A program made the translations under genes and the position numbers. A stretch of DNA of 64,000 nucleotides from Puniceicoccaceae bacterium. GTDB lineage: Bacteria; Verrucomicrobiota; Verrucomicrobiia; Opitutales; JAFGAQ01. The DNA lies in assembly GCA_028285755.1 (NCBI GenBank), contig JANQOQ010000006.1:734184-798183 (forward strand), written 5' to 3'. Positions 1-64,000 of this stretch are shown here, piece by piece. The notes beneath the pieces are model-generated. The model was not told where the DNA came from. It did not search any database and worked only from the letters and a program-made list of their open reading frames with translations. Position 1 is the first letter of the stretch, and the number at the start of each line of letters is the position of its first letter.

Positions 1-776
1 TCCAGGAAAACAATCTCGTAAAATTTCGTAAGCACTACCGCAATGTGGATGTATTGCTCATCGATGATGTGCAATTTCTGGCGGGTAAAGAAAGGATCCA
101 GGAAGAGTTTTTCCACACTTTCAATGAGCTATTTGAAGCCCAGAAGCAGATTTTTCTGACATCTGACCGGCCAGCCAATGAAATTGCCAAATTGGAAAAC
201 CGCTTAATTTCGCGTTTCCAGTGGGGACTCGTCGCAGACATCCAAAGTCCGGATATGGAAACCCGCCTGGCAATCCTTTCAAATAAGGCAAATTCGCTGA
301 ACGTAAACATTCCCGACGATGTATTGCGTTTTCTGGCTGAGAAGGTTTCCAAGAATGTACGACGCCTGGAAGGTGCACTAACTCGCGTGGCCAGCTACAT
401 GGCATTGGTAAAAAAACCTATCGATATTGCCAAGGTGGAGGCTCTTTTGGAGGATATCCTGCAGGAGGAAATGCAGAACCAGGTGAGCGTGGAGAAGATT
501 CAGAAGAAAGTTACTGAGCATTTCAACCTCCGCATCCATGATATGATCAGCAAGCGACGCCCCAGCAATATCGCATTTCCGCGGCAAATCGCTATGTATT
601 TGAGCAGAATGATGACCGGTTGCTCCCTGCAGGAGATCGGTGAAGCCTTTGGTGGACGTGATCACGGCACCGTGATTCATGCGTGCAAGACGGTCGAAAA
701 CATGATGGAGCAGGATATTTCTGTAAAACAAAGTGTTGACTACCTGATGAAGCAGTTGTCCAAAGATCAGTCATAA
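1..776 (+). CDS. dnaA: Chromosomal replication initiator DnaA (5'-truncated by window edge)
   Basis: Frame open from window start; Walker B 'VLLIDDVQF', 'QEEFFHTFN', 'TSDR', 'RLISRF', 'VRRLEGAL', domain IV 'RQIAMYL...[11 protein letters not shown]'. Confidence 0.98.
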
Positions 777-1216
777 TGACTTTAACGGACGCGCAAAAAG
801 CAAAAATCGGAGAGTGGGTCTCCGAAGGATTATCACTCGGTGAGATTCAAACCCGTATCCAATCGGAGTTTGAGGTATCCATGACTTACATGGATGTCCG
901 GTTTCTCGTGGACGACCTTAACCTGGCTCTAAAGGACAAACCGAAGGAAGAAGCGGTGGAGGATGTCACAAAGGCACCGACTGAAGGCAATCCACAGGAT
1001 GGGGTAACCGTAGAAGTCGATAAGCTTGTGCGCCCCGGTGCGATCGTGAGTGGGAGTGTGACTTTTAGTGATGGGGTGACTGCACAATGGTCGCTCGATC
1101 AAATGGGAAGGCTTGGCCTCACTGGGACCCCTGAAGACTATCAGCCCGGCCCTGAGGATGTGCAGGAGTTTCAAATGGCCTTGCAGGAAGAACTGCAGAA
1201 AAAGGGCATGGGGTAA
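776..1216 (+). CDS. Hypothetical protein (146 aa), translationally coupled to dnaA
   Basis: ATG overlaps dnaA stop (TAATG); normal protein composition; N-terminal helix-turn-helix-like segment; no recognised family. Confidence 0.8.
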   Translation: MTLTDAQKAKIGEWVSEGLSLGEIQTRIQSEFEVSMTYMDVRFLVDDLNLALKDKPKEEAVEDVTKAPTEGNPQDGVTVEVDKLVRPGAIVSGSVTFSDGVTAQWSLDQMGRLGLTGTPEDYQPGPEDVQEFQMALQEELQKKGMG

Positions 1217-1325
1217 GCAAATTTCGGGCAGCTTTATTTTTAGAACTCAGTAGGGTGCCTAATATACTAAACTGAAAACTCCCATAAACTTGCAGGATCA
1301 ATGATTGATGTGTTACCCCATCATC

Positions 1326-4181
<2,856 letters not shown>

Positions 4182-4268
4182 TCAAGCCAGATTCTTGATT
4201 CTGAGATTGATTTTTATGCCACAAGCAGTTTATAGGACAGGATTGGAATGTTAACCAAACAATAAAAT

Positions 4269-6110
4269 ATGAGTGAATCAACTGTTCAAAAACACAATTT
4301 TGATGCTGATGTAAAGCAAGTGCTCGATATCGTGGTCAACGCACTGTATACCGATAAAGAGGTGTTTATCCGTGAGTTGGTTTCCAATGCCTCCGATGCA
4401 CTTGAAAAGATCCGTCATACGCAATTGCAGGAGAGTGAAATCTTTGATGACTCGCTGGAGCTGGAAGTCAATATCCAGACCGACGACACCGCCAATACGC
4501 TGACCATTCAGGACTTTGGTATCGGTATGGATGAAAACGACCTCACAGAAAACCTGGGGACGATCGCGCGCTCAGGATCCAAGGCATTTATGCAGGCCCT
4601 TAAGGAAAAGGGAGATGCTGCTGAGGTAATCGGCCAGTTTGGTGTGGGGTTCTACAGTGTGTTTATGGTTGCCGAGTCGGTAAAGGTTTACACCCGCTCG
4701 TGGAAGCCGGACGCAAAGGGATATCTATGGAGTTCTGACGGGAGTGGCGCCTATACCATCGAGGAAGTCGAGGGGCAGCGACGCGGAACCAAGATCATAA
4801 TCACCCTAAAGGAGGATGATAAGGAATTTGCCAAGGAAGAGCGGGTAAAGGGCATCATTCAACGCTACTCCAGCTATGTGCAGTATCCGGTCAATCTCAA
4901 CGGGGAGAAGTTGAATACAGTTCAGGCTATCTGGACACGCAACAAGAGCGAGATCACCGATGAGGAGTATCAGGAGTTTTATAAATTTCAGGCAAATGCC
5001 TGGGACGATGCGCGCTTTTGGCTGCATTTCTCAGCGGATGCACCGATTGACATCAAGTCCCTGCTGTTTGTTCCCACGGATAATCCTGAAAAGATGGGCT
5101 TCATGCATGCGGATCATGATGTGGCGCTCTACTGTAAGAAGATCCTGATTGATCGTAAGCCGGATGGCCTGCTGCCGGAGTGGATGCGCTTCGTAAAGGG
5201 GGTTGTGGACTCTGCGGATATCCCGCTGAATATCTCACGCGAATCGATGCAGGACAGTCAGCTCGTGCAGAAAATCGGCAAGGTGATCACCGGACGATTC
5301 ATCAAGTTTCTTTCCGAGAAAGCCAAAAAAGATCCGGAAGCTTATACGGATTTCTGGCAGAATTTTGCCCACTACATCAAGGAAGGCATCACATCAGATT
5401 TTGAGAATAAGGAAAAACTCTCAAAGCTCATCCGCTATGAATCATCACTCACCGAAACGGGCAAATTGACTTCGCTGGATGACTATATCTCCCGCTGCAA
5501 GGAAGAGCAGAAGGAGATCTATTACCTGCTCGGTAATTCCCGTGAGGTGATTGAAAACGGTCCGTATCTGGAGGTCTTCAAAAGCAATAATATAGAGGTG
5601 CTCTACCTTTATGAAGGGGTGGATGAATTTGTGATGAGCCATATTGGCGAATACGAAGGGAAGAAACTCGTCTCAGCGGATTCTGAAGGGCTTGAGCTAG
5701 ATGCCAGTGCGGCCCAGAGCGGCGAAAAGCTGAGTGATGAGGATGCAGGCTCGCTCGTGGAATGGCTGAAAACCACACTCGGTGAACGTGTAAGCGATGT
5801 AAAAGTCAGTAGTCGCTTAACGGATAATCCGGCGATTGTACTGAATAAGGACAAAATGATGACCGCGAATATGCGGCGCATTATGAAGGCGATGAATCAG
5901 GATATGCCTCAGGAGACACCCGTGCAGCTGGAGATTAACCCCGCTCATGCCCTGGTCAAAAAGCTAAGCACCCTTAAGGATAGCGAGCCGGAAATTGCGG
6001 GTCTCGTTGCGGAACAAATGCTGGATAACTGCCGCATGAATGCAGGTGTGCTCGAAGACACGCAAGGCATGGTAAACCGCATTTACACCTTGCTTGAAAA
6101 ACTGGGTTAA
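4269..6110 (+). CDS. htpG: Molecular chaperone HtpG (Hsp90)
   Basis: 'FIRELVSNASDA', 'DFGIGM', 'LGTIARSGS', 'IGQFGVGFYS', 'PLNISRE', 'LEINP.H'. Confidence 0.98.
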   Translation: MSESTVQKHNFDADVKQVLDIVVNALYTDKEVFIRELVSNASDALEKIRHTQLQESEIFDDSLELEVNIQTDDTANTLTIQDFGIGMDENDLTENLGTIARSGSKAFMQALKEKGDAAEVIGQFGVGFYSVFMVAESVKVYTRSWKPDAKGYLWSSDGSGAYTIEEVEGQRRGTKIIITLKEDDKEFAKEERVKGIIQRYSSYVQYPVNLNGEKLNTVQAIWTRNKSEITDEEYQEFYKFQANAWDDARFWLHFSADAPIDIKSLLFVPTDNPEKMGFMHADHDVALYCKKILIDRKPDGLLPEWMRFVKGVVDSADIPLNISRESMQDSQLVQKIGKVITGRFIKFLSEKAKKDPEAYTDFWQNFAHYIKEGITSDFENKEKLSKLIRYESSLTETGKLTSLDDYISRCKEEQKEIYYLLGNSREVIENGPYLEVFKSNNIEVLYLYEGVDEFVMSHIGEYEGKKLVSADSEGLELDASAAQSGEKLSDEDAGSLVEWLKTTLGERVSDVKVSSRLTDNPAIVLNKDKMMTANMRRIMKAMNQDMPQETPVQLEINPAHALVKKLSTLKDSEPEIAGLVAEQMLDNCRMNAGVLEDTQGMVNRIYTLLEKLG

Positions 6111-6114
6111 ACGC

Positions 6115-6975
6115 TTACTTCGCTAATTCGATAATACCCTTGGCAGTTTTCGAGAGATCGTGAACCGCTGTCAGGATCTGGGGGATATCATCGGTTTGCA
6201 TGCCGATGGTCTCCCACGCCTTATCGTAAAAGCTGATTGGGAATAGGTCGATGCCTGCTCCGATTCCCTGGTTCAGGCAAGCGAAATTAGCAAGGTGTAC
6301 GATATATACGAGCTCCTTGCTTTTGTCTGGTGCGTTAATGGGGTCATTATAATGAACGGCAACATCCCGGACAATTTCAGGCAGATTCCATTCCGAAAAT
6401 ACATGTCCTGACGCTTGGGTGTGACTGACTCCGATTAAATCAATCTCAATCTCCCAGAGCTCCCGCTTGGCTTTTTTAACTTCCTTGATGATCTTCTCAT
6501 ACTCCGGAGTGAAATTTTGGGCCAAGAGCACAATTCCGATCTTGTGAAGCAGACCTGCGGTGTAGGTATGGTTACTGGGTTTCACCAGGTTACGTGCATT
6601 TTTCTCAATAATTTCGGATGCAAAGGCCACGGCAAGCGAATGGAGCCAGAATTGCTGAAAATCCAAACCATTGACTGTGCGGAAATCTTTGATCAACGAT
6701 ACGGAAAGAACCATATCCCGGATGCGGGATATGCCTATGCGGCTAATGCCCTCTTCAATAGAAGAAACCGAGCCAGCGTATCCAAAAGCGACGGAGTTGG
6801 CGATTTTCAGGACACTTGCTGAGAGAGACAAATCCACTTTCACCAGATTTGCAACGTCGTAAGGATCTGCATAGATATCCTGAGTCAGTTGTATAATCTC
6901 CTGGATAATTGCCGGTAAAGGCGGGAGCTTACAACTGGTCAGCTTCTCGGTTATTTCTGCAGAGGGATCGGACAT
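6115..6975 (-). CDS. HDOD domain signal-transduction protein
   Basis: 'LPPLP', 'D.SLSASVLKIANS', 'FWLHS', 'AGLLHKIG', 'W.LP'; last gene of the che operon. Confidence 0.9.
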   Translation of the reverse strand: MSDPSAEITEKLTSCKLPPLPAIIQEIIQLTQDIYADPYDVANLVKVDLSLSASVLKIANSVAFGYAGSVSSIEEGISRIGISRIRDMVLSVSLIKDFRTVNGLDFQQFWLHSLAVAFASEIIEKNARNLVKPSNHTYTAGLLHKIGIVLLAQNFTPEYEKIIKEVKKAKRELWEIEIDLIGVSHTQASGHVFSEWNLPEIVRDVAVHYNDPINAPDKSKELVYIVHLANFACLNQGIGAGIDLFPISFYDKAWETIGMQTDDIPQILTAVHDLSKTAKGIIELAK

Positions 6976-6983
6976 TTATATAA

Positions 6984-7358
6984 TTAGAAAGCTTCGCCCA
7001 GGCATTGCATGATTTTGGACTCGAGGTCCTCCTGTGCAAAGGGTTTCACCAGGTAATTGGTAGCACCGGCAACCAAGGCTTTTTTAACATTTTCAGGATT
7101 CCCCTCACTGGTAACCATCATCACCGGGATTTCCTTCCAGGCGTCATTGGTTTTGATGGTTTGAAGGAATTCGAGACCGGTCATACCGGGCATATTCCAG
7201 TCGAGGAGGATCATTGAGATTTCACTACCCTGCTCTTCAAGCACTTTAAGAGCATCGTTCCCATTGCGGGCCGTAACGGTTTCGGCACCGATGACGCTAG
7301 CTGCGTCAGATATAATGCGAAGCATCACTAGAGAGTCATCTACACTGAGTATTTTCAT
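6984..7358 (-). CDS. cheY: Single-domain response regulator CheY
   Basis: 'VDDS', 'LLDWNMP', 'MVTS', 'VKPF'; lies in the che operon. Confidence 0.9.
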   Translation of the reverse strand: MKILSVDDSLVMLRIISDAASVIGAETVTARNGNDALKVLEEQGSEISMILLDWNMPGMTGLEFLQTIKTNDAWKEIPVMMVTSEGNPENVKKALVAGATNYLVKPFAQEDLESKIMQCLGEAF

Positions 7359-7367
7359 CGTTCTGAT

Positions 7368-8207
7368 TTATTTCTTTTTATAATAGATTGCATTCTGCTG
7401 TTCAACCATATCGAAGCTAGTGGAATAACCTACTAAAGATTCGGAGGAACCCAACAAAAAGAACCCAGGCGGCTCCAGAATATTGTGTATTCTGGAAAAG
7501 AGCTCACGCTTAAATTTGTCTGAAAAGTATATGGCTACATTCCGGCAGAGCACAAAATCAAAGTTGCCGAGGTTTCGCGGGTGATCCTGGAGGTTAAACT
7601 TCTTAAAAGTGACCCGGTTCTTAATCTTATCGTCCAATAACCAAATCTTGCCAGCTTGCTTAAAATACTTGGCTTTATATTTATCGCTCATACCCCTAGA
7701 CATGGCCAACTGGTTGTAGCGCCCCGCATTCGCAAGGAACAAAACACTGGGCGATATATCCGTCGCAAGGACACTAAATTGTTCCAGAGTTACCCCTTTG
7801 AGTTTGCCGGATGAGATCATATCATCCAGCAACATGATAATCGAGTAAGGCTCCTGTCCCGTAGAGCTGGCAGCGCACCAGATACGGATCTTTTGCTTGC
7901 GATGTTCCCGCATGGAGTCCACGAGCTTGGGGAAGATGGAGTTTTCCATCAACGTCCACGGCTTGGAATCCCGAAACCAGTAGGTTTCATTGGTTGTCAT
8001 CGCATCGATGATTTTATCCCGAATTTTCCCACTGACATCCTTGGTGGCGTTATGATAGAACTCCGTAAAGTTTGCAGCGCCCAGTTCAACCATCAACCTG
8101 GATAACCGACTCTCAAGGAGGTAGGTTTTCTCTGGCTTTACTTCAATCTCACTGTGCTTAATAATGAAATCACGCAGTAGATTAAATTCATCGGTACTAA
8201 TTGGCAT
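7368..8207 (-). CDS. cheR: Chemotaxis protein-glutamate methyltransferase CheR
   Basis: 'TTNETYWFRD', 'IWCAASSTGQEPYS', 'ATDIS', 'CRNVAIYF', 'LGSSE'. Confidence 0.96.
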   Translation of the reverse strand: MPISTDEFNLLRDFIIKHSEIEVKPEKTYLLESRLSRLMVELGAANFTEFYHNATKDVSGKIRDKIIDAMTTNETYWFRDSKPWTLMENSIFPKLVDSMREHRKQKIRIWCAASSTGQEPYSIIMLLDDMISSGKLKGVTLEQFSVLATDISPSVLFLANAGRYNQLAMSRGMSDKYKAKYFKQAGKIWLLDDKIKNRVTFKKFNLQDHPRNLGNFDFVLCRNVAIYFSDKFKRELFSRIHNILEPPGFFLLGSSESLVGYSTSFDMVEQQNAIYYKKK

Positions 8208-8212
8208 CTTTG

Positions 8213-9388
8213 TTAAGCAAGTTTACGTTTTAAAATAAGTTCTGAGATTCGATTGGCGATTTTGTCCAGGGGTATCACTTCATCCGCCAAGCCATGTTCA
8301 ACAATGGCTTTAGGCATACCGTAAACCACACATGAATTTTCATCCTGAGCGATCGAATAGCTTTTGCCTTTACTTTTAATCGTCTCCACACCTTTGCAGC
8401 CATCTTCACCCATACCGGTAAGAATGATCGAGAGCACCTGGCCTTTAAATTTTTCCGCAACGGAATCGAAGCTGACATCAACCGAGGGTTTGCAGGAGTT
8501 CACGGGTTTTCCGTCATCCATTTTCAAGCGATATTGTCCCAGGGCAGCAGTGGGTTCCAGCAGGGTATGCAGCCCACCCGGCGCGATGTAGTAAGTATCG
8601 TTGGAGAGTGTTTCCCCGTCTTCGGCTTCTTTGACTTTCAGTCCTGTTTTTCGGTGCAGGGAACCTGCGAGTGATGCCGTAAAAAATGCGGGCATATGCT
8701 GTACAATGAGTATGGGGCAGCCTATAGACTTAGGCATCATGGACAATAGTTTCTGCAGTGCATTAGGTCCTCCGGTGGATACCCCAATCACGATCAGAGA
8801 ATTGGCTGCATTAAAAAGAATCGGCGTCGCACTGATTGGCTTAAGCGGTCTCGCAACAACCGGTTTAGGTGTTTCTACTGCAGGTTTAACCGAACGCCCG
8901 ATTGCCGGTTTTGCAATGCTTACACGTTTGCGGGTTTTAAGGATGCGAATGACCCGGGTAAGCCCATGAGTCAGAATCTGCATACTTTCATCCAGGCTTT
9001 TCCCTTTCGGTTTGGGAATAAATTCGAGTGCGCCCAGTTCCAGTGCACGCAATGTGATGTCCGCATCCGCAGTTGTTACTCCACTTAACATCACAACGGC
9101 AGTGTCCGGGTAGAGCTTGAGGATTTTTTCGAGCGCCTCGACTCCGTCCATATTCGGCATCATAACATCCAACAAAACCAGGTCTGCCGGTTTTTCCTGC
9201 ATTTTCTTCACGGCGATGGCCCCGTCAGATGCAGTTGCGATGACCTCAGCATCTTCAATATTCTCTATCGCCATAGAGAGAATCTTGCGATACAGAGCGG
9301 TGTCATCTGCGATCAGCACCTTCAGTCCGGCATTGGATTTAAGGGGTGTGAGTGAACGTTGATTTTGAGTTACAGTGGAGGGAATCAT
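8213..9388 (-). CDS. cheB: Chemotaxis response regulator / protein-glutamate methylesterase CheB
   Basis: N-terminal REC ('IADD','LLDVMMP'); esterase triad motifs 'GVSTGGP', 'VQHMP', 'LTGMGEDG'; 'KPSVD'. Confidence 0.96.
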   Translation of the reverse strand: MIPSTVTQNQRSLTPLKSNAGLKVLIADDTALYRKILSMAIENIEDAEVIATASDGAIAVKKMQEKPADLVLLDVMMPNMDGVEALEKILKLYPDTAVVMLSGVTTADADITLRALELGALEFIPKPKGKSLDESMQILTHGLTRVIRILKTRKRVSIAKPAIGRSVKPAVETPKPVVARPLKPISATPILFNAANSLIVIGVSTGGPNALQKLLSMMPKSIGCPILIVQHMPAFFTASLAGSLHRKTGLKVKEAEDGETLSNDTYYIAPGGLHTLLEPTAALGQYRLKMDDGKPVNSCKPSVDVSFDSVAEKFKGQVLSIILTGMGEDGCKGVETIKSKGKSYSIAQDENSCVVYGMPKAIVEHGLADEVIPLDKIANRISELILKRKLA

Positions 9389-12300
9389 TAGAGGTGCGTG
9401 TTGGTCAACAAAGGTGTATTCTTTTCAAAAACTTCCTTAATCGCATTTTGGGTGGATCGTTTGCTGAATTTCATCAGGAACTGATTAAAACCCGCTTCCT
9501 CAGATTTTTGTGCATTCATTTGTTCATTTCTACCGGCAGTAGCGATAAAAGGGATTGCACTGAGACGCTCAGATTTCCGCGCTCGGGCGAGTAGCTCGAA
9601 TCCATTCAAAGAGGGAAGCTCCAGCTCAGTGATCACCATGTGGTAATCCTTATCATTGAGCTTTTCCCATGCATCCAGGCCATTGCGGGCAAAATCCACT
9701 TCAGCAAATATATCCTGAAGGAAGGCCATCTGGATATTGCGGAAGAATGCGTTGTTCTCTACCAGCAACAGATTGAGGGTTTTGAAGTGCTCGAGTGTCT
9801 CAGTAACCTTGTAAGAACGGGGGTCCACCGATTCAAAGAGGCTGTAGATATCGACTACGATCACCAGGGAGTCGGAAATAAAGGTACTTCCCAGGATCCC
9901 GGTGCCCCGGATTGTATCACGGTCCAGATCAACTACCGTTTCGACCGTATCCACGATTTGAGTAGCAACGATGCCGATGGGGCGATCCACCAATTTAGGG
10001 ATCAATACATACAGTTGCTCCGGAGAATTCTCGGGCGTGGCTACCGGCATGTGGTCATGCATGCGCACCAGTTCGATGGATTTTCCTCCCAGGTTCAGAT
10101 ACTCCTTTTCGCCAACCAGCTCGATGTCACTCATCTTAACCTTCTCAATACGGGCTACCGTAGAGAGGTTGATCGCAAAGAGCTCAAATCCTTCATTCTT
10201 AAAGAGCAGCAGAGATTCCATATCTTCGTTTTGAGTCGAAAGTGCTTCATCCGTTTCATCCATTGATTGCGCGTTCATATCCTCAAAGCTGAGATTTGCG
10301 ATTTCAGTGATGCCTGCTATATCGATAATCATAGCGACTTTACCATCACCCATTATCGTAACCCCTGAATAACAAACCGCTTGTTTCAGATAAACACTCA
10401 GCGGTTTGACAGCGATTTCCTCACTATCGTAAAGCTCGTTTACAACAAGGCCGTATTGCTGATTATCCAGGTTCATCACCAATACATAACCGTCTTCTTC
10501 TTTGTCCTCAGCTTCAGAATCTGCAGCGGCATCCTCTTCGAGATCAAGCACTTCCCGCAAATCTATTAAGGTAAGCAGGGACTCGCGTAATCTTAGCACC
10601 CGGGTGCCTCGGACCAGCTCGGACTGGTTTTTACCTCCCAGGCGAACAACTTCTTCAAGATTGACCTGCGGAACTGCAAATTTGCGCTCACCGGCACCTA
10701 CAATCATTGCAGGAATAATCGCGAGGGTAAGGGGTAACTTCAAACTGATCTTAGTGCCTACACCGAGTTCGGACTCGATATCGATAAACCCTCCGAGTTT
10801 CTCGATGTTAGTGCGCACCACATCCATGCCCACGCCTCTGCCGGAAACATCGCTAACCTGCTCAGCCGTTGAAAACCCGGGTAGGAAAATGATTCCAAAT
10901 GCCTGTTTATCTGACATTGTTTCGGCACTCTCCGGTGTGATCAGGCCTTTTTCGATTGCTTTTTTCTTCAGCTTTTCGGTGTTGAGGCCACGACCATCAT
11001 CCATGATGTCGATAACTACCTGCCCGCCAACGTGCCTTGCAACCAAACGCGCATGGCCTTCACGGGTTTTACCGGCAGCTTCCCGTTCATCCGGAGTTTC
11101 AATGCCGTGATCTGCTGTATTGCGGATCAGGTGAGTCAATGGATCGGACAATGCCTCGATAATCGATTTATCGAGCTCAACATCCTCCCCTTCAATCTCC
11201 AGCACGATTTCTTTACCCAGCTTGTTGGATAAATCGCGGATGATGCGGTGGAATTTACTTAAGATGATCGCCAGGGGCTGCAGGCGCGTCTGCATAACAC
11301 GCTCATGCATGTCCGACGTGATGAGATTCATGTTCTGGATAATACCTTCCAGACCGTTGACATCCTGCCCATACTTCTCAGCTACACGAACCAGCTGATT
11401 GCGGCTGAGCACCATCTCTCCCGCCAGGTTCATCAAATCGTTTAACAGGGAAACCGGCACGCGCACTGTTTCGTCCGCCTTTTTGCTCTTCTGTCGTGCC
11501 AAAGAGGTTTTTGCGGTTGCCGGTTCAGCAGAAGCTTCCTCTTTTTGAGGGGCTGCCGCTTCAACTTCTACCTCGGGCTCCGCCTGAGGGGCCGGCTCTT
11601 CTTCAATTTCCTCATCAACGACCTCGAGGAAGACTTCCTCCGTGCGTGATGCCGGCATGTGAGTACCTGGATCTGACTTAATCCAACCTTTGAGTGCTTC
11701 CAGATCGATCTCGTGGACCTGATCTTCGGGAATATCAAAGACACTGGTAATCATATCCGGCGAACCCATTACGGTGGTGAACAGGAATCGGCACTTGAGC
11801 TCAGCTTCGAGCGCATCTTCCAAGCCGGTAATGACGCTAAAGTCGAAATAGGCATCCACGAACTCGCCGAGGCTCTCGATTTCCTTAAAGTAGTCATAGG
11901 GAGTCCGGTTTTTCTCCTTGATATCGCGGATCATGTAGAGATCGATCACAAAGACCAGATGCCCGTGACCAATGGCATCCTTGAGGATGTAAGGGTCCAG
12001 CTTGAAACCGCTGAGTGCCTCGGGAAGCGCTCCGGAGTCATCGACCTCCGCCTGATTATCAGCTGCCGGTGCGGATGCAGCATTCTCTGTCGATGTGCCT
12101 CCCAAAAATACTTCCAGCCGCTTAACCTCATCCTCAATGGGTATTTCCGTGCTGGTCTGCGGGCTCTCCACCATGATTTTGAGTTTGTCGGTGCTTTCCA
12201 GAAAGATATCGATCATCTCGCGATTGGGCGTAAGCTCCCCTTCTCTTACGAGTGCCATTACATTTTCCATGACATGACTGAGCTTCATAATCTGGTCGAA

Positions 12301-12468
12301 ACCAAAGAAGCCGGAAGATCCCTTTATGCTATGCACCCCCCGAAAGATGGTGTTGATGGATTCTGAGTCACTGGAAGCATTTTCCATCTCCAGCAGTTCA
12401 GGTTCGAGCGCCTCGAGATGCTCGCGGGACTCTTGTATAAAGATATCTATGAGTTCATCATCTACCAT
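9388..12468 (-). CDS. cheA: Hybrid chemotaxis histidine kinase CheA (Hpt, P2-like, dimerisation, HATPase, two CheW domains, C-terminal receiver-like domain)
   Basis: 'FRGVHSIKG', 'HLIRNTADHGIE', 'DDGRG', 'PGFST...SGRGVGMDVV', 'LPLTLAI', two CheW-like segments, C-terminal REC fold. Confidence 0.96.
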   Translation of the reverse strand: MVDDELIDIFIQESREHLEALEPELLEMENASSDSESINTIFRGVHSIKGSSGFFGFDQIMKLSHVMENVMALVREGELTPNREMIDIFLESTDKLKIMVESPQTSTEIPIEDEVKRLEVFLGGTSTENAASAPAADNQAEVDDSGALPEALSGFKLDPYILKDAIGHGHLVFVIDLYMIRDIKEKNRTPYDYFKEIESLGEFVDAYFDFSVITGLEDALEAELKCRFLFTTVMGSPDMITSVFDIPEDQVHEIDLEALKGWIKSDPGTHMPASRTEEVFLEVVDEEIEEEPAPQAEPEVEVEAAAPQKEEASAEPATAKTSLARQKSKKADETVRVPVSLLNDLMNLAGEMVLSRNQLVRVAEKYGQDVNGLEGIIQNMNLITSDMHERVMQTRLQPLAIILSKFHRIIRDLSNKLGKEIVLEIEGEDVELDKSIIEALSDPLTHLIRNTADHGIETPDEREAAGKTREGHARLVARHVGGQVVIDIMDDGRGLNTEKLKKKAIEKGLITPESAETMSDKQAFGIIFLPGFSTAEQVSDVSGRGVGMDVVRTNIEKLGGFIDIESELGVGTKISLKLPLTLAIIPAMIVGAGERKFAVPQVNLEEVVRLGGKNQSELVRGTRVLRLRESLLTLIDLREVLDLEEDAAADSEAEDKEEDGYVLVMNLDNQQYGLVVNELYDSEEIAVKPLSVYLKQAVCYSGVTIMGDGKVAMIIDIAGITEIANLSFEDMNAQSMDETDEALSTQNEDMESLLLFKNEGFELFAINLSTVARIEKVKMSDIELVGEKEYLNLGGKSIELVRMHDHMPVATPENSPEQLYVLIPKLVDRPIGIVATQIVDTVETVVDLDRDTIRGTGILGSTFISDSLVIVVDIYSLFESVDPRSYKVTETLEHFKTLNLLLVENNAFFRNIQMAFLQDIFAEVDFARNGLDAWEKLNDKDYHMVITELELPSLNGFELLARARKSERLSAIPFIATAGRNEQMNAQKSEEAGFNQFLMKFSKRSTQNAIKEVFEKNTPLLTNTHL

Positions 12469-12480
12469 GACTGAGTCCTC

Positions 12481-12804
12481 CTATGCGGGGGTTGATTCGC
12501 CTGCTACTCCAAAAACTTCGGTCAGTTTGAATATGGAGAACAGCCATTTGACATTGTCGGTACATTCCACGACTTGAAACCCCCACTTGCGGTTTTTGCA
12601 TTCCTGATACAGTCCGATAAGTAAGTTAAGGCCCTGGGAGTCGATTGTCTCGACAGAGTCCAGGTTAAGAATGATTTGGCGGGTATCTGCGTGATGGGTA
12701 TCGACGGCATCCTTGAAGAGTTTCGCCATATCTTCAATGATGGTGGAAAGGATGCTCTCTTCGGGTGAGATTTCCAGGACGTTTCCTTTAAGTTCGTATT
12801 TCAT
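12481..12804 (-). CDS. STAS domain protein (anti-sigma factor antagonist-like)
   Basis: 'IILNLDSVETIDSQGLNLLI' matches the STAS D-S-x-G phospho-serine motif; start chosen at ATG 12804. Confidence 0.85.
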   Translation of the reverse strand: MKYELKGNVLEISPEESILSTIIEDMAKLFKDAVDTHHADTRQIILNLDSVETIDSQGLNLLIGLYQECKNRKWGFQVVECTDNVKWLFSIFKLTEVFGVAGESTPA

Positions 12805-12836
12805 GTTGCTGGCTTTCGCTAAATTAGTGACCACGG

Positions 12837-13358
12837 TTATGATTCATTTCCAATTTTGGGGTCCAAGACTGTTGAAAGATTGAGCAGTACCAGCAGTTGA
12901 TCCTGCAGCCTTACCACCCCTTTCACAAACTTGGCATCCAATTTACTATCTTGATTCGGTGTTATTAAAATATCCTTGGATTCGATGCTGAGGACATCTC
13001 CGATACGGTCTACATAGAGGCCGATTTTGTCGTTCATGGTGCTGTCTTCCAGATCGCTGCTGCCATAGTTATCTTCAATTTCTTCATTCGTCTTTAAAAC
13101 GATGCAGCAACTATGTTCGGAGTTTTCTTCTTTATCTATATAGGCCAGGCGGTTTGCCAAATCCATAACGGTCACCACCTGCCCGCGTAAGTTTAGAACG
13201 CCTTTCACGTATTCCGGAACCTTCGCTACCGGCGTGATGTCCAGGTTTTGATTAATTTCACGCACCATCAATATGCTGATGCCAAATAAATCATCCCCCA
13301 GGTAAAAGGTCATATATTGGTGTTCACTAATAAGAGTCTGGTTATTCACGGCAATCAA
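12837..13358 (-). CDS. cheW: Chemotaxis coupling protein CheW
   Basis: 'YMTFYLG', 'VREI', 'ITPV..VPEYVKGVLNLRGQVVTVMDL', 'GLYVD'; TTG/GTG start uncertain. Confidence 0.93.
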   Translation of the reverse strand: MIAVNNQTLISEHQYMTFYLGDDLFGISILMVREINQNLDITPVAKVPEYVKGVLNLRGQVVTVMDLANRLAYIDKEENSEHSCCIVLKTNEEIEDNYGSSDLEDSTMNDKIGLYVDRIGDVLSIESKDILITPNQDSKLDAKFVKGVVRLQDQLLVLLNLSTVLDPKIGNES

Positions 13359-13408
13359 CTAAAAGAACTAATTCGATGGGTTTACTTACAATCTATTTTC
13401 AACTAGAG

Positions 13409-13438
13409 GTATCGACCTGTCTGACAGTGAGTTTAGGG
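13409..13438 (-). promoter_or_regulatory. Putative sigma28 (FliA)-type promoter of the che operon
   Basis: Minus strand reads CCCTAAA-N15-GTCGATAC; consensus is TAAA-N15-GCCGATAA. Confidence 0.65.
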
Positions 13439-13571
13439 TAATTGTAAAAAAAACGGGGAATCGAGTTATGTTGTGAAAATTTAATAACAAGCCTAACGAG
13501 ATGCCGCTCAAATCAGCCAATTGTTTAGAATTTATGAAGATTCTATAAAAAATGGAGAGCATTGGGGTGTG

Positions 13572-13601
13572 CCCTAAACCCACATATGCCGTAACCGATG
13601 T
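13572..13601 (+). promoter_or_regulatory. Putative sigma28 (FliA)-type promoter of the divergent REC gene
   Basis: CCCTAAA-N15-ACCGATGT, same spacing and the same CCCTAAAC(C/T)CAC -35 context as the opposite promoter. Confidence 0.6.
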
Positions 13602-13608
13602 CCTAAGC

Positions 13609-15132
13609 ATGATTATTTTGGATGAATCGCTCCGAGATTCCGATTCTCTGAGTAGTATGCTGGTTCAGATGTACGCGACTCTCTTTCAGGAGGATAGCCG
13701 TTTGCATATCCTTTGTGATAAAACGGGGAAGCGGCTGGCACAATTGGGTGCTGAAACTATCGGAACCCATCATCAAGAGGGCCTTCAGAATGTCCTGAAT
13801 AAAGTTCTGCCGGATACCTTAACTGAAGTGTTATCGGAGGAATTGGAGCAAGAGATCAGCCTCGAACTCGTAGGAAAACTTAATGATTACTACAGAGCCA
13901 AGCTCCAAAAAGTCAGTGTTTGCTCCTTATGTTTAAACAAGCTTCCGTTATTTAGGATCAGTTTTGAATTTGCGGGTAGCGATAACGAAAATGCGCCTAA
14001 CGGCTCCAAGGCTATGCCTGATTACGGATATGCGGTGATAGACCTTAAGACGGGTTTATTTTTAGATTACAACTCCCATTATTTAAAATGCTCCAGATAT
14101 GATCAGACGCAGCTGGAACGCGCCCGATATACAGAGCTGGGCCACGATTTGGCAGTGACTCACGGCTTATTGTATTCTTCGGACCAGTGTTATTATCAGT
14201 CTACACTGAATCCTGAATACCCGGCAAGGTATTGGACGGTTAGCCAGAAACTTACTGTTCAGGGGAGGGATTGCCTGAAACTGTGGATACTTCCACAGCC
14301 TATTGAAGAAAACCCAACCAAGCTGAATGAGGCTGAAGATCACGAACCTGTCAGTAAAAAGAAAACTCGAGTGCTGGTCGTAGATGATGAACTTCTTCTG
14401 CAACAGACGTGCAGTGCTTTACTCGAACACCTGAATTGCGATGTAAAAAGTGCAATGAATGGTAAGAAGGCTTTAGAGATATTGGAGCAACAAACCTTTG
14501 ATCTTGTTCTGCTGGATATGAATATGCCTTTTCTCAATGGTTTTGATACCGCCAGGCTTATACGTAATTCGGAAAAAACGTATAATGATATCCCAATCGT
14601 CGCAATGACGGGCGCGAACACAGAGAGTGATACCTCGCAGGCACAATTTAAGCATTTCGATTCCATATTGCATAAGCCTTTTGCCATGCAGCAACTTGTT
14701 GATTGCCTGGATGTCTTTCGTATAAATCAGCTCAATTCCCATCCTAAAGATGATGCAACAACCGATTCTCAACCGAACTCACAAGCAACTGACTATATCC
14801 CTACGCTCACTTTAAAGCAATTTAAAGATCAACCCGATATTCTTTCGCACCTAAGGCTCACATTCATTCAGTGCCTAAGCACAGACGTGGAAGGGCTCGA
14901 AGCTGCCAGGCATGATACAAAGAAGCTCGCTTACTTGCTTAGCCAGATATCCGGTATGGCCTTAAATATGGGAGCGCAGGCACTCTACAGGGAAACCACT
15001 CAGAAAGAAATCAACGTAGACTCACTGATTATTCGCGCGAATGAGGCGATCGATTTTTACAAAGACATTGACTGGAAAGACTTTCTGCAAAAAAAAGATG
15101 ATCTGGAAACTAGTCTAACTATAGCTGCTTGA
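13609..15132 (+). CDS. Response regulator-like protein (unknown/PAS-like N-terminus, REC, degenerate Hpt-like C-terminus)
   Basis: Intact REC 'VLVVDDE','LLDMNMP','AMTG','HKPF'; C-terminal 'LLSQISGMALNMGAQAL' resembles the Hpt helix; start at ATG 13609 favoured because the sigma28-like promoter lies inside the longer 13552 frame. Confidence 0.8.
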   Translation: MIILDESLRDSDSLSSMLVQMYATLFQEDSRLHILCDKTGKRLAQLGAETIGTHHQEGLQNVLNKVLPDTLTEVLSEELEQEISLELVGKLNDYYRAKLQKVSVCSLCLNKLPLFRISFEFAGSDNENAPNGSKAMPDYGYAVIDLKTGLFLDYNSHYLKCSRYDQTQLERARYTELGHDLAVTHGLLYSSDQCYYQSTLNPEYPARYWTVSQKLTVQGRDCLKLWILPQPIEENPTKLNEAEDHEPVSKKKTRVLVVDDELLLQQTCSALLEHLNCDVKSAMNGKKALEILEQQTFDLVLLDMNMPFLNGFDTARLIRNSEKTYNDIPIVAMTGANTESDTSQAQFKHFDSILHKPFAMQQLVDCLDVFRINQLNSHPKDDATTDSQPNSQATDYIPTLTLKQFKDQPDILSHLRLTFIQCLSTDVEGLEAARHDTKKLAYLLSQISGMALNMGAQALYRETTQKEINVDSLIIRANEAIDFYKDIDWKDFLQKKDDLETSLTIAA

Positions 15133-15205
15133 GAACTCCGGCCTTTTCACGCGCGACAGAGATATACCCCATTAAGGGGGCTAGTCCCAAAAATCGAAAC
15201 ACAGC

Positions 15206-16762
15206 ATGTCCAGCTCCATTCACCCAGGAACCATAGTCGTAATCGATGATGATGAAATTAACCTCAAAATCATTGAATTATCGCTTAGCGAAAAAAGTTA
15301 TCGGGTAATCAGCTACAAAAACCCTGAAGACTGCTTAAAGTCGCTCACCGCTGAGACCGTCAATGAATGCGTCTGCGTGATCTCTGACTATATGATGCAG
15401 GCGATGACCGGGGTAGACTTACTCAAACATGTCCATACACTGGATCCGGCACTGTCGGTAATTATAACCACCGCTCAACGGTCACGGGCTATCATACAAG
15501 AGGCTCTCAGGGAAGGGGCCATCGACTTTTTGGACAAACCCGTAACTTTAGAAGCTCTCTACAACACTGTAGAGAATGCCTGTAACCAGACGCTCATTAA
15601 GCGCAGGAATGCCGCGTCAACCCAAAGCCTGTTAGCTGCCAAATCCCACGATTATCTGGAAAAGGTTGAGACACCCGGATGGAAACAAAAAGTGAGACAC
15701 TTCATGCTCGCCAAGCATCAACTGGGAGGCGATTTTGTGTCCGCATTCGAAACCCGGCAAAATGTAAAATATTGCATTTTGGGAGATGTCTCCGGACATG
15801 ATATTCAATCTGCGTTAATTTCCAGCCATTTCCTGGGGATACTTGAGGGACGCCGCATGAGTAATGAAGTAATCAATATGGGGGATGTACTCATGAATTA
15901 TAATAAGCAGCTCCTGGAAGAACGAATGGACTCTGAAAAATCATTCGCATCGAAATCCATCTCTTTGAGTATTTGCTCCATTCGGATAGAAGAATCAACC
16001 AATCAACTGGCAGTTATTAATGCCGGGATCCCGCCGCTTTATGTATTTAGCGATACTCCGGGCGTCTCTCTCATCCATCCAAACTTTCAACCCCTGGGCT
16101 GGTTTGATAACGAGGGTTATTCGCCAGTGTTATATGACTTGGATCAGGTGAGGATGATTAAGACTTTTACCGATGGGATCTACGAATATGCCTTTAAGAA
16201 CGATTGGGACATCCTGAGCCTTGTGGCCCATATAGAGAAGAGCTCGCAAGAAGAAGTAAATGCGCTGCTTGCAGATTGTGAGGATGACATCCTATCACTC
16301 AGCATTGCCTTTAGTCATGATGAAGAAAACGCTATCCCTCTAATCTACCAGGAGTTTGCCGGTGATCAGGCGAAGCAAATCGATGCGTTTGAAAAGAGGT
16401 GGAAGCGTAGCCTGGCACTCTTTTTTAATAACCCCAGAAATCCTAAAATAGACCGCATGCTGCTCGCATGTCGTGAGGCTGCACTCAATGCTATGAATCA
16501 TGGTTGTAAACAGGCAGCTGATCAAAAAGCCACTCTGTCAGTGAGCTACAATCCGAAAAATGAAATCCTTGAGGCGGTTATTAAAGACCCGGGTGAAGGC
16601 CACGATTTCGATGTTGAAGAGAGGCTCGATAATTTACTGGAAGCCAAGCCCGGACAGCTGGGGATCGCACTCATCTCCAAATTAGTGGATGAGTTCAACG
16701 CCGAACGCAGGGGAGCCACTTTGATATTGCGCAATGCGCTTAATGCAGATCACAAAGAGTAG
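15206..16762 (+). CDS. REC - SpoIIE/RsbU-like PP2C phosphatase - RsbW-like Ser kinase fusion
   Basis: REC 'VIDDD','ISDYMM','DKP'; PP2C 'GGDF','GDVSGH','TDGI','EDD'; HATPase 'EAALNAMNHG','DPGEG','LGIALI'. Confidence 0.88.
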   Translation: MSSSIHPGTIVVIDDDEINLKIIELSLSEKSYRVISYKNPEDCLKSLTAETVNECVCVISDYMMQAMTGVDLLKHVHTLDPALSVIITTAQRSRAIIQEALREGAIDFLDKPVTLEALYNTVENACNQTLIKRRNAASTQSLLAAKSHDYLEKVETPGWKQKVRHFMLAKHQLGGDFVSAFETRQNVKYCILGDVSGHDIQSALISSHFLGILEGRRMSNEVINMGDVLMNYNKQLLEERMDSEKSFASKSISLSICSIRIEESTNQLAVINAGIPPLYVFSDTPGVSLIHPNFQPLGWFDNEGYSPVLYDLDQVRMIKTFTDGIYEYAFKNDWDILSLVAHIEKSSQEEVNALLADCEDDILSLSIAFSHDEENAIPLIYQEFAGDQAKQIDAFEKRWKRSLALFFNNPRNPKIDRMLLACREAALNAMNHGCKQAADQKATLSVSYNPKNEILEAVIKDPGEGHDFDVEERLDNLLEAKPGQLGIALISKLVDEFNAERRGATLILRNALNADHKE

Positions 16763-16856
16763 GTGATTCTTTACTTGATTGCAGTCAGGCAGCCCGTAAG
16801 CTGTGTCCTTTAAAAGTTTACCCACGCTTTAAAAATACCTTACCTATAATTACATC

Positions 16857-18677
16857 ATGACTTGGGAAATGATATTTGCGCTGGTATTGCTGGTGCTCAC
16901 GCTAGGCAGTTTCATCTGGGAGAAAGTCTCCACAGATGTCACGGCCATCCTCGCATTTGCAGTGATAATATTAGTCCCGGCAATATTCAAGGATGCACAA
17001 TGGCCCCAATTCGAAGATGTGATTACCGTATTTTCAAGCAGTGCGCCGATCACGATCGGGGCCATGTTTATCGTTAGCGCTGCACTGAGTAAATGTGGAA
17101 CCATTGAACAGCTATCCAATTTTTTAACGAAGCTTAAAAATATTGGCTATTTCAGAATGATTCTGGTGCTGGTATTTACTGTGGGGTTTGCGTCTGCGTT
17201 TATCAATAATACCCCCGTTGTGGTAATACTGCTGCCGGTCATGCTAAGTCTGGCGCGCTCGATGAGTATTCCTGCATCCAAGTTATTGATCCCTCTATCC
17301 TACGCCTCTATTTTTGGGGGTACTTGTACCTTATTAGGCACGAGTACCAACATTCTTGCCAGCGGCATCATATCTGAGCACGGGCTACCCGCGCTGAGTA
17401 TGTTTGAAATCACGGCGGTTGGTATACCGCTGCTTTTTTGCGGTACGGCTTATTTGGCGATTTTCGGGAAAAAGCTACTGCCCAATCGCGAAACCCTGAC
17501 CTCTATCCTGACCGATCAGGAGCGGATGGAATTTATCACGGAGGTCTATGTAAGGGAAAATTCGCCGCTGATCGGTACTACGTTATCCGAAAATGATCTC
17601 AGGCGCAAACATGGGGTGCGCGTGCTGGAAATTATTCGTAATGGCGTTGCGATCGAGGGAGTGATCAAGGAGATTCCGCTTAAAGCTGGAGACCGCCTTG
17701 TGCTCTCGGCCCGTCCTTCGGGTATTGCGAAGGCGCAGAGCCTGACGGGGTTTCATATTGGAACCGAGTCGGAAATGGGGCTTGAAACGATCACAGCCCA
17801 GGAGGGGGCAATCGTTGAGGCGTTGCTCTCACCGAATTCGAGCATAATCGGTAAGACAATCCAGGAGATCAATTTCCGCCAGCGATTCCGTATGGTGGTA
17901 CTTGCGATCCACCGGCACGGGCGTAATGTGCGCGACCGGATCAATACCATAAAACTGGATCGCGGAGATACCCTGCTTTTGATGGGCACGGATCAGGCGA
18001 TTGAAAACTTACACACCGGGGATGATCTCATATTGCTGGATCGTCCTCCCGTGCCCGGAAAGCAAATGCGTAAGAAGGCGCCTATCGTCATCGCGGTTTT
18101 GCTGGGTATTATTTTGAGTGCATCGTTTAACTGGATGCCCATTGCGGCGGCAACGATCATTGGAGTGGCCATTATTTTCCTGACGGGTTGTTTGCAACCC
18201 AAGCAGGCTTACGCCTCAGTGGAATGGAGTCTGCTGCTTTTGATTTATGGTATGTTGGGCCTGGGTATGACGCTTGAGATGACCGGGGCCACGGAGTTTA
18301 TCGTGGGGAACCTCAATGCGACGATACAATGGCTCATTGCAGAGCCGTGGAGACCGCTCGCCTCATTGATCGTGTTGTATCTCTGCACGTCCATATTCAC
18401 CGAATTGCTGTCCAACAATGCGACGGTCGTCATTATGATACCGTTCGCTTTGTCCATCGCCGAATCCCTGGGGGTGGACAGCCGGCCTTTCATCATAGCC
18501 GTGTGCATCGCATCCTCCGCCAGTTTTTCTACCCCAATCGGGTATCAAACCAATACCTATGTTTACAGTGTGGGAGGTTACCGGTTTTCAGATTTCTTTA
18601 AAGTGGGAGCGCCGCTAAATGCGCTCTACTTTGTGGCCTCGATGATCCTGATCCCGATGATTTGGCCGTTTAGCTAA
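16857..18677 (+). CDS. SLC13/DASS family anion permease with two TrkA-C domains
   Basis: Multi-TM; '[10 protein letters not shown]', '[12 protein letters not shown]', central TrkA-C repeats, 'LSNNAT', 'TPIGYQTN'. Confidence 0.93.
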
Positions 18678-20844
18678 CGGCCAGCTTGTCGCCTTCCGTA
18701 TCTCTTTCTTTCATGAGTTTGCGGGAGCATCTCTGGATCGCCTGGATAATTGATTTCTTGGTAAGGGGTTTGCTTAGATAATCATCCATTCCCACCTGGA
18801 TACACTTTTCGCGATCCCCTTTCATGGCTTTGGCGGTCATGGCGATAATATGGATGGAACTATCAATGAGTGCATCTTCGCCACTGCGAATATATTGAGT
18901 GGCTTCGTAGCCATCCATTTCCGGCATCATGCAATCCATCAATATACAATCGTAGCTTCTACGACGAAGTTTCTCAAGGCAGATCAATCCATTTTCAGCA
19001 AGTGTAACTTTGTGCCCCATTTTCTCCAGGAGGATTCTAGCCAGCTTGCGATTCGTCAAATTATCTTCAACCAGCAATAAATCAAGGGATTCAGCCGTAT
19101 GCTCAATGTGATCCGCTGGAATCGTTGTGACTTCCTCGATCCCTTTATCAATGGTTTGTAATACTGCTTCTATACATTTAAAAGCATTCTGAACGATCAC
19201 CGGTTTGTATATGATGTTTTTGAAACCGTGGGATTTCCAATGAGATTTGAGTAACGTATCCTTAACATTCAGAAAGATAAATACCTTGTTAATGTTGATA
19301 CCTTCCTGTTTCACAAATTCAGCGAATTTGATGATATGACTTTCAAATAGAGCCTCCGAATCCAGCAGGAATACATGGTTTGAAAGTGAACAGCAGGAAT
19401 CCGTATCGAGTTTTGCAAAATAATCTTCCATCGATTCCATTACCATACCCTTGAAGCTCACCAGTTTATTGTTAGTGAAGAGATTGCGAAATGATTTCCT
19501 TGGAGATATGACTACTCTGCAGGCTTCCTTAATATGTTCGAATGGATTGAGTGCCTCCGGTATCTCAGGGACTGGTTTCAGGGGTAAATCAAACCAGAAG
19601 TTTGAGCCCTTGCCCTCTTTACTATCAACACCAATGCTCCCTTTCATAAGCTCAGTCAGGCGTTTACAAATGGATAGGCCCAGGCCCGTGCCCCCGTGCT
19701 TACGTGTGGAGGACCCATCAACTTGGATAAACGGTTCAAACAGGGTTTTGAGCCGGCTCTCGGGGATTCCGATTCCGGTATCCATAATTTCAAAATGAAG
19801 CATATCCGCCTTTTGATTTTCTGCTGAAGATATCCTGAGTATGACTTCCCCATCTTCAGTAAATTTAACAGCGTTGCCCAATAGATTTACCAGAATCTGT
19901 TGAATCCTTACGGAGTCGCCAACATAGGCTTCGGGAATCCTGGAATCTATGTCCACAAGCAGCTCAACATTCTGTTTATTCGCTTTTGCTACTATTTGCT
20001 GAATACTGCTCTCAACGACTTCAGTCATGACAAATTCATCCTGCAAGATGTCGATCTTATCGGCTTCAATCTTTGAGAAATCCAAAATGTCGTTAATAAT
20101 TGCGATGAGTGATTCCGCACTGTTGAGCACGGTGTTTGCAAAGAAGCGCTGCTCCTGGTTCAAAGGGGTATCCAGCAATAAGTCGATCATACCGATCACC
20201 CCGTTCATCGGCGTGCGGATTTCATGACTCATGTTTGCCAGGAATTCTGATTTTAAGCGGGCTCCCTCGAGTGCTGAGTCCCGGGCGATTTTGAGCTCCT
20301 TATTGGCATTATTCAATCGATCGGCAATCTGGCTCAATTGACTATTCCGATCTGACAAAATGGCTTCCTGCTTTATGTTGGCGACTAACTTTTGCTCCAG
20401 CAACTGGTTCTGAATCTTCACCAAAGAATGCACATTCACCAGTCCTATAAATTTCTTATTATCATCCACGAGCACGATATCATCGTAATAGACTTCTTTT
20501 TCCCGTGAGAAGGCCATGCTGAGGGCCTCAACGATCGATGTTTTGTAATGTATGCTGAGGCATTCGGTCATCATGCAGTTCTCGATCGCCCGCTGGCTGA
20601 AAATATCAAAGCCAAATCGGGCTGACATCATCATACCAATGTCCGTTCGTGAGCATAAACCAGCCAAAATTTCGTTTTCGTCAACGACTGCAATAAAATT
20701 AGATTTAGTCTCCTTAAAGAGCTTCTGAACTTCCTCAAGGCTCAAGGATTTTTCAATGCTTTGAGATGAATACACCAAGTCAGGAAGGGCTAAATCCAGA
20801 CCTTGTCTATCGACCCCGTCATACACTTCACCGGTGAGGCTCAT
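18670..20844 (-). CDS. Cytoplasmic hybrid histidine kinase (CBS pair, HisKA, HATPase, degenerate REC, REC)
   Basis: H-box '[15 protein letters not shown]', '[10 protein letters not shown]', 'DTGIGI', 'GGTGLGL', C-terminal REC 'VEDN','LMDCMMP'; N-terminal CBS-like pair; no TM segment seen. Confidence 0.92.
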
Positions 20845-20891
20845 CTTTGGAAATTAAGGTAGACCATTTGGAGATATTCTTGAAATCACAG

Positions 20892-20910
20892 TTGTCACAA
20901 TGCTGTAACA
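20892..20910. promoter_or_regulatory. PHO-box-like 11-bp-spaced direct repeat
   Basis: TTGTCAC-AATG-CTGTAAC about 50 bp upstream of the CBS kinase; a weaker pair TTGTAAC-CTTA-ATGAAAC at 21001-21018. Confidence 0.5.
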
Positions 20911-21090
20911 ATAGATTATAATAGTGATGTGGATAAATTGGTAATAACTTCATAAATAACCGGTACTCAAGAGTCAATGCTCGAAAGTTATTACTCGATT
21001 TTGTAACCTTAATGAAACATTTTAATAAATTGGAGGCCTATTAAGGATATTTTTGGATTAAAATCTTATCTAAAATCCTTCAAGATGGTA

Positions 21091-21130
21091 AAAAGCAAAA
21101 GGGCTTCAGCGTTCTACGCTGAAGCCCTTA
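21091..21130 (-). terminator. Intrinsic terminator of fbaA
   Basis: Stem AAGGGCTTCAGCGT/ACGCTGAAGCCCTT with 3-nt loop, followed by a T-rich run on the minus strand. Confidence 0.85.
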
Positions 21131-21154
21131 TAAGTGCTAATAAATTGATTAAAC

Positions 21155-22183
21155 TTACGCGTAAATGGACTTACCACTCGATAGCAGATCATCACAGGCA
21201 CGGGCAATACGCGCCGCCATGGATTCTTCTGCTTTCTTAAGATAGCCGCGTGGGTCATACATCTTTTTGTTACCCAATTCACCGTCGATCATAAGGGCGC
21301 CATCGTAGTTCTTGAACATATGATCTACAATGGGGCGTGTGAAAGCATATTGAGTGTCAGTATCGACATTCATCTTAACGACGCCATAGCCGAGGGTCTC
21401 GCGAATTTGGTCAAGATCACTGCCGCTGCCGCCGTGGAATACGAGATCAAACTCGGATTCTGCACCGTATTTTTCCATCACGGCAGCCTGACCTTGCTTA
21501 AGGATTTCAGGACGTAGTTTTACAGCACCCGGTTTGTAGTGGCCATGCACATTACCGAAAGTTGCTGCGAATGTGAATCGGCCAATGCTGCTGAGGGCTT
21601 CATGCACGCTCACCATATCTTCCGGTGTGGTGTAGAGCTTTTCCTCAGGAGTATCTTCACTACCGGCTGCACCGTCTTCTTCACCGCCCACGACGCCAGC
21701 TTCAACTTCAAGTACGATTTCGTTTTCCACACAGAGTTTCAAAAGCTCAGCAGAGAGTGCCATATTTTCTTCAAGCGGAAGGTTGGAAGCGTCCAGCATG
21801 TGATTTTGAAAGAGATTATTCTGACCTTTCGCACGACGCTTTGCAGTGGCCTCGATCAAGACTTTCAAGAAGCTATCTGCCTTATCAGGTGGGCAGTGGT
21901 CGGTATTGAGGCCGATAAGCACATCATATTGCTCAGCGAGCATATGGGCTGCCTCTGCCAAAACGATACAACCATAGGCCATATCTTTATTGTTCAGACC
22001 TGATGCGAATTGACCGGCACCGGTAGAGAACTGAATGATGCCATCAGACTTTTGGTCTGCAAAGGCCTTCATAGCCGCGTTGAGAGTAATGATAGATGTG
22101 CAATTAATAGCGGGATAGGCGTATCCGCCTTCCTGTGCACTGTCCAGCATTGCTGCGAATTGTTTAGGTGTTGCTATTGGCAT
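21155..22183 (-). CDS. fbaA: Class II fructose-bisphosphate aldolase
   Basis: 'YAYPAIN','TDHC','EAGVVGGEEDG','FGNVHG.YKPG','FHGGSG','KMNVDTDTQYA','YDPR'. Confidence 0.97.
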   Translation of the reverse strand: MPIATPKQFAAMLDSAQEGGYAYPAINCTSIITLNAAMKAFADQKSDGIIQFSTGAGQFASGLNNKDMAYGCIVLAEAAHMLAEQYDVLIGLNTDHCPPDKADSFLKVLIEATAKRRAKGQNNLFQNHMLDASNLPLEENMALSAELLKLCVENEIVLEVEAGVVGGEEDGAAGSEDTPEEKLYTTPEDMVSVHEALSSIGRFTFAATFGNVHGHYKPGAVKLRPEILKQGQAAVMEKYGAESEFDLVFHGGSGSDLDQIRETLGYGVVKMNVDTDTQYAFTRPIVDHMFKNYDGALMIDGELGNKKMYDPRGYLKKAEESMAARIARACDDLLSSGKSIYA

Positions 22184-22445
22184 AACTTGTAATGGTTGCG
22201 GTTACTCTGTGAGATTGTAAATCGGAGTTCAATGCAAAATTAAAAAAATTAATAGTGAGATTCCCTGGATAAGTATGATTAAACTTAGTTATCCCTGAAA
22301 GCTCTATCTCCTAGGGTGAATCGAGTGATAGTAAAGTAAATTCATCGCGTATGAGCGGAATCTAAGCGGCTTCCGAGTAAGTCCTCTTATTGTATACTCT
22401 CCTTTTATTTGCCATCCATTTTTAAAACCTATGGTATGGCTGCTT

Positions 22446-23399
22446 ATGAGAATGGTAATTTTAGACGGTTATACAGTGAATCCCGGGGATACGGATTGGT
22501 CAGGCCTGGAAGCATTGGGGGATTTGACTATTTATGAGCGTAGCCCTGAAGAAACGGTTGTTGAGCGTTCGCAGGAGGCTGAGGTTGTTTTTACCAATAA
22601 GTCTATTTTATCGGGTGATTCTCTGCGGCAGTTACCTCAGTTAAAATACATTGGAGTATTGGCGACGGGCTATAATGTGGTGGATATACCTGCAACGAAG
22701 GAACTCGGCATACCCGTGTGTAATGTATCCGGCTACAGCAATCAGTCGGTCGCTCAACTGGTTTTTGCGCACATACTAAACCATGCGAACCATGTGGCGC
22801 TGCATAGCGAGGGCGTACATCAGGGAAAGTGGAGTGAATCGATCGATTTCTGCTATTGGGATACCCCGCAGATAGAGCTCGATGGACAAATACTCGGGAT
22901 CGTGGGTCTTGGAGCCATTGGTAAAGCAACGGCCAGAATTGCCCAGGCTATGGGCATGCAAGTCATTGCAACCACGCGTGACCCCAGTAAAACGCCCCCT
23001 CAAGGCATTCGTTGGGTGAGTAAAGAACAACTTTTTGCGGAAAGTGACGTGATCAGTCTGCACTGTCCTCTCACGCCGGAAACCCAACATATGATCAACC
23101 CAGAAAGCCTTAGCCTCATGAAACCGAGCGCATTCCTTGTGAATACGGGCCGTGGGCCACTCGTGAATGAGCAGGCGCTCGCGGATGCGTTGAATGAAGG
23201 GCGCATTGCCGGTGCAGGGATTGATGTGCTCGATCAGGAACCACCCCGTTATGAAAGCCCGCTGTTTGGAGCTAAAAACTGTTCCATAACGCCGCATATC
23301 GCCTGGGCTACACTGGCCGCCCGCCAGCGATTAATCGATAGCACCGTAGAAAACCTTGAGGCTTTTTTAAGAGGAGAAACCCGAAACCGGGTCAATTGA
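22446..23399 (+). CDS. D-2-hydroxyacid dehydrogenase (glycerate dehydrogenase/HprA-like)
   Basis: 'ILDGYTVNPGD','LATGYNVVD','GLGAIG','LHCPL','NTGRG','TPHIAWA'. Confidence 0.93.
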   Translation: MRMVILDGYTVNPGDTDWSGLEALGDLTIYERSPEETVVERSQEAEVVFTNKSILSGDSLRQLPQLKYIGVLATGYNVVDIPATKELGIPVCNVSGYSNQSVAQLVFAHILNHANHVALHSEGVHQGKWSESIDFCYWDTPQIELDGQILGIVGLGAIGKATARIAQAMGMQVIATTRDPSKTPPQGIRWVSKEQLFAESDVISLHCPLTPETQHMINPESLSLMKPSAFLVNTGRGPLVNEQALADALNEGRIAGAGIDVLDQEPPRYESPLFGAKNCSITPHIAWATLAARQRLIDSTVENLEAFLRGETRNRVN

Positions 23400-24123
23400 T
23401 GCGATAAGGGGGATACACCACCACGTCGATCGCGCGTGAAAAGAGGATACTCGGGTGCATGGGGCCTGCTTCAAATGGATCCATGAGTGTGTTTTCAAAA
23501 ATATCGATCTCAGCCGTTTGCAGAGGCCATTGCGGGTGCTGCACCTCCCCTCTCAGGACTTTCCCGGACTTGTTTTGAGTATAGAGGCAGTAGCGCTCGG
23601 TTGCCCAGATCTCAAATGAGTCCTGCTCAAATGTCGCTTTTTCAATCGGCCTGTAATTTGCCCGAAAGCGAAGATCGCCCCTGCTATGGTCGTAGTTTAC
23701 CTGAACGCCTTTGTTCGTGACATTCATTTTGGCCGTCCGATAAGGGATATTAAAGAAGGTATTGGCGACCCAAACAGCGAGCGGGTTGGTGATATCGAGA
23801 CTATAAAACCACACTCCGGGCTTGTCTCCGTATTTCACATACGTGCGCACATTGATCTCCGGGAAATCGCACATAAAACCGGGTGCAGGGAATCCGCGTT
23901 TAGTCACTCCCTTCATATCAAAGGGCACGACTGCGATCCAGGCATCACCCCCGTAAGTGTCTATCTCCAGCTCCGCAGGAATGCTGTCCCGTATACTTGC
24001 GACACTGACCGGCCAATGGAGAAATAGGAGGTCCCGCCATTGTTGTTTCCAGGACCACTTTTGTTCAGGCAGTGGCCAGGGGCGGTGATCCACTTGGCTA
24101 AAGGCTGGGTGTGTTTCCTGCAT
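23392..24123 (-). CDS. DUF2071 / YqjF family protein
   Basis: 'HRPWPLP','Q.WRDLLFLHW','FPEINVRTYV','PGVWFYSLD','TERY','HPQWPL'. Confidence 0.88.
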   Translation of the reverse strand: MQETHPAFSQVDHRPWPLPEQKWSWKQQWRDLLFLHWPVSVASIRDSIPAELEIDTYGGDAWIAVVPFDMKGVTKRGFPAPGFMCDFPEINVRTYVKYGDKPGVWFYSLDITNPLAVWVANTFFNIPYRTAKMNVTNKGVQVNYDHSRGDLRFRANYRPIEKATFEQDSFEIWATERYCLYTQNKSGKVLRGEVQHPQWPLQTAEIDIFENTLMDPFEAGPMHPSILFSRAIDVVVYPPYRIN

Positions 24124-24174
24124 AGAGATAAAGAGCGTTCAACCAGGCATTACGCAACTGCGTGGGCACAAAAA

Positions 24175-24921
24175 TCACACATTTTTTAACCACGCTTTTC
24201 TACGATTTGCTATCCGTAATACCGAGCGAAACATGTCCCACGAATCACGGAGAAGCCTGATTTTACCCCCCGAAACCTCATGCCAGTCAACGGGGACTTC
24301 AAGAATAGGCAGTTTCTTAAACTGCAATGCAGCCAAAATCTCCACGTCAAATGCCCAGCGATTTTCTTCCAGTAAAGGCTTTATGGAATGGTAAAACCCG
24401 TTAGGCAGAAGTTTAAAACCGCATTGGCTATCGTATACCTGATCTGTAATAAAAATCCCGACCAGTGTCGCAAAAAACCGACCTGAATAGTGACGCCGCT
24501 TTTGGCGTATAACCTCCCTGCCCAGCATCTTGATCCGGGAGGCAAAGTAGGCCCTTTCCTCGTTTTCAGTATGCACCAAGTTTATAAGGCGATTGATTTC
24601 ATGGGGAGTAATGGAACCATCTGCATCCACAAAGGCTAACCAACTATGCTCCTGCGAAGTATCCCACCCTGCTCTGACTGCAGCCCCCTTTCCCTGGTTA
24701 GACTCGAGCCGGAGTACCGGTTGGAACCATTGGTAGTCTTTTTGGTAGGGTTTAACGGCTTCCCGAGTCTGCTGATACTCCTTGAGAGGGCTACCGTCAT
24801 CCACAATCAGGAGATCAATAGAATGCTTGGATGCATCAATTATGGGGCACAGCTCTTCAAGAAAGGAGGGTAATCTTTTTGATTCCCGGAATGCCGGAAT
24901 CACCAATAGAACGTTAGCCAT
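24175..24921 (-). CDS. GT2 glycosyltransferase, polyprenyl-phosphate glycosyltransferase (dolichyl-P glucosyltransferase-like)
   Basis: 'VIPAF.E','VDDGS','NQGKGAAVRAG','FVDADG','DSQCGFK','FDVE'. Confidence 0.88.
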   Translation of the reverse strand: MANVLLVIPAFRESKRLPSFLEELCPIIDASKHSIDLLIVDDGSPLKEYQQTREAVKPYQKDYQWFQPVLRLESNQGKGAAVRAGWDTSQEHSWLAFVDADGSITPHEINRLINLVHTENEERAYFASRIKMLGREVIRQKRRHYSGRFFATLVGIFITDQVYDSQCGFKLLPNGFYHSIKPLLEENRWAFDVEILAALQFKKLPILEVPVDWHEVSGGKIRLLRDSWDMFRSVLRIANRRKAWLKNV

Positions 24922-25043
24922 AATCTAGATACAAGTAACGCTAATTGAAGTATTCTTGCAAGTATAACCCTGCAATTATAAAGCAGTTGCAAATCCACCG
25001 AGTATCCAAAAAGTATTGAGGCAAAAAGAACCCCCGGATATCC

Positions 25044-27125
25044 ATGGAAGCCATACAAGATCAGGAGAGCCTAAAAAGGCAAATTACAGATGCCGGCTAC
25101 CTGGTTCCTGACGAAATCCCGGAACGAGCAGTGTTAATACTCTGGCAGGATAGCGGCTCAGTTGAAAGCAGGATAAACTCAGCGATCGATAATCAGGCAG
25201 CAATCATTACAGATTATTATGCTGACGAGCTGCCTACCCACCTTAGCCCGATTCAAAAGGAGTATTTTGCGCATCAAGCCCAGCTGTTGCAAAAGCGTGA
25301 GGTTATACCAAGCAAGGACATCTTAATTGCACTACCGCCCGATGCTTTCAGCAAGGAAGTCTGGCTCGATCAAGCCCGAATTTTGCTGCAAAAGCAATAT
25401 GATCTAAAGATCGATATCCACACCATTGATCCAATGGATGCCACGACAATAGAGCTTGCATCCGAATATAAAACGTTGATCCTGATTGAATTTGACGAGG
25501 CGTGGATTCGGAAATCACTTCCCAGGCTCATTTTACTCAATTCAAGAATAATCCTACCTTATCAAGCTTCATTATCACAGCTCAGGCAATCTCGGTTGGG
25601 TGGTAATTTTCATTTTTTGGAGACTGATAAGCCCAGTCTATTACTGAAGGTTCTTGAGTCCGAAATCAGTAGCCATGGGGCGAGTACTTTTGCATCTGCC
25701 CCATACGATTCCAAGGGATTCAATACTTACTTAAGGAAGCTTGAGTCATTGAGCAGCGATGCATTTGTAGAACAGGGTTGGAGTACCCATCAGCATGCAG
25801 CTATGTTACTCTATTTGTCAGAGCAAGAAACACTCGATCCAGGATTAAAGGAAAGCCTGGTAGATATACTCGTGGAGAGCAGTGTTAACTATCTAAAATC
25901 AAAGCAGGATCGAATGGAGGTGCTGCGGCTTGTCTTAAAAATAATTGAAATTTCCGAGGCAGTTCAGGAACGACTTTTTAATAATACTGGAAAAGATCAA
26001 CAGGAGCTACTTGCTATTCGGCTATTGGAAGGAGCTTTGATCAGTAACTTAAGGCTGAATGACTCATTGCGAGCTGTATTGAGCAAGTATTCTCAATATA
26101 TTACACAACCGGTTCTTAACCGAAAACCCAACGGGCTGAAAATATTGTATGCAGTGCTCAACTATACCGGAGATAATCTGCAACAAATTGCTATTGAGGC
26201 ACTAAAAGCAAATAGCAGGGAGCAAGAATTTACCCCCATCCTTTGGAATACCTGCAACCACTCAGACAATCAATGGCTCTACAGGAACGTGATTCACGAA
26301 TTTAGCGTGGGTTTCATCAGTAGTCAAAACTATCAGAAAGTAAGGGTATCTGCCGTCCAGAATAATGACTTTGAGACACTATTAAAGCTGGCTAAAGCAA
26401 TCGTCGAGCAGCCGACCTGGGAGCTGGAGTTAAAAGTAAAACAACTCAACTTCATCGTATATCAATACGTGTATTTCTTTTATGACAATGAACTCGATCG
26501 TAGCGAGGAATTTAGAAATCTTATACTCGAGGCTATCAAAGCGAACAGCGCGTTTAACTCAGATAATGACCAGATAAAAACACTGCGCATTTTAGTGAAT
26601 GCTTTATGCGGTAAACTGCAATTAGGCAGAAAAAATCCAAACGATTTCGAATTGCTTAGAGCCGTTCCCCAATTTGCGATTCCAATCTCCATTGGCCTGT
26701 ATTTAAAGGGATATCCCGAAGATTGTAAAACAATCATAAGTGTACTGAATCCAGAATGCCTGAAATTTTTTGAGCACCTTTATGCTCTATGGATCTTTCA
26801 AGATTTGTTGGGCATCACTGACGGTGCCGATAAAACTCTGAAAATCATCCAATGCTTTGATCTAAAATACTTCAGTGAGAACTACTTCATCTCTAACATG
26901 CTTGCTTTTCAGAGCTTGGTATTAAGGAGGGCCGAGCTAAATGAAAAGGCAAAGATGTATCTGGAAGCAGCGATCCGAAAGATGGAAACGCCCCAAAATG
27001 AATTTCTAATCCATATGATTCCTCCAAAGGTCGAATTATATACCCAGTTATTTGAAAGCGTTTGTCCCGATAAGGAATACATACTGCCTAAGGATCTGCC
27101 CCTGATTCCTGACGCGGATCTCTAA
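25044..27125 (+). CDS. Hypothetical protein (693 aa, largely helical)
   Basis: Long uninterrupted ORF in a visibly AT-richer stretch; no recognised motif. Confidence 0.75.
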   Translation: MEAIQDQESLKRQITDAGYLVPDEIPERAVLILWQDSGSVESRINSAIDNQAAIITDYYADELPTHLSPIQKEYFAHQAQLLQKREVIPSKDILIALPPDAFSKEVWLDQARILLQKQYDLKIDIHTIDPMDATTIELASEYKTLILIEFDEAWIRKSLPRLILLNSRIILPYQASLSQLRQSRLGGNFHFLETDKPSLLLKVLESEISSHGASTFASAPYDSKGFNTYLRKLESLSSDAFVEQGWSTHQHAAMLLYLSEQETLDPGLKESLVDILVESSVNYLKSKQDRMEVLRLVLKIIEISEAVQERLFNNTGKDQQELLAIRLLEGALISNLRLNDSLRAVLSKYSQYITQPVLNRKPNGLKILYAVLNYTGDNLQQIAIEALKANSREQEFTPILWNTCNHSDNQWLYRNVIHEFSVGFISSQNYQKVRVSAVQNNDFETLLKLAKAIVEQPTWELELKVKQLNFIVYQYVYFFYDNELDRSEEFRNLILEAIKANSAFNSDNDQIKTLRILVNALCGKLQLGRKNPNDFELLRAVPQFAIPISIGLYLKGYPEDCKTIISVLNPECLKFFEHLYALWIFQDLLGITDGADKTLKIIQCFDLKYFSENYFISNMLAFQSLVLRRAELNEKAKMYLEAAIRKMETPQNEFLIHMIPPKVELYTQLFESVCPDKEYILPKDLPLIPDADL

Positions 27126-28123
27126 TCTAAGCCGAGTTTTTGCAGGCGATCTGTAAATCGGCTCTGCAAGCGTTCAAAGCCATAGGTATTTAATAGATGA
27201 TTCAAAGCGAGATCTGCTCTGCTTTTACGTTCATCCGCCTGAGTTGCGACAGCCGCTTTCATCTGTTGAATTGTATCGCTGCGGTAAGTCCACGCACATT
27301 CCTGCCCGGGCGCATATAGTTCGGGTGTTGAGCAATAGGGCTGGATGATGGATTTATGGGGTATTTCCCACGTGCCTGCAGGTGTGAGGGTTGATCCATG
27401 CCCGCCCCATAAATGGGTAATCACCGGAAGCTTTGCGCGAATGGCTTCGACAATCGGCAAGCCCCAGCCTTCGCCAAGGCTTGTGGAGATATAGGCATCG
27501 CTATCGATGTAAAGCTGATTGAGGGATTTCGCTTCCAGGGGTTCATCGATGAGTGAGATGTTTTCGGCTAATTTCGTTTCGGGAAAACCTTCAGCGGTTT
27601 TGATGGTTAAGGAGACTTGATTGTTCCGGGCAAAGGTATGATCCCAGGCATCGAGCAGCAAATGAAGACCTTTGCGAAAGTGGTGCTCGCCGACATATAG
27701 AAATTTGAATTTGCCATCGTTTGACCACCCGGGCTTGGATAGCCAGGGCTCGAGGTCAACCGCGGGCGGTAACCAGTATACCGGTGGGTTGATGCCAGAG
27801 CGCAAAAGAAGCTCTTTCACGTGTTTAGTGGTCACCCAGATCTCATCAAAAGCATCTAAAGCGTCAATCCATTGAGGAGGGTATCGGCTCCATTCGTGGA
27901 CGACCAGGGCAACGTTACGTTTTTCGGGAATGGCGCGGAAGCGTTTGCCCCAGGTGTTGTGGAGAATGATATTCGCCCGTGATAAATCCCGTTCACTGAG
28001 TTGGGTTTCGGAAATGTGCTCGATCGTCAAACCCAGTTTTTGAAGCGTTTGCTCATACAGGTGCCCCACGCTTACGAAACTGGGACGGTCAAAGTCGGTG
28101 GCTATCGTGATCACGGCTTGCAT
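27122..28123 (-). CDS. GT4 (GT-B) glycosyltransferase
   Basis: 'FLYVG...RKG..LL','TSLGEGWGLPIVEA','LPVI'. Confidence 0.88.
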   Translation of the reverse strand: MQAVITIATDFDRPSFVSVGHLYEQTLQKLGLTIEHISETQLSERDLSRANIILHNTWGKRFRAIPEKRNVALVVHEWSRYPPQWIDALDAFDEIWVTTKHVKELLLRSGINPPVYWLPPAVDLEPWLSKPGWSNDGKFKFLYVGEHHFRKGLHLLLDAWDHTFARNNQVSLTIKTAEGFPETKLAENISLIDEPLEAKSLNQLYIDSDAYISTSLGEGWGLPIVEAIRAKLPVITHLWGGHGSTLTPAGTWEIPHKSIIQPYCSTPELYAPGQECAWTYRSDTIQQMKAAVATQADERKSRADLALNHLLNTYGFERLQSRFTDRLQKLGLD

Positions 28124-28132
28124 GCTGGACTT

Positions 28133-29578
28133 TTATATATCGTCAAAAGGACGCTCTAGCGGAGGTAAAAAATAGTCAATATCGGGTTGTCTGCCATGGG
28201 ATTGCATGAATGCCGTGTATCCCACGAGATCCCAGGTACCGGGGAAGAAGTATGCATCCGTATCTTGGGCCACGGACTCATGAGAGACGACTGTATAATC
28301 TCTAAAGGAAGCGGCATACCTATCGGTTATCGCTTCGATGGAAACTTCCATGCTCTCCAATATGGGAACGAGGCTGACCGCCAGTTGGCCCGCACCATAA
28401 ATATATACCGGGCGGCCCGGAGTGAGTGAATCAACCGTGCTTTGAATGGATTCAAGTGGGAACCCCAGGGTGCATTCCAGAAGCGGTTTCTTAGTGAATT
28501 GCTGAAAACCGAGGAATCCGCAGGAGTAGTCAGCTAATACCTGTAGTGGGTTTAGGAGTTCGTGATTGCCTGGCAACTGAGCATTGCTCAGGCCTGAGAG
28601 GTCGATCGTTGTGTCCAAAGATTCGCAAGTCGGATTTTCGATGATCTCAAGGACATCTCTCATGGTCGCAGTAATGGAGATATCCGATTCGTTCGCTTGA
28701 AAAATTTCGAGGATTTTACGAGACCAACTGACGTGCTGCCGGCAAAGCTTGTTTCCTTCCCAGATATGGTAATAAGCAAGGCTGCGCAGAAAAAAATCAC
28801 ATAACATGCTCTTTTCGTCTAAATCCAGGCCTTGGGCTTTGTACAGACTGATCAGATAGGGAAAGTTCCAGTATTTTGCCTCGAGCCTTTGACGTTCGTC
28901 ATTCAAATTATTTTTGCTCAGCGCGGAGTCATGAATTCGGAACAGGCCCCAGGCTTCATCCACTCTTTTAATGGGGTATTTCACTGCAACACGCAGGGTA
29001 AACTCGTAATCCCCGATGACTTCGTAGGACTCATCGAAACCGCCCAACTCCTGCCAAACCGATTTGCGGAACATGGGCTGGCATCCGCAAGGATGGGCCA
29101 GCAGTAGGTTTGGCGCAAAAAAGCGAGGGCTGACATTGCTGTCTCGGTAATCCACGTCTTCAAAATTAGCGTTTTGAGTTCGGGTGGTTTTTTGGCTGCC
29201 ATACACCATGCCGAGAGACATATCGTTTTCAAGGGCTTCCATTAACAGGCGAATGCAATTGTTTGCGTGGCGATCGTCGGTATTGGCATTGGTGATGAAT
29301 TCGCCACGGGCCCTTTCGATTGCAAAGTTCCAGGCGGTATATAAGCCGACCCGTGACTCCAGTCGATGCCAGGAAATCTGCTGTGGATGTTTGCTGACTA
29401 AATCGCCGACCCGCTGCTTTTCATTCTCAGGTGAAGCTGCATCGATGCATACTATTTCAAGCTCACCCTGCTGGAATAGATCCTGTGCGATCAAGTCCTC
29501 AAGGCATGCTTCAATATCATGAGCCGCTTTGTAGATCGAGATAATCGCCGTAACCCGGATTTTCGAATGATTACTCAT
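28133..29578 (-). CDS. GT2 glycosyltransferase with C-terminal Rossmann-like domain
   Basis: 'IISIY','IDAAS','AWN..I..ARGEFITNANTDD','GGFDE','GDYEF'; C-terminal 'VYIYGAG'; ATG 29578 overlaps upstream stop (TAATG). Confidence 0.88.
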   Translation of the reverse strand: MSNHSKIRVTAIISIYKAAHDIEACLEDLIAQDLFQQGELEIVCIDAASPENEKQRVGDLVSKHPQQISWHRLESRVGLYTAWNFAIERARGEFITNANTDDRHANNCIRLLMEALENDMSLGMVYGSQKTTRTQNANFEDVDYRDSNVSPRFFAPNLLLAHPCGCQPMFRKSVWQELGGFDESYEVIGDYEFTLRVAVKYPIKRVDEAWGLFRIHDSALSKNNLNDERQRLEAKYWNFPYLISLYKAQGLDLDEKSMLCDFFLRSLAYYHIWEGNKLCRQHVSWSRKILEIFQANESDISITATMRDVLEIIENPTCESLDTTIDLSGLSNAQLPGNHELLNPLQVLADYSCGFLGFQQFTKKPLLECTLGFPLESIQSTVDSLTPGRPVYIYGAGQLAVSLVPILESMEVSIEAITDRYAASFRDYTVVSHESVAQDTDAYFFPGTWDLVGYTAFMQSHGRQPDIDYFLPPLERPFDDI

Positions 29579-30471
29579 TACAACTGGCTTACCCATTGTT
29601 TAAAAGAATGGGAACAGGCATCGAATCTGGGTATCTGATAGAGCGGGTTTTTCGGAGTGTAGCCGTATCTTTCGGTCACGAATGCTGCCTGAAACTGATT
29701 CTCCTGCAACCACTGTTCTGTAGCTTCAGAGCTTCCCCCATACGGGTATGCAAAGAGAGCGGGTTTGCGGCCAGTAAGCTGCAAAAGTTTATCCAGGGCG
29801 GCATCCAAATCGGCATGCGTGGATTGTTCAGCCAAAGTCGGCAAGTAAGGGTGGGAATGCGTGTGAAGGCCCACAGTGTGAAGATCCGAATCCGTCAGTG
29901 CCTTCACTTGAACCGGAGAAACGTAGTTAGGGCTTTGATGCCCCATTTGGCCCGCTATTTCTGTGTAGAAACTGCTTCTCGCGGATTCACTCGCGCTGTG
30001 ATATGCACTCATGATGCGCTTAAATTGATTCCGGTGATTCAGCTGATCGAAATCGGATTGAGCGGCTTCGGATAAAATCTGTGTATTGAAAGTATGATTC
30101 CATTTACCATCATGCAATAATTGCGCAACTGCGTGCTCAATGGAGACTGCATCCCCCGTGACAAAGCCCGTGCAGATAAAGAAGATTCCAGGCCAGCCCT
30201 GATGCAGCATGATGCCCGAAGCCAGTTGATAATGCTCCCGGTAGCCGTCGTCGAAGGTGAGCAGGACACCGTCCAGGTTATCATCCGGTTTTGAAAGCCA
30301 TTGGCTATTTTCTCCTATTTCGTTCCAGGATAAGATGGGCACTTTTCGTGCAATACGATCCGCTGCATCCAAAAAATCATCCAGCGGCATGCAGTATTCT
30401 GAAGCGGGGCCAAAACCACCTTTCCAGGGGTCACCGATCTGGTGGAACATAATTGGCAAAACGCGTCTCAT
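29578..30471 (-). CDS. Polysaccharide deacetylase (CE4/NodB homology)
   Basis: 'LTFDDG','HTHSH','FAYPYG','IPR'; start chosen at ATG 30471. Confidence 0.9.
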   Translation of the reverse strand: MRRVLPIMFHQIGDPWKGGFGPASEYCMPLDDFLDAADRIARKVPILSWNEIGENSQWLSKPDDNLDGVLLTFDDGYREHYQLASGIMLHQGWPGIFFICTGFVTGDAVSIEHAVAQLLHDGKWNHTFNTQILSEAAQSDFDQLNHRNQFKRIMSAYHSASESARSSFYTEIAGQMGHQSPNYVSPVQVKALTDSDLHTVGLHTHSHPYLPTLAEQSTHADLDAALDKLLQLTGRKPALFAYPYGGSSEATEQWLQENQFQAAFVTERYGYTPKNPLYQIPRFDACSHSFKQWVSQL

Positions 30472-30482
30472 ATTTACTTTAT

Positions 30483-31223
30483 TTATTGCCAATGCGAAAG
30501 ATCGCGCCCCAAGAGAGTTGCGAGACGTTGATTCGGATCTCGATAGATTTCCTGTAACCGCTTACGGGTATCAGGGGCCATTCCCCGTTCATACTCGCTT
30601 TTACCTTCAATCCTTTTATCTTTAGGGCCATGGGAATATCGATTAATGATTAAATCCAGTTCCTTTGGCTGATACCCCGGGTCTACACCGATATGCTGAA
30701 AAACCTTTACGAGATAGCTATTGGGGTCAGATTTGAGGTCATCCATGAGCAATATCTGAATTTGTTCCTTGGCGAATAGCGTCAGGAGCTTCTTAATTCG
30801 ATCTGCGTAAACGCCCACACCCACGAAACTATCATACAGATCGTAGTTGCTCCAGATTTCCTCAAACTGAAAGTGGATTTTCTCCTTTGCTTTCTCGTGC
30901 CAGTAATGCGAAAAAGCACGCTCAATGGGGTTGCGAATGGATAGCAATATCCGTACATCGGGATAGTCCTTTGCAATGCGCTCCAGGGCCTGATCACTGC
31001 GAATGGTGGAACTGGTGGTATCCCCACACTTTTGATTCGGCTGCGCCTCGGAAAAGAAGCTCGTAAACCAATCTTGCCCACGTGTGTAGTGGATATCAAA
31101 GTAGTGGATTTCGTCCTCCTCGTTTACACAAATTTCCGGGTGCGCCCTGAAACAACGGTGCAGCCAGGTCGTTGCACATTTCTGGCAACCCAGTAGTATA
31201 AAATCCAGTTTTGAGGACTGCAT
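30483..31223 (-). CDS. PAPS-dependent sulfotransferase (NDST/HS3ST-like family)
   Basis: 5'PSB 'GCQKCATTWL', 'EIHYFD', 3'PB 'RNPIERAFSHY'. Confidence 0.9.
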   Translation of the reverse strand: MQSSKLDFILLGCQKCATTWLHRCFRAHPEICVNEEDEIHYFDIHYTRGQDWFTSFFSEAQPNQKCGDTTSSTIRSDQALERIAKDYPDVRILLSIRNPIERAFSHYWHEKAKEKIHFQFEEIWSNYDLYDSFVGVGVYADRIKKLLTLFAKEQIQILLMDDLKSDPNSYLVKVFQHIGVDPGYQPKELDLIINRYSHGPKDKRIEGKSEYERGMAPDTRKRLQEIYRDPNQRLATLLGRDLSHWQ

Positions 31224-31229
31224 AGTTTT

Positions 31230-32780
31230 TTAAACGACGATATGCCAATCACTTAAAGCTGACAAACCCTTTTTTTTAAGTTCGACGATGATCTCCTGAG
31301 AGAGATGGGAAGCAATCGTATAAAAGGGCTGAGGATGCATTGCATAGCTCTCTGAAGTCGAAAATACCGGCAAACCCAAGAGTTGATCTGCCTTGGGATG
31401 AGGCTCCACAAAACCATCCGGCGACAATTCCAAAGAGCGAAGTCTATTCAAAGCCTGTATCCCTTTTTGCCCGGTGCCCCGAATCAACCACTTTCGACCC
31501 CTGAGATTTTTCAGAAATGCATCTCTTGAACGACCGAGTAAAGAAGACTCAAGAGATTCGCGGTATCGCTGGATATCATTTTGATCCAGCAGCTTCACGG
31601 AACTGGGTTGCCTTCGCATGATGTGCTCCCATTCATCGAGTACCGGAGACCAGTAAATATCCGGCGATAAGTGTACATTAAAATAGTCGATGCATCTTTG
31701 AGAAATACCCTCGAGTTTTCCAGGTTTGATGGAAGCCAGACACTCTGGCAGCTCCGCAATTGTATTGAGCACCCAACCCAATTCTTCACTGCGGGCGATT
31801 TCTGCAAAAGCTCCAATTTCATGGGTAATGTAGGGCAGCCCATATTGCAGATAGGTGCTGATCTTGCCTGCAGACAGGCCAATATCCTTCACGTTTTTAC
31901 CGCGATGGGGGTCGCCCTCCACGTAGTTATAAAACGCCAAGCCAATATCGGCCATGCGCATGAGCTGCGGCAGCTCATCCCAGCTGAGTGTATCTTCATT
32001 GAAATAGAGCTTCCCGGATTCTATAAGCTGATCAACCAGCGTTGCTTCCAGGGTTTTGCGTGCATTCAAGATGAGACCATTGAGTAGCAACACGTATTCT
32101 TCAGGCCAATGAGGCAGTGTCTCCAGCATTTCAGCGATTCCTGCCTGCGGAATCTGAATACTGCCGGTGTATAGCACGATTTTGCGGTCCTCCGGGATCG
32201 CCAGTTTCTTTCTCAGGTCATCGGGTTCAGTGGAGTCAAACTCAATTGATCTGCCGGCGACCGGTACATAGCGTAGTTTTCCAATTGGGACTTGATTTTC
32301 TGAAGCGAGATTGGCGCCTCTCACCGGGTCTTGCACGATGGCCATTTCGATAAGCTTGCAGGCCTCTATCTCGGGGCTTTTGAATGCCACCGAAGTCTCC
32401 GATTCAAAGAACTGCTCATAAGATAGTAGCACCAGTGGACACTGGTAATGCCTGCTCAGAAGCTGTGCATCGATGACTCCACGATCGATACCGATCAATA
32501 AATCCACTTCGGGAAAAGCATCTGCAATCGAAGAATAAAATGCTTTCTCGGACCGCCCGAGTATACGATCCCAAAACAGACTGTGATAAATATCCACCAT
32601 GAGGCTCTGCAGCTTTATCGGGTGACGAACGATCGGCACACTCAGATCGTCCTGGTTCAGATCATCCCGCTCCGGATAGATGATACCGAGCGTATGGCCA
32701 CGCTCATGCAATAACTCCAGCAGCGCCGTGAAATTTGGATTCAGGCAGAATGAACCTTCAGGATGGATAAATAAGATCAT
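31230..32780 (-). CDS. GT4-like glycosyltransferase with C-terminal Rossmann-like domain
   Basis: 'VLYTGS','ADIGLAFY','SAGKISTYLQYGLP'; C-terminal 'WLIRGTG'. Confidence 0.78.
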   Translation of the reverse strand: MILFIHPEGSFCLNPNFTALLELLHERGHTLGIIYPERDDLNQDDLSVPIVRHPIKLQSLMVDIYHSLFWDRILGRSEKAFYSSIADAFPEVDLLIGIDRGVIDAQLLSRHYQCPLVLLSYEQFFESETSVAFKSPEIEACKLIEMAIVQDPVRGANLASENQVPIGKLRYVPVAGRSIEFDSTEPDDLRKKLAIPEDRKIVLYTGSIQIPQAGIAEMLETLPHWPEEYVLLLNGLILNARKTLEATLVDQLIESGKLYFNEDTLSWDELPQLMRMADIGLAFYNYVEGDPHRGKNVKDIGLSAGKISTYLQYGLPYITHEIGAFAEIARSEELGWVLNTIAELPECLASIKPGKLEGISQRCIDYFNVHLSPDIYWSPVLDEWEHIMRRQPSSVKLLDQNDIQRYRESLESSLLGRSRDAFLKNLRGRKWLIRGTGQKGIQALNRLRSLELSPDGFVEPHPKADQLLGLPVFSTSESYAMHPQPFYTIASHLSQEIIVELKKKGLSALSDWHIVV

Positions 32781-34054
32781 CAGGGATGGATTGCCAGAAA
32801 TTCGGCGAGCCGAATCCTGCCTTTGGGAATATTGAGATCATCGACCAGCTGTCGGTAAATCACAGGAAAATACTGACTGCAAATGACGATAAACGCAAAA
32901 TCGGTGGATGATAGATCCTTCGGCGAAATAATTTCGATATTTCCCAGCGATTGGCCGATGCGTTTGAGGTCGTTATCTGAAAATGCGACTATCTTATGAT
33001 CGGAGCTATATAATTCGTATGCCCTCTGCCCGGCTGATCCGGCACCGAATAAGATGATATTGTATTTTTGAGTGGGCTTAGTATCCGGCAGATTAACTGA
33101 ATACGAAAGATCAGGCAATTGTGCCTGCCAATAGTCCGGTCGTTTGCACCATTGGAGTAAGTTTGGATTTTTTTCTACCTGTTGGTAATACCAACGCATG
33201 CCCCGCATTCGACTTTGCTCGAGCGTTTCTGTCAGGTTTTGCACGGGTTCGTATTTATTGGAAGGGAATATTGGTATCCAATCATCTGAATAGCGGATGT
33301 TTGCGTAAGCATCGGAAATACCCTGGTTATAGTATCGCTTTTTCAGGTAGGGTTCCTCCAGTCTTTCGGGGGGAATATGGTGGTATACGCTAAGCCGTGG
33401 TTCATAGCGAGCCAAGTGCCCCGCGTTTCGGATTTTGCGGGTGAGGCCACATTCCCCATCCCCGCGCAGGGCGAGCAGCTCTGCAGGATATGCATCGGGA
33501 TGAAATCCATTGAATGCTTCTACCCACTCCCGGGAAATCACAAAATTGAGCCCCCAAACCCACAGCGGGTCGACCTTTCGAGCCTGGGAGCCGAAATCGA
33601 GCAGGCTAAGTGCACCGCAGGATGTTCCCAACCCGTCGTGCGATTGGATGAGCGCTTTCGGTATAGCCAAGTCTTGATCGATTGCCGGGTAGGCGGGGCC
33701 TGTAGCGATCAGGGACTCACCCGTTTGGGAGAATTCCAAGGCAGCCGAGAGCCATTCCTTACCCAGGCTGACATCATCGTCTGTAAAGGCGCAGAGATTG
33801 CCTTTAGAGGCACGAAACCCAGCATGGCGGGCTGCCAGCAAACCGGGTGTGGAAACTTCGATCACATGGACCGGGAAATGCCCTAATCGCCCTTGTCTCT
33901 GAGCCGCAGCAAAGTCACCGTAGTATTCCGGCGTATTACACGCAATGATCAGTTCCCAACCGGAGACTGGGGCTTCATCCGCCAATGAATCGATCAAAGG
34001 TGCCAGGCAATCGGGACTCTTATTCGTCGATACGATAATGGACAGATCAACCAT
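32780..34054 (-). CDS. GT2 glycosyltransferase with C-terminal Rossmann-like domain
   Basis: 'LSIIVST','PGLLAARHAG','FTDDD','GLNF','GF.P'; C-terminal 'ILFGAGSAG...SDND'; start chosen at ATG 34054. Confidence 0.85.
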   Translation of the reverse strand: MVDLSIIVSTNKSPDCLAPLIDSLADEAPVSGWELIIACNTPEYYGDFAAAQRQGRLGHFPVHVIEVSTPGLLAARHAGFRASKGNLCAFTDDDVSLGKEWLSAALEFSQTGESLIATGPAYPAIDQDLAIPKALIQSHDGLGTSCGALSLLDFGSQARKVDPLWVWGLNFVISREWVEAFNGFHPDAYPAELLALRGDGECGLTRKIRNAGHLARYEPRLSVYHHIPPERLEEPYLKKRYYNQGISDAYANIRYSDDWIPIFPSNKYEPVQNLTETLEQSRMRGMRWYYQQVEKNPNLLQWCKRPDYWQAQLPDLSYSVNLPDTKPTQKYNIILFGAGSAGQRAYELYSSDHKIVAFSDNDLKRIGQSLGNIEIISPKDLSSTDFAFIVICSQYFPVIYRQLVDDLNIPKGRIRLAEFLAIHP

Positions 34055-35147
34055 GATAGATTTCAATCTGAGGAGTTTTATCAGGAAACAGATCCATGAT
34101 TTGCTGCCGAATCTCCGTGTGATAAATGCTGGTGATTAGAATTTGGGCGGGAGGATTTTGTTGAAGTTTTTCCGGGCTATATATGGAAATCCCCTCTATT
34201 TCATTCCCCCATTTGGATGGGTCGTTATCCACAAAAAATTGAGGCTCTACCCTACCCTTGAAAGCAGCTAAAGCATCCTTACCCATTGAGGAGGCCCCAA
34301 AGAAGCAAATGTCCTGAAATAGCATCGGATCATGCTGCTGCCAAAGCAATACGAGCACATCCTGGTGGGGTACTACTTGTCGCAATTCAAAAAACTCCTT
34401 AGCCTCAGACAGGACTTCGGAGTTTTCCCGCTTTTTCAGATTTTCGAGATGTTCCGGCAAGACTGAGCCTCCAATATCCAAATGCTCAATCTGCCAATGA
34501 CCGAGCAATGCCTGTTCAGCACCTAACCATGCGTACAGATAGCGCAGTTCTCGAGAGTTAATCCATTTCTGACGTAAATAATTAACAGTTTCTAAATGAC
34601 CTCTTGCCGATTCCACGAATTTGATTAATCGGCCTTTTTGCAAAACTTTGACCCCCTTGTGGACTCCGTATCGAAAGGCTTGTAGATCACTGGGATCCGG
34701 GCAGTGATCCGCTGCCGGAGCCAGATTATCTTTATCATACAGGCGATTCTCAGCGGGGACGTCGCCTAAATCCGTGAATATAGCATCGCTGGTTCGCTGA
34801 TAAGAGCTGCGGGCCCGGATGGCGTTGATGGCCGGGATTTGCCTATCAGTGTAGCAGTCCCAAAGCTCAATTTCCATGAGGTCGATCGCCGGATTTTCTT
34901 TAAAAATGGAAACGACTTTTTCAAAAAAGGTATTCTCACGGATCACCATATCCGCATCGATTTTTATGAGCAGGTCAAAGTCTGCACTTTGTTCGAAATC
35001 GCTAAAGAGCCTTTCGTGGGCTTCAAGATTGGGCAGGTGGTGGTAGATTTTATGCTCAAAATCCCGGTAGGTCTGGTGCTCAATCGCATGACAGCATGCC
35101 TCAAATTCGTTTTCACCACAATACAGGGTAGACACCAAAATTCTCAT
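34047..35147 (-). CDS. Divergent GT-A-like glycosyltransferase with C-terminal Rossmann-like domain
   Basis: 'QTY', DxD 'KIDADM'; C-terminal 'FFGASSMG...FFVDND'. Confidence 0.65.
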   Translation of the reverse strand: MRILVSTLYCGENEFEACCHAIEHQTYRDFEHKIYHHLPNLEAHERLFSDFEQSADFDLLIKIDADMVIRENTFFEKVVSIFKENPAIDLMEIELWDCYTDRQIPAINAIRARSSYQRTSDAIFTDLGDVPAENRLYDKDNLAPAADHCPDPSDLQAFRYGVHKGVKVLQKGRLIKFVESARGHLETVNYLRQKWINSRELRYLYAWLGAEQALLGHWQIEHLDIGGSVLPEHLENLKKRENSEVLSEAKEFFELRQVVPHQDVLVLLWQQHDPMLFQDICFFGASSMGKDALAAFKGRVEPQFFVDNDPSKWGNEIEGISIYSPEKLQQNPPAQILITSIYHTEIRQQIMDLFPDKTPQIEIYHG

Positions 35148-36277
35148 GATGAATGAACACCGGCATTAGCAACTTGAGTGACTGCATCGCAGACCTGCTG
35201 AATTTGCTCGTCGCTCATGGAAGCACCGGAAGGAATGTAGAGACCTTGCGTAGAGAGGTGCTCGCTGACGGGAAACCGGTCATGCAGGAACAGGCCGGCT
35301 TCGTTAAAGACGGGCTGTAAATGCATGGGATAAAAGAAAGGACGCGTGCCTATATCGAGTTGCTTCAGCTGCTTTGCAACCTGATCCGCTTCCGGAAAGG
35401 TGTCCGGATCAAAAATCAGGCCAAAGACCCAATAACCGTTATTCGCATATTCGGTTTCATCTACCGGCAGTTGAATACCCGAGAGAGCCTTAAAAGCCTG
35501 CTGATATCGTGTGCCCAGAGCACGCTTCAGCCTCGATGTTTCAGAGAGGCCTTCTAACTGGGCAAGCCCCATGGCCGCCTGAAGGTTACTCATACGGTAA
35601 TTCCAACCCAGTTCCTCATGATAGAACCTTTTTTCCCTTTGGAAACACAGGTTCCTCAGGGAACGACAACGCTCCGCAAGCTCAGCATCGTTGGTCAAAA
35701 CCATACCCCCCTCCCCGCTGCTCACGTGTTTATTCGCATAAAAGCTGATGGTGCTGATTACCCCGAAGCTGCCGCAGGCTCGCCCCCGGTAATGATCGCC
35801 AATGGACTCAGCAGCATCCTCTATCAGGGCGATGCCATACTTTTCAGTGAGCTCTATCAGGGGATTCATATCCACGGGTAACCCGTAGGTATGCACTGCC
35901 AGTATTGCGACCGTACGGGGGGTGACTTTCGCCTCCACCTGGGCGATATCCATGCACCAGGTATCGGGTCGGCTATCGACGAAAACTACTTTCGCACCCA
36001 TTCGGACCAAAGGTGCCACGCACGATATTATGGTAAATGTTGGCACGATCACTTCGTCCCCCGGTTGGATTTTCAGGGCGCTGAACGCTACCTCCAGCGC
36101 TGCCGAGCCACTGGATACGGCAACCCCATGCTTACGATCACACTTGTCGGCAAAGGCCGCTTCAAAGCGTGAGACGAACGGCCCTTCGCTGGATACCCAA
36201 CCACTCTCGATACACTCCTGCAGGTAACGCTTCTCATTGCCGCAGAAATGTGGGCTGCTGACCGGTACGAAGCTCAT
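35144..36277 (-). CDS. DegT/DnrJ/EryC1/StrS aminotransferase (GDP-perosamine synthase-like)
   Basis: 'GWVSSEG.FV..FE','SSGSAAL','IEDAAE','SFYANK','GEGG','WNYRMSNLQAA','TRPFF'. Confidence 0.93.
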   Translation of the reverse strand: MSFVPVSSPHFCGNEKRYLQECIESGWVSSEGPFVSRFEAAFADKCDRKHGVAVSSGSAALEVAFSALKIQPGDEVIVPTFTIISCVAPLVRMGAKVVFVDSRPDTWCMDIAQVEAKVTPRTVAILAVHTYGLPVDMNPLIELTEKYGIALIEDAAESIGDHYRGRACGSFGVISTISFYANKHVSSGEGGMVLTNDAELAERCRSLRNLCFQREKRFYHEELGWNYRMSNLQAAMGLAQLEGLSETSRLKRALGTRYQQAFKALSGIQLPVDETEYANNGYWVFGLIFDPDTFPEADQVAKQLKQLDIGTRPFFYPMHLQPVFNEAGLFLHDRFPVSEHLSTQGLYIPSGASMSDEQIQQVCDAVTQVANAGVHSS

Positions 36278-37038
36278 GGACGCTCATCCTTTCTTGCAAA
36301 GCAAACGATGCTCCAATCTTCTTGGTTGGGCTCACGCTCCGGTTCCTCCCAGGTGAAAAACTTCACGCATTTGAATCCCGAAGTATTTAGAAAATCCGCA
36401 ACTTCCGCCTGGGAAAAGTACCGCATGCGATGGGTCTCCTCGAACTTCAGCTCTCGCTCATCAGAACTCACGATAATTTCATAATTCACTACTATTGATT
36501 TCTCATTTGAAAAATGCGTGGGGGTCGCGGTGCGTCGCACCCGGGTGAATTCATCCTGAAAATGGGCCGTTCTGACTTCCGGTTTTAAGTGGAGCACGGC
36601 GGGTTCATACCAAAAATCAAAAATGAAGCGCCCATCGGGTTTCAGCAATCGATGAAAGTGATCCATTAATTCCTGTACGGCCTCAGATGAAGGCAGGTAG
36701 CTCAACACATCAAACAGCATGCACACGGCATCCAATGACTGCGACTCCAGTTGATCGATTTTCGAGCTGTGAAGAAATTCCGCTTGGGGGCCGAGCTCTT
36801 TTTTTCGCGCAATATCGAGCATCGAATCATTGATATCCAGTCCCGTTACCCTAAATCCCCTATCAAGCCAAACCGATGCATGGTTACCGGTGCCACAGCC
36901 GTAATCAAGAATATGCCCCCCGCTATCAGCCAAACCTGCTTTTGAAATACATATTTCAACCTCACGACCATAGCCTTTTCCCGCATAAATAAGATCATAA
37001 ATGCGTGCGTAGTCGCTATCAAAACAAGGTGCTGCCAT
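36274..37038 (-). CDS. Class I SAM-dependent methyltransferase
   Basis: 'YDLIY','LDYGCGTG','GLD','LKPDGRFIFDFW'; 4-bp overlap with the aminotransferase. Confidence 0.9.
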   Translation of the reverse strand: MAAPCFDSDYARIYDLIYAGKGYGREVEICISKAGLADSGGHILDYGCGTGNHASVWLDRGFRVTGLDINDSMLDIARKKELGPQAEFLHSSKIDQLESQSLDAVCMLFDVLSYLPSSEAVQELMDHFHRLLKPDGRFIFDFWYEPAVLHLKPEVRTAHFQDEFTRVRRTATPTHFSNEKSIVVNYEIIVSSDERELKFEETHRMRYFSQAEVADFLNTSGFKCVKFFTWEEPEREPNQEDWSIVCFARKDERP

Positions 37039-37199
37039 GGTTTAAATGCTATGTTTGAGTAGATTAATCTATGGACTAAGGATATTCGAAGTATTTGGCA
37101 ATCTTGAGTTTCGGACATTTCAGCCGTTATTTGAGTGATATTTTAAAAGTTGTCCCCCATCAAATGAACCCTAATACTACGCCACCGAACGAGCAAAAT

Positions 37200-37613
37200 A
37201 TGATCACACGCATTACCCACCAAAACGAGGAGCTCGCTATCATCATTCGTACGAGTTATCAGCGGGAAGGGATTGAATTTTTTACACCTCCGGAGTATTC
37301 CCAGCAGCTCGGGTATATGAACCGGCCCAAGGGCTATGTGATCGATCCGCACATCCACCTGCCCTTACGCAGAAACGTCAAATATACGAATGAGGTGCTC
37401 TACCTCAAATCCGGTCACGTGCGTGTGGACTTTTACGATAATCAAAAAAACTACCTGCAGAGCGAAGAACTCCACGCAGGGGACGTCATTCTCCTCATTG
37501 TGGGCGGGCATGGCTTTGAAATGCTCGAAGACTCCGAAATCATTGAAGTCAAGCAAGGGCCCTATGCGGGGGATCTGGATAAGAAGCGCTTCAATCCGGA
37601 GGATAATCGCTAA
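37200..37613 (+). CDS. Cupin-fold protein of sugar-nucleotide loci
   Basis: Cupin metal motifs 'PHIH...E' and 'GDVILL..GGHGF','EVKQGPY'; start uncertain (37164 or 37200). Confidence 0.75.
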   Translation: MITRITHQNEELAIIIRTSYQREGIEFFTPPEYSQQLGYMNRPKGYVIDPHIHLPLRRNVKYTNEVLYLKSGHVRVDFYDNQKNYLQSEELHAGDVILLIVGGHGFEMLEDSEIIEVKQGPYAGDLDKKRFNPEDNR

Positions 37614-37634
37614 ATCCGGCATTCCAATCCATAC

Positions 37635-38624
37635 CTACTCCGCTTCCACACCAAAGGCCTCAATAAGCTGATCATATTCCTGCTCACTGATCGGTATCAT
37701 GCAGCCGTGCCGGGCTTCGGAAGTCACCGTGTAGGTCTGTATCCACATATTATACCAGGGACCACCGAGCGTGGGTGCTGTGGATAAGCCATATTGAATA
37801 CCCGGATATTGCTCATGGTACATCAGCCAACCGCTGCCATCCATCCGCGGTATAACCGTGGGCGCTTCATGGTAATTCGGAGAAATGGGAGGGCCCGGTT
37901 GGTTCCAAGGCCCCAGGGGTGTGGGTGCCGAAGCCACACGGATACTCTTGCCGGTCGGCCATTCATAGGTGGGGTATTTCTCATCTTTCAAAATCGCATA
38001 ATACCGCCCGCGCTCTTCCCGTATGATCACATCGATGGTTGCGATTTCGTACTGGAATAGCCGCTGCGGTTCCGACCATTCGTGCAAATCGGGCGAAGTC
38101 ATCACAAAGGTCCGCATGTCTGACCAGCGCGCCTCATTCACATTATCCACATAGTTTTCGGGCAGATCCAACCGTGCAGCATGCCAGGTAAGGTAGAACA
38201 ATGCCGATTTATCATCATAGAAGAGTTTCGGTGCACCGAGTGACGGCGGCTTACCTATCCGTTTACCAACGGTGAAACGCTCCCCGGGGAGTTCTGGCCC
38301 CCTTTCCCAGGTGATTAAATCCTGCGAGCTCCAGAGTATCATACGCGCTGGAGTCCCCGTGGGCCCTACCCCGACTAACCAGTAAGTGCCGTCCGGCCCC
38401 TTGCATATCTCAGGATGCCCCTGGTATTCGTGCCCCAGGATCAATTGCCCGTTATTCAGGGATTGCCAATGCAATCCATCCTTACTGATCGAGTAATACA
38501 AATGCCCATAATCCGCCTTTGTCATGTGAGCAAAGAGATATCCTCCGATAACGGAGTCACCTGTTTTGGACCATGTAAATGTAATCGATAGTAATAGGCA
38601 CACGAGCGTTATTGAGCATTTCAT
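37635..38624 (-). CDS. Secreted GH43-like five-bladed beta-propeller glycosidase
   Basis: Signal peptide; 'LYYSISKDGLHW','S.DL..W','TID','KDE','GPW','EAPT','RHG'. Confidence 0.75.
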   Translation of the reverse strand: MKCSITLVCLLLSITFTWSKTGDSVIGGYLFAHMTKADYGHLYYSISKDGLHWQSLNNGQLILGHEYQGHPEICKGPDGTYWLVGVGPTGTPARMILWSSQDLITWERGPELPGERFTVGKRIGKPPSLGAPKLFYDDKSALFYLTWHAARLDLPENYVDNVNEARWSDMRTFVMTSPDLHEWSEPQRLFQYEIATIDVIIREERGRYYAILKDEKYPTYEWPTGKSIRVASAPTPLGPWNQPGPPISPNYHEAPTVIPRMDGSGWLMYHEQYPGIQYGLSTAPTLGGPWYNMWIQTYTVTSEARHGCMIPISEQEYDQLIEAFGVEAE

Positions 38625-38704
38625 AACCCCAATATCTTAAAAATGCCGGCCATCTCACGAATGCCGATATGCTGAACAGTTATCTGCTGATTGCCCGATT
38701 TGCC

Positions 38705-39757
38705 CTAATCCAGTGGGATAAACATCGAAAAGGTATCGCCACGCATTTGGCGGATCGCGATCGTTAGGACCTTGGGCTTCCCATCTTCCATATACATAAA
38801 GGGCCGCTCGAAGCGATTAACAACGATCCGGTTACCCTCAGCGTCGCTATAAGCCTTATCCGAAACCCGGTAATGCTTTGCCCGGCCCCAGTCCAGACCA
38901 TCCTCTGAAGTAATCAACCCCATATAGCCAAACGCGTGATACAGCGCATAGTAACGCTCGCGATGCGGGTCATACCACACCTCCGGATCCTCCGAGTTGA
39001 GATCCTTGACGGCGGCCTGGGGTTGGATCACCCAGGGTCCCAGCGGATGATCTGCCAACGCCACCGCCTGACTGCGGACAAGCTCAGTCTGATTGGGCTG
39101 ATCTCCGCGTATAAACATCAGATACCCCCCATCGGGACGACGTGTGACGGAGGGGTTGCACGTAATTTGCTCAATCGGATACGCAGGTTCCACCACCGGC
39201 TCATCAAAACGTTTCCAGGGTCCCTCCAGGCTATCTGCCACCGCAACTCCAATACGCTGATTCTCCCGGATGAGCGCTCGGAATTCACTTTCCAGGTAGC
39301 TCTTGCGGCGTGCTTCTTCAAATTCTTCATCCGCTAAAGTGCGACCTGCTGTATTCGTGGATATATAGTAAAGGTAGTATTTTCCCTCAAATTGATAGAT
39401 TTTGGGATTATGTGCGGTGTAGGCATCCCAATACTTCGGGCCTCTGCCTTCCAGCACGACTTCTACCTTCCTGTAGGGCCCCGCAGGATGATCCGCAACC
39501 GCACGTGAAATCACCCCATCCGAAAGCCACGAGCCAAACCCATGCTCTCGCGGCATTTGCGCATAGAACAAGTGGTATTTCCCATCATCCCCTTTGATGA
39601 TCGATGAGCCCCAGTTGTAATAATCCTCGTCATAGAAGATGTTCTCATCCGACACCGGCTGGATCATTTCGGAAAGGTTCAGGCTGTCCTTGCTTTCAGC
39701 ATGAGTGATCAACAATGCATTGATGGTTAAAAGCGTTAGTATGAGTGATTTTTTCAT
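38705..39757 (-). CDS. Secreted GH43/GH117-clan five-bladed beta-propeller glycosidase
   Basis: Signal peptide; 'WGSSII','YHLFY','AHNP','RIGVA','GPW','EDP','ERP'. Confidence 0.78.
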   Translation of the reverse strand: MKKSLILTLLTINALLITHAESKDSLNLSEMIQPVSDENIFYDEDYYNWGSSIIKGDDGKYHLFYAQMPREHGFGSWLSDGVISRAVADHPAGPYRKVEVVLEGRGPKYWDAYTAHNPKIYQFEGKYYLYYISTNTAGRTLADEEFEEARRKSYLESEFRALIRENQRIGVAVADSLEGPWKRFDEPVVEPAYPIEQITCNPSVTRRPDGGYLMFIRGDQPNQTELVRSQAVALADHPLGPWVIQPQAAVKDLNSEDPEVWYDPHRERYYALYHAFGYMGLITSEDGLDWGRAKHYRVSDKAYSDAEGNRIVVNRFERPFMYMEDGKPKVLTIAIRQMRGDTFSMFIPLD

Positions 39758-39924
39758 TTCTTGAAGCGTTAAAAATTATTATCTCCTGTTAACTAGACAT
39801 TTCAAATAGCCAATTCAGGTAATAAAAAATTAAAGAAATGAACCTTAAACACTGATATTTCTTTGGGGGGTTTTTGCCCTTAATGAGTCACGCTTATACT
39901 GTTTGTCGAAAAGTAGCTGTATTA

Positions 39925-42075
39925 ATGAAGATTCTATTGATTTGTAAACGAGCGCCCATTTTCGCTTTCGTGGGTTTGCTTGCACTAACGGGTTGTAAAC
40001 AACTGTTCCAGGATGAGTACGAAAGGTTGCCCGAATACAAGGTGATTCCAGCTGCTACGCTGGACGAACTGACCCCCACCAACCACTGGCCTGGAGAAGA
40101 AAACTTCGCCAAATGGCATCGCTCCCATGGCGGGCATGATTCCAACCGATATTCCACACTCGATCAAATTAACCGCGAAAATGTGGCCGATCTGGAAGTC
40201 GCGTGGGTGTATCACTCGAAGGATCTAATTCACAAAAACGGACGCAACCTGCAGGCAAACCCGGTCATCGTGGACGGCATCATCTACACACCCACCATCG
40301 GGCATGCGCTGGTTGCGCTCGATGGGGAGACGGGAGAGGAAATCTGGCGCTATCTCCCCGATGAAAAATGGCTGGGCCGCGAGGGGGAATACACCGCCCA
40401 ACGTGGGTTGATCCACTGGCAAAATCCGGAAAACGGCGAGCGCAGGCTCTATTTTACATCCGGACAACACCTCTACGCGATCAATCCGAAGACTGGCAAA
40501 CTCATCGAAAGTTTCGGAGATAAAGGACGTACGGAGGTCGGCATCATCGCAGTTGCACCCGCAATTTATAACGAGGTCATTATTCTACCCAGTAAATCAG
40601 AGACAGCAATATTCGGTTACCACATTCACACCGGAGAGCAGCTATGGCGCTTTAATACAGTCCCCCAGGAAGGGGATCTGCACTACGACCCACAAGGAGA
40701 TCCCTACTGGCTAGTCTACTGCTGGGGGGGCATGGCGCTCGATGAGTCCCGCGGCATCGCCTACTTTGCGATGAGCGATACCAATATGGATGGCTATGGC
40801 AGCCCTGCCGCCTATTTGTCGGACAATCTCTACGCCAATTGCATACTTGCACTCGATGCCGAAACGGGTGAATACGTGTGGCATTTTCAGGAAATTCGCC
40901 ACGATATGTGGGATCTGGACTTTGCAGCCCCGCCGCTACTGGCCACTATTGATTGGCAGGGCAAAGAGGTGGATGTAGTGGTCGGTTTTTCAAAAATCGG
41001 TAATACCTTTGTGCTCGATCGCCTGACCGGAAAAAGCCTTTACCCCATCCGCATGCGTAAGGCTCCGCGCAGCCAGGTGCCCGAGGTAACCACCGCGCCC
41101 TATCAACCGGATATTGAGCTACCGGAGCCCATGGCACGCCAGGAATTCAAGCTCGAGCACGTCACCACGCGGACGCCCGGTGCCCACAAATATGTGATGG
41201 AGAAAATCAAAGACTATCACTGGGGATGGTTTGAGCCCTTCCAGAAAGTTGGTCAGCCGATCGTCTTTTATGGAATTCACGGAGGCGCAGAGTGGGACGG
41301 CGGCACCTACGATCCCGACACGAATATCGCCTATATCAAGTCCAACGAAATCCCCTGGACCTGGGTGATGGAGGACTACCGGGAGGACGCGGGTGAGGAA
41401 TTTGCGGAAGGTCGCGCCGCTTATGAGAAACACTGTATGATCTGCCACGGCACGAATCGCACCGGCGTCGGCACTGCCCCTTCATTAGTGGGTATCCAGT
41501 CCAAATACAGCGACCGTAGCAGCCTGGAAGCGATCTTGCGCAATGGCATCCGCACCATGCCGCCGAATCCATTGATCACCCCGGAGGAGATGGACCCGCT
41601 CATCCAATACCTGTTTGCCGAGGGTGAAAAACCGGACTCAGATACTCCCCAATATGTTTACGGCCGCTTGGAGCGCTTGTTTGATCAATATTATCTCCCG
41701 GCTACTAACCCACCCTGGTCCTACATGGTGGCCATCAACCTGAGCACCGGCCTGATCGAGTGGAAAGTACCGTTCGGGGAACATCCGGAAGCGGGAGACG
41801 CCCATCAACCGTCCGGTTCCGAGAATTTTGGAGGACCCACCATTACTGCAGGCGGTCTCCTATTTGCGGGAGGTTCCAAGGATCATAAAATCCGTGCGTT
41901 GGACATGGATACCGGTGAGGAGCTCTGGCAATATCAAATGGGCGCAGGCGGATATGCACCCCCTGCGGTCTATCAGGTCAATGGGAAGCAGTATATAGTC
42001 ATTGCCGCGAGTTCCGGGGGCAATCCGGGAGGCGAGCTGCGTGACACCTACTATGCATTTGCTCTCCCAGAATAA
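39925..42075 (+). CDS. PQQ-dependent (glucose/quinate-type) dehydrogenase with inserted cytochrome c domain, probable lipoprotein
   Basis: 'RYSTLDQIN..NV..L..AW','WHFQ..HD.WD.D','GGAEW.G','PPW','GGP'; heme motif 'CMICH'; lipobox 'LTGC'. Confidence 0.88.
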   Translation: MKILLICKRAPIFAFVGLLALTGCKQLFQDEYERLPEYKVIPAATLDELTPTNHWPGEENFAKWHRSHGGHDSNRYSTLDQINRENVADLEVAWVYHSKDLIHKNGRNLQANPVIVDGIIYTPTIGHALVALDGETGEEIWRYLPDEKWLGREGEYTAQRGLIHWQNPENGERRLYFTSGQHLYAINPKTGKLIESFGDKGRTEVGIIAVAPAIYNEVIILPSKSETAIFGYHIHTGEQLWRFNTVPQEGDLHYDPQGDPYWLVYCWGGMALDESRGIAYFAMSDTNMDGYGSPAAYLSDNLYANCILALDAETGEYVWHFQEIRHDMWDLDFAAPPLLATIDWQGKEVDVVVGFSKIGNTFVLDRLTGKSLYPIRMRKAPRSQVPEVTTAPYQPDIELPEPMARQEFKLEHVTTRTPGAHKYVMEKIKDYHWGWFEPFQKVGQPIVFYGIHGGAEWDGGTYDPDTNIAYIKSNEIPWTWVMEDYREDAGEEFAEGRAAYEKHCMICHGTNRTGVGTAPSLVGIQSKYSDRSSLEAILRNGIRTMPPNPLITPEEMDPLIQYLFAEGEKPDSDTPQYVYGRLERLFDQYYLPATNPPWSYMVAINLSTGLIEWKVPFGEHPEAGDAHQPSGSENFGGPTITAGGLLFAGGSKDHKIRALDMDTGEELWQYQMGAGGYAPPAVYQVNGKQYIVIAASSGGNPGGELRDTYYAFALPE

Positions 42076-42093
42076 TTTTAGAATAACGATAGG

Positions 42094-43473
42094 ATGTCCG
42101 ACTTTTTTGAGAACTTCAGAGTTTATCTAATCATCTTAACGATTTTGGGAGTGTGTGCCGTAAATGCCGATCAGGACCCCCGACTGCTTGTTTTGACCGA
42201 CATCGGTCAGGATCCGGATGACCTGCAGTCGTTGATCCGCCTGTTGCACTATGCCAATGAATTTGAAATTGAAGGCATCATTGCAACTGCTGACAATAAT
42301 CACGCTCATGAATCAGCAACGATACGGGATGATATTATTCACGAAGCAATCGACCGCTACGCTGAAGTGCTACCCAATCTGCGACTTCATGATTCAGATT
42401 TTCCATCAGCCGAAACCCTTCACACTATCGTGAAACCAGGGAATCCCTGGGGAGGGAGAAATGCAAGTGTCTCGGATACAATTGGACCCGATAGTGATAC
42501 CGAAGGTTCCGAGCACATAATCGAACGCGTTGACGCTTACAAAGGCCAACCGCTGAATATTGCCATCTGGGGCGGTGCATGTGACTTGGCCCAGGCATTA
42601 TGGAAAATCCGCAGAACCCGCTCACCCCGGAAAGTCGAGGAATTCCTGTCTAAAATGCGTGTATTTTCCATCGGTGCCCAGGATTCCACCAATGACTTTG
42701 TGCGCGATTCATTTCCATCGCTTTTCTATGTTTTTGGCTATCGTCGCGAAGGGGGCAGCTTCGATTCCGGTTACCGGGGTTTATTCCTCGGCGGCAATTA
42801 CGATACCCTCAGTAAAGAATGGCTCTATAAGAATATAAAGGCAGATCACGGGCCCCTGGGAGAGCACTACCCGGATCGCGCATGGACGCAGGATAACCCC
42901 CACATGTGTATCAAAGAGGGTGATACCCCTTCATTCTTCTATTTCCTGAATAATGGACTGCACGACCCCACACAGCCCGGTTTCGGGGGCTGGGGAGGAC
43001 GATACGGCCCGGTCGATCATTACTATCAGGATCTCAAGGATACGGTTGACGGCGTAATCAGTTACCGGGCAGCTGTTTGGCGCTGGAGGGAGCACTTTCA
43101 GGCTGATTTTGCAGCAAGAGCGGATTGGGCGGTTAAATCCTACGCGGATGCAAACCACTCGCCAAAAGCGATCTTGAATAGCGATGCCGGCAAAGCGATT
43201 CTAAGAATCACCGGTAAAGCAGGAGAAACGATACGGCTTTCTGCCAAAGGCTCTACAGATCCTGATGGCGACACACTGTCTTACCATTGGTGGGTCTATC
43301 CCGAAGTGAGCGAAATCGAGCTTCCTGTTCAAAATTCGGATCAAGTGGAAGCTTCAATCACCTTTCCGCCGAAAGCAGCTGGCAAATCTGTCCACATCAT
43401 CCTCGAAGTAAGCGACAATGGCACGCCATCCCTGCTGTCCTATCGGCGCTTGATTGTGGATATAGCACCCTGA
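42094..43473 (+). CDS. DUF1593 nucleoside-hydrolase-like protein with C-terminal Ig-like domain
   Basis: 'LTDI..DPDD.QSLIRLL.YANEFEIEG','WGG..LAQAL','EGDTPSF','GWGGR','DFAARADW','DPDGD'. Confidence 0.85.
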   Translation: MSDFFENFRVYLIILTILGVCAVNADQDPRLLVLTDIGQDPDDLQSLIRLLHYANEFEIEGIIATADNNHAHESATIRDDIIHEAIDRYAEVLPNLRLHDSDFPSAETLHTIVKPGNPWGGRNASVSDTIGPDSDTEGSEHIIERVDAYKGQPLNIAIWGGACDLAQALWKIRRTRSPRKVEEFLSKMRVFSIGAQDSTNDFVRDSFPSLFYVFGYRREGGSFDSGYRGLFLGGNYDTLSKEWLYKNIKADHGPLGEHYPDRAWTQDNPHMCIKEGDTPSFFYFLNNGLHDPTQPGFGGWGGRYGPVDHYYQDLKDTVDGVISYRAAVWRWREHFQADFAARADWAVKSYADANHSPKAILNSDAGKAILRITGKAGETIRLSAKGSTDPDGDTLSYHWWVYPEVSEIELPVQNSDQVEASITFPPKAAGKSVHIILEVSDNGTPSLLSYRRLIVDIAP

Positions 43474-43482
43474 AGCTACATA

Positions 43483-44826
43483 TTAGCGCCGCTGCGGATA
43501 ATCCGCCAACATGCCCTCAATGACTGATGCCAACTTGGCCTTTGCTTGCTGCTCGTGATCACTCAGCTTTTCAGTATCCAACCATACTTCCTGCAAGTCG
43601 TATTTACTTATTTTGTAGAAACGCCCATCCAAAAAATACTTGTAATGTTTATCCAGGGCAAAAATCTCCCTGTGAAACTGATCCTTATCCCAGCCCGGTC
43701 GCGGATCATACCAGCAGTAAACCCAGTCCCGCGCATGAGTGGGTTGCCCCAGTAGCTGATCGGCAAAACTCAGGCCATCCGCATCCCAAGCCGAAGGGAC
43801 ACGCTCGCCTGCGAGTGCCGCAAGCGTCGGCAGAAAATCGGAGGGATCAATCAGATTCGTATTGATGCTACCCGCTTCAATCGTACCGCTCCAGCGTGCA
43901 AGCATCGGCACCCGTATCCCCGCCTGTGAGGTCTGATTTTTACCTCCCTGAACCGTCTGACCGTTCATGATCGAGGTCACCTTCCGGTCCGTACCATTAT
44001 CGGAATAAAACAAAATCAAAGTGTCCTCCCCCAGTCCCAGCCCATTAATACCCAGAATCAGTCGCCCGATCAGAATATCCATATATTCCACCATATCCTT
44101 GAAATACTTCAGATCATCATCCAGGCGCATTTCCGGGTTTTTATGCCATATTTCTGAAATGGGCGTAGGATTCACCGGCCAGTGCGGAAGCGCCATCGGA
44201 TAGTAGATGAACATAGGCTCATCCCGGTACTTCCCCATGAATTCCAGTATAAAATCCACGGAAATATCTTCACCATATTTGCCTGCTGCCTCAGAAAACA
44301 GCTCACCGTTTTGCAGGTAGGTCGGGTTTGCATAACGCGAGCCCTTATCCTCCGTATGGAGCGCATGAAACAGTGAATACTCATCAAATCCTGCATCCTC
44401 GGGGTGCATCCCGGTACCCCGTCTTTGTTCCGAGCCTGGATATTCCGGAGGATCATAAGACTGCAGCTGCCACTTACCGGCGATACAGGTTTTATATCCA
44501 AAATCCTGCATCATATGCCCAAAGGTTTTCTCATTGGGGGGCAAGATACCAAAATACAACCAGTTTTTATGATTATACTTACCCGTCATGATCTGCAGCC
44601 GCGTGGGCGTACACAAGGGCGTGGAATACGCATGCGTAAAGCGCATCCCCTCGCTCGCCATTTTATCCAGATTCGGAGTATAATAACTCTCCCCGCCGTA
44701 GCTCCCGATACACTCGATCCCCAGATCATCAGCCATCACAAGCACGATATTAGGCTTACGGGCATTTAAGATCGAAACGCTCAAAAAAAGCAGGGTAATA
44801 ACGAGGGGCTTCACAACAAGAGCCAC
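43483..44826 (-). CDS. Formylglycine-dependent sulfatase (S1 family)
   Basis: Signal peptide; 'PNIVLVMADDLG','CTPTR' (CxPxR),'GKW','PH','SDNG'. Confidence 0.95.
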   Translation of the reverse strand: MALVVKPLVITLLFLSVSILNARKPNIVLVMADDLGIECIGSYGGESYYTPNLDKMASEGMRFTHAYSTPLCTPTRLQIMTGKYNHKNWLYFGILPPNEKTFGHMMQDFGYKTCIAGKWQLQSYDPPEYPGSEQRRGTGMHPEDAGFDEYSLFHALHTEDKGSRYANPTYLQNGELFSEAAGKYGEDISVDFILEFMGKYRDEPMFIYYPMALPHWPVNPTPISEIWHKNPEMRLDDDLKYFKDMVEYMDILIGRLILGINGLGLGEDTLILFYSDNGTDRKVTSIMNGQTVQGGKNQTSQAGIRVPMLARWSGTIEAGSINTNLIDPSDFLPTLAALAGERVPSAWDADGLSFADQLLGQPTHARDWVYCWYDPRPGWDKDQFHREIFALDKHYKYFLDGRFYKISKYDLQEVWLDTEKLSDHEQQAKAKLASVIEGMLADYPQRR

Positions 44827-45176
44827 TCATTAGAGAGATATTGTAAACTTACACAAGGCTATATAAACAAAGGCTTCCGTTACAGTCCTGCAAAAATATG
44901 TGCCTCAGGGGCCAAATAACGCGTTTTTACTTTAGGCCATACCAATTATGCCCATGATGCAGGGCTTATGGTGCGGAATAATCCTGAAATATCCGTTTGG
45001 TTCGAATCGGAATTCAAAACCATCTGCTTAAACCCGAAGATATTGGAAGAGTAACTAACATTATACTCCTGAATTTTCATATGACATTGACTCCCTTAAG
45101 TTTCACTGCCGTTTTAAAGGGATCAAAGTTTATCAATTTTCACCCAATTAATCATTCAAAATAATTAAAATTACCT

Positions 45177-46331
45177 ATGAATAGAAAACTCAAAATGGGC
45201 ATGGTCGGCGGAGGCCGGGGAGCATTTATCGGAGCGGTTCACCGCATGGCTGCAAATTTGGATGGTAAAATTGAATTGGTCGCAGGCTGTTTTTCCTCGG
45301 ATCCCGAAAAATCCAGATTGTCCGGTGAAGATTTCTTTCTGAACCCCTCCCGAGTCTACTCCAGCTATCAGGAAATGGCACAAAAAGAAGCCGCTTTGCC
45401 GGAAGGCGAGCGTATCGATTTTGTTTCGATTGTAGTGCAAAACAATATGCACTTTGCGGTCGCGAAGACCTTTATCGAGGCGGGTTTCCATGTCATTTGC
45501 GATAAACCCATGACTTTCACCGTAGATGAGGCAGTAGAGCTTCGCCAGATCATTAAAAACAGTGGCCAGATTTTTGCTCTAACTCACAATTACACAGGTT
45601 ATCCGATGGTCAAGGAAGCGCGTGAGTGGATCAAGGATGGTAAATTGGGTCAACTCCTGAAAGTGGTCGTTGAATATCCGCAGGGATATGCCACTGAGAG
45701 CATCAACGGTGAAGAAGGGAAAATCGCGAACTGGAGGGCAGATCCTCAAGTAGCCGGTGTATCCAACTGCATGGGCGATATTGGAACCCACGCGCATAAC
45801 CTGGTCAGTTACATCACCGGCCTTGAAGTAGAAGCCATGTGCGCGGAATTGACCGTGTTCATACCCGGGCGTCAGTTGGATGATGACGGTAATGTACTGG
45901 TGAGATACAAAGGCGGGGTCAAAGGCATACTCTACGCGTCCCAGGTATCTGCGGGTGAAGAAAACAACCTGACCATCCGCGTTTTTGGAACCCAGGCATC
46001 ACTCGAATGGAAGCAGGAACATCCGAACGAATTGGCCATGAAATTCGCCAATGCTCCGCGCAAAATTTACCGGAGAGGCAATGACTATGTTGGGGATACT
46101 GCCAATCGCTTTACGCGTATACCATTTGGCCACCCGGAAGCCTTTATCGAGGCATTTGCCAACATCTATCTGGAAGTCGCACGCGCCATCACCGACCGCA
46201 TAAAGGGCGTGGACGCAGGTGACTATGATTTCCCCAATGAGGATGTGGGACTCGACGGCATGCTGTTTGTGGATACTGTGGTTAAGTCTTCCCAATCAGA
46301 CCAAAAGTGGTATCCCTATCCAAGCATGTGA
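45177..46331 (+). CDS. Gfo/Idh/MocA family oxidoreductase
   Basis: 'GMVGGG.GAFIG.VH','CDKP','HNYTGYPMV','GDIGTH','GHPEAFIEAFAN'. Confidence 0.92.
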   Translation: MNRKLKMGMVGGGRGAFIGAVHRMAANLDGKIELVAGCFSSDPEKSRLSGEDFFLNPSRVYSSYQEMAQKEAALPEGERIDFVSIVVQNNMHFAVAKTFIEAGFHVICDKPMTFTVDEAVELRQIIKNSGQIFALTHNYTGYPMVKEAREWIKDGKLGQLLKVVVEYPQGYATESINGEEGKIANWRADPQVAGVSNCMGDIGTHAHNLVSYITGLEVEAMCAELTVFIPGRQLDDDGNVLVRYKGGVKGILYASQVSAGEENNLTIRVFGTQASLEWKQEHPNELAMKFANAPRKIYRRGNDYVGDTANRFTRIPFGHPEAFIEAFANIYLEVARAITDRIKGVDAGDYDFPNEDVGLDGMLFVDTVVKSSQSDQKWYPYPSM

Positions 46332-46378
46332 TGTTGTAAGATTTAGAGACCTTTCCCTAAATACTACATCATCAAAGC

Positions 46379-47377
46379 ATGAAAATTGGAATCATTGGAA
46401 CCGGATTTGTTGCTGAGCTTCATCTCGAAGCGCTCAAGCAAATCGAAACTGCTGAGGTTTCCGCGATAGCAGGCAGAAATACTGTAAGAGCCCATGAGCT
46501 CGCTGAGCCACTTGGTGCCAATGTATACGAACATTGGTTACCGATGTTGGAAAAAGAGGACCTGGACGCAGCATTTATCCTACTCCCACCTCACCTCCAT
46601 GGCGACCTTGAAAGAGCATGCTCCGAACACGTGAAGGGCGTGCTTATTGAAAAACCAATTACCCAATCCCTGGAAACCGCGCATCGCTGCCTGGAGTATT
46701 TCGAGAAGGCCGGGACCATCGTCAGCGTGGCGTATATGAACCGGTACCGGGCGGGCGTTAGCAGGGCAAAGTCACTCTTTAAGTCATCCGGGCCGGGATT
46801 ACTCGCGAACGGTTTTTGGGTTACCCAGATGCCCCCACCTCTGTGGTGGCGAAAATTCGAGCAATCCGGCGGCCAATTCACGGAACAATGCACCCATCTG
46901 GTCGATATCAGCCGATACACCATCGGAGAAATCACTGAAGTCAGCGCCTATCGTATGAATGGCAACATGGAGGAGGTACCCGAATTCAGCGTGGACGATG
47001 CCATGGTCGTAAATGCTAAGTTTGAAAATGGAGCCATTGGCACCTTCGCGACGGGTTGTTTCCCTCTCGGGGGCCATCCGGAAAGTCCGGGCGGGGGCAT
47101 TGGGCTCAGCCTGTCCTCCAGGCAGCACCGCATCACATTTAGCGGCTGGCATATGGACGCTGCCGTTCACTCAGGATCTGAAGACACATTAGAAATACCT
47201 CGCGAAGAGAATATTTTTGCGATTCAGGATCAGGTTTTTCTCGATGCAGTGGCCACCCACGATCCCTCTAAGATACGCTCCAGCTACCGGGATGGAATGA
47301 AAACACTTGCCGTAACCATGGCAGCAACTGATTCTGCCCGAATGAATGATGGAAAGCCCATAAAGGTAAATCTGTAA
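46379..47377 (+). CDS. Gfo/Idh/MocA family oxidoreductase
   Basis: 'IGIIGTG','PP..H','IEKP','SGGQ..EQCTH..D'. Confidence 0.9.
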   Translation: MKIGIIGTGFVAELHLEALKQIETAEVSAIAGRNTVRAHELAEPLGANVYEHWLPMLEKEDLDAAFILLPPHLHGDLERACSEHVKGVLIEKPITQSLETAHRCLEYFEKAGTIVSVAYMNRYRAGVSRAKSLFKSSGPGLLANGFWVTQMPPPLWWRKFEQSGGQFTEQCTHLVDISRYTIGEITEVSAYRMNGNMEEVPEFSVDDAMVVNAKFENGAIGTFATGCFPLGGHPESPGGGIGLSLSSRQHRITFSGWHMDAAVHSGSEDTLEIPREENIFAIQDQVFLDAVATHDPSKIRSSYRDGMKTLAVTMAATDSARMNDGKPIKVNL

Positions 47378-47415
47378 ATTACCCCAAATACTGACTATTA
47401 ATTAAATTCAATTTT

Positions 47416-48180
47416 GTGAATGGAGGAGACTACAATCTGACCCTTGAGCCCCTAACGGGTGCCCGCACTATTCTCGATATCGTACACGAGCAATGCCCCT
47501 TTGATCGCATGCTCGATGTCGGTTGCGGCGAAGGCGCTTTCACTAAAGCAGCCCTGGATAAGGGGATAAAGGAAATCCTTAGCATTGACTATGAGCATTA
47601 TGCAGCGGCGAAACGCCTTTTCCCGAAAGAGCATTACCGACCTGTAGATCTCAATAAGCCATGGGATTTAGGCAAAAAATACGATCTGGCAGTATGCCTG
47701 GAGGTCGCGGAGCACCTACTACCGGAAACTGCCGAAGTATTGATTAAGACCCTCACGCAACATACAGACACCGTGCTGTTTTCGGCGGCCGTTCCTCATC
47801 AACCGGGAGATGATCATATTAACTGCCGGTGGCCGACTTACTGGCAGGCTATTTTTAACCAAAACGGCTACGAGTGTATCGATAATCTCCGACCACTGAT
47901 ACGCAACGATGAATCAGTGCGGCCCTGGTATCGCCAGAATATTTTTATGGCGGTACGCAATGAAAAAACCGCCGGTAAAGAGCCCCGACTCGATAATTAC
48001 ATTATACCCGAAATACAGGATTTAATTCTCCGAAAGCAGTATTACGATACCGTCGATGAAGAGCGGGGAAAACTCGTCAAGGGCAGGGTAAGCTTTTTAA
48101 CGCTCTTCAAAATCTTTTTTAAGGGCATAGGCAACCGGGCCTGGGCATTATTTCGGGTAAAAGTGCTCAAAAAACGCTAA
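47416..48180 (+). CDS. Class I SAM-dependent methyltransferase (glycan-locus type)
   Basis: 'LDVGCGEG','DLAVCLEVAEHL','FSAA.P.Q.G..HIN','WY.QN'; GTG start. Confidence 0.88.
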   Translation: MNGGDYNLTLEPLTGARTILDIVHEQCPFDRMLDVGCGEGAFTKAALDKGIKEILSIDYEHYAAAKRLFPKEHYRPVDLNKPWDLGKKYDLAVCLEVAEHLLPETAEVLIKTLTQHTDTVLFSAAVPHQPGDDHINCRWPTYWQAIFNQNGYECIDNLRPLIRNDESVRPWYRQNIFMAVRNEKTAGKEPRLDNYIIPEIQDLILRKQYYDTVDEERGKLVKGRVSFLTLFKIFFKGIGNRAWALFRVKVLKKR

Positions 48181-49016
48181 TCTTCACCCTCCCACTCATC
48201 GATTTCATATCCGAGCAGCTCATACAGCGCATCATTATGCGGACGATAATGGTCGCGTAACTTATTTAAGGTAGCTGATTTAAGATTAAGTCGTTTTTCC
48301 GAGAATACGCTTTCGAACCACTTTCGATGGAGTGGATACTTACGAAGTTGGTGCTGTTCAATGAGCGACTGATACGTTTTGGGAGTCTCATACTTCCGTT
48401 CGTTTACCCATGGGAAACGGAACTCTGGATCTACACCGATAAATTCACACACCTTGGCAAGCGTTTCACGGGGTTGTTTCAATGTATCCCGTTCATAGAT
48501 GAGTATGAGCATCCTCTCCTTCTCGATCAATGAATACCAGGCCTCAATTTGCTCGGCATAGTACCCACGCTCTAATACGCCCAGATTACTCAGTGCGGCC
48601 TCGTATTTGCGCTCAAAAAGCCTATCTATTGGGATAGTCAGCGGCAAACGGCGGGTCCGAATGGAGTGAATGAGACCCGAACGCGCACGATCTACGGGAT
48701 TCCTGAGCACGACAATATACTTTGCATCGGGGAATTGTCGGTTAAGGTCTTCGTGGACATTCGGGTTATGCCCCTCCCCCGCCTGAGCATTCGCCCAGAG
48801 ATATTCCGGCGTCTTTTCGCCGATAGCCCGACACCCGGCTCCCTCCCTGAAATGAGCCGCATACCAATCGATGCCTTTTTGCAAATTATAAGCTTTATCA
48901 AAGTAATGCACCTCATTCGGATGCATATATATGTCCTTGTGCTCTGAAAGATTTCTCCACAGCCAGGTAGTCCCTGATTTCTGCGCACCCAGAATAAAGA
49001 AATTTGGCAAAATCAT
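48177..49016 (-). CDS. PAPS-dependent sulfotransferase (NDST/HS3ST-like family)
   Basis: 'PNFFILGAQKSGTTWL','EVHYFD','GIDWY','GEKTPEY','LRNPVDRA.S'. Confidence 0.92.
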   Translation of the reverse strand: MILPNFFILGAQKSGTTWLWRNLSEHKDIYMHPNEVHYFDKAYNLQKGIDWYAAHFREGAGCRAIGEKTPEYLWANAQAGEGHNPNVHEDLNRQFPDAKYIVVLRNPVDRARSGLIHSIRTRRLPLTIPIDRLFERKYEAALSNLGVLERGYYAEQIEAWYSLIEKERMLILIYERDTLKQPRETLAKVCEFIGVDPEFRFPWVNERKYETPKTYQSLIEQHQLRKYPLHRKWFESVFSEKRLNLKSATLNKLRDHYRPHNDALYELLGYEIDEWEGED

Positions 49017-49019
49017 TGT

Positions 49020-50516
49020 CTATGGGTATAGGAAGTGGAAATCGTGCTCTACTTTAAAGCCTTTTTGTTTAAGCAAGTGCCCGATTACATGCCGGGCAAC
49101 AGATGTGATGAGTATAAAAGGCTTATTACCGGAACCCCTCAGCTTCTCATCCGGGTGAAATATAGGTCTGTCGTGTAATTGTTTGCCTACCTTGCCTTGA
49201 TCCGAATCCAAATAGGCAAAATCAGTAAATCCATAGCGAAGCAGCAACTCGCCCATCATCTCACCCGCTAAGCCAGCACCCCAAAGAAAAATCTCCCGCC
49301 CCTCAATGTCCGACATAAGTGCCTTCAACGGACGCCCTAACAGCGAACTCAACGCTAACCTTTCAAGCGGCGCGTGTACTCGCTGATCCTTCGATACAGC
49401 TGGAGAATGGTTTTGCAGGAAAGCATACAAATCATCCCGATAATGTTCAAAGCGATACCGCTTTTCATACTCATCGAGAGCCGCCTGCGACATGACTTCG
49501 AGATTCGAACCAATGCGATTCAACGCAGCAGGAATTTCCGTATGCTGGTCAATACATTCTCCACATCCCGGCTGTTCAATCGCCTCACGAAAGTCCGGGT
49601 AACCATTAGTGAGCACGGGCAGACCATGCTTCAGGTAATTCACAATTCGCCCCGAAGAAAAACCGGCTGTTTCCCGATTGATCATGTTTTGGCCATTGAG
49701 CCAGGCATAACCAGCGTCAGCCCCTGCTAGAATATCATCTGCCTCGCCTAACTCATCAAAAAACTCATTGGTAAAAAACACGCGCTCGTAACCATTGGTG
49801 ATAACCAGACTTTCGAGTTCATCCCGGTAAGCCATACCTCGCTCACCGTGAATAAGCAGGCACCAATCTTTGACGCCCTGAATTTGCAGCATAATCTCAT
49901 CCAGCTTATCCGATTTATACGGAAGTCCCAGATGAACCAGAATCCTAAAGTCTTCAGGTATTTTATAGCGTTGATGACAGTATGGGGTGCGTTTTTTTTG
50001 CCCTTCACCAGCGTGAACAAGTGGCAGTATAAATACCGATCGATCATATTCCGGATGGACCTCCCTGAAGATACGCGCCCGCGTCTCTGATTGGATGATC
50101 AACCCAGTAGTATCGGGCAATAGCTGCGACTCTATCCAGGGCAGCTCACGGCTTTCATGACCTGCTGCAATGTAGAAAGGGTCATCGAGATTATAAAGCT
50201 CACAGGAATAGTAGATCGGTTGCGCATCGGGAAACAGGCATTTACACAATTTCAGTCCAAAGGGATCAAACGCAACCATGTGATCATAGGGAATACCTTC
50301 GACCGAGAAACGACTTAGGTAATCATAAGAATCATTGCGAAAATCAAAGTGGCGGAACGGGTATAAGCGGTAAGTTCGGGTATAATCATCGCGGCCTCGC
50401 GTCATATATACATCCACATCACTCTGAGCCGCAACCAGATGGGTAAAGGACAAGTGCGCCGGGTGATACCTTAATGACCTGTTATCGCAAAAAACCGCTA
50501 TCCTGGGGCTATCCAT
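49020..50516 (-). CDS. GT4-like glycosyltransferase with C-terminal Rossmann-like domain
   Basis: 'ADAGYAW','SSGRIVNYLKHGLPV'; C-terminal 'FLWGAGLAG...LDSD..K.G'; paralogue of 31230-32780. Confidence 0.78.
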   Translation of the reverse strand: MDSPRIAVFCDNRSLRYHPAHLSFTHLVAAQSDVDVYMTRGRDDYTRTYRLYPFRHFDFRNDSYDYLSRFSVEGIPYDHMVAFDPFGLKLCKCLFPDAQPIYYSCELYNLDDPFYIAAGHESRELPWIESQLLPDTTGLIIQSETRARIFREVHPEYDRSVFILPLVHAGEGQKKRTPYCHQRYKIPEDFRILVHLGLPYKSDKLDEIMLQIQGVKDWCLLIHGERGMAYRDELESLVITNGYERVFFTNEFFDELGEADDILAGADAGYAWLNGQNMINRETAGFSSGRIVNYLKHGLPVLTNGYPDFREAIEQPGCGECIDQHTEIPAALNRIGSNLEVMSQAALDEYEKRYRFEHYRDDLYAFLQNHSPAVSKDQRVHAPLERLALSSLLGRPLKALMSDIEGREIFLWGAGLAGEMMGELLLRYGFTDFAYLDSDQGKVGKQLHDRPIFHPDEKLRGSGNKPFILITSVARHVIGHLLKQKGFKVEHDFHFLYP

Positions 50517-50736
50517 ATTACCTGAAGCTTAGCTAAAGCTCTCAGGTAATACATTAGGTGAATAATGCGCCTCGAAATCAAGGGTTATATCTCAGGATAT
50601 TGGGATTTTCATTCTCTCAGATATACGCTTTCAGGCGCTTATCTCACAATCGCAACCCCTCCATATTAGTCAAAAAAACCCAAAACACTTACTCTGGGCC
50701 TATTACCGATAAAGCGGAAATTCGACTGACTTTCAG

Positions 50737-50772
50737 AAAAAATAAATGCAGGGCTCTCAGGCCCTGCATTTA
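50737..50772 (-). terminator. Intrinsic terminator of TBDR-1
   Basis: Stem TAAATGCAGGGC/GCCCTGCATTTA with 6-nt loop, T-run on the minus strand. Confidence 0.85.
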
Positions 50773-50804
50773 CTCTGGCTTTGTAGTTAAAAGCTCTGTG
50801 GTTG

Positions 50805-53800
50805 TTAGAACTCGAATGTGCTGGTTAAGATAACCTGGCGCGGGTCCTTAAAACGATAGCGCACAACATTGCCTGCGAGGTCCTTACGGGTTGGAAGGAT
50901 GTCGTCATCGTCAAACAGGTTCCTGACATTCAACTGTATTCTCCAGTTAATCTTATCATCCATAATTTTCCGTCTGTAAATCAGGTGCAAATCTACGGTC
51001 GTATCTGCATCCCGGGTGTGTTCCACATTTACAGTACCGTCTGGATTTATAAAACGGCTTATCGGAGGTGAACTACGCCAGCGCAGGCTAAAACCAGGTG
51101 AGAAACCTTTGAGCGGCGAGTCTTCGGAAAAGGTATAGGTGGTCGTCGCATTCACTCGATGCTTGCTGTCTCCGAATTGCCTGAACCCATTTTGATTGGT
51201 CTCAAAGTCCAGCCCTTCCTGAATAATGGCGATTTGCTCACCAAATGTAGAATCACCATTTTCGGTTACCGTATCCGCAGGTAGCGCCCTCCAAATATTT
51301 TCATTGGCAGCAACGAATGCCTGGGTAAAGGGAGCCCGGTTTGTGGTAATTGAATCCGTGTTGCTGTAGTTCGCCAGGATACGCCAGTTATCAGTGATAT
51401 TGCCCACAAGCTCGAATTCATATCCGCTGGATGCTAGGTCTACAGTGTCTCTTACATTGGAGTCTGTTATTTGTTCATCCAGAGCAATGGCGGCCGGATC
51501 ATTTATCAGCGCATCAGAGCGTATCATTTGATTAATTGCGGTGCGGATGTTTCCTTTATTCAGGTTTACCACATTCGCTCCTACGGTATCAAAATACGTA
51601 GCCGTAACAATCACGCGCTGATCCAATACACTGAAACGCACACCAAAGTCTTCCGTCTCACCTTTTAAATTGGGGAAGAGTTGATCATCTATCGTTCGGT
51701 TAGTGCCTTGGGTATCAAAGGTCTCCGACTGATTGAAGAATACTGAGAGCCATGAGTTAATGTGACCTACTACACCGTAGGTAGTGGTATCTCCCTTGGT
51801 TACCGTAGGTTCATCATCCAGGACAGCTCCTACACGCGCACTGTTTTCAGCGATAATATCAGTATGTCCATAAATGGATACTTCATCTTCACGATAGCCG
51901 AAAGTGGTTACGATACGATCATTCCAGAAATAGTTCTGAGTGGCTATCAGAATGGTGTCGATTTCAGACTTACTTCGTCCAAAACCCTGGGGAATAAGCC
52001 CGGGAGTAACGGTGCCTGTTACCGGAGTTCCCCCGTTTTGATAGAGGGTTAGCTCTTGGACCGCGATAGGGTTATCAAACGGGCTGAGGTGGGCCCGGGT
52101 CCCTCCCGGAGACTGGAAATCCAGGTAAGTGCGGCGGCGGATTCGGTTTTGCCCGTTTCGAATATTTCCCTGATTTTCAAGAGGTGTAAGATTGCCTTCA
52201 TTGAAGTTTTCAGAGCGCCCCTCTTCCTCTTCCATCTGATAGAGAAAAGCAATCTGATGCCTGCCCAGCCAGCCGAGATCCCATTTGTTAAAATCCAGGT
52301 CGTAGGCTGCCGTAGCCCTCCAAATTTGGCGTAAACTGTCCGAAAGGCTGGCACGTAGGAAATCTTCGACATAAAGTTCGCCCAGATTGGGATTGGGAGA
52401 TCCATCGGGCAACTGCTCATTGATATCGACGCGTATAGGCGAATTCCAGTTGATCGGACGGGTCGAAAAGTCGTTGCGTGAAGTATTGTTGTAAGCAAGC
52501 TCAATATTGAGATTATCAAACAGACTCTGTTCCAGGTATACCGAAAAAGTGCTGTAATCCTGATCGAGCAAAGACCCCGGACCCCAAACCGCTGCTTCGC
52601 GGGGTAAGATACTGAAGTCGGTGATCGAAATACCTCCGATAAATTGCCCATCTACAGTGCTTATGCTATTGGAAGCGGACATATCCTCCCAGTCAGCAAG
52701 CGTGCCACCGGTTGGACCGTTTTGGGTATACACCATATAGGTATTGTTATTGGTGTTTCGTGCACCTTCAGGGCGGTTTGTATCTCTTGCGGTTGCAATG
52801 GTCGGTCGGCCATTTTGATCCCAGAGATTGAAACCATTAAAGGGAGCCCAGGGCCTAACGCGTATCTCATCCGTTTCTGAACGTTCGTATTCGAAACGCA
52901 GACGTGTGGAAGCCTGGTCGGATTTGAAAACATTCCAGGTTGCTGCTATGTGGGCCCTCTGCGACTCATAGTCCAGGACATCCTGCCAGCTACCATGTTC
53001 ATCATGCAAAAGGTTCACCCTGAGCGCAATTTTGCCTTCGAGTATTTCACGATTAAAATCGAGCGCCACCCGCCGTTGGTCCCACTCGTCAATACGGAGG
53101 GTTACTGAGTTGAAATCGTTGAACCGTGCCTGTTTCGTGCTGGTGTTAATAACGCCGGATGCTCCTCCACGACCAAAAAGAATCGAGTTGGGACCTCGGG
53201 AAAAATCAATACGCTCGGTATTATAAGAATCGGAACGAAGATTCCATCGGAAGTAGTTACGTGCCTGAATTCCGGTGGGCAGGCCGCGAAGCCTTACACG
53301 TATATTGTTAGTTTCCAGGAAGTTGCCCGTTTGCACATCCGTGGTTTCCTCAAAATCGTTGGATGTATTCAGGCCATATTCTACGGCATCAAAGGTATCC
53401 GCAATTGCCAGATCGTCGAGTAACTCTTTGGTAAATACCGATATAGCCGCAGGCGTATCGGCAAGCTTTGAGTTTAAGCGACTGCCAGCAAGTGTATTGG
53501 TGGCTACGTAGCCGACATCCTCGGATGTGCTGACCTCGAAGGGCGACATAACGAAGATATTTTCATCTTCAAGTGCTTCCTGGGCTACGATACCGCTATT
53601 GCTGGCAACACTCATTGCCAGAAATCCGGTAATTAACTCAAGAATGAGATTTCTTTTTTTCATAGGTTGTGTCGAGTTTGGTTTTGGGTTTGTTTCTCCA
53701 AGAGGGATGATTTGATCCATCTCTATTGAAGAGGTTATACTTGTAACCAACAGTGCACCACTGGCCTCATCCAGGACACATTCGAGCCCTGTATTCAGCA

Positions 53801-54047
53801 ACATCTGCACAACCGTTTCGTAGGGGGTATATCTTCCGGAGACTGCTTGGGTTTCTATCCCCGTAAGCAAATCGGCCCGATAAATAATTTCGAGACCCGT
53901 ATCCCTTGCAAACTGTGTGAGCGTTTCTTTGGCAGCACCTGCTGGGATGTTTACCCATTGCCGCTCCCCATTCGCCCATAACTCGTTTCCCAGGGAGGAA
54001 AACAGGCAAATGACCACGCATAATGATGATGGAAACAAACGTTTCAT
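50805..54047 (-). CDS. TonB-dependent receptor/transducer with N-terminal STN domain (TBDR-1)
   Basis: Signal peptide, STN 'NIPAG.A...L..FA..TG..IIY......T..VSG', plug 'TLAGSRL','RGPNSILFG', C-terminal 'QLNVRNL...TSTFEF'. Confidence 0.93.
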   Translation of the reverse strand: MKRLFPSSLCVVICLFSSLGNELWANGERQWVNIPAGAAKETLTQFARDTGLEIIYRADLLTGIETQAVSGRYTPYETVVQMLLNTGLECVLDEASGALLVTSITSSIEMDQIIPLGETNPKPNSTQPMKKRNLILELITGFLAMSVASNSGIVAQEALEDENIFVMSPFEVSTSEDVGYVATNTLAGSRLNSKLADTPAAISVFTKELLDDLAIADTFDAVEYGLNTSNDFEETTDVQTGNFLETNNIRVRLRGLPTGIQARNYFRWNLRSDSYNTERIDFSRGPNSILFGRGGASGVINTSTKQARFNDFNSVTLRIDEWDQRRVALDFNREILEGKIALRVNLLHDEHGSWQDVLDYESQRAHIAATWNVFKSDQASTRLRFEYERSETDEIRVRPWAPFNGFNLWDQNGRPTIATARDTNRPEGARNTNNNTYMVYTQNGPTGGTLADWEDMSASNSISTVDGQFIGGISITDFSILPREAAVWGPGSLLDQDYSTFSVYLEQSLFDNLNIELAYNNTSRNDFSTRPINWNSPIRVDINEQLPDGSPNPNLGELYVEDFLRASLSDSLRQIWRATAAYDLDFNKWDLGWLGRHQIAFLYQMEEEEGRSENFNEGNLTPLENQGNIRNGQNRIRRRTYLDFQSPGGTRAHLSPFDNPIAVQELTLYQNGGTPVTGTVTPGLIPQGFGRSKSEIDTILIATQNYFWNDRIVTTFGYREDEVSIYGHTDIIAENSARVGAVLDDEPTVTKGDTTTYGVVGHINSWLSVFFNQSETFDTQGTNRTIDDQLFPNLKGETEDFGVRFSVLDQRVIVTATYFDTVGANVVNLNKGNIRTAINQMIRSDALINDPAAIALDEQITDSNVRDTVDLASSGYEFELVGNITDNWRILANYSNTDSITTNRAPFTQAFVAANENIWRALPADTVTENGDSTFGEQIAIIQEGLDFETNQNGFRQFGDSKHRVNATTTYTFSEDSPLKGFSPGFSLRWRSSPPISRFINPDGTVNVEHTRDADTTVDLHLIYRRKIMDDKINWRIQLNVRNLFDDDDILPTRKDLAGNVVRYRFKDPRQVILTSTFEF

Positions 54048-54171
54048 GCATCAGTTTAAGCAGTATATTTACCTGCGCTAAACACGGGGCTGTGGGGGTT
54101 ACAACAAGCAACATCGCCCTTCGAGATGCCACTGCAGGGAATTTCCGCCAAAAGAAATTTCACTTTTTTAG

Positions 54172-55209
54172 TTATTTGGGGTGATGGCTTAAAATAATGG
54201 TTCCATCTTCTAAGCGCTCGGCCTCTATCTCAAAACCTATATTCAGGAGTCTCAAAAAACCATTAATATTATCAGACCGCATAGAACCACTGATATTAAG
54301 CTCCCCTACCGCATCTTCTGCAAAGCTCAGCTGGACCTCATTTAGTCGGTTAAATTCCTGAATGATGTTCTGGAGCGGCTGATCATCAAAAATGAGCATA
54401 CGATGCTGCCATGCATACACTCTTTTAATTTCGTCCTTTGTAAGCGTCGCAATCTCAAGCTCATCATCATTGGGATCTCTGGAAATAATGGCACGTTGCT
54501 TAGCGATCAATTGCGGTATGTTAGCCTGCGAATGATTCGCATCAGTACGGTTATTCCTGGCGAGTTCCACTACCCCTTCTTCAACCAATACCTCCACCGT
54601 ACTGGATTCCAATTTAATACTGAAGGCAGTTCCGATCGCCCTAACCTGGTAATCCTCCACATATACGGTAAAAGGCCTTGCCTGATCCTTAGCGACCTGG
54701 AAATAAGCTTCACCCGAGCTGAGGTAAACCGCTCGTTGCTCATTGTTATAAGCCACATCCACCTGACTCGTTGGCTGAGTTTTTATGGAGCTGCCATCTT
54801 CCAGAACTTGATGATTAACCTGCGAAGCACTGGCAACCTCGGCTTGCATGCCTAATGATTCCTCTTGTTGAAACGGCAAAGTGCTCACCCATAGCGCCAA
54901 TAATAGCACCGCAGCTGCAACCAATCCCCTTTTAACCCATGGGTTTTCATACCATACACGCTTTGGCGCAAGTAAATCCGGATTAGGGGTGGAACTGAAT
55001 TCAGGGCACCAGGCAGCAAGTTTATTAAGGCGCTGCCAATCCCCCTGCAGTCGGCTGATTGCATCTCCATGGGCAGGATCTTGCGCCAGCCAATCGAGAT
55101 ATTGATCTTGCTCATTCGCGGTAAGACCCCTATCCAGCCGCAAAACCCACTGGGATGCGTCTATCTCAACCTCGTCTAGCTCAGGATTCTGTTTATCCTC
55201 TTGATTCAT
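54172..55209 (-). CDS. fecR: FecR family anti-sigma/transmembrane sensor
   Basis: 'ASQWVLRL','WL..DP.H', one TM, 'LEDGS','GEAYFQVAKD..RPF','AIGTAF','W...MLIF'. Confidence 0.92.
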   Translation of the reverse strand: MNQEDKQNPELDEVEIDASQWVLRLDRGLTANEQDQYLDWLAQDPAHGDAISRLQGDWQRLNKLAAWCPEFSSTPNPDLLAPKRVWYENPWVKRGLVAAAVLLLALWVSTLPFQQEESLGMQAEVASASQVNHQVLEDGSSIKTQPTSQVDVAYNNEQRAVYLSSGEAYFQVAKDQARPFTVYVEDYQVRAIGTAFSIKLESSTVEVLVEEGVVELARNNRTDANHSQANIPQLIAKQRAIISRDPNDDELEIATLTKDEIKRVYAWQHRMLIFDDQPLQNIIQEFNRLNEVQLSFAEDAVGELNISGSMRSDNINGFLRLLNIGFEIEAERLEDGTIILSHHPK

Positions 55210-55215
55210 ATTTGG

Positions 55216-55740
55216 CTAGTTCGCATTTCGCTTAAAATATAATGATAATTTTCTCAAACCAATGGCTCCCTGGGACTCAACGGTGTTTTCAGATATACCC
55301 AATTCTTTGGCGACCTGCTTTTGGGATAGCCCATAGATTTTACGGAGTGTTAATACCTGGCGACATCTTTTTGGTAATGTTTGAATAGCCTTGGTTAATA
55401 GTTCTAGCTCTTCACTGTGTGTGACTTCTTTACTGACATCTGCGTAATTATCGAGGACATCTACCAATTGAAAATCCGCCAAAAAAACTTCCTGCCTACT
55501 CATTGATTTCTTGCACTTGCTCAGTGCGATATTTCGGGCGGTAGCAAATAAATAAGCCTTGGGAGAATTTATATGGGTAGACTCATGTGCTTTGAGAACC
55601 TTTAAGTATGCCTCCTGAACAATGTCTTCAACATCCCGAATATCACTGAACCGTGTTTTGATCCAGTTGCAGAGCAATTCCTCATGAGGTTCCAAATACT
55701 CCTCAAACCATTTACTTTGCCTTGTAAATAGGTCACTCAT
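55216..55740 (-). CDS. FecI-like ECF sigma-70 factor
   Basis: 'EDIVQEAYL','PKAYLF..ARN','LP.RCRQV..LRK..GLSQK.VA..LGISENTVE'. Confidence 0.93.
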   Translation of the reverse strand: MSDLFTRQSKWFEEYLEPHEELLCNWIKTRFSDIRDVEDIVQEAYLKVLKAHESTHINSPKAYLFATARNIALSKCKKSMSRQEVFLADFQLVDVLDNYADVSKEVTHSEELELLTKAIQTLPKRCRQVLTLRKIYGLSQKQVAKELGISENTVESQGAIGLRKLSLYFKRNAN

Positions 55741-55984
55741 TAGTGTTATTCAAATAAGACTTTATCTTGGGGTCAATGTAGAACAGTGTGTGCTTACTTT
55801 AAGCTCGATATTGAAGTTCGATAACTTATTCTGGTATTTAAAAAGCTTTTGCTTCATATGAAACTATCTCGTAATTCACGTTTTAGTAGTTTTGAAGAGC
55901 AATCATCTGTATTAGCAATGTAAATTTTTCGGCAGCTCTATTTTGCGCCAGATCCAAAAAAGCTATTTAGATTAAAATTTAGCC

Positions 55985-56524
55985 ATGCCTATCCCAGAAT
56001 ATAAGCCATCCAGCTGGTTCGAAAAGGAGATTAAAATCCATGAACCGTCACTAAGGGCTTATGTATGTGGTAAAATACCCAAAAGTGCGGATGCAGATGA
56101 CATCATCCAAGAGACCTATGTGCGCATTCTAAAGCTAAAAAACAAGGAAGAAATCGCATCTCCCAAGAGCCTGCTTTTCACTATAGCAAGAAATATAATC
56201 AATGATTTGTTCCGCAAAAAATACGTGTCCAAAACAATCTCTTTGGGGGAAATGGAGCTCTTAAGCGTCCTATCTCATCAAGCCGGAAATACAAACGAAT
56301 ATACAATCGGATTAGATGAAATTAAAATACTCCAAGACGCTATTAAGTCTTTGCCGCCGAAGTGCAGGAAAATTGTTTTATTACGCAATTATGAAAACTT
56401 GTCTTACAAAGAAATTGCAGCGCGGCTGAATTTATCAGTTAAGACTGTTGAAAATCAGCTGATCATTGGTATTAAAAAGTGTAGGAAGTATCTGGAGAGA
56501 CAAGGAGTGCGTAAGGAGGGGTAA
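55985..56524 (+). CDS. FecI-like ECF sigma-70 factor
   Basis: 'DDIIQETY','PKSLLF.IARN','LPPKCR','LSYKEIAARLNLSVKTVENQ'. Confidence 0.93.
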   Translation: MPIPEYKPSSWFEKEIKIHEPSLRAYVCGKIPKSADADDIIQETYVRILKLKNKEEIASPKSLLFTIARNIINDLFRKKYVSKTISLGEMELLSVLSHQAGNTNEYTIGLDEIKILQDAIKSLPPKCRKIVLLRNYENLSYKEIAARLNLSVKTVENQLIIGIKKCRKYLERQGVRKEG

Positions 56525-56526
56525 CG

Positions 56527-57609
56527 ATGAGCTCAAAGGACAATCAGAACGATCGAGAAAATGCTGAATCGAAGTCATCCTTCGATACGGCGGCTGAATT
56601 GTTTATCAAGAGTGAGGGTGAACTTACTGAATTAGAAAGTCAGCGAATCATTCAGGAATTGGAGAATGATCCGGAGTTGCTGGAGGAGGTTAAGGAGTTT
56701 TCAAAAACCAAGCATTTATTCAAACAACTGCCACCTGAGTTCGTAGATGACATACTCGGAGAAGAAGAGAGAAAGCCTGTATTATTTGCACAATGGAGTT
56801 GGCAATGGGGTGTAGGCTTAGCCGCTTGCTTGCTGCTAATCATGAGTATCGCAGTCTGGATAGGGGGTCAAAATAGCGGATCAGTTGATGTGGTTGAAAC
56901 GAGACTGACTTCTGAAAACTTACCAACTACTGAGATATTGCCCGATGGCTCGCTCTTGCGGCTCAACTCAAATGCATTATTGGAAGTCAGCTACACCAAA
57001 GATTTAAGAAGGGTCAACTTAGTCCGGGGAGAAGCCCACTTTAATGTCAGCAGTGATGAGCTTCGACCTTTCATCGTGAATGTAGGCGGAGTCAATATCC
57101 AGGCAGTAGGCACAGCCTTTAATATTAAGTGGGATGAACAGATTGATGTTATCGTTACCGAAGGCACCGTACTAATTACTACCGAAGATTCAGGCAGTAT
57201 CATTACCCAGGTAAGTGAAGAATTAAGCTCATCCTATGAGTTGGGGTTTCAAAAGTCCGAAGGCTTTTTGAGCCAAGGTCAGCGGGCTGAGATTTTAATT
57301 CTGCCTGAAAGCAAGCAACCCACTTTTGAAGTATTTACGGCCGATACAGAAGAAGTGGATGCTCGATTAAGCTGGCAAGCCTCATTACTCACGCTCACGG
57401 GAGATACCCTGAGTGATATTGCCTCTAGTTTTCAGCAAAAAACAGGTTATCGTCTCATCATTACAGATCCTGCCCTCAATGATTTGCGCATCGGTGGGCG
57501 CTTCCCCAGCTCAGACGTCTTTGATTTTTTAAGAATACTTGAAGTCGGATATGGGATCCCATGGCAGCAAACGGATGAGGGCGTATTTATGGTTGGGGAT
57601 CTTGAATAA
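56527..57609 (+). CDS. fecR: FecR family anti-sigma/transmembrane sensor
   Basis: One TM 'WGVGLAACLLLIMSIAVW','LPDGS..LN','GEAHF.V....RPF.V','AVGTAF','LSW','IGGRF'. Confidence 0.92.
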   Translation: MSSKDNQNDRENAESKSSFDTAAELFIKSEGELTELESQRIIQELENDPELLEEVKEFSKTKHLFKQLPPEFVDDILGEEERKPVLFAQWSWQWGVGLAACLLLIMSIAVWIGGQNSGSVDVVETRLTSENLPTTEILPDGSLLRLNSNALLEVSYTKDLRRVNLVRGEAHFNVSSDELRPFIVNVGGVNIQAVGTAFNIKWDEQIDVIVTEGTVLITTEDSGSIITQVSEELSSSYELGFQKSEGFLSQGQRAEILILPESKQPTFEVFTADTEEVDARLSWQASLLTLTGDTLSDIASSFQQKTGYRLIITDPALNDLRIGGRFPSSDVFDFLRILEVGYGIPWQQTDEGVFMVGDLE

Positions 57610-57775
57610 ATAACTAATTAAAAAAGTTTTGGGGGTAAAATTCACTCAACCCGACGTATGACGCGTCTTTGGCAGCCCTATGCTCCAAAGTCGTGTCAAC
57701 CCCGTGAATATTAACCCCAAATACATATATTTTGACAATTTAGAGTCCTGTTTACACTCTGATGAAACCAACGAT

Positions 57776-60700
57776 ATGTTTTTGCGTTCATTCATTTGGC
57801 TTACCCTTGCGCAAAATCTAATCCATATGCCTGTGAGCGCAAACGAACAGGCTGGAGCAGATGCTTCTACAAGCAATCCCCAAAGTTCGGTTGTTTTCAA
57901 TATTGCGTCCAAAGATGCTGAGGAAGCAATTATCGAGTTTGTGGATCTTGTTGATATACCGGTGATCTATCTGATCGATGAAATTACCGGTATAAAGCTA
58001 AATGCTGTGCGTGGGGAAATGAAGCCCGAGGTAGCGATCCGACTTATGGTAGAAGGAACGGCTCTTGAAGTGGAACAGGACACTAAGTCCGGCACACTTC
58101 TCTTAAAGCTTCGAGACCGCAACTTGTACCCGGAGAATGGGAATGACAGGGACACCACTGAAAGTGTTGAACCCAAACTAATCACACCCATGACTGAAAA
58201 AAACAGATCAAATCGTTTAAGAAACTTATTCGCGGCCATGATGATGGCGTTACTACCCCCGGCGGGTGAAATGGTCGCTCAGGACGACTTGGAAGATGAG
58301 GAAAATATATTCCTTATGAGTCCATTTACAGTGTCAACCGATGCCGATACCGGATATCGGGCTCAAAACACTCTCGCAGGAGGTCGTCTCTCTACCCGCT
58401 TGGAAGATACCCCCTCTGCCATACAGGCACTGACTACCGTATTCATCAACGATATTGCCGCAACTGACTTTATTCAGGCGAGTCGCTATGCACTCAATGC
58501 GGTGAATATTCAGGATGTAGCGGGTATCCAGATTTTTAATGACTATCGCATAGATTTTCGCGGTATTGGTGGAAATTTCCAGGCGAGAAATTACTTCCAA
58601 TGGTATATTAACTCTGACAATTATTCGGCAGAGCAGCTTCAATTTGCACGGGGGCCTAATTCCATTGTGTTCGGGGATGCGGGAGTTGGAGGTCTCTCCA
58701 ATATTGATACCAAGCGTGCCACCAATGGTGTGTTTACTGAACTGCAGGCACAATTAACCAGTTGGGGAGGCGGGGGTCGCCTTACGCTGGATCATAATCG
58801 CACCTTAGTTGAAGATACCCTATTCGTAAGAGCAGGTGCCATGATCGACCACTCCGACGGCTGGCGCGATAATGAGTCCTACGAACGCGATGGCTATTTT
58901 GCCACGGCTACCTGGCGTCCCCTGGAAAAGACTGAAGTGCGTGTAGAAGTTGAAAACGGTAGCAATGCACAATTTTGGGGATCCATGTTGCGGGATCAGG
59001 TATCCGGCTGGGACGGCGTTACAACGGTGAGCGAACGCATGAGCGGCCATATGGGCGACCTAAGGCGACTCGGTAATGATTACCTGGTCTGGAACCCCAG
59101 TAACCCCGAAATCGGTATCGTCAACTGGCAGGGTTGGGGGCAAACCCGGGCCGCGGGCAACCAAACCTCCAATTTCCTGACGAACAACCCATTTAGCAGT
59201 AATCGCTACCCCACGCTGCCGGACGAGGAATATAATTTTCAGGCGCCCAATCGGGTAGTGGATATGGATTTTGAAACGCAGACCATATTCCTGGAACAGC
59301 AGGTCGGCGACAGTCTATTTTTCGAGATCGCCTATAACCATACGGTAAACGAACGTTATATCCAACGTTCCTTCTGGGATAATTACCGCATCGACGTAAA
59401 TGAATTCATGCCGGATGGAATTACGCCCAACCCTCATTTCCTGGAACATTACGCAGATGCAAACCCATTCGAAGATTTACAGAGCAATGAACATGACCAC
59501 TACCGGGTATCCGCAGCATACGTGTGGGAAGGCATGGGCATGCGCCATCGTTTTCTGGCATCCTTTCAACAAAGAGACGGACGCTTTGATCTCTACGAGT
59601 GGCGGCATTCACGTACGAACGGGTCACGAGTCAGACTGGATGATTCGCGTAACCGCATCCGCATCCGCCGATACGAAAGTCAGTTGGCTGACGATTTCAC
59701 CTACGGCATGACGGATGCCATCAGTGGTATCGACGTGAAGCGCTGGCTAAGACGCCGCAATGGCAATGAGCAAAGCCTCACAAGCTACCAGGTGGCTGCA
59801 AACAGTGATTGGCTTAACGGAAGACTGACTTCCATCCTCGGATGGCGATACGATGAGCTCACCGTTGATAGCTTTGACCGAATTATCGATCCTGACACGC
59901 GTGAGGTCACTGGCACGACCCCGTTGGAGAGAGATCGCGAGGAAGATAATACAAGCCTGACAGCAGGTCTCGTTTATGACCTCACCGACACCTTTAGTCT
60001 GGTTGCCAATTATGGTGAATCCTATCTGCCGCAATCAGAACGACTGGATATTAACGGTAGGATAATCGGAGGCCGTAATAGTGAAGGTATGGACTTTGGC
60101 ATCCGGGCAACCTTTTTTGAAGGTAAGTTATACACAGTAGTGAATTACTACACGAACGAGGAAAACCAGGTGACCCAGGGCGGCCAATCCGGGAATATTA
60201 ATGAAACCTGGCAAATCATTAATGAGAACCTCAATCAAAACAATCCTGAAGTTCAGGATGGCTATAATGACACCTTCTCCCGGGAAGCACAAGGCTGGGA
60301 GCTTGAAATTATTGGTAATATCACTGAGCAATGGCGGGTTAACTTTAACATCGCTTTCCCCGAAACCGAGCAAACAGGAGGATTCTCGGATACCATCGAC
60401 TATGTTGCACAGAACCGTGCCACCTGGGTCGCAGCCGTGGATGAGCTGAACTCCCTGGGCCTGACTGCAGAAGCAGATGATATCCAGGATAACATCGTGG
60501 GAATCGATCGTGCCGTGACCAACTTTGCAGAGGGTCGTACGCTGAACGGGCTCTTTGACTACCAGGCAAATATTTACACGCGCTATGATTTTGCCAAAGA
60601 TGGCAAATTCAGCGGATGGTTTATTGGCGGGGGTGCTAACTTCCGCGGCGATCGCCTTGCCACCAACCGGGATGGAGACGCCTTCGACTACATATACAGC

Positions 60701-60931
60701 GATGCTTATACGCTCATAAACTCCGTTATCGGTTATAAGACCACGCTCTGGGGGAAAGACTTCCAGGTACAGTTCAACGTAGATAACCTCTTTGATGAGC
60801 AATCTGACCAAATCAGTAATGGTTCCCGCATAAGAACGATAACAGTTGAAGGCGAAACACTCGAATTAGCGCAAAACCGTTTTTTCCTTACTCCTCGTCG
60901 TATGAAGCTGACGGCAACTCTTCGTTTCTAA
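57776..60931 (+). CDS. TonB-dependent receptor/transducer with N-terminal STN domain (TBDR-2)
   Basis: Signal peptide from ATG 57776 (ORF opens at 57680), STN 'FNIAS.DA...I..F......VIY....I.G.K..AV.G', plug 'TLAGGRL','RGPNSIVFG', C-terminal 'QFNVDNL...TATLRF'. Confidence 0.93.
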   Translation: MFLRSFIWLTLAQNLIHMPVSANEQAGADASTSNPQSSVVFNIASKDAEEAIIEFVDLVDIPVIYLIDEITGIKLNAVRGEMKPEVAIRLMVEGTALEVEQDTKSGTLLLKLRDRNLYPENGNDRDTTESVEPKLITPMTEKNRSNRLRNLFAAMMMALLPPAGEMVAQDDLEDEENIFLMSPFTVSTDADTGYRAQNTLAGGRLSTRLEDTPSAIQALTTVFINDIAATDFIQASRYALNAVNIQDVAGIQIFNDYRIDFRGIGGNFQARNYFQWYINSDNYSAEQLQFARGPNSIVFGDAGVGGLSNIDTKRATNGVFTELQAQLTSWGGGGRLTLDHNRTLVEDTLFVRAGAMIDHSDGWRDNESYERDGYFATATWRPLEKTEVRVEVENGSNAQFWGSMLRDQVSGWDGVTTVSERMSGHMGDLRRLGNDYLVWNPSNPEIGIVNWQGWGQTRAAGNQTSNFLTNNPFSSNRYPTLPDEEYNFQAPNRVVDMDFETQTIFLEQQVGDSLFFEIAYNHTVNERYIQRSFWDNYRIDVNEFMPDGITPNPHFLEHYADANPFEDLQSNEHDHYRVSAAYVWEGMGMRHRFLASFQQRDGRFDLYEWRHSRTNGSRVRLDDSRNRIRIRRYESQLADDFTYGMTDAISGIDVKRWLRRRNGNEQSLTSYQVAANSDWLNGRLTSILGWRYDELTVDSFDRIIDPDTREVTGTTPLERDREEDNTSLTAGLVYDLTDTFSLVANYGESYLPQSERLDINGRIIGGRNSEGMDFGIRATFFEGKLYTVVNYYTNEENQVTQGGQSGNINETWQIINENLNQNNPEVQDGYNDTFSREAQGWELEIIGNITEQWRVNFNIAFPETEQTGGFSDTIDYVAQNRATWVAAVDELNSLGLTAEADDIQDNIVGIDRAVTNFAEGRTLNGLFDYQANIYTRYDFAKDGKFSGWFIGGGANFRGDRLATNRDGDAFDYIYSDAYTLINSVIGYKTTLWGKDFQVQFNVDNLFDEQSDQISNGSRIRTITVEGETLELAQNRFFLTPRRMKLTATLRF

Positions 60932-60965
60932 TACGATCATAGGATCCAACTAACACGATTATATT

Positions 60966-61002
60966 GGAATGCCCTAACCTTTCGGTTAGGGCATTTCCTT
61001 TA
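60966..61002 (+). terminator. Intrinsic terminator/stem-loop after TBDR-2
   Basis: Stem AATGCCCTAACC/GGTTAGGGCATT with TTTC loop, followed by TCCTTT. Confidence 0.75.
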
Positions 61003-61077
61003 AATTCATTTGCATGGATATTGACCATCATAACATCTAGAGGGAAACGACATCTTCCTTATCAAAAAATCAACTTC

Positions 61078-62160
61078 ATGAAAAAAATCATCCTGGCTTT
61101 ACTCCTAACTACTGCCATACATGCGGAACCCTTGAGCGATACTTTGGCTAAGATCTATCCATCCGATAAGCCACTGATCCGACACCTGTGGACCCGTGTT
61201 GCTGACAGTGGGGCTATATTGCGTGGCACGGAAGCTGTTGAGATATCCGCAGACGGCAACCTCGTAGCATCCTGCTCGAAGTTTGGCTACGACGTGATGG
61301 TGTGGCGAGCGGCAGATGGCTCTCTGTTATGGCACTCGCAATCACCGGCAGAGCTCGAAATCGTCTATTTCTCACCTGACAATCAATATTTGGCTTCCGG
61401 GGGTGAAGATTATTATGTGCGCATCTGGGAAGTCGCTACCGGGGAACTTTTACACGAATTAAAACATGATCATGGCCTGGACGGCCTGTGCTGGTCGCAC
61501 GATGGGAATATTTTGGCCTCAGGTTCAGAGGGCGGCGACTTATACCTCTGGAATACTGAAACCTGGACGCTCAAAGACCGGGTTAACGCGGGCACAGTGA
61601 TCAATTCAGTGCAATTCACCTCAGACGATCAACAAATACTGACAGGCGGTAACGAAAAACATCCTGACTTTCCCGCATCCAATAAAGGAATGCGGCTTGG
61701 AACCGTGAAAGTATGGAATACAGCTGACCTATCATTGGCAGAAAATTATCCGGGGCATACCAAATCAGTGAAATCAGCACGCCTATCGACAGATGAGAGC
61801 CTGATCATCAGCGGTTCCTTCGATAATACGATCAAAATTTGGGACCGAACAACCCGTAAAATCAAACACAGCATGGCCATGCCGGGAAATGTGGAGATCG
61901 TAACCTTCTCACCCTGTGGGCATTTCATCTACGTCGGGGGTCAATACCACGGTATATGGGTCTACAGCACCCAGACCTACGAGAAAGTATTGGAAATTGA
62001 AAGCTCGCCGGTTGAGTATATCGACTTCACAAAAAACGGTCGCTTAATGGCCACCGCCCAGGAGAAATCAGGGGTAATCTCACTTTATACCTTTGAGCAT
62101 AAGCAGGGCTTAAGCGGCCAATTTATAAACAGCCTGCTATCAAATCCTGACCTTAACTGA
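61078..62160 (+). CDS. Secreted WD40-repeat beta-propeller protein
   Basis: Signal peptide 'MKKIILALLLTTAIHA'; repeats 'FSPD..LASGGED..VRIWE','GHT..V','ISGSFDNTIKIWD'. Confidence 0.88.
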   Translation: MKKIILALLLTTAIHAEPLSDTLAKIYPSDKPLIRHLWTRVADSGAILRGTEAVEISADGNLVASCSKFGYDVMVWRAADGSLLWHSQSPAELEIVYFSPDNQYLASGGEDYYVRIWEVATGELLHELKHDHGLDGLCWSHDGNILASGSEGGDLYLWNTETWTLKDRVNAGTVINSVQFTSDDQQILTGGNEKHPDFPASNKGMRLGTVKVWNTADLSLAENYPGHTKSVKSARLSTDESLIISGSFDNTIKIWDRTTRKIKHSMAMPGNVEIVTFSPCGHFIYVGGQYHGIWVYSTQTYEKVLEIESSPVEYIDFTKNGRLMATAQEKSGVISLYTFEHKQGLSGQFINSLLSNPDLN

Positions 62161-62364
62161 CCAATTTTTCTACATATTCGGTCACTTCCCCACTAAAAAA
62201 GGGCGCGAAAACACATCCAGAACAAAAGCTTAGCCTGCAAGCGATGTGAATATTATTAACGGGAACTGCAATTTGGACATCTTTGTAGCAGGACGCCTGT
62301 CCTCTAAAGCCTCTCGCGATATTGACTCAATACCCTCTATTTTTGCTATTCGATTTAGCAGAAA

Positions 62365-62398
62365 TAAAAAAGCCCTCACTCCCTAAAGTGAGGGCTTT
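62365..62398 (-). terminator. Intrinsic terminator of TBDR-3
   Basis: Stem AAAGCCCTCACT/AGTGAGGGCTTT with 6-nt loop, T-run on the minus strand. Confidence 0.85.
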
Positions 62399-62423
62399 AT
62401 ACGATACTGTAATATTATTTTAG

Positions 62424-64000
62424 CTAGAATTCAAAGGTGCTGCGTAGCGTCCAGGTCATGGGCGGAGCGATTCTCCAAGCAGAAATCGTCCCGTCCGGGT
62501 TGGTCTCCGCGGGGATTAGCTCATCTCCAACCCCGATATTGCGAACATTGAGCTGAAGAGTCCAATCTATGCCCTTGGAAAGCGCCTTACGGTAACTTAC
62601 CCAGAGGTCATAGTTGGTTTCTGAAGGGCCACGATGGGGCCGGTTCAAATCGGGGATATCCCCCAGATCCGGATCGCGGATGTAACCGGAGCCGATTACC
62701 GAATCCCCTTGGTAACGAATCGCACCCCCTACTCCAAAGTTGGCCAACTTACCCTCCAGGAAGGTATAATTGGTGATCAGATTCAGGCGATGCTCGCGGA
62801 CCTCCGGCTGGCTGAAGCCATCCCGTGCAACCTGCTGGCGAACACGTGTAAAGAAGCCGAGTGAACGCTCCTGAAGGGTTTCACCCTGGCCATCCACGAA
62901 TACCTGACCCGCAGGGCCCTGAATAATGGGCTCGATACGCTGGGCCACTTCGAGCGCATCTCTGGCTGTGTTGCTCGTGACAACTTCCTGTTGTGCGTAG
63001 TTGAGGGCAATTCGCCAGTTACTGAGGGGGTTATAAGTCATTTCAAGCTCGTAACCTTCCGATACCACATCCGTCGTTTGCAACACTACCCCGCCGTAAG
63101 CCAGATGTGTTAGACCCAGATTCGGATCGCTTGGGTTGATAAAAGCCAGATCAAACGCCTCCCTGAGGAAGTTAAAATCATTGGAATTATACCAATCCCT
63201 GAACGCCTGGGCATTCGCCTCATTGCCTACGTTATCACTGTCAATATTGAGCCAGGCTTCGGCCACACCGTCGCGGATAAGCCCATGTAAGGCACCTCTC
63301 ATATCAACACTGGCACCGGCGGTATCACTCTCGTATTTTGCCAGGCGGAAGGATAGCTTGCCATCCAGCGCATCTACGATCACGCCATACTCCTTGGTGT
63401 TTCCACTGGGAGATTCCAGAGGGTCACCATAGATATTTAGGCGTTGGGCAGTCGGTTGAAACGTTTCTGAAGTATTGTAGAACAGACGTGCGTCAATTCC
63501 ATGAAAACGCTCACCGTCCCGCATGGAATCAGGCAGGCGGGCTACCATTCCCCAACTGAAAGTACTTTCCGTAACCTCAAGTTGCGGAGTATCACCCACT
63601 TCTGCAATATCCAGGAAAAACCCGGTCTCATCAGGGGTGGAAGTGGGAGCACGGAAACTCTTGTATTCATCTTCACGCCAACCCAGAGTGCTCACAATGG
63701 CCCCATACAGGAACTCGCTATGCACGATCGCCACCTTGGAATCCAGCTCCTCACGGAAGCTCTGAACCGCACCCCGATTGTTAATCGTGGACTTATCAAA
63801 CTCCTGGTTACGAAACACCTGACTCTCCAGTTGCTGCCATTGGGCGGTTTCCACATTATAGAATCTTACCGGTATGGTCTTTTGATCCGGCAGCTCTGCA
63901 TTAAAACCAACGGCACTGATATGGCCCGCTGTAGGAGTAGTCACCCGATCCCCTAAATACACCATCAGGTCATATTCACGTGCTCCCTGGTGCACCAGCT
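62424..64000 (-). CDS. TonB-dependent receptor, C-terminal half (5'-truncated by window edge; TBDR-3)
   Basis: Frame open at the window end; 'GWRED','NTSETF','SEGYELE','NWRI','QLNVRNI', terminal 'RSTFEF'. Confidence 0.9.
   Translation of the reverse strand, partial: LVHQGAREYDLMVYLGDRVTTPTAGHISAVGFNAELPDQKTIPVRFYNVETAQWQQLESQVFRNQEFDKSTINNRGAVQSFREELDSKVAIVHSEFLYGAIVSTLGWREDEYKSFRAPTSTPDETGFFLDIAEVGDTPQLEVTESTFSWGMVARLPDSMRDGERFHGIDARLFYNTSETFQPTAQRLNIYGDPLESPSGNTKEYGVIVDALDGKLSFRLAKYESDTAGASVDMRGALHGLIRDGVAEAWLNIDSDNVGNEANAQAFRDWYNSNDFNFLREAFDLAFINPSDPNLGLTHLAYGGVVLQTTDVVSEGYELEMTYNPLSNWRIALNYAQQEVVTSNTARDALEVAQRIEPIIQGPAGQVFVDGQGETLQERSLGFFTRVRQQVARDGFSQPEVREHRLNLITNYTFLEGKLANFGVGGAIRYQGDSVIGSGYIRDPDLGDIPDLNRPHRGPSETNYDLWVSYRKALSKGIDWTLQLNVRNIGVGDELIPAETNPDGTISAWRIAPPMTWTLRSTFEF

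Follow-up and report, generated by a model that had tools for sequence, protein, structure and literature searches.

Probable nested start sites and second signal peptides in STN-bearing TonB-dependent receptors of a Puniceicoccaceae bacterium

Why should the gene of a TonB-dependent receptor contain, in frame behind its signaling domain, what looks like the start of a second, complete receptor gene? The question is raised by two receptors, TBDR-1 and TBDR-2, encoded in the 64,000-nucleotide stretch of Puniceicoccaceae DNA analyzed here (the window). An initial annotation had described each as a signal peptide (SP1) and an STN domain followed by an internal ATG and a second signal peptide (SP2); the open reading frames and coordinates of both genes agree with this layout, and the pattern proved far more general than two receptors, since 35 of the 36 STN-bearing (long) paralogues of this genome keep an ATG at the head of SP2. 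Judged from sequence, a single gene of this kind probably provides both a sensor-plus-transporter and a plain transporter.

Architecture of the nested receptors and their signaling neighbors

TBDR-1 is encoded on the reverse strand by a long open reading frame of 1080 amino acids (50805..54047) that comprises SP1, STN, a linker, the internal start, SP2, a TonB box, plug and barrel. SP1 (MKRLFPSSLCVVICLFSSLGNELWA; 53973..54047, reverse strand) was recognized from its sequence, with a KD of 2.67 in its best 10-residue hydrophobic window. The STN domain (residues 30-103; 53739..53960, reverse strand) was not called by Pfam at threshold, with an E-value of 0.05 (below the cut-off) for TBDR-1 and no match for TBDR-2. 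Despite this, the presence of the domain claimed earlier was confirmed for TBDR-1 at the level of the fold: the AlphaFold2 model has a pLDDT of ~90 over these residues, its best Foldseek matches are the signaling domains of PupB, FpvA, FoxA, FecA and PupA (TM up to 0.86, rmsd 1.7 Å), and phmmer matches it to FemA residues 21-94. The linker (53664..53738, reverse strand) is G-poor and A/C-rich with low predicted RNA structure; it is at the same time the leader of the internal start and contains the motif AACCCAAA (53690-53683). The internal ATG (Met129; 53661..53663, reverse strand), the proposed start of a short isoform, opens SP2 (MKKRNLILELITGFLAMSVASNSGIVA; 53583..53663, reverse strand), for which cleavage is predicted before Q156 and which in alignments matches the genuine signal peptides at the N-termini of this genome's STN-less receptors. 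Next come an acidic stretch and a TonB-box-like motif (QEALEDENIFVMSPFEVST; 53526..53582, reverse strand); S168, P169 and F170 are invariant in alignment A1. Here begins the homology to solved TonB-dependent transporters, of which FetA, FoxA and FpvA match residues 161-414 (phmmer); Pfam Plug scores 3e-7.

TBDR-2, on the forward strand, extends over 1051 amino acids from the ATG at 57776 (57776..60931), in a frame open from 57680. Its putative STN-like domain (approximately residues 39-112; 57890..58111, forward strand) aligns with that of TBDR-1 in A1. The motif AACCCAAA (58170..58177, forward strand) lies 20 nt upstream of the internal ATG at 58190 (Met139), which opens SP2 (MTEKNRSNRLRNLFAAMMMALLPPAGEMVA; 58190..58279, forward strand) with predicted cleavage before Q169, and the acidic stretch with its TonB-box-like motif (QDDLEDEENIFLMSPFTVST; 58280..58339, forward strand) was placed by sequence and by A1. 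A TonB-box/plug HMM built from this genome matches TBDR-2 at 2.1e-55; Pfam Plug reaches only 0.099. In both receptors the internal Met is followed by a basic n-region, a hydrophobic stretch, V-A↓Q, an acidic run and then (V/L)MSPF(E/T)VST, with signal-peptide character judged by charge, hydrophobicity and the -3/-1 residues. The 3' part of a third receptor (62424..64000, reverse strand) is cut by the window end, with its 5' part outside; in the whole genome it too is a nested long form (C15 ORF, 1224 amino acids, internal MKNIPKKNNF...).

The genes of TBDR-1 and TBDR-2 each directly follow a gene for a FecR-type anti-sigma factor. In the TBDR-1 unit (reverse strand) this lies at 54172..55209 (Pfam FecR 1.3e-17, DUF4880, FecR_C), next to an ECF sigma factor at 55216..55740 (Sigma70_r2, Sigma70_r4_2, Sigma70_ECF); in the TBDR-2 unit (forward strand) the ECF sigma factor, assigned by Pfam, is encoded at 55985..56524 and FecR at 56527..57609 (FecR 2.1e-16, FecR_C). 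The STN module and the FecR/sigma signaling genes are linked throughout this genome: a FecR-like open reading frame stands directly 5' of 34 of 36 long receptors and an ECF sigma factor in the vicinity of 35 of 36, whereas both counts are 0 of 22 for the short, STN-less receptors with a full N-terminal match that served as the comparison set. These short receptors begin just as the internal start does, in leader motif, ATG, layout of the signal peptide and A↓Q(D/E) site, and share with the long forms the acidic run, the (L/M)SPF.V motif and the plug; unlike the long forms they have neither the SP1-STN module nor the signaling neighbors, and their signal peptides are more hydrophobic.

Conservation and start-site signatures of the internal ATG

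Among the long paralogues, the linker flanking the internal Met is unalignable. The conservation of this Met together with a second signal peptide, which the initial annotation had proposed to examine by alignment, was borne out in a diverged set of 132 representatives (149 of 150 matches clustered at 50% identity, minus 17 without a recognizable TonB box): hydrophobic segment and Met are both present in 97 and both absent in 21, while nine have the segment only and five the Met only (Fisher p 5e-13, a value overstated, as are the other p-values, because paralogues and relatives share ancestry and are not fully independent). Of the 106 segment-bearing sequences, 95 have a Met within the 19 residues immediately preceding the h-region, vs 17 for an equal window further upstream. 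In five of the nine Met-less segment-bearing representatives the position holds V or L, compatible at the protein level with GTG or TTG; these nine hint either at a role of the segment in the long protein or at non-ATG starts. The degenerate members G000 C3_m_265753 and L119 have lost all three elements together: Met, h-region and A↓Q site. Long and short forms alike conserve the A-x-A↓Q-like site. The h-regions of SP2 are less hydrophobic than the true signal peptides with which short receptors begin (12-residue KD 1.92 vs 2.31, p = 0.0004), which could reflect partial decay rather than compromise.

The leader carries signatures of its own. Of 35 long forms, 25 have AACCC at a distance of 4-35 nt upstream from their internal ATG, vs 509 of 16028 control internal ATGs (3.2%); the motif also precedes the true starts of nine of the 22 short receptors. 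Upstream of internal ATGs it falls in three reading frames (16/6/3), so that what is conserved is the nucleotide sequence rather than an encoded Asn-Pro peptide. Over the whole genome, AACCC has its maximum at positions -25..-11 relative to start codons, and TAACCC is the most enriched frequent 6-mer upstream of starts, while no enrichment of AGGAGG was detected before start codons; Shine-Dalgarno-scarce initiation has been reported for some Verrucomicrobia in the accessible part of one study (PMC10783764). The element may be translational or part of a promoter: it lies at a median distance of 17 nt from the ATG, and alignment of 188 start-proximal instances revealed no conserved -35-like partner and no second block.

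Predicted RNA structure around the internal ATGs is weak, with a mean MFE of -1.7 kcal/mol (n=35; -30..+30 window, as for all values here), compared with -4.9 kcal/mol at short-receptor starts (n=22), -6.7 kcal/mol at crude genome starts (n=599) and -12.7 kcal/mol at control internal ATGs (n=800). The 90-nt minimum-energy fold of TBDR-2 has the internal AUG base-paired, although this fold does not exceed shuffles in stability (z -0.5). G makes up 9.2% of the upstream sequence at internal ATGs vs 26% at control internal ATGs, although this A-rich, G-poor composition could in part simply follow from the polar, low-complexity nature of a linker in the periplasm. The upstream (long) starts have a mean MFE of -8.3 (n=27) with AACCC in 3 of 27, and in nine of the 36 long forms SP1 is not preceded by an ATG; AACCCC-like elements lie ~55-70 nt 5' of the long starts of TBDR-1 and TBDR-2. 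By these features the internal ATG has the look of a functional start of translation, and the upstream start looks the weaker of the two. The earlier view of the linker as a translation leader read through as Pro/Asn/Thr gains from the occurrence of AACCC before STN-less receptor starts and its genome-wide enrichment before starts.

Nested forms occur in at least five Opitutales families (f1, f17, f21, f22, f38) and in cultured strains, including Pelagicoccus and DG1235. In the comparison of the leader that the initial annotation had proposed, AACCC lies upstream of 10 of 11 internal ATGs examined in other genomes (mean MFE -3.5). Many Opitutales STN receptors, mostly of f22, have a plain linker instead of an internal start, and some relatives encode stand-alone SP-STN proteins between FecR and receptor, the separate-gene arrangement that had also been raised.

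Two proposed products from one gene, and the alternatives

The explanation that we favor, and hold to be reasonably probable, is that each gene uses internal initiation to make, besides a small amount of a long sensor isoform, a short isoform in abundance that serves transport only. Such genes would have originated when an SP1-STN module was fused in frame onto a complete receptor gene, and selection then preserved the translation-initiation region, the ATG and the Sec signal peptide of that gene, so that the fused gene has two starts. The upstream start, in an ordinary or weak context and non-ATG in some paralogues, would produce the long isoform, from which SP1 is cleaved and in which STN, the ~25 amino acid linker, an uncleaved SP2, TonB box, plug and barrel remain; this isoform would talk to the adjacent FecR/ECF sigma pair. 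The internal ATG, in an unstructured, G-poor, A/C-rich leader with AACCC(T/A)(A/G)A, an element found at many true starts of this genome, which is poor in Shine-Dalgarno sequences, would give the short isoform, exported via SP2, cleaved before Gln and then identical in layout to the STN-less receptors. Use of the internal start, by ribosomes or from an internal promoter, is what we infer from these signatures, as are the isoform ratio and its regulatory benefit: if true, each gene would supply few sensors and many transport-only copies, uncoupling the stoichiometry of sensing from the capacity for uptake.

The same fusion could instead have left a relic, with only the long product made and SP2, Met and leader tolerated as a long flexible linker with which STN could bridge the periplasm to FecR. 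A fusion origin is plausible given the stand-alone SP-STN genes, SP2 and the signal peptides of short receptors are of the same type (L088, L091), and the lower hydrophobicity of SP2, its decay in some members and the plain linkers of many f22 transducers all fit a relic. We nevertheless consider this unlikely, because a relic should lose its ATG quickly, yet the ATG is kept in nearly all paralogues and in 97 of 106 segment-bearing representatives; Met and h-region disappear jointly, the leader motif is retained in three frames, and the internal-start region is less structured than genuine starts. Still less probable is that SP2 serves solely the long protein, for instance as a membrane-associating or partner-binding helix beside the TonB box, which we rate as very improbable: the nine segment-bearing representatives without Met and a short AlphaFold2 helix at TBDR-1 residues 134-143 agree with it, but that helix is of low confidence (pLDDT ~50-60), all parts of a Sec signal peptide are present in the right order and match the N-termini of STN-less paralogues, and the conservation of Met and leader would go unexplained.

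The initial annotation had left the choice between internal initiation and release of STN at the second site. The former is favored by the ATG, the leader, the low predicted RNA structure and the co-loss of Met and segment. Release, in which signal peptidase or a periplasmic protease would cut the SP1-exported precursor at or near the SP2 A↓Q site into free STN and an STN-less receptor, appears improbable to us. It could draw on the equal conservation of that site in long and short forms and on the two FoxA bands of a prc mutant, as given in the accessible part of that report (PMC11637429), but leaves the conserved ATG, the nucleotide-level motif and the open RNA structure unexplained; by Sec topology, moreover, a hydrophobic segment following an exported domain would be expected to enter the translocon N-out, so that its C-terminal cleavage site would not face signal peptidase. 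We give similarly little weight to AACCC as a promoter or transcription-start element from which the short form would arise on its own short-leader mRNA, possibly regulated differently from the long one. The narrow AACCC-to-ATG distance genome-wide, its presence in the non-coding leaders of short receptors and the AACCCC-like elements before the long starts speak for this, whereas the lack of a partner block in the aligned instances and the very short leaders that a 17-nt spacing would mean speak against it; as two products would still result, it is a variant of internal initiation rather than a true alternative.

Comparison with known receptors and internal-initiation genes

TBDR-1 shares with transducers of the FecA/FpvA/FoxA/PupB type an N-terminal STN of the same fold, with FoxA, FpvA and FetA a homologous TonB-box region, plug and barrel start, and, like TBDR-2, with FecI-FecR-type cell-surface signaling the position of the receptor gene directly after an anti-sigma and ECF sigma pair. 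In classical transducers there is a single signal peptide, and STN is joined to the TonB box by a short linker, as is consistent with the solved chains matched here, whereas the nested receptors described here have an insertion of ~50-70 amino acids that combines the leader of a start site with a conserved ATG and an entire second signal peptide. Our literature search found no description of a second start and export signal after STN within a receptor gene. SusC-like transducers of Bacteroidota also carry an N-terminal STN extension and are linked to ECF sigma/anti-sigma pairs; these are glycan-type receptors of polysaccharide degraders in which Shine-Dalgarno sequences are little used, a setting that the nested receptors probably share, but descriptions of an internal start or a second signal peptide in them are not known to us.

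In the internal-initiation pairs known to us, both products occupy the same compartment, with the same targeting or none. In the nested receptors, by contrast, each isoform would have its own predicted cleavable signal peptide, and a whole signaling domain would distinguish them. What is common to both, as far as the accessible parts of reports on the long and short forms of ClpB and on two-polypeptide endolysins go, is an in-frame nested start in a single gene that gives a full-length and an N-terminally shortened product (PMC6168691, PMC9430671, PMC11005335). The closest parallel in a receptor is FoxA of Pseudomonas aeruginosa, for which the accessible part of Wettstadt et al. 2024 describes two bands in a prc mutant with the sizes expected with and without the signaling domain, proposes cleavage by CtpA as the source of the latter, and holds the ratio of the forms to matter for protection of the anti-sigma factor (PMC11637429). 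There too a single gene is proposed to yield both forms, but the short FoxA would arise post-translationally, whereas a nested gene, with an internal start and an export signal of its own, would make its short form directly.

Receptor layout in the window and across the genome

The region holds two divergent units, in each of which a gene for a large TonB-dependent receptor is accompanied by those for an ECF sigma factor and a FecR-type anti-sigma factor. TBDR-1 (50805-54047, minus strand) and TBDR-2 (from the ATG at 57776 to 60931, plus strand) are both preceded by their sigma factor and FecR genes; the edge of the window truncates a third receptor (62424-64000, minus strand), which in the genome is of the same nested kind. 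The coordinates of the initial annotation proved exact for the internal ATGs (53663, Met129 of TBDR-1; 58190, Met139 of TBDR-2), as did its description of a G-poor stretch with AACCCAAA ahead of both (53690-53683, minus strand, in TBDR-1; 58170-58177, plus strand, in TBDR-2). Behind each internal Met, a basic n-region leads into a hydrophobic stretch and the site V-A|Q, after which come an acidic run and the sequence (V/L)MSPF(E/T)VST.

A signalling (STN) domain had been assigned to both receptors from the sequence. For TBDR-1 the assignment held: residues 30-103 are folded with a pLDDT of about 90 in an AlphaFold2 model of residues 1-196, Foldseek matched this domain to the signalling domains of PupB, FpvA, FoxA, FecA and PupA (E down to 2e-6, TM up to 0.86, rmsd about 1.7 Å), and phmmer aligned it with residues 21-94 of FemA (7.8e-7). 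In TBDR-2 it is an alignment of ten N-terminal regions (A1) that points to the domain. The Pfam threshold for STN was not reached, the value for TBDR-1 lying below the cut-off (E 0.05). The plug (PF07715) was recognized by Pfam in TBDR-1 (3e-7; 31.4 bits at a cut-off of 23.9) and, in TBDR-2, by an HMM built on the TonB-box/plug region of this genome's own receptors (2.1e-55; Pfam only 0.099). In TBDR-1, sequence similarity to the plug and the initial barrel strands of FetA, FoxA and FpvA spans residues 161-414, residue 414 being the last one reached by PDB sequence matches. The motif (L/M)SPF(E/V)V, in which S, P and F are invariant in A1, sits where homology to solved TonB-dependent transporters begins, and from this position we take it to be a candidate TonB box. 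Pfam TonB_dep_Rec gave no report at E ≤ 0.01; for the candidate barrel, the roughly 900 residues after the second signal-peptide-like segment (SP2) and the terminal Phe fit the length and ending of a 22-strand beta-barrel, with sequence matches reaching only to residue 414. Because the STN fold matches signalling domains and residues 161-414 match known receptors, the window receptors are cell-surface-signalling transducers carrying an extra insert.

Among the neighbouring genes, a WD40 beta-propeller protein with a signal-like N-terminal segment (60964-62160, plus strand; Pfam WD40 7.6e-32) directly follows TBDR-2, and putative methyltransferase-type, sulfotransferase-type and large glycosyltransferase-like ORFs, judged by eye, lie upstream of TBDR-1 in window coordinates (47416-50516).

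Scanning 2113 stop-to-stop ORFs of at least 300 residues with the TonB-box/plug HMM identified 64 receptors in the genome: 36 long forms with the STN module in front, 22 short, STN-less receptors with a full N-terminal match, and 6 partial matches that were left out of the long and short counts. An ATG heading a signal-peptide-like segment between STN and TonB box is present in 35 of the 36 long forms, and in the sole exception (contig C3, ORF m_265753) loss of the Met went along with loss of the hydrophobic stretch and of the A|Q site. The nested pattern is a family trait and no coincidence of two genes. The 22 short receptors open with the same layout of leader, ATG, signal peptide, A|Q(D/E), acidic run and (L/M)SPF.V. 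Presence of the STN module tracks sigma factor/FecR signalling linkage: a FecR-like ORF lies directly upstream on the same strand in 34/36 long but 0/22 short receptors, and an ECF sigma factor gene lies within 2.5 kb in 35/36 versus 0/22.

Signal-peptide character was scored by hand-coded measures of charge, hydrophobicity and the residues at -3 and -1. SP2 has a mean net charge of +2.5, a best 10-residue KD hydrophobicity of 2.15 (2.50 in true signal peptides) and, in nearly all long forms of the genome, the site (A/V/S)-x-A|Q. By its sequence, the predicted SP2 thus combines the basic n-region, hydrophobic h-region and small -3/-1 residues of a Sec-type signal. A lipoprotein signal was rejected, there being no lipobox Cys at +1, and so was a Tat signal, the twin-arginine motif not being general. 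Compared with the signal peptides of the short receptors, SP2 is less hydrophobic (KD over 12 residues 1.92 vs 2.31, p = 0.0004), which we infer to be a compromise that would allow export of a short form yet avoid arresting export of the long one.

Start-site context of the internal ATG

Start contexts were compared by the mean minimum free energy (MFE) of the predicted RNA fold from -30 to +30 and by the G content of the 30 nt upstream. The internal ATGs of the long forms (n=35) lie in the least structured context, with -1.7 kcal/mol and 9.2% G, followed by the starts of the short receptors (n=22; -4.9 kcal/mol, 9.7%), crude genome starts (n=599; -6.7 kcal/mol, 17.5%) and the upstream ATGs of the long forms, which head the first signal peptide, SP1 (n=27; -8.3 kcal/mol, 17.3%). 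The last MFE was obtained despite choosing the least structured candidate ATG per gene. Internal ATGs within the receptor barrels (n=406; -11.8 kcal/mol, 26%) and control internal ATGs (n=800; -12.7 kcal/mol, 26%) are far more structured. The two starts of the long genes also differ in their codons: the internal one is ATG in 35/36, whereas 9/36 have no ATG before SP1, seven of these offering GTG or TTG only and two (contig C11, offsets 229170 and 433910, plus strand) having no candidate start codon (ATG, GTG or TTG) among the 30 codons that precede SP1. The upstream start of the long forms therefore looks ordinary or weak.

The upstream leader of TBDR-2 (57640-57789, plus strand) is predicted to fold at -37 kcal/mol (z -4.8 relative to shuffles) with its AUG paired, and that of TBDR-1 is indistinguishable from shuffles; the internal AUG of TBDR-2 is also paired, but in a weak predicted fold. 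Possibly the structured TBDR-2 leader controls the long form at the level of translation or transcription. Several other FecR-receptor spacers of the genome also have inverted repeats, placed immediately 5' of the upstream start.

Shine-Dalgarno sequences show no enrichment ahead of crude gene starts in this genome (AGGAGG 0.58%, background 0.48%). The most enriched frequent 6-mer before starts is TAACCC (4.6-fold), with AACCC peaking at -25 to -11, and the fuller form AACCC(T/A)(A/G)A is enriched 11-25 nt before start codons genome-wide, as exemplified by the elements at 53690-53683 and 58170-58177. Within -35 to -4, AACCC precedes 25/35 internal ATGs of the long forms and 9/22 true starts of short receptors but only 509/16028 control internal ATGs (3.2%); the upstream ATGs of the long forms have it in 3/27 cases. 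In the long forms the element is read in all three frames (16/6/3; translated as N-P, K-P, E-T-Q or E-P-K), so it is the nucleotide string rather than the peptide that is conserved.

The element may be a lineage-specific start-site or promoter signal. As the -35 element of an ECF promoter it was rejected as the main reading, because it also precedes genes without sigma factor or FecR neighbours and lies too near the ATG; an alignment of 188 start-proximal instances revealed no second conserved block that could serve as a -35-like partner of AACCC. A probe motif did not find the 16S rRNA 3' end, sought for comparison with AACCC, in this assembly. With a conserved start codon and a start-site context of Met retention, AACCC and low structure, the internal ATG bears the marks of a used start site.

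Distribution in Opitutales and origin of the nested genes

At E ≤ 1e-3 the A1 profile retrieved 13611 cluster representatives, a number that falls to 2444 at E ≤ 1e-10. Of the top 150, 149 were examined, and the 132 with a recognizable TonB box were kept. A hydrophobic segment was present in 106 of these, 97 with and 9 without the Met, and absent from the remainder, 5 with and 21 without it (Fisher p 5e-13, the 132 representatives being kin and so not independent). The representatives are at most 50% identical to each other, their list leans to SP2-bearing sequences because A1 included SP2, and counts of paralogues and relatives are likewise not independent. In 95/106 sequences a Met falls within the 19-residue window just ahead of the hydrophobic stretch, as against 17/106 for an equal window further upstream; among the nine Met-less sequences that have the segment, five have V or L at the Met position. 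At the DNA level in other genomes, AACCC lies within 40 nt upstream of 10/11 internal ATGs examined (mean MFE -3.5). Internal Met, second signal peptide and AACCC leader, whose conservation the initial annotation had proposed to check, are thus retained in relatives in these proportions.

The pattern occurs in both A/T-rich (N/K-rich) and G/C-rich (P/A-rich) lineages. In the order sample, 48 of 301 genomes match at E ≤ 1e-15, and nested forms were found in at least five Opitutales families (f1, f17, f21, f22 and f38), many f22 transducers having a plain linker without SP2. The class sample (301 genomes) gave one matching genome outside the order, its match being a short receptor. Named records of relatives belong to Opitutales, Puniceicoccaceae, Pelagicoccus and Opitutaceae, and cultured carriers of nested genes include Pelagicoccus mobilis KCTC 13126, Pelagicoccus sp. 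SDUM812005, strain DG1235 and Puniceicoccaceae K14. A related-loci search started from a 4-row alignment gave mostly STN-less receptors, its patterns being from the TonB-box region. Two further degenerate nested forms were seen: L119 (genome G004) has lost Met, hydrophobic stretch and A|Q site together, as in ORF m_265753, and L165 (Pelagicoccus mobilis) keeps the Met with a decayed hydrophobic stretch and structured RNA (-12.9 kcal/mol).

The search for STN as a separate ORF, likewise proposed in the initial annotation, was successful: some relatives have stand-alone ORFs of signal peptide, lipobox and STN between FecR and the nested receptor. Those of f38 genomes (among them L112, 910-1266, and L117, 955-1356, both plus strand; 113-147 residues, lipoprotein-type signal LLSAC or LLTGC) stand beside a nested STN receptor, so that these units hold two STN domains, one of them free. 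Two loci of one metagenome-assembled genome (L032 and L037; OZ252288.1) have clearly different STN domains but an SP2-to-TonB-box segment that is identical over the stretch compared, and L088 and L091 are short receptors with a signal peptide of the SP2 type. These three observations fit an origin in which a complete receptor gene acquired a signal peptide-STN module by fusion, the two being joined at the leader of the receptor gene. Both pairs, L032/L037 and L088/L091, further suggest that the module was shuffled, or gained and lost, at this junction.

Two possible products per gene and comparison with known transducers

The best reading of these sequences is that each gene would yield two products, a long sensor and a short transporter. 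The long form would be exported via SP1, its STN reaching FecR and its SP2 staying uncleaved within the protein. The short form, whether translated from the mRNA of the long form or from a transcript begun at an internal promoter, would start at the internal ATG, be exported via SP2 and, after cleavage before the Gln, equal an ordinary receptor. In Bacteroidota, start choice in Shine-Dalgarno-poor systems relies on open, A-rich leaders. If start choice works in the same way here, an open A-rich leader followed by an ATG inside an ORF would be hard for ribosomes to ignore. For some Verrucomicrobia, one study describes initiation in which Shine-Dalgarno sequences are scarce (PMC10783764).

Reading SP2, Met and leader as relics of the ancestral receptor gene agrees poorly with the retained ATG and with an AACCC element kept in three frames. 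Alternatively, proteolytic cleavage at SP2 might yield the STN-less receptor, as the initial annotation had also considered. This has a functional precedent in FoxA, two forms of which are reported in a prc mutant, one of them lacking the signalling domain, with CtpA proposed to remove it (PMC11637429). Cleavage at SP2 leaves the start-site features unexplained, and by its topology the site would be poorly placed for signal peptidase. A purely structural function of SP2, confined to the long protein, would account for the nine Met-less representatives and explains little else.

To the two-product reading we attach a wider proposal, which we consider about evenly balanced between right and wrong: that Opitutales surface-signalling receptors are two-product genes in which a weak upstream start gives few STN sensors and the bulk transporter comes from a strong internal start that needs no Shine-Dalgarno sequence and heads a signal peptide of its own, the sensor:transporter ratio being set at translation initiation within one ORF, and that AACCC(T/A)(A/G)A is an undescribed start-site signal of the lineage, acting in thousands of genes (2444 representatives at E ≤ 1e-10). 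If true, this would add a new regulatory layer to trans-envelope signalling, splitting sensing and uptake between two isoforms with their own export signals, and it touches on the open question of how the ratio of signalling domain to anti-sigma factor regulates the pathway. The FoxA study proposes that forms with and without the signalling domain both matter (PMC11637429).

The nested architecture is widespread: this genome has 36 such genes, and carriers belong to at least five Opitutales families that comprise polysaccharide degraders, marine ones among them. Cultured strains make it directly accessible to experiment. Gene callers may choose either start of nested genes, and proteomic quantification by barrel peptides cannot separate sensor from transporter. 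The conserved leader also offers a handle on start-codon choice in Shine-Dalgarno-poor Verrucomicrobiota.

Full-text searches of the main text of openly accessible papers turned up no TonB-dependent receptor for which a second signal peptide or an internal start is described. In the classical TonB-dependent transducer, a single signal peptide precedes the STN and a short linker joins STN and TonB box, whereas here the two are set apart by a further ATG with its signal-peptide-like segment; the nested receptors are a variant, and not typical transducers.
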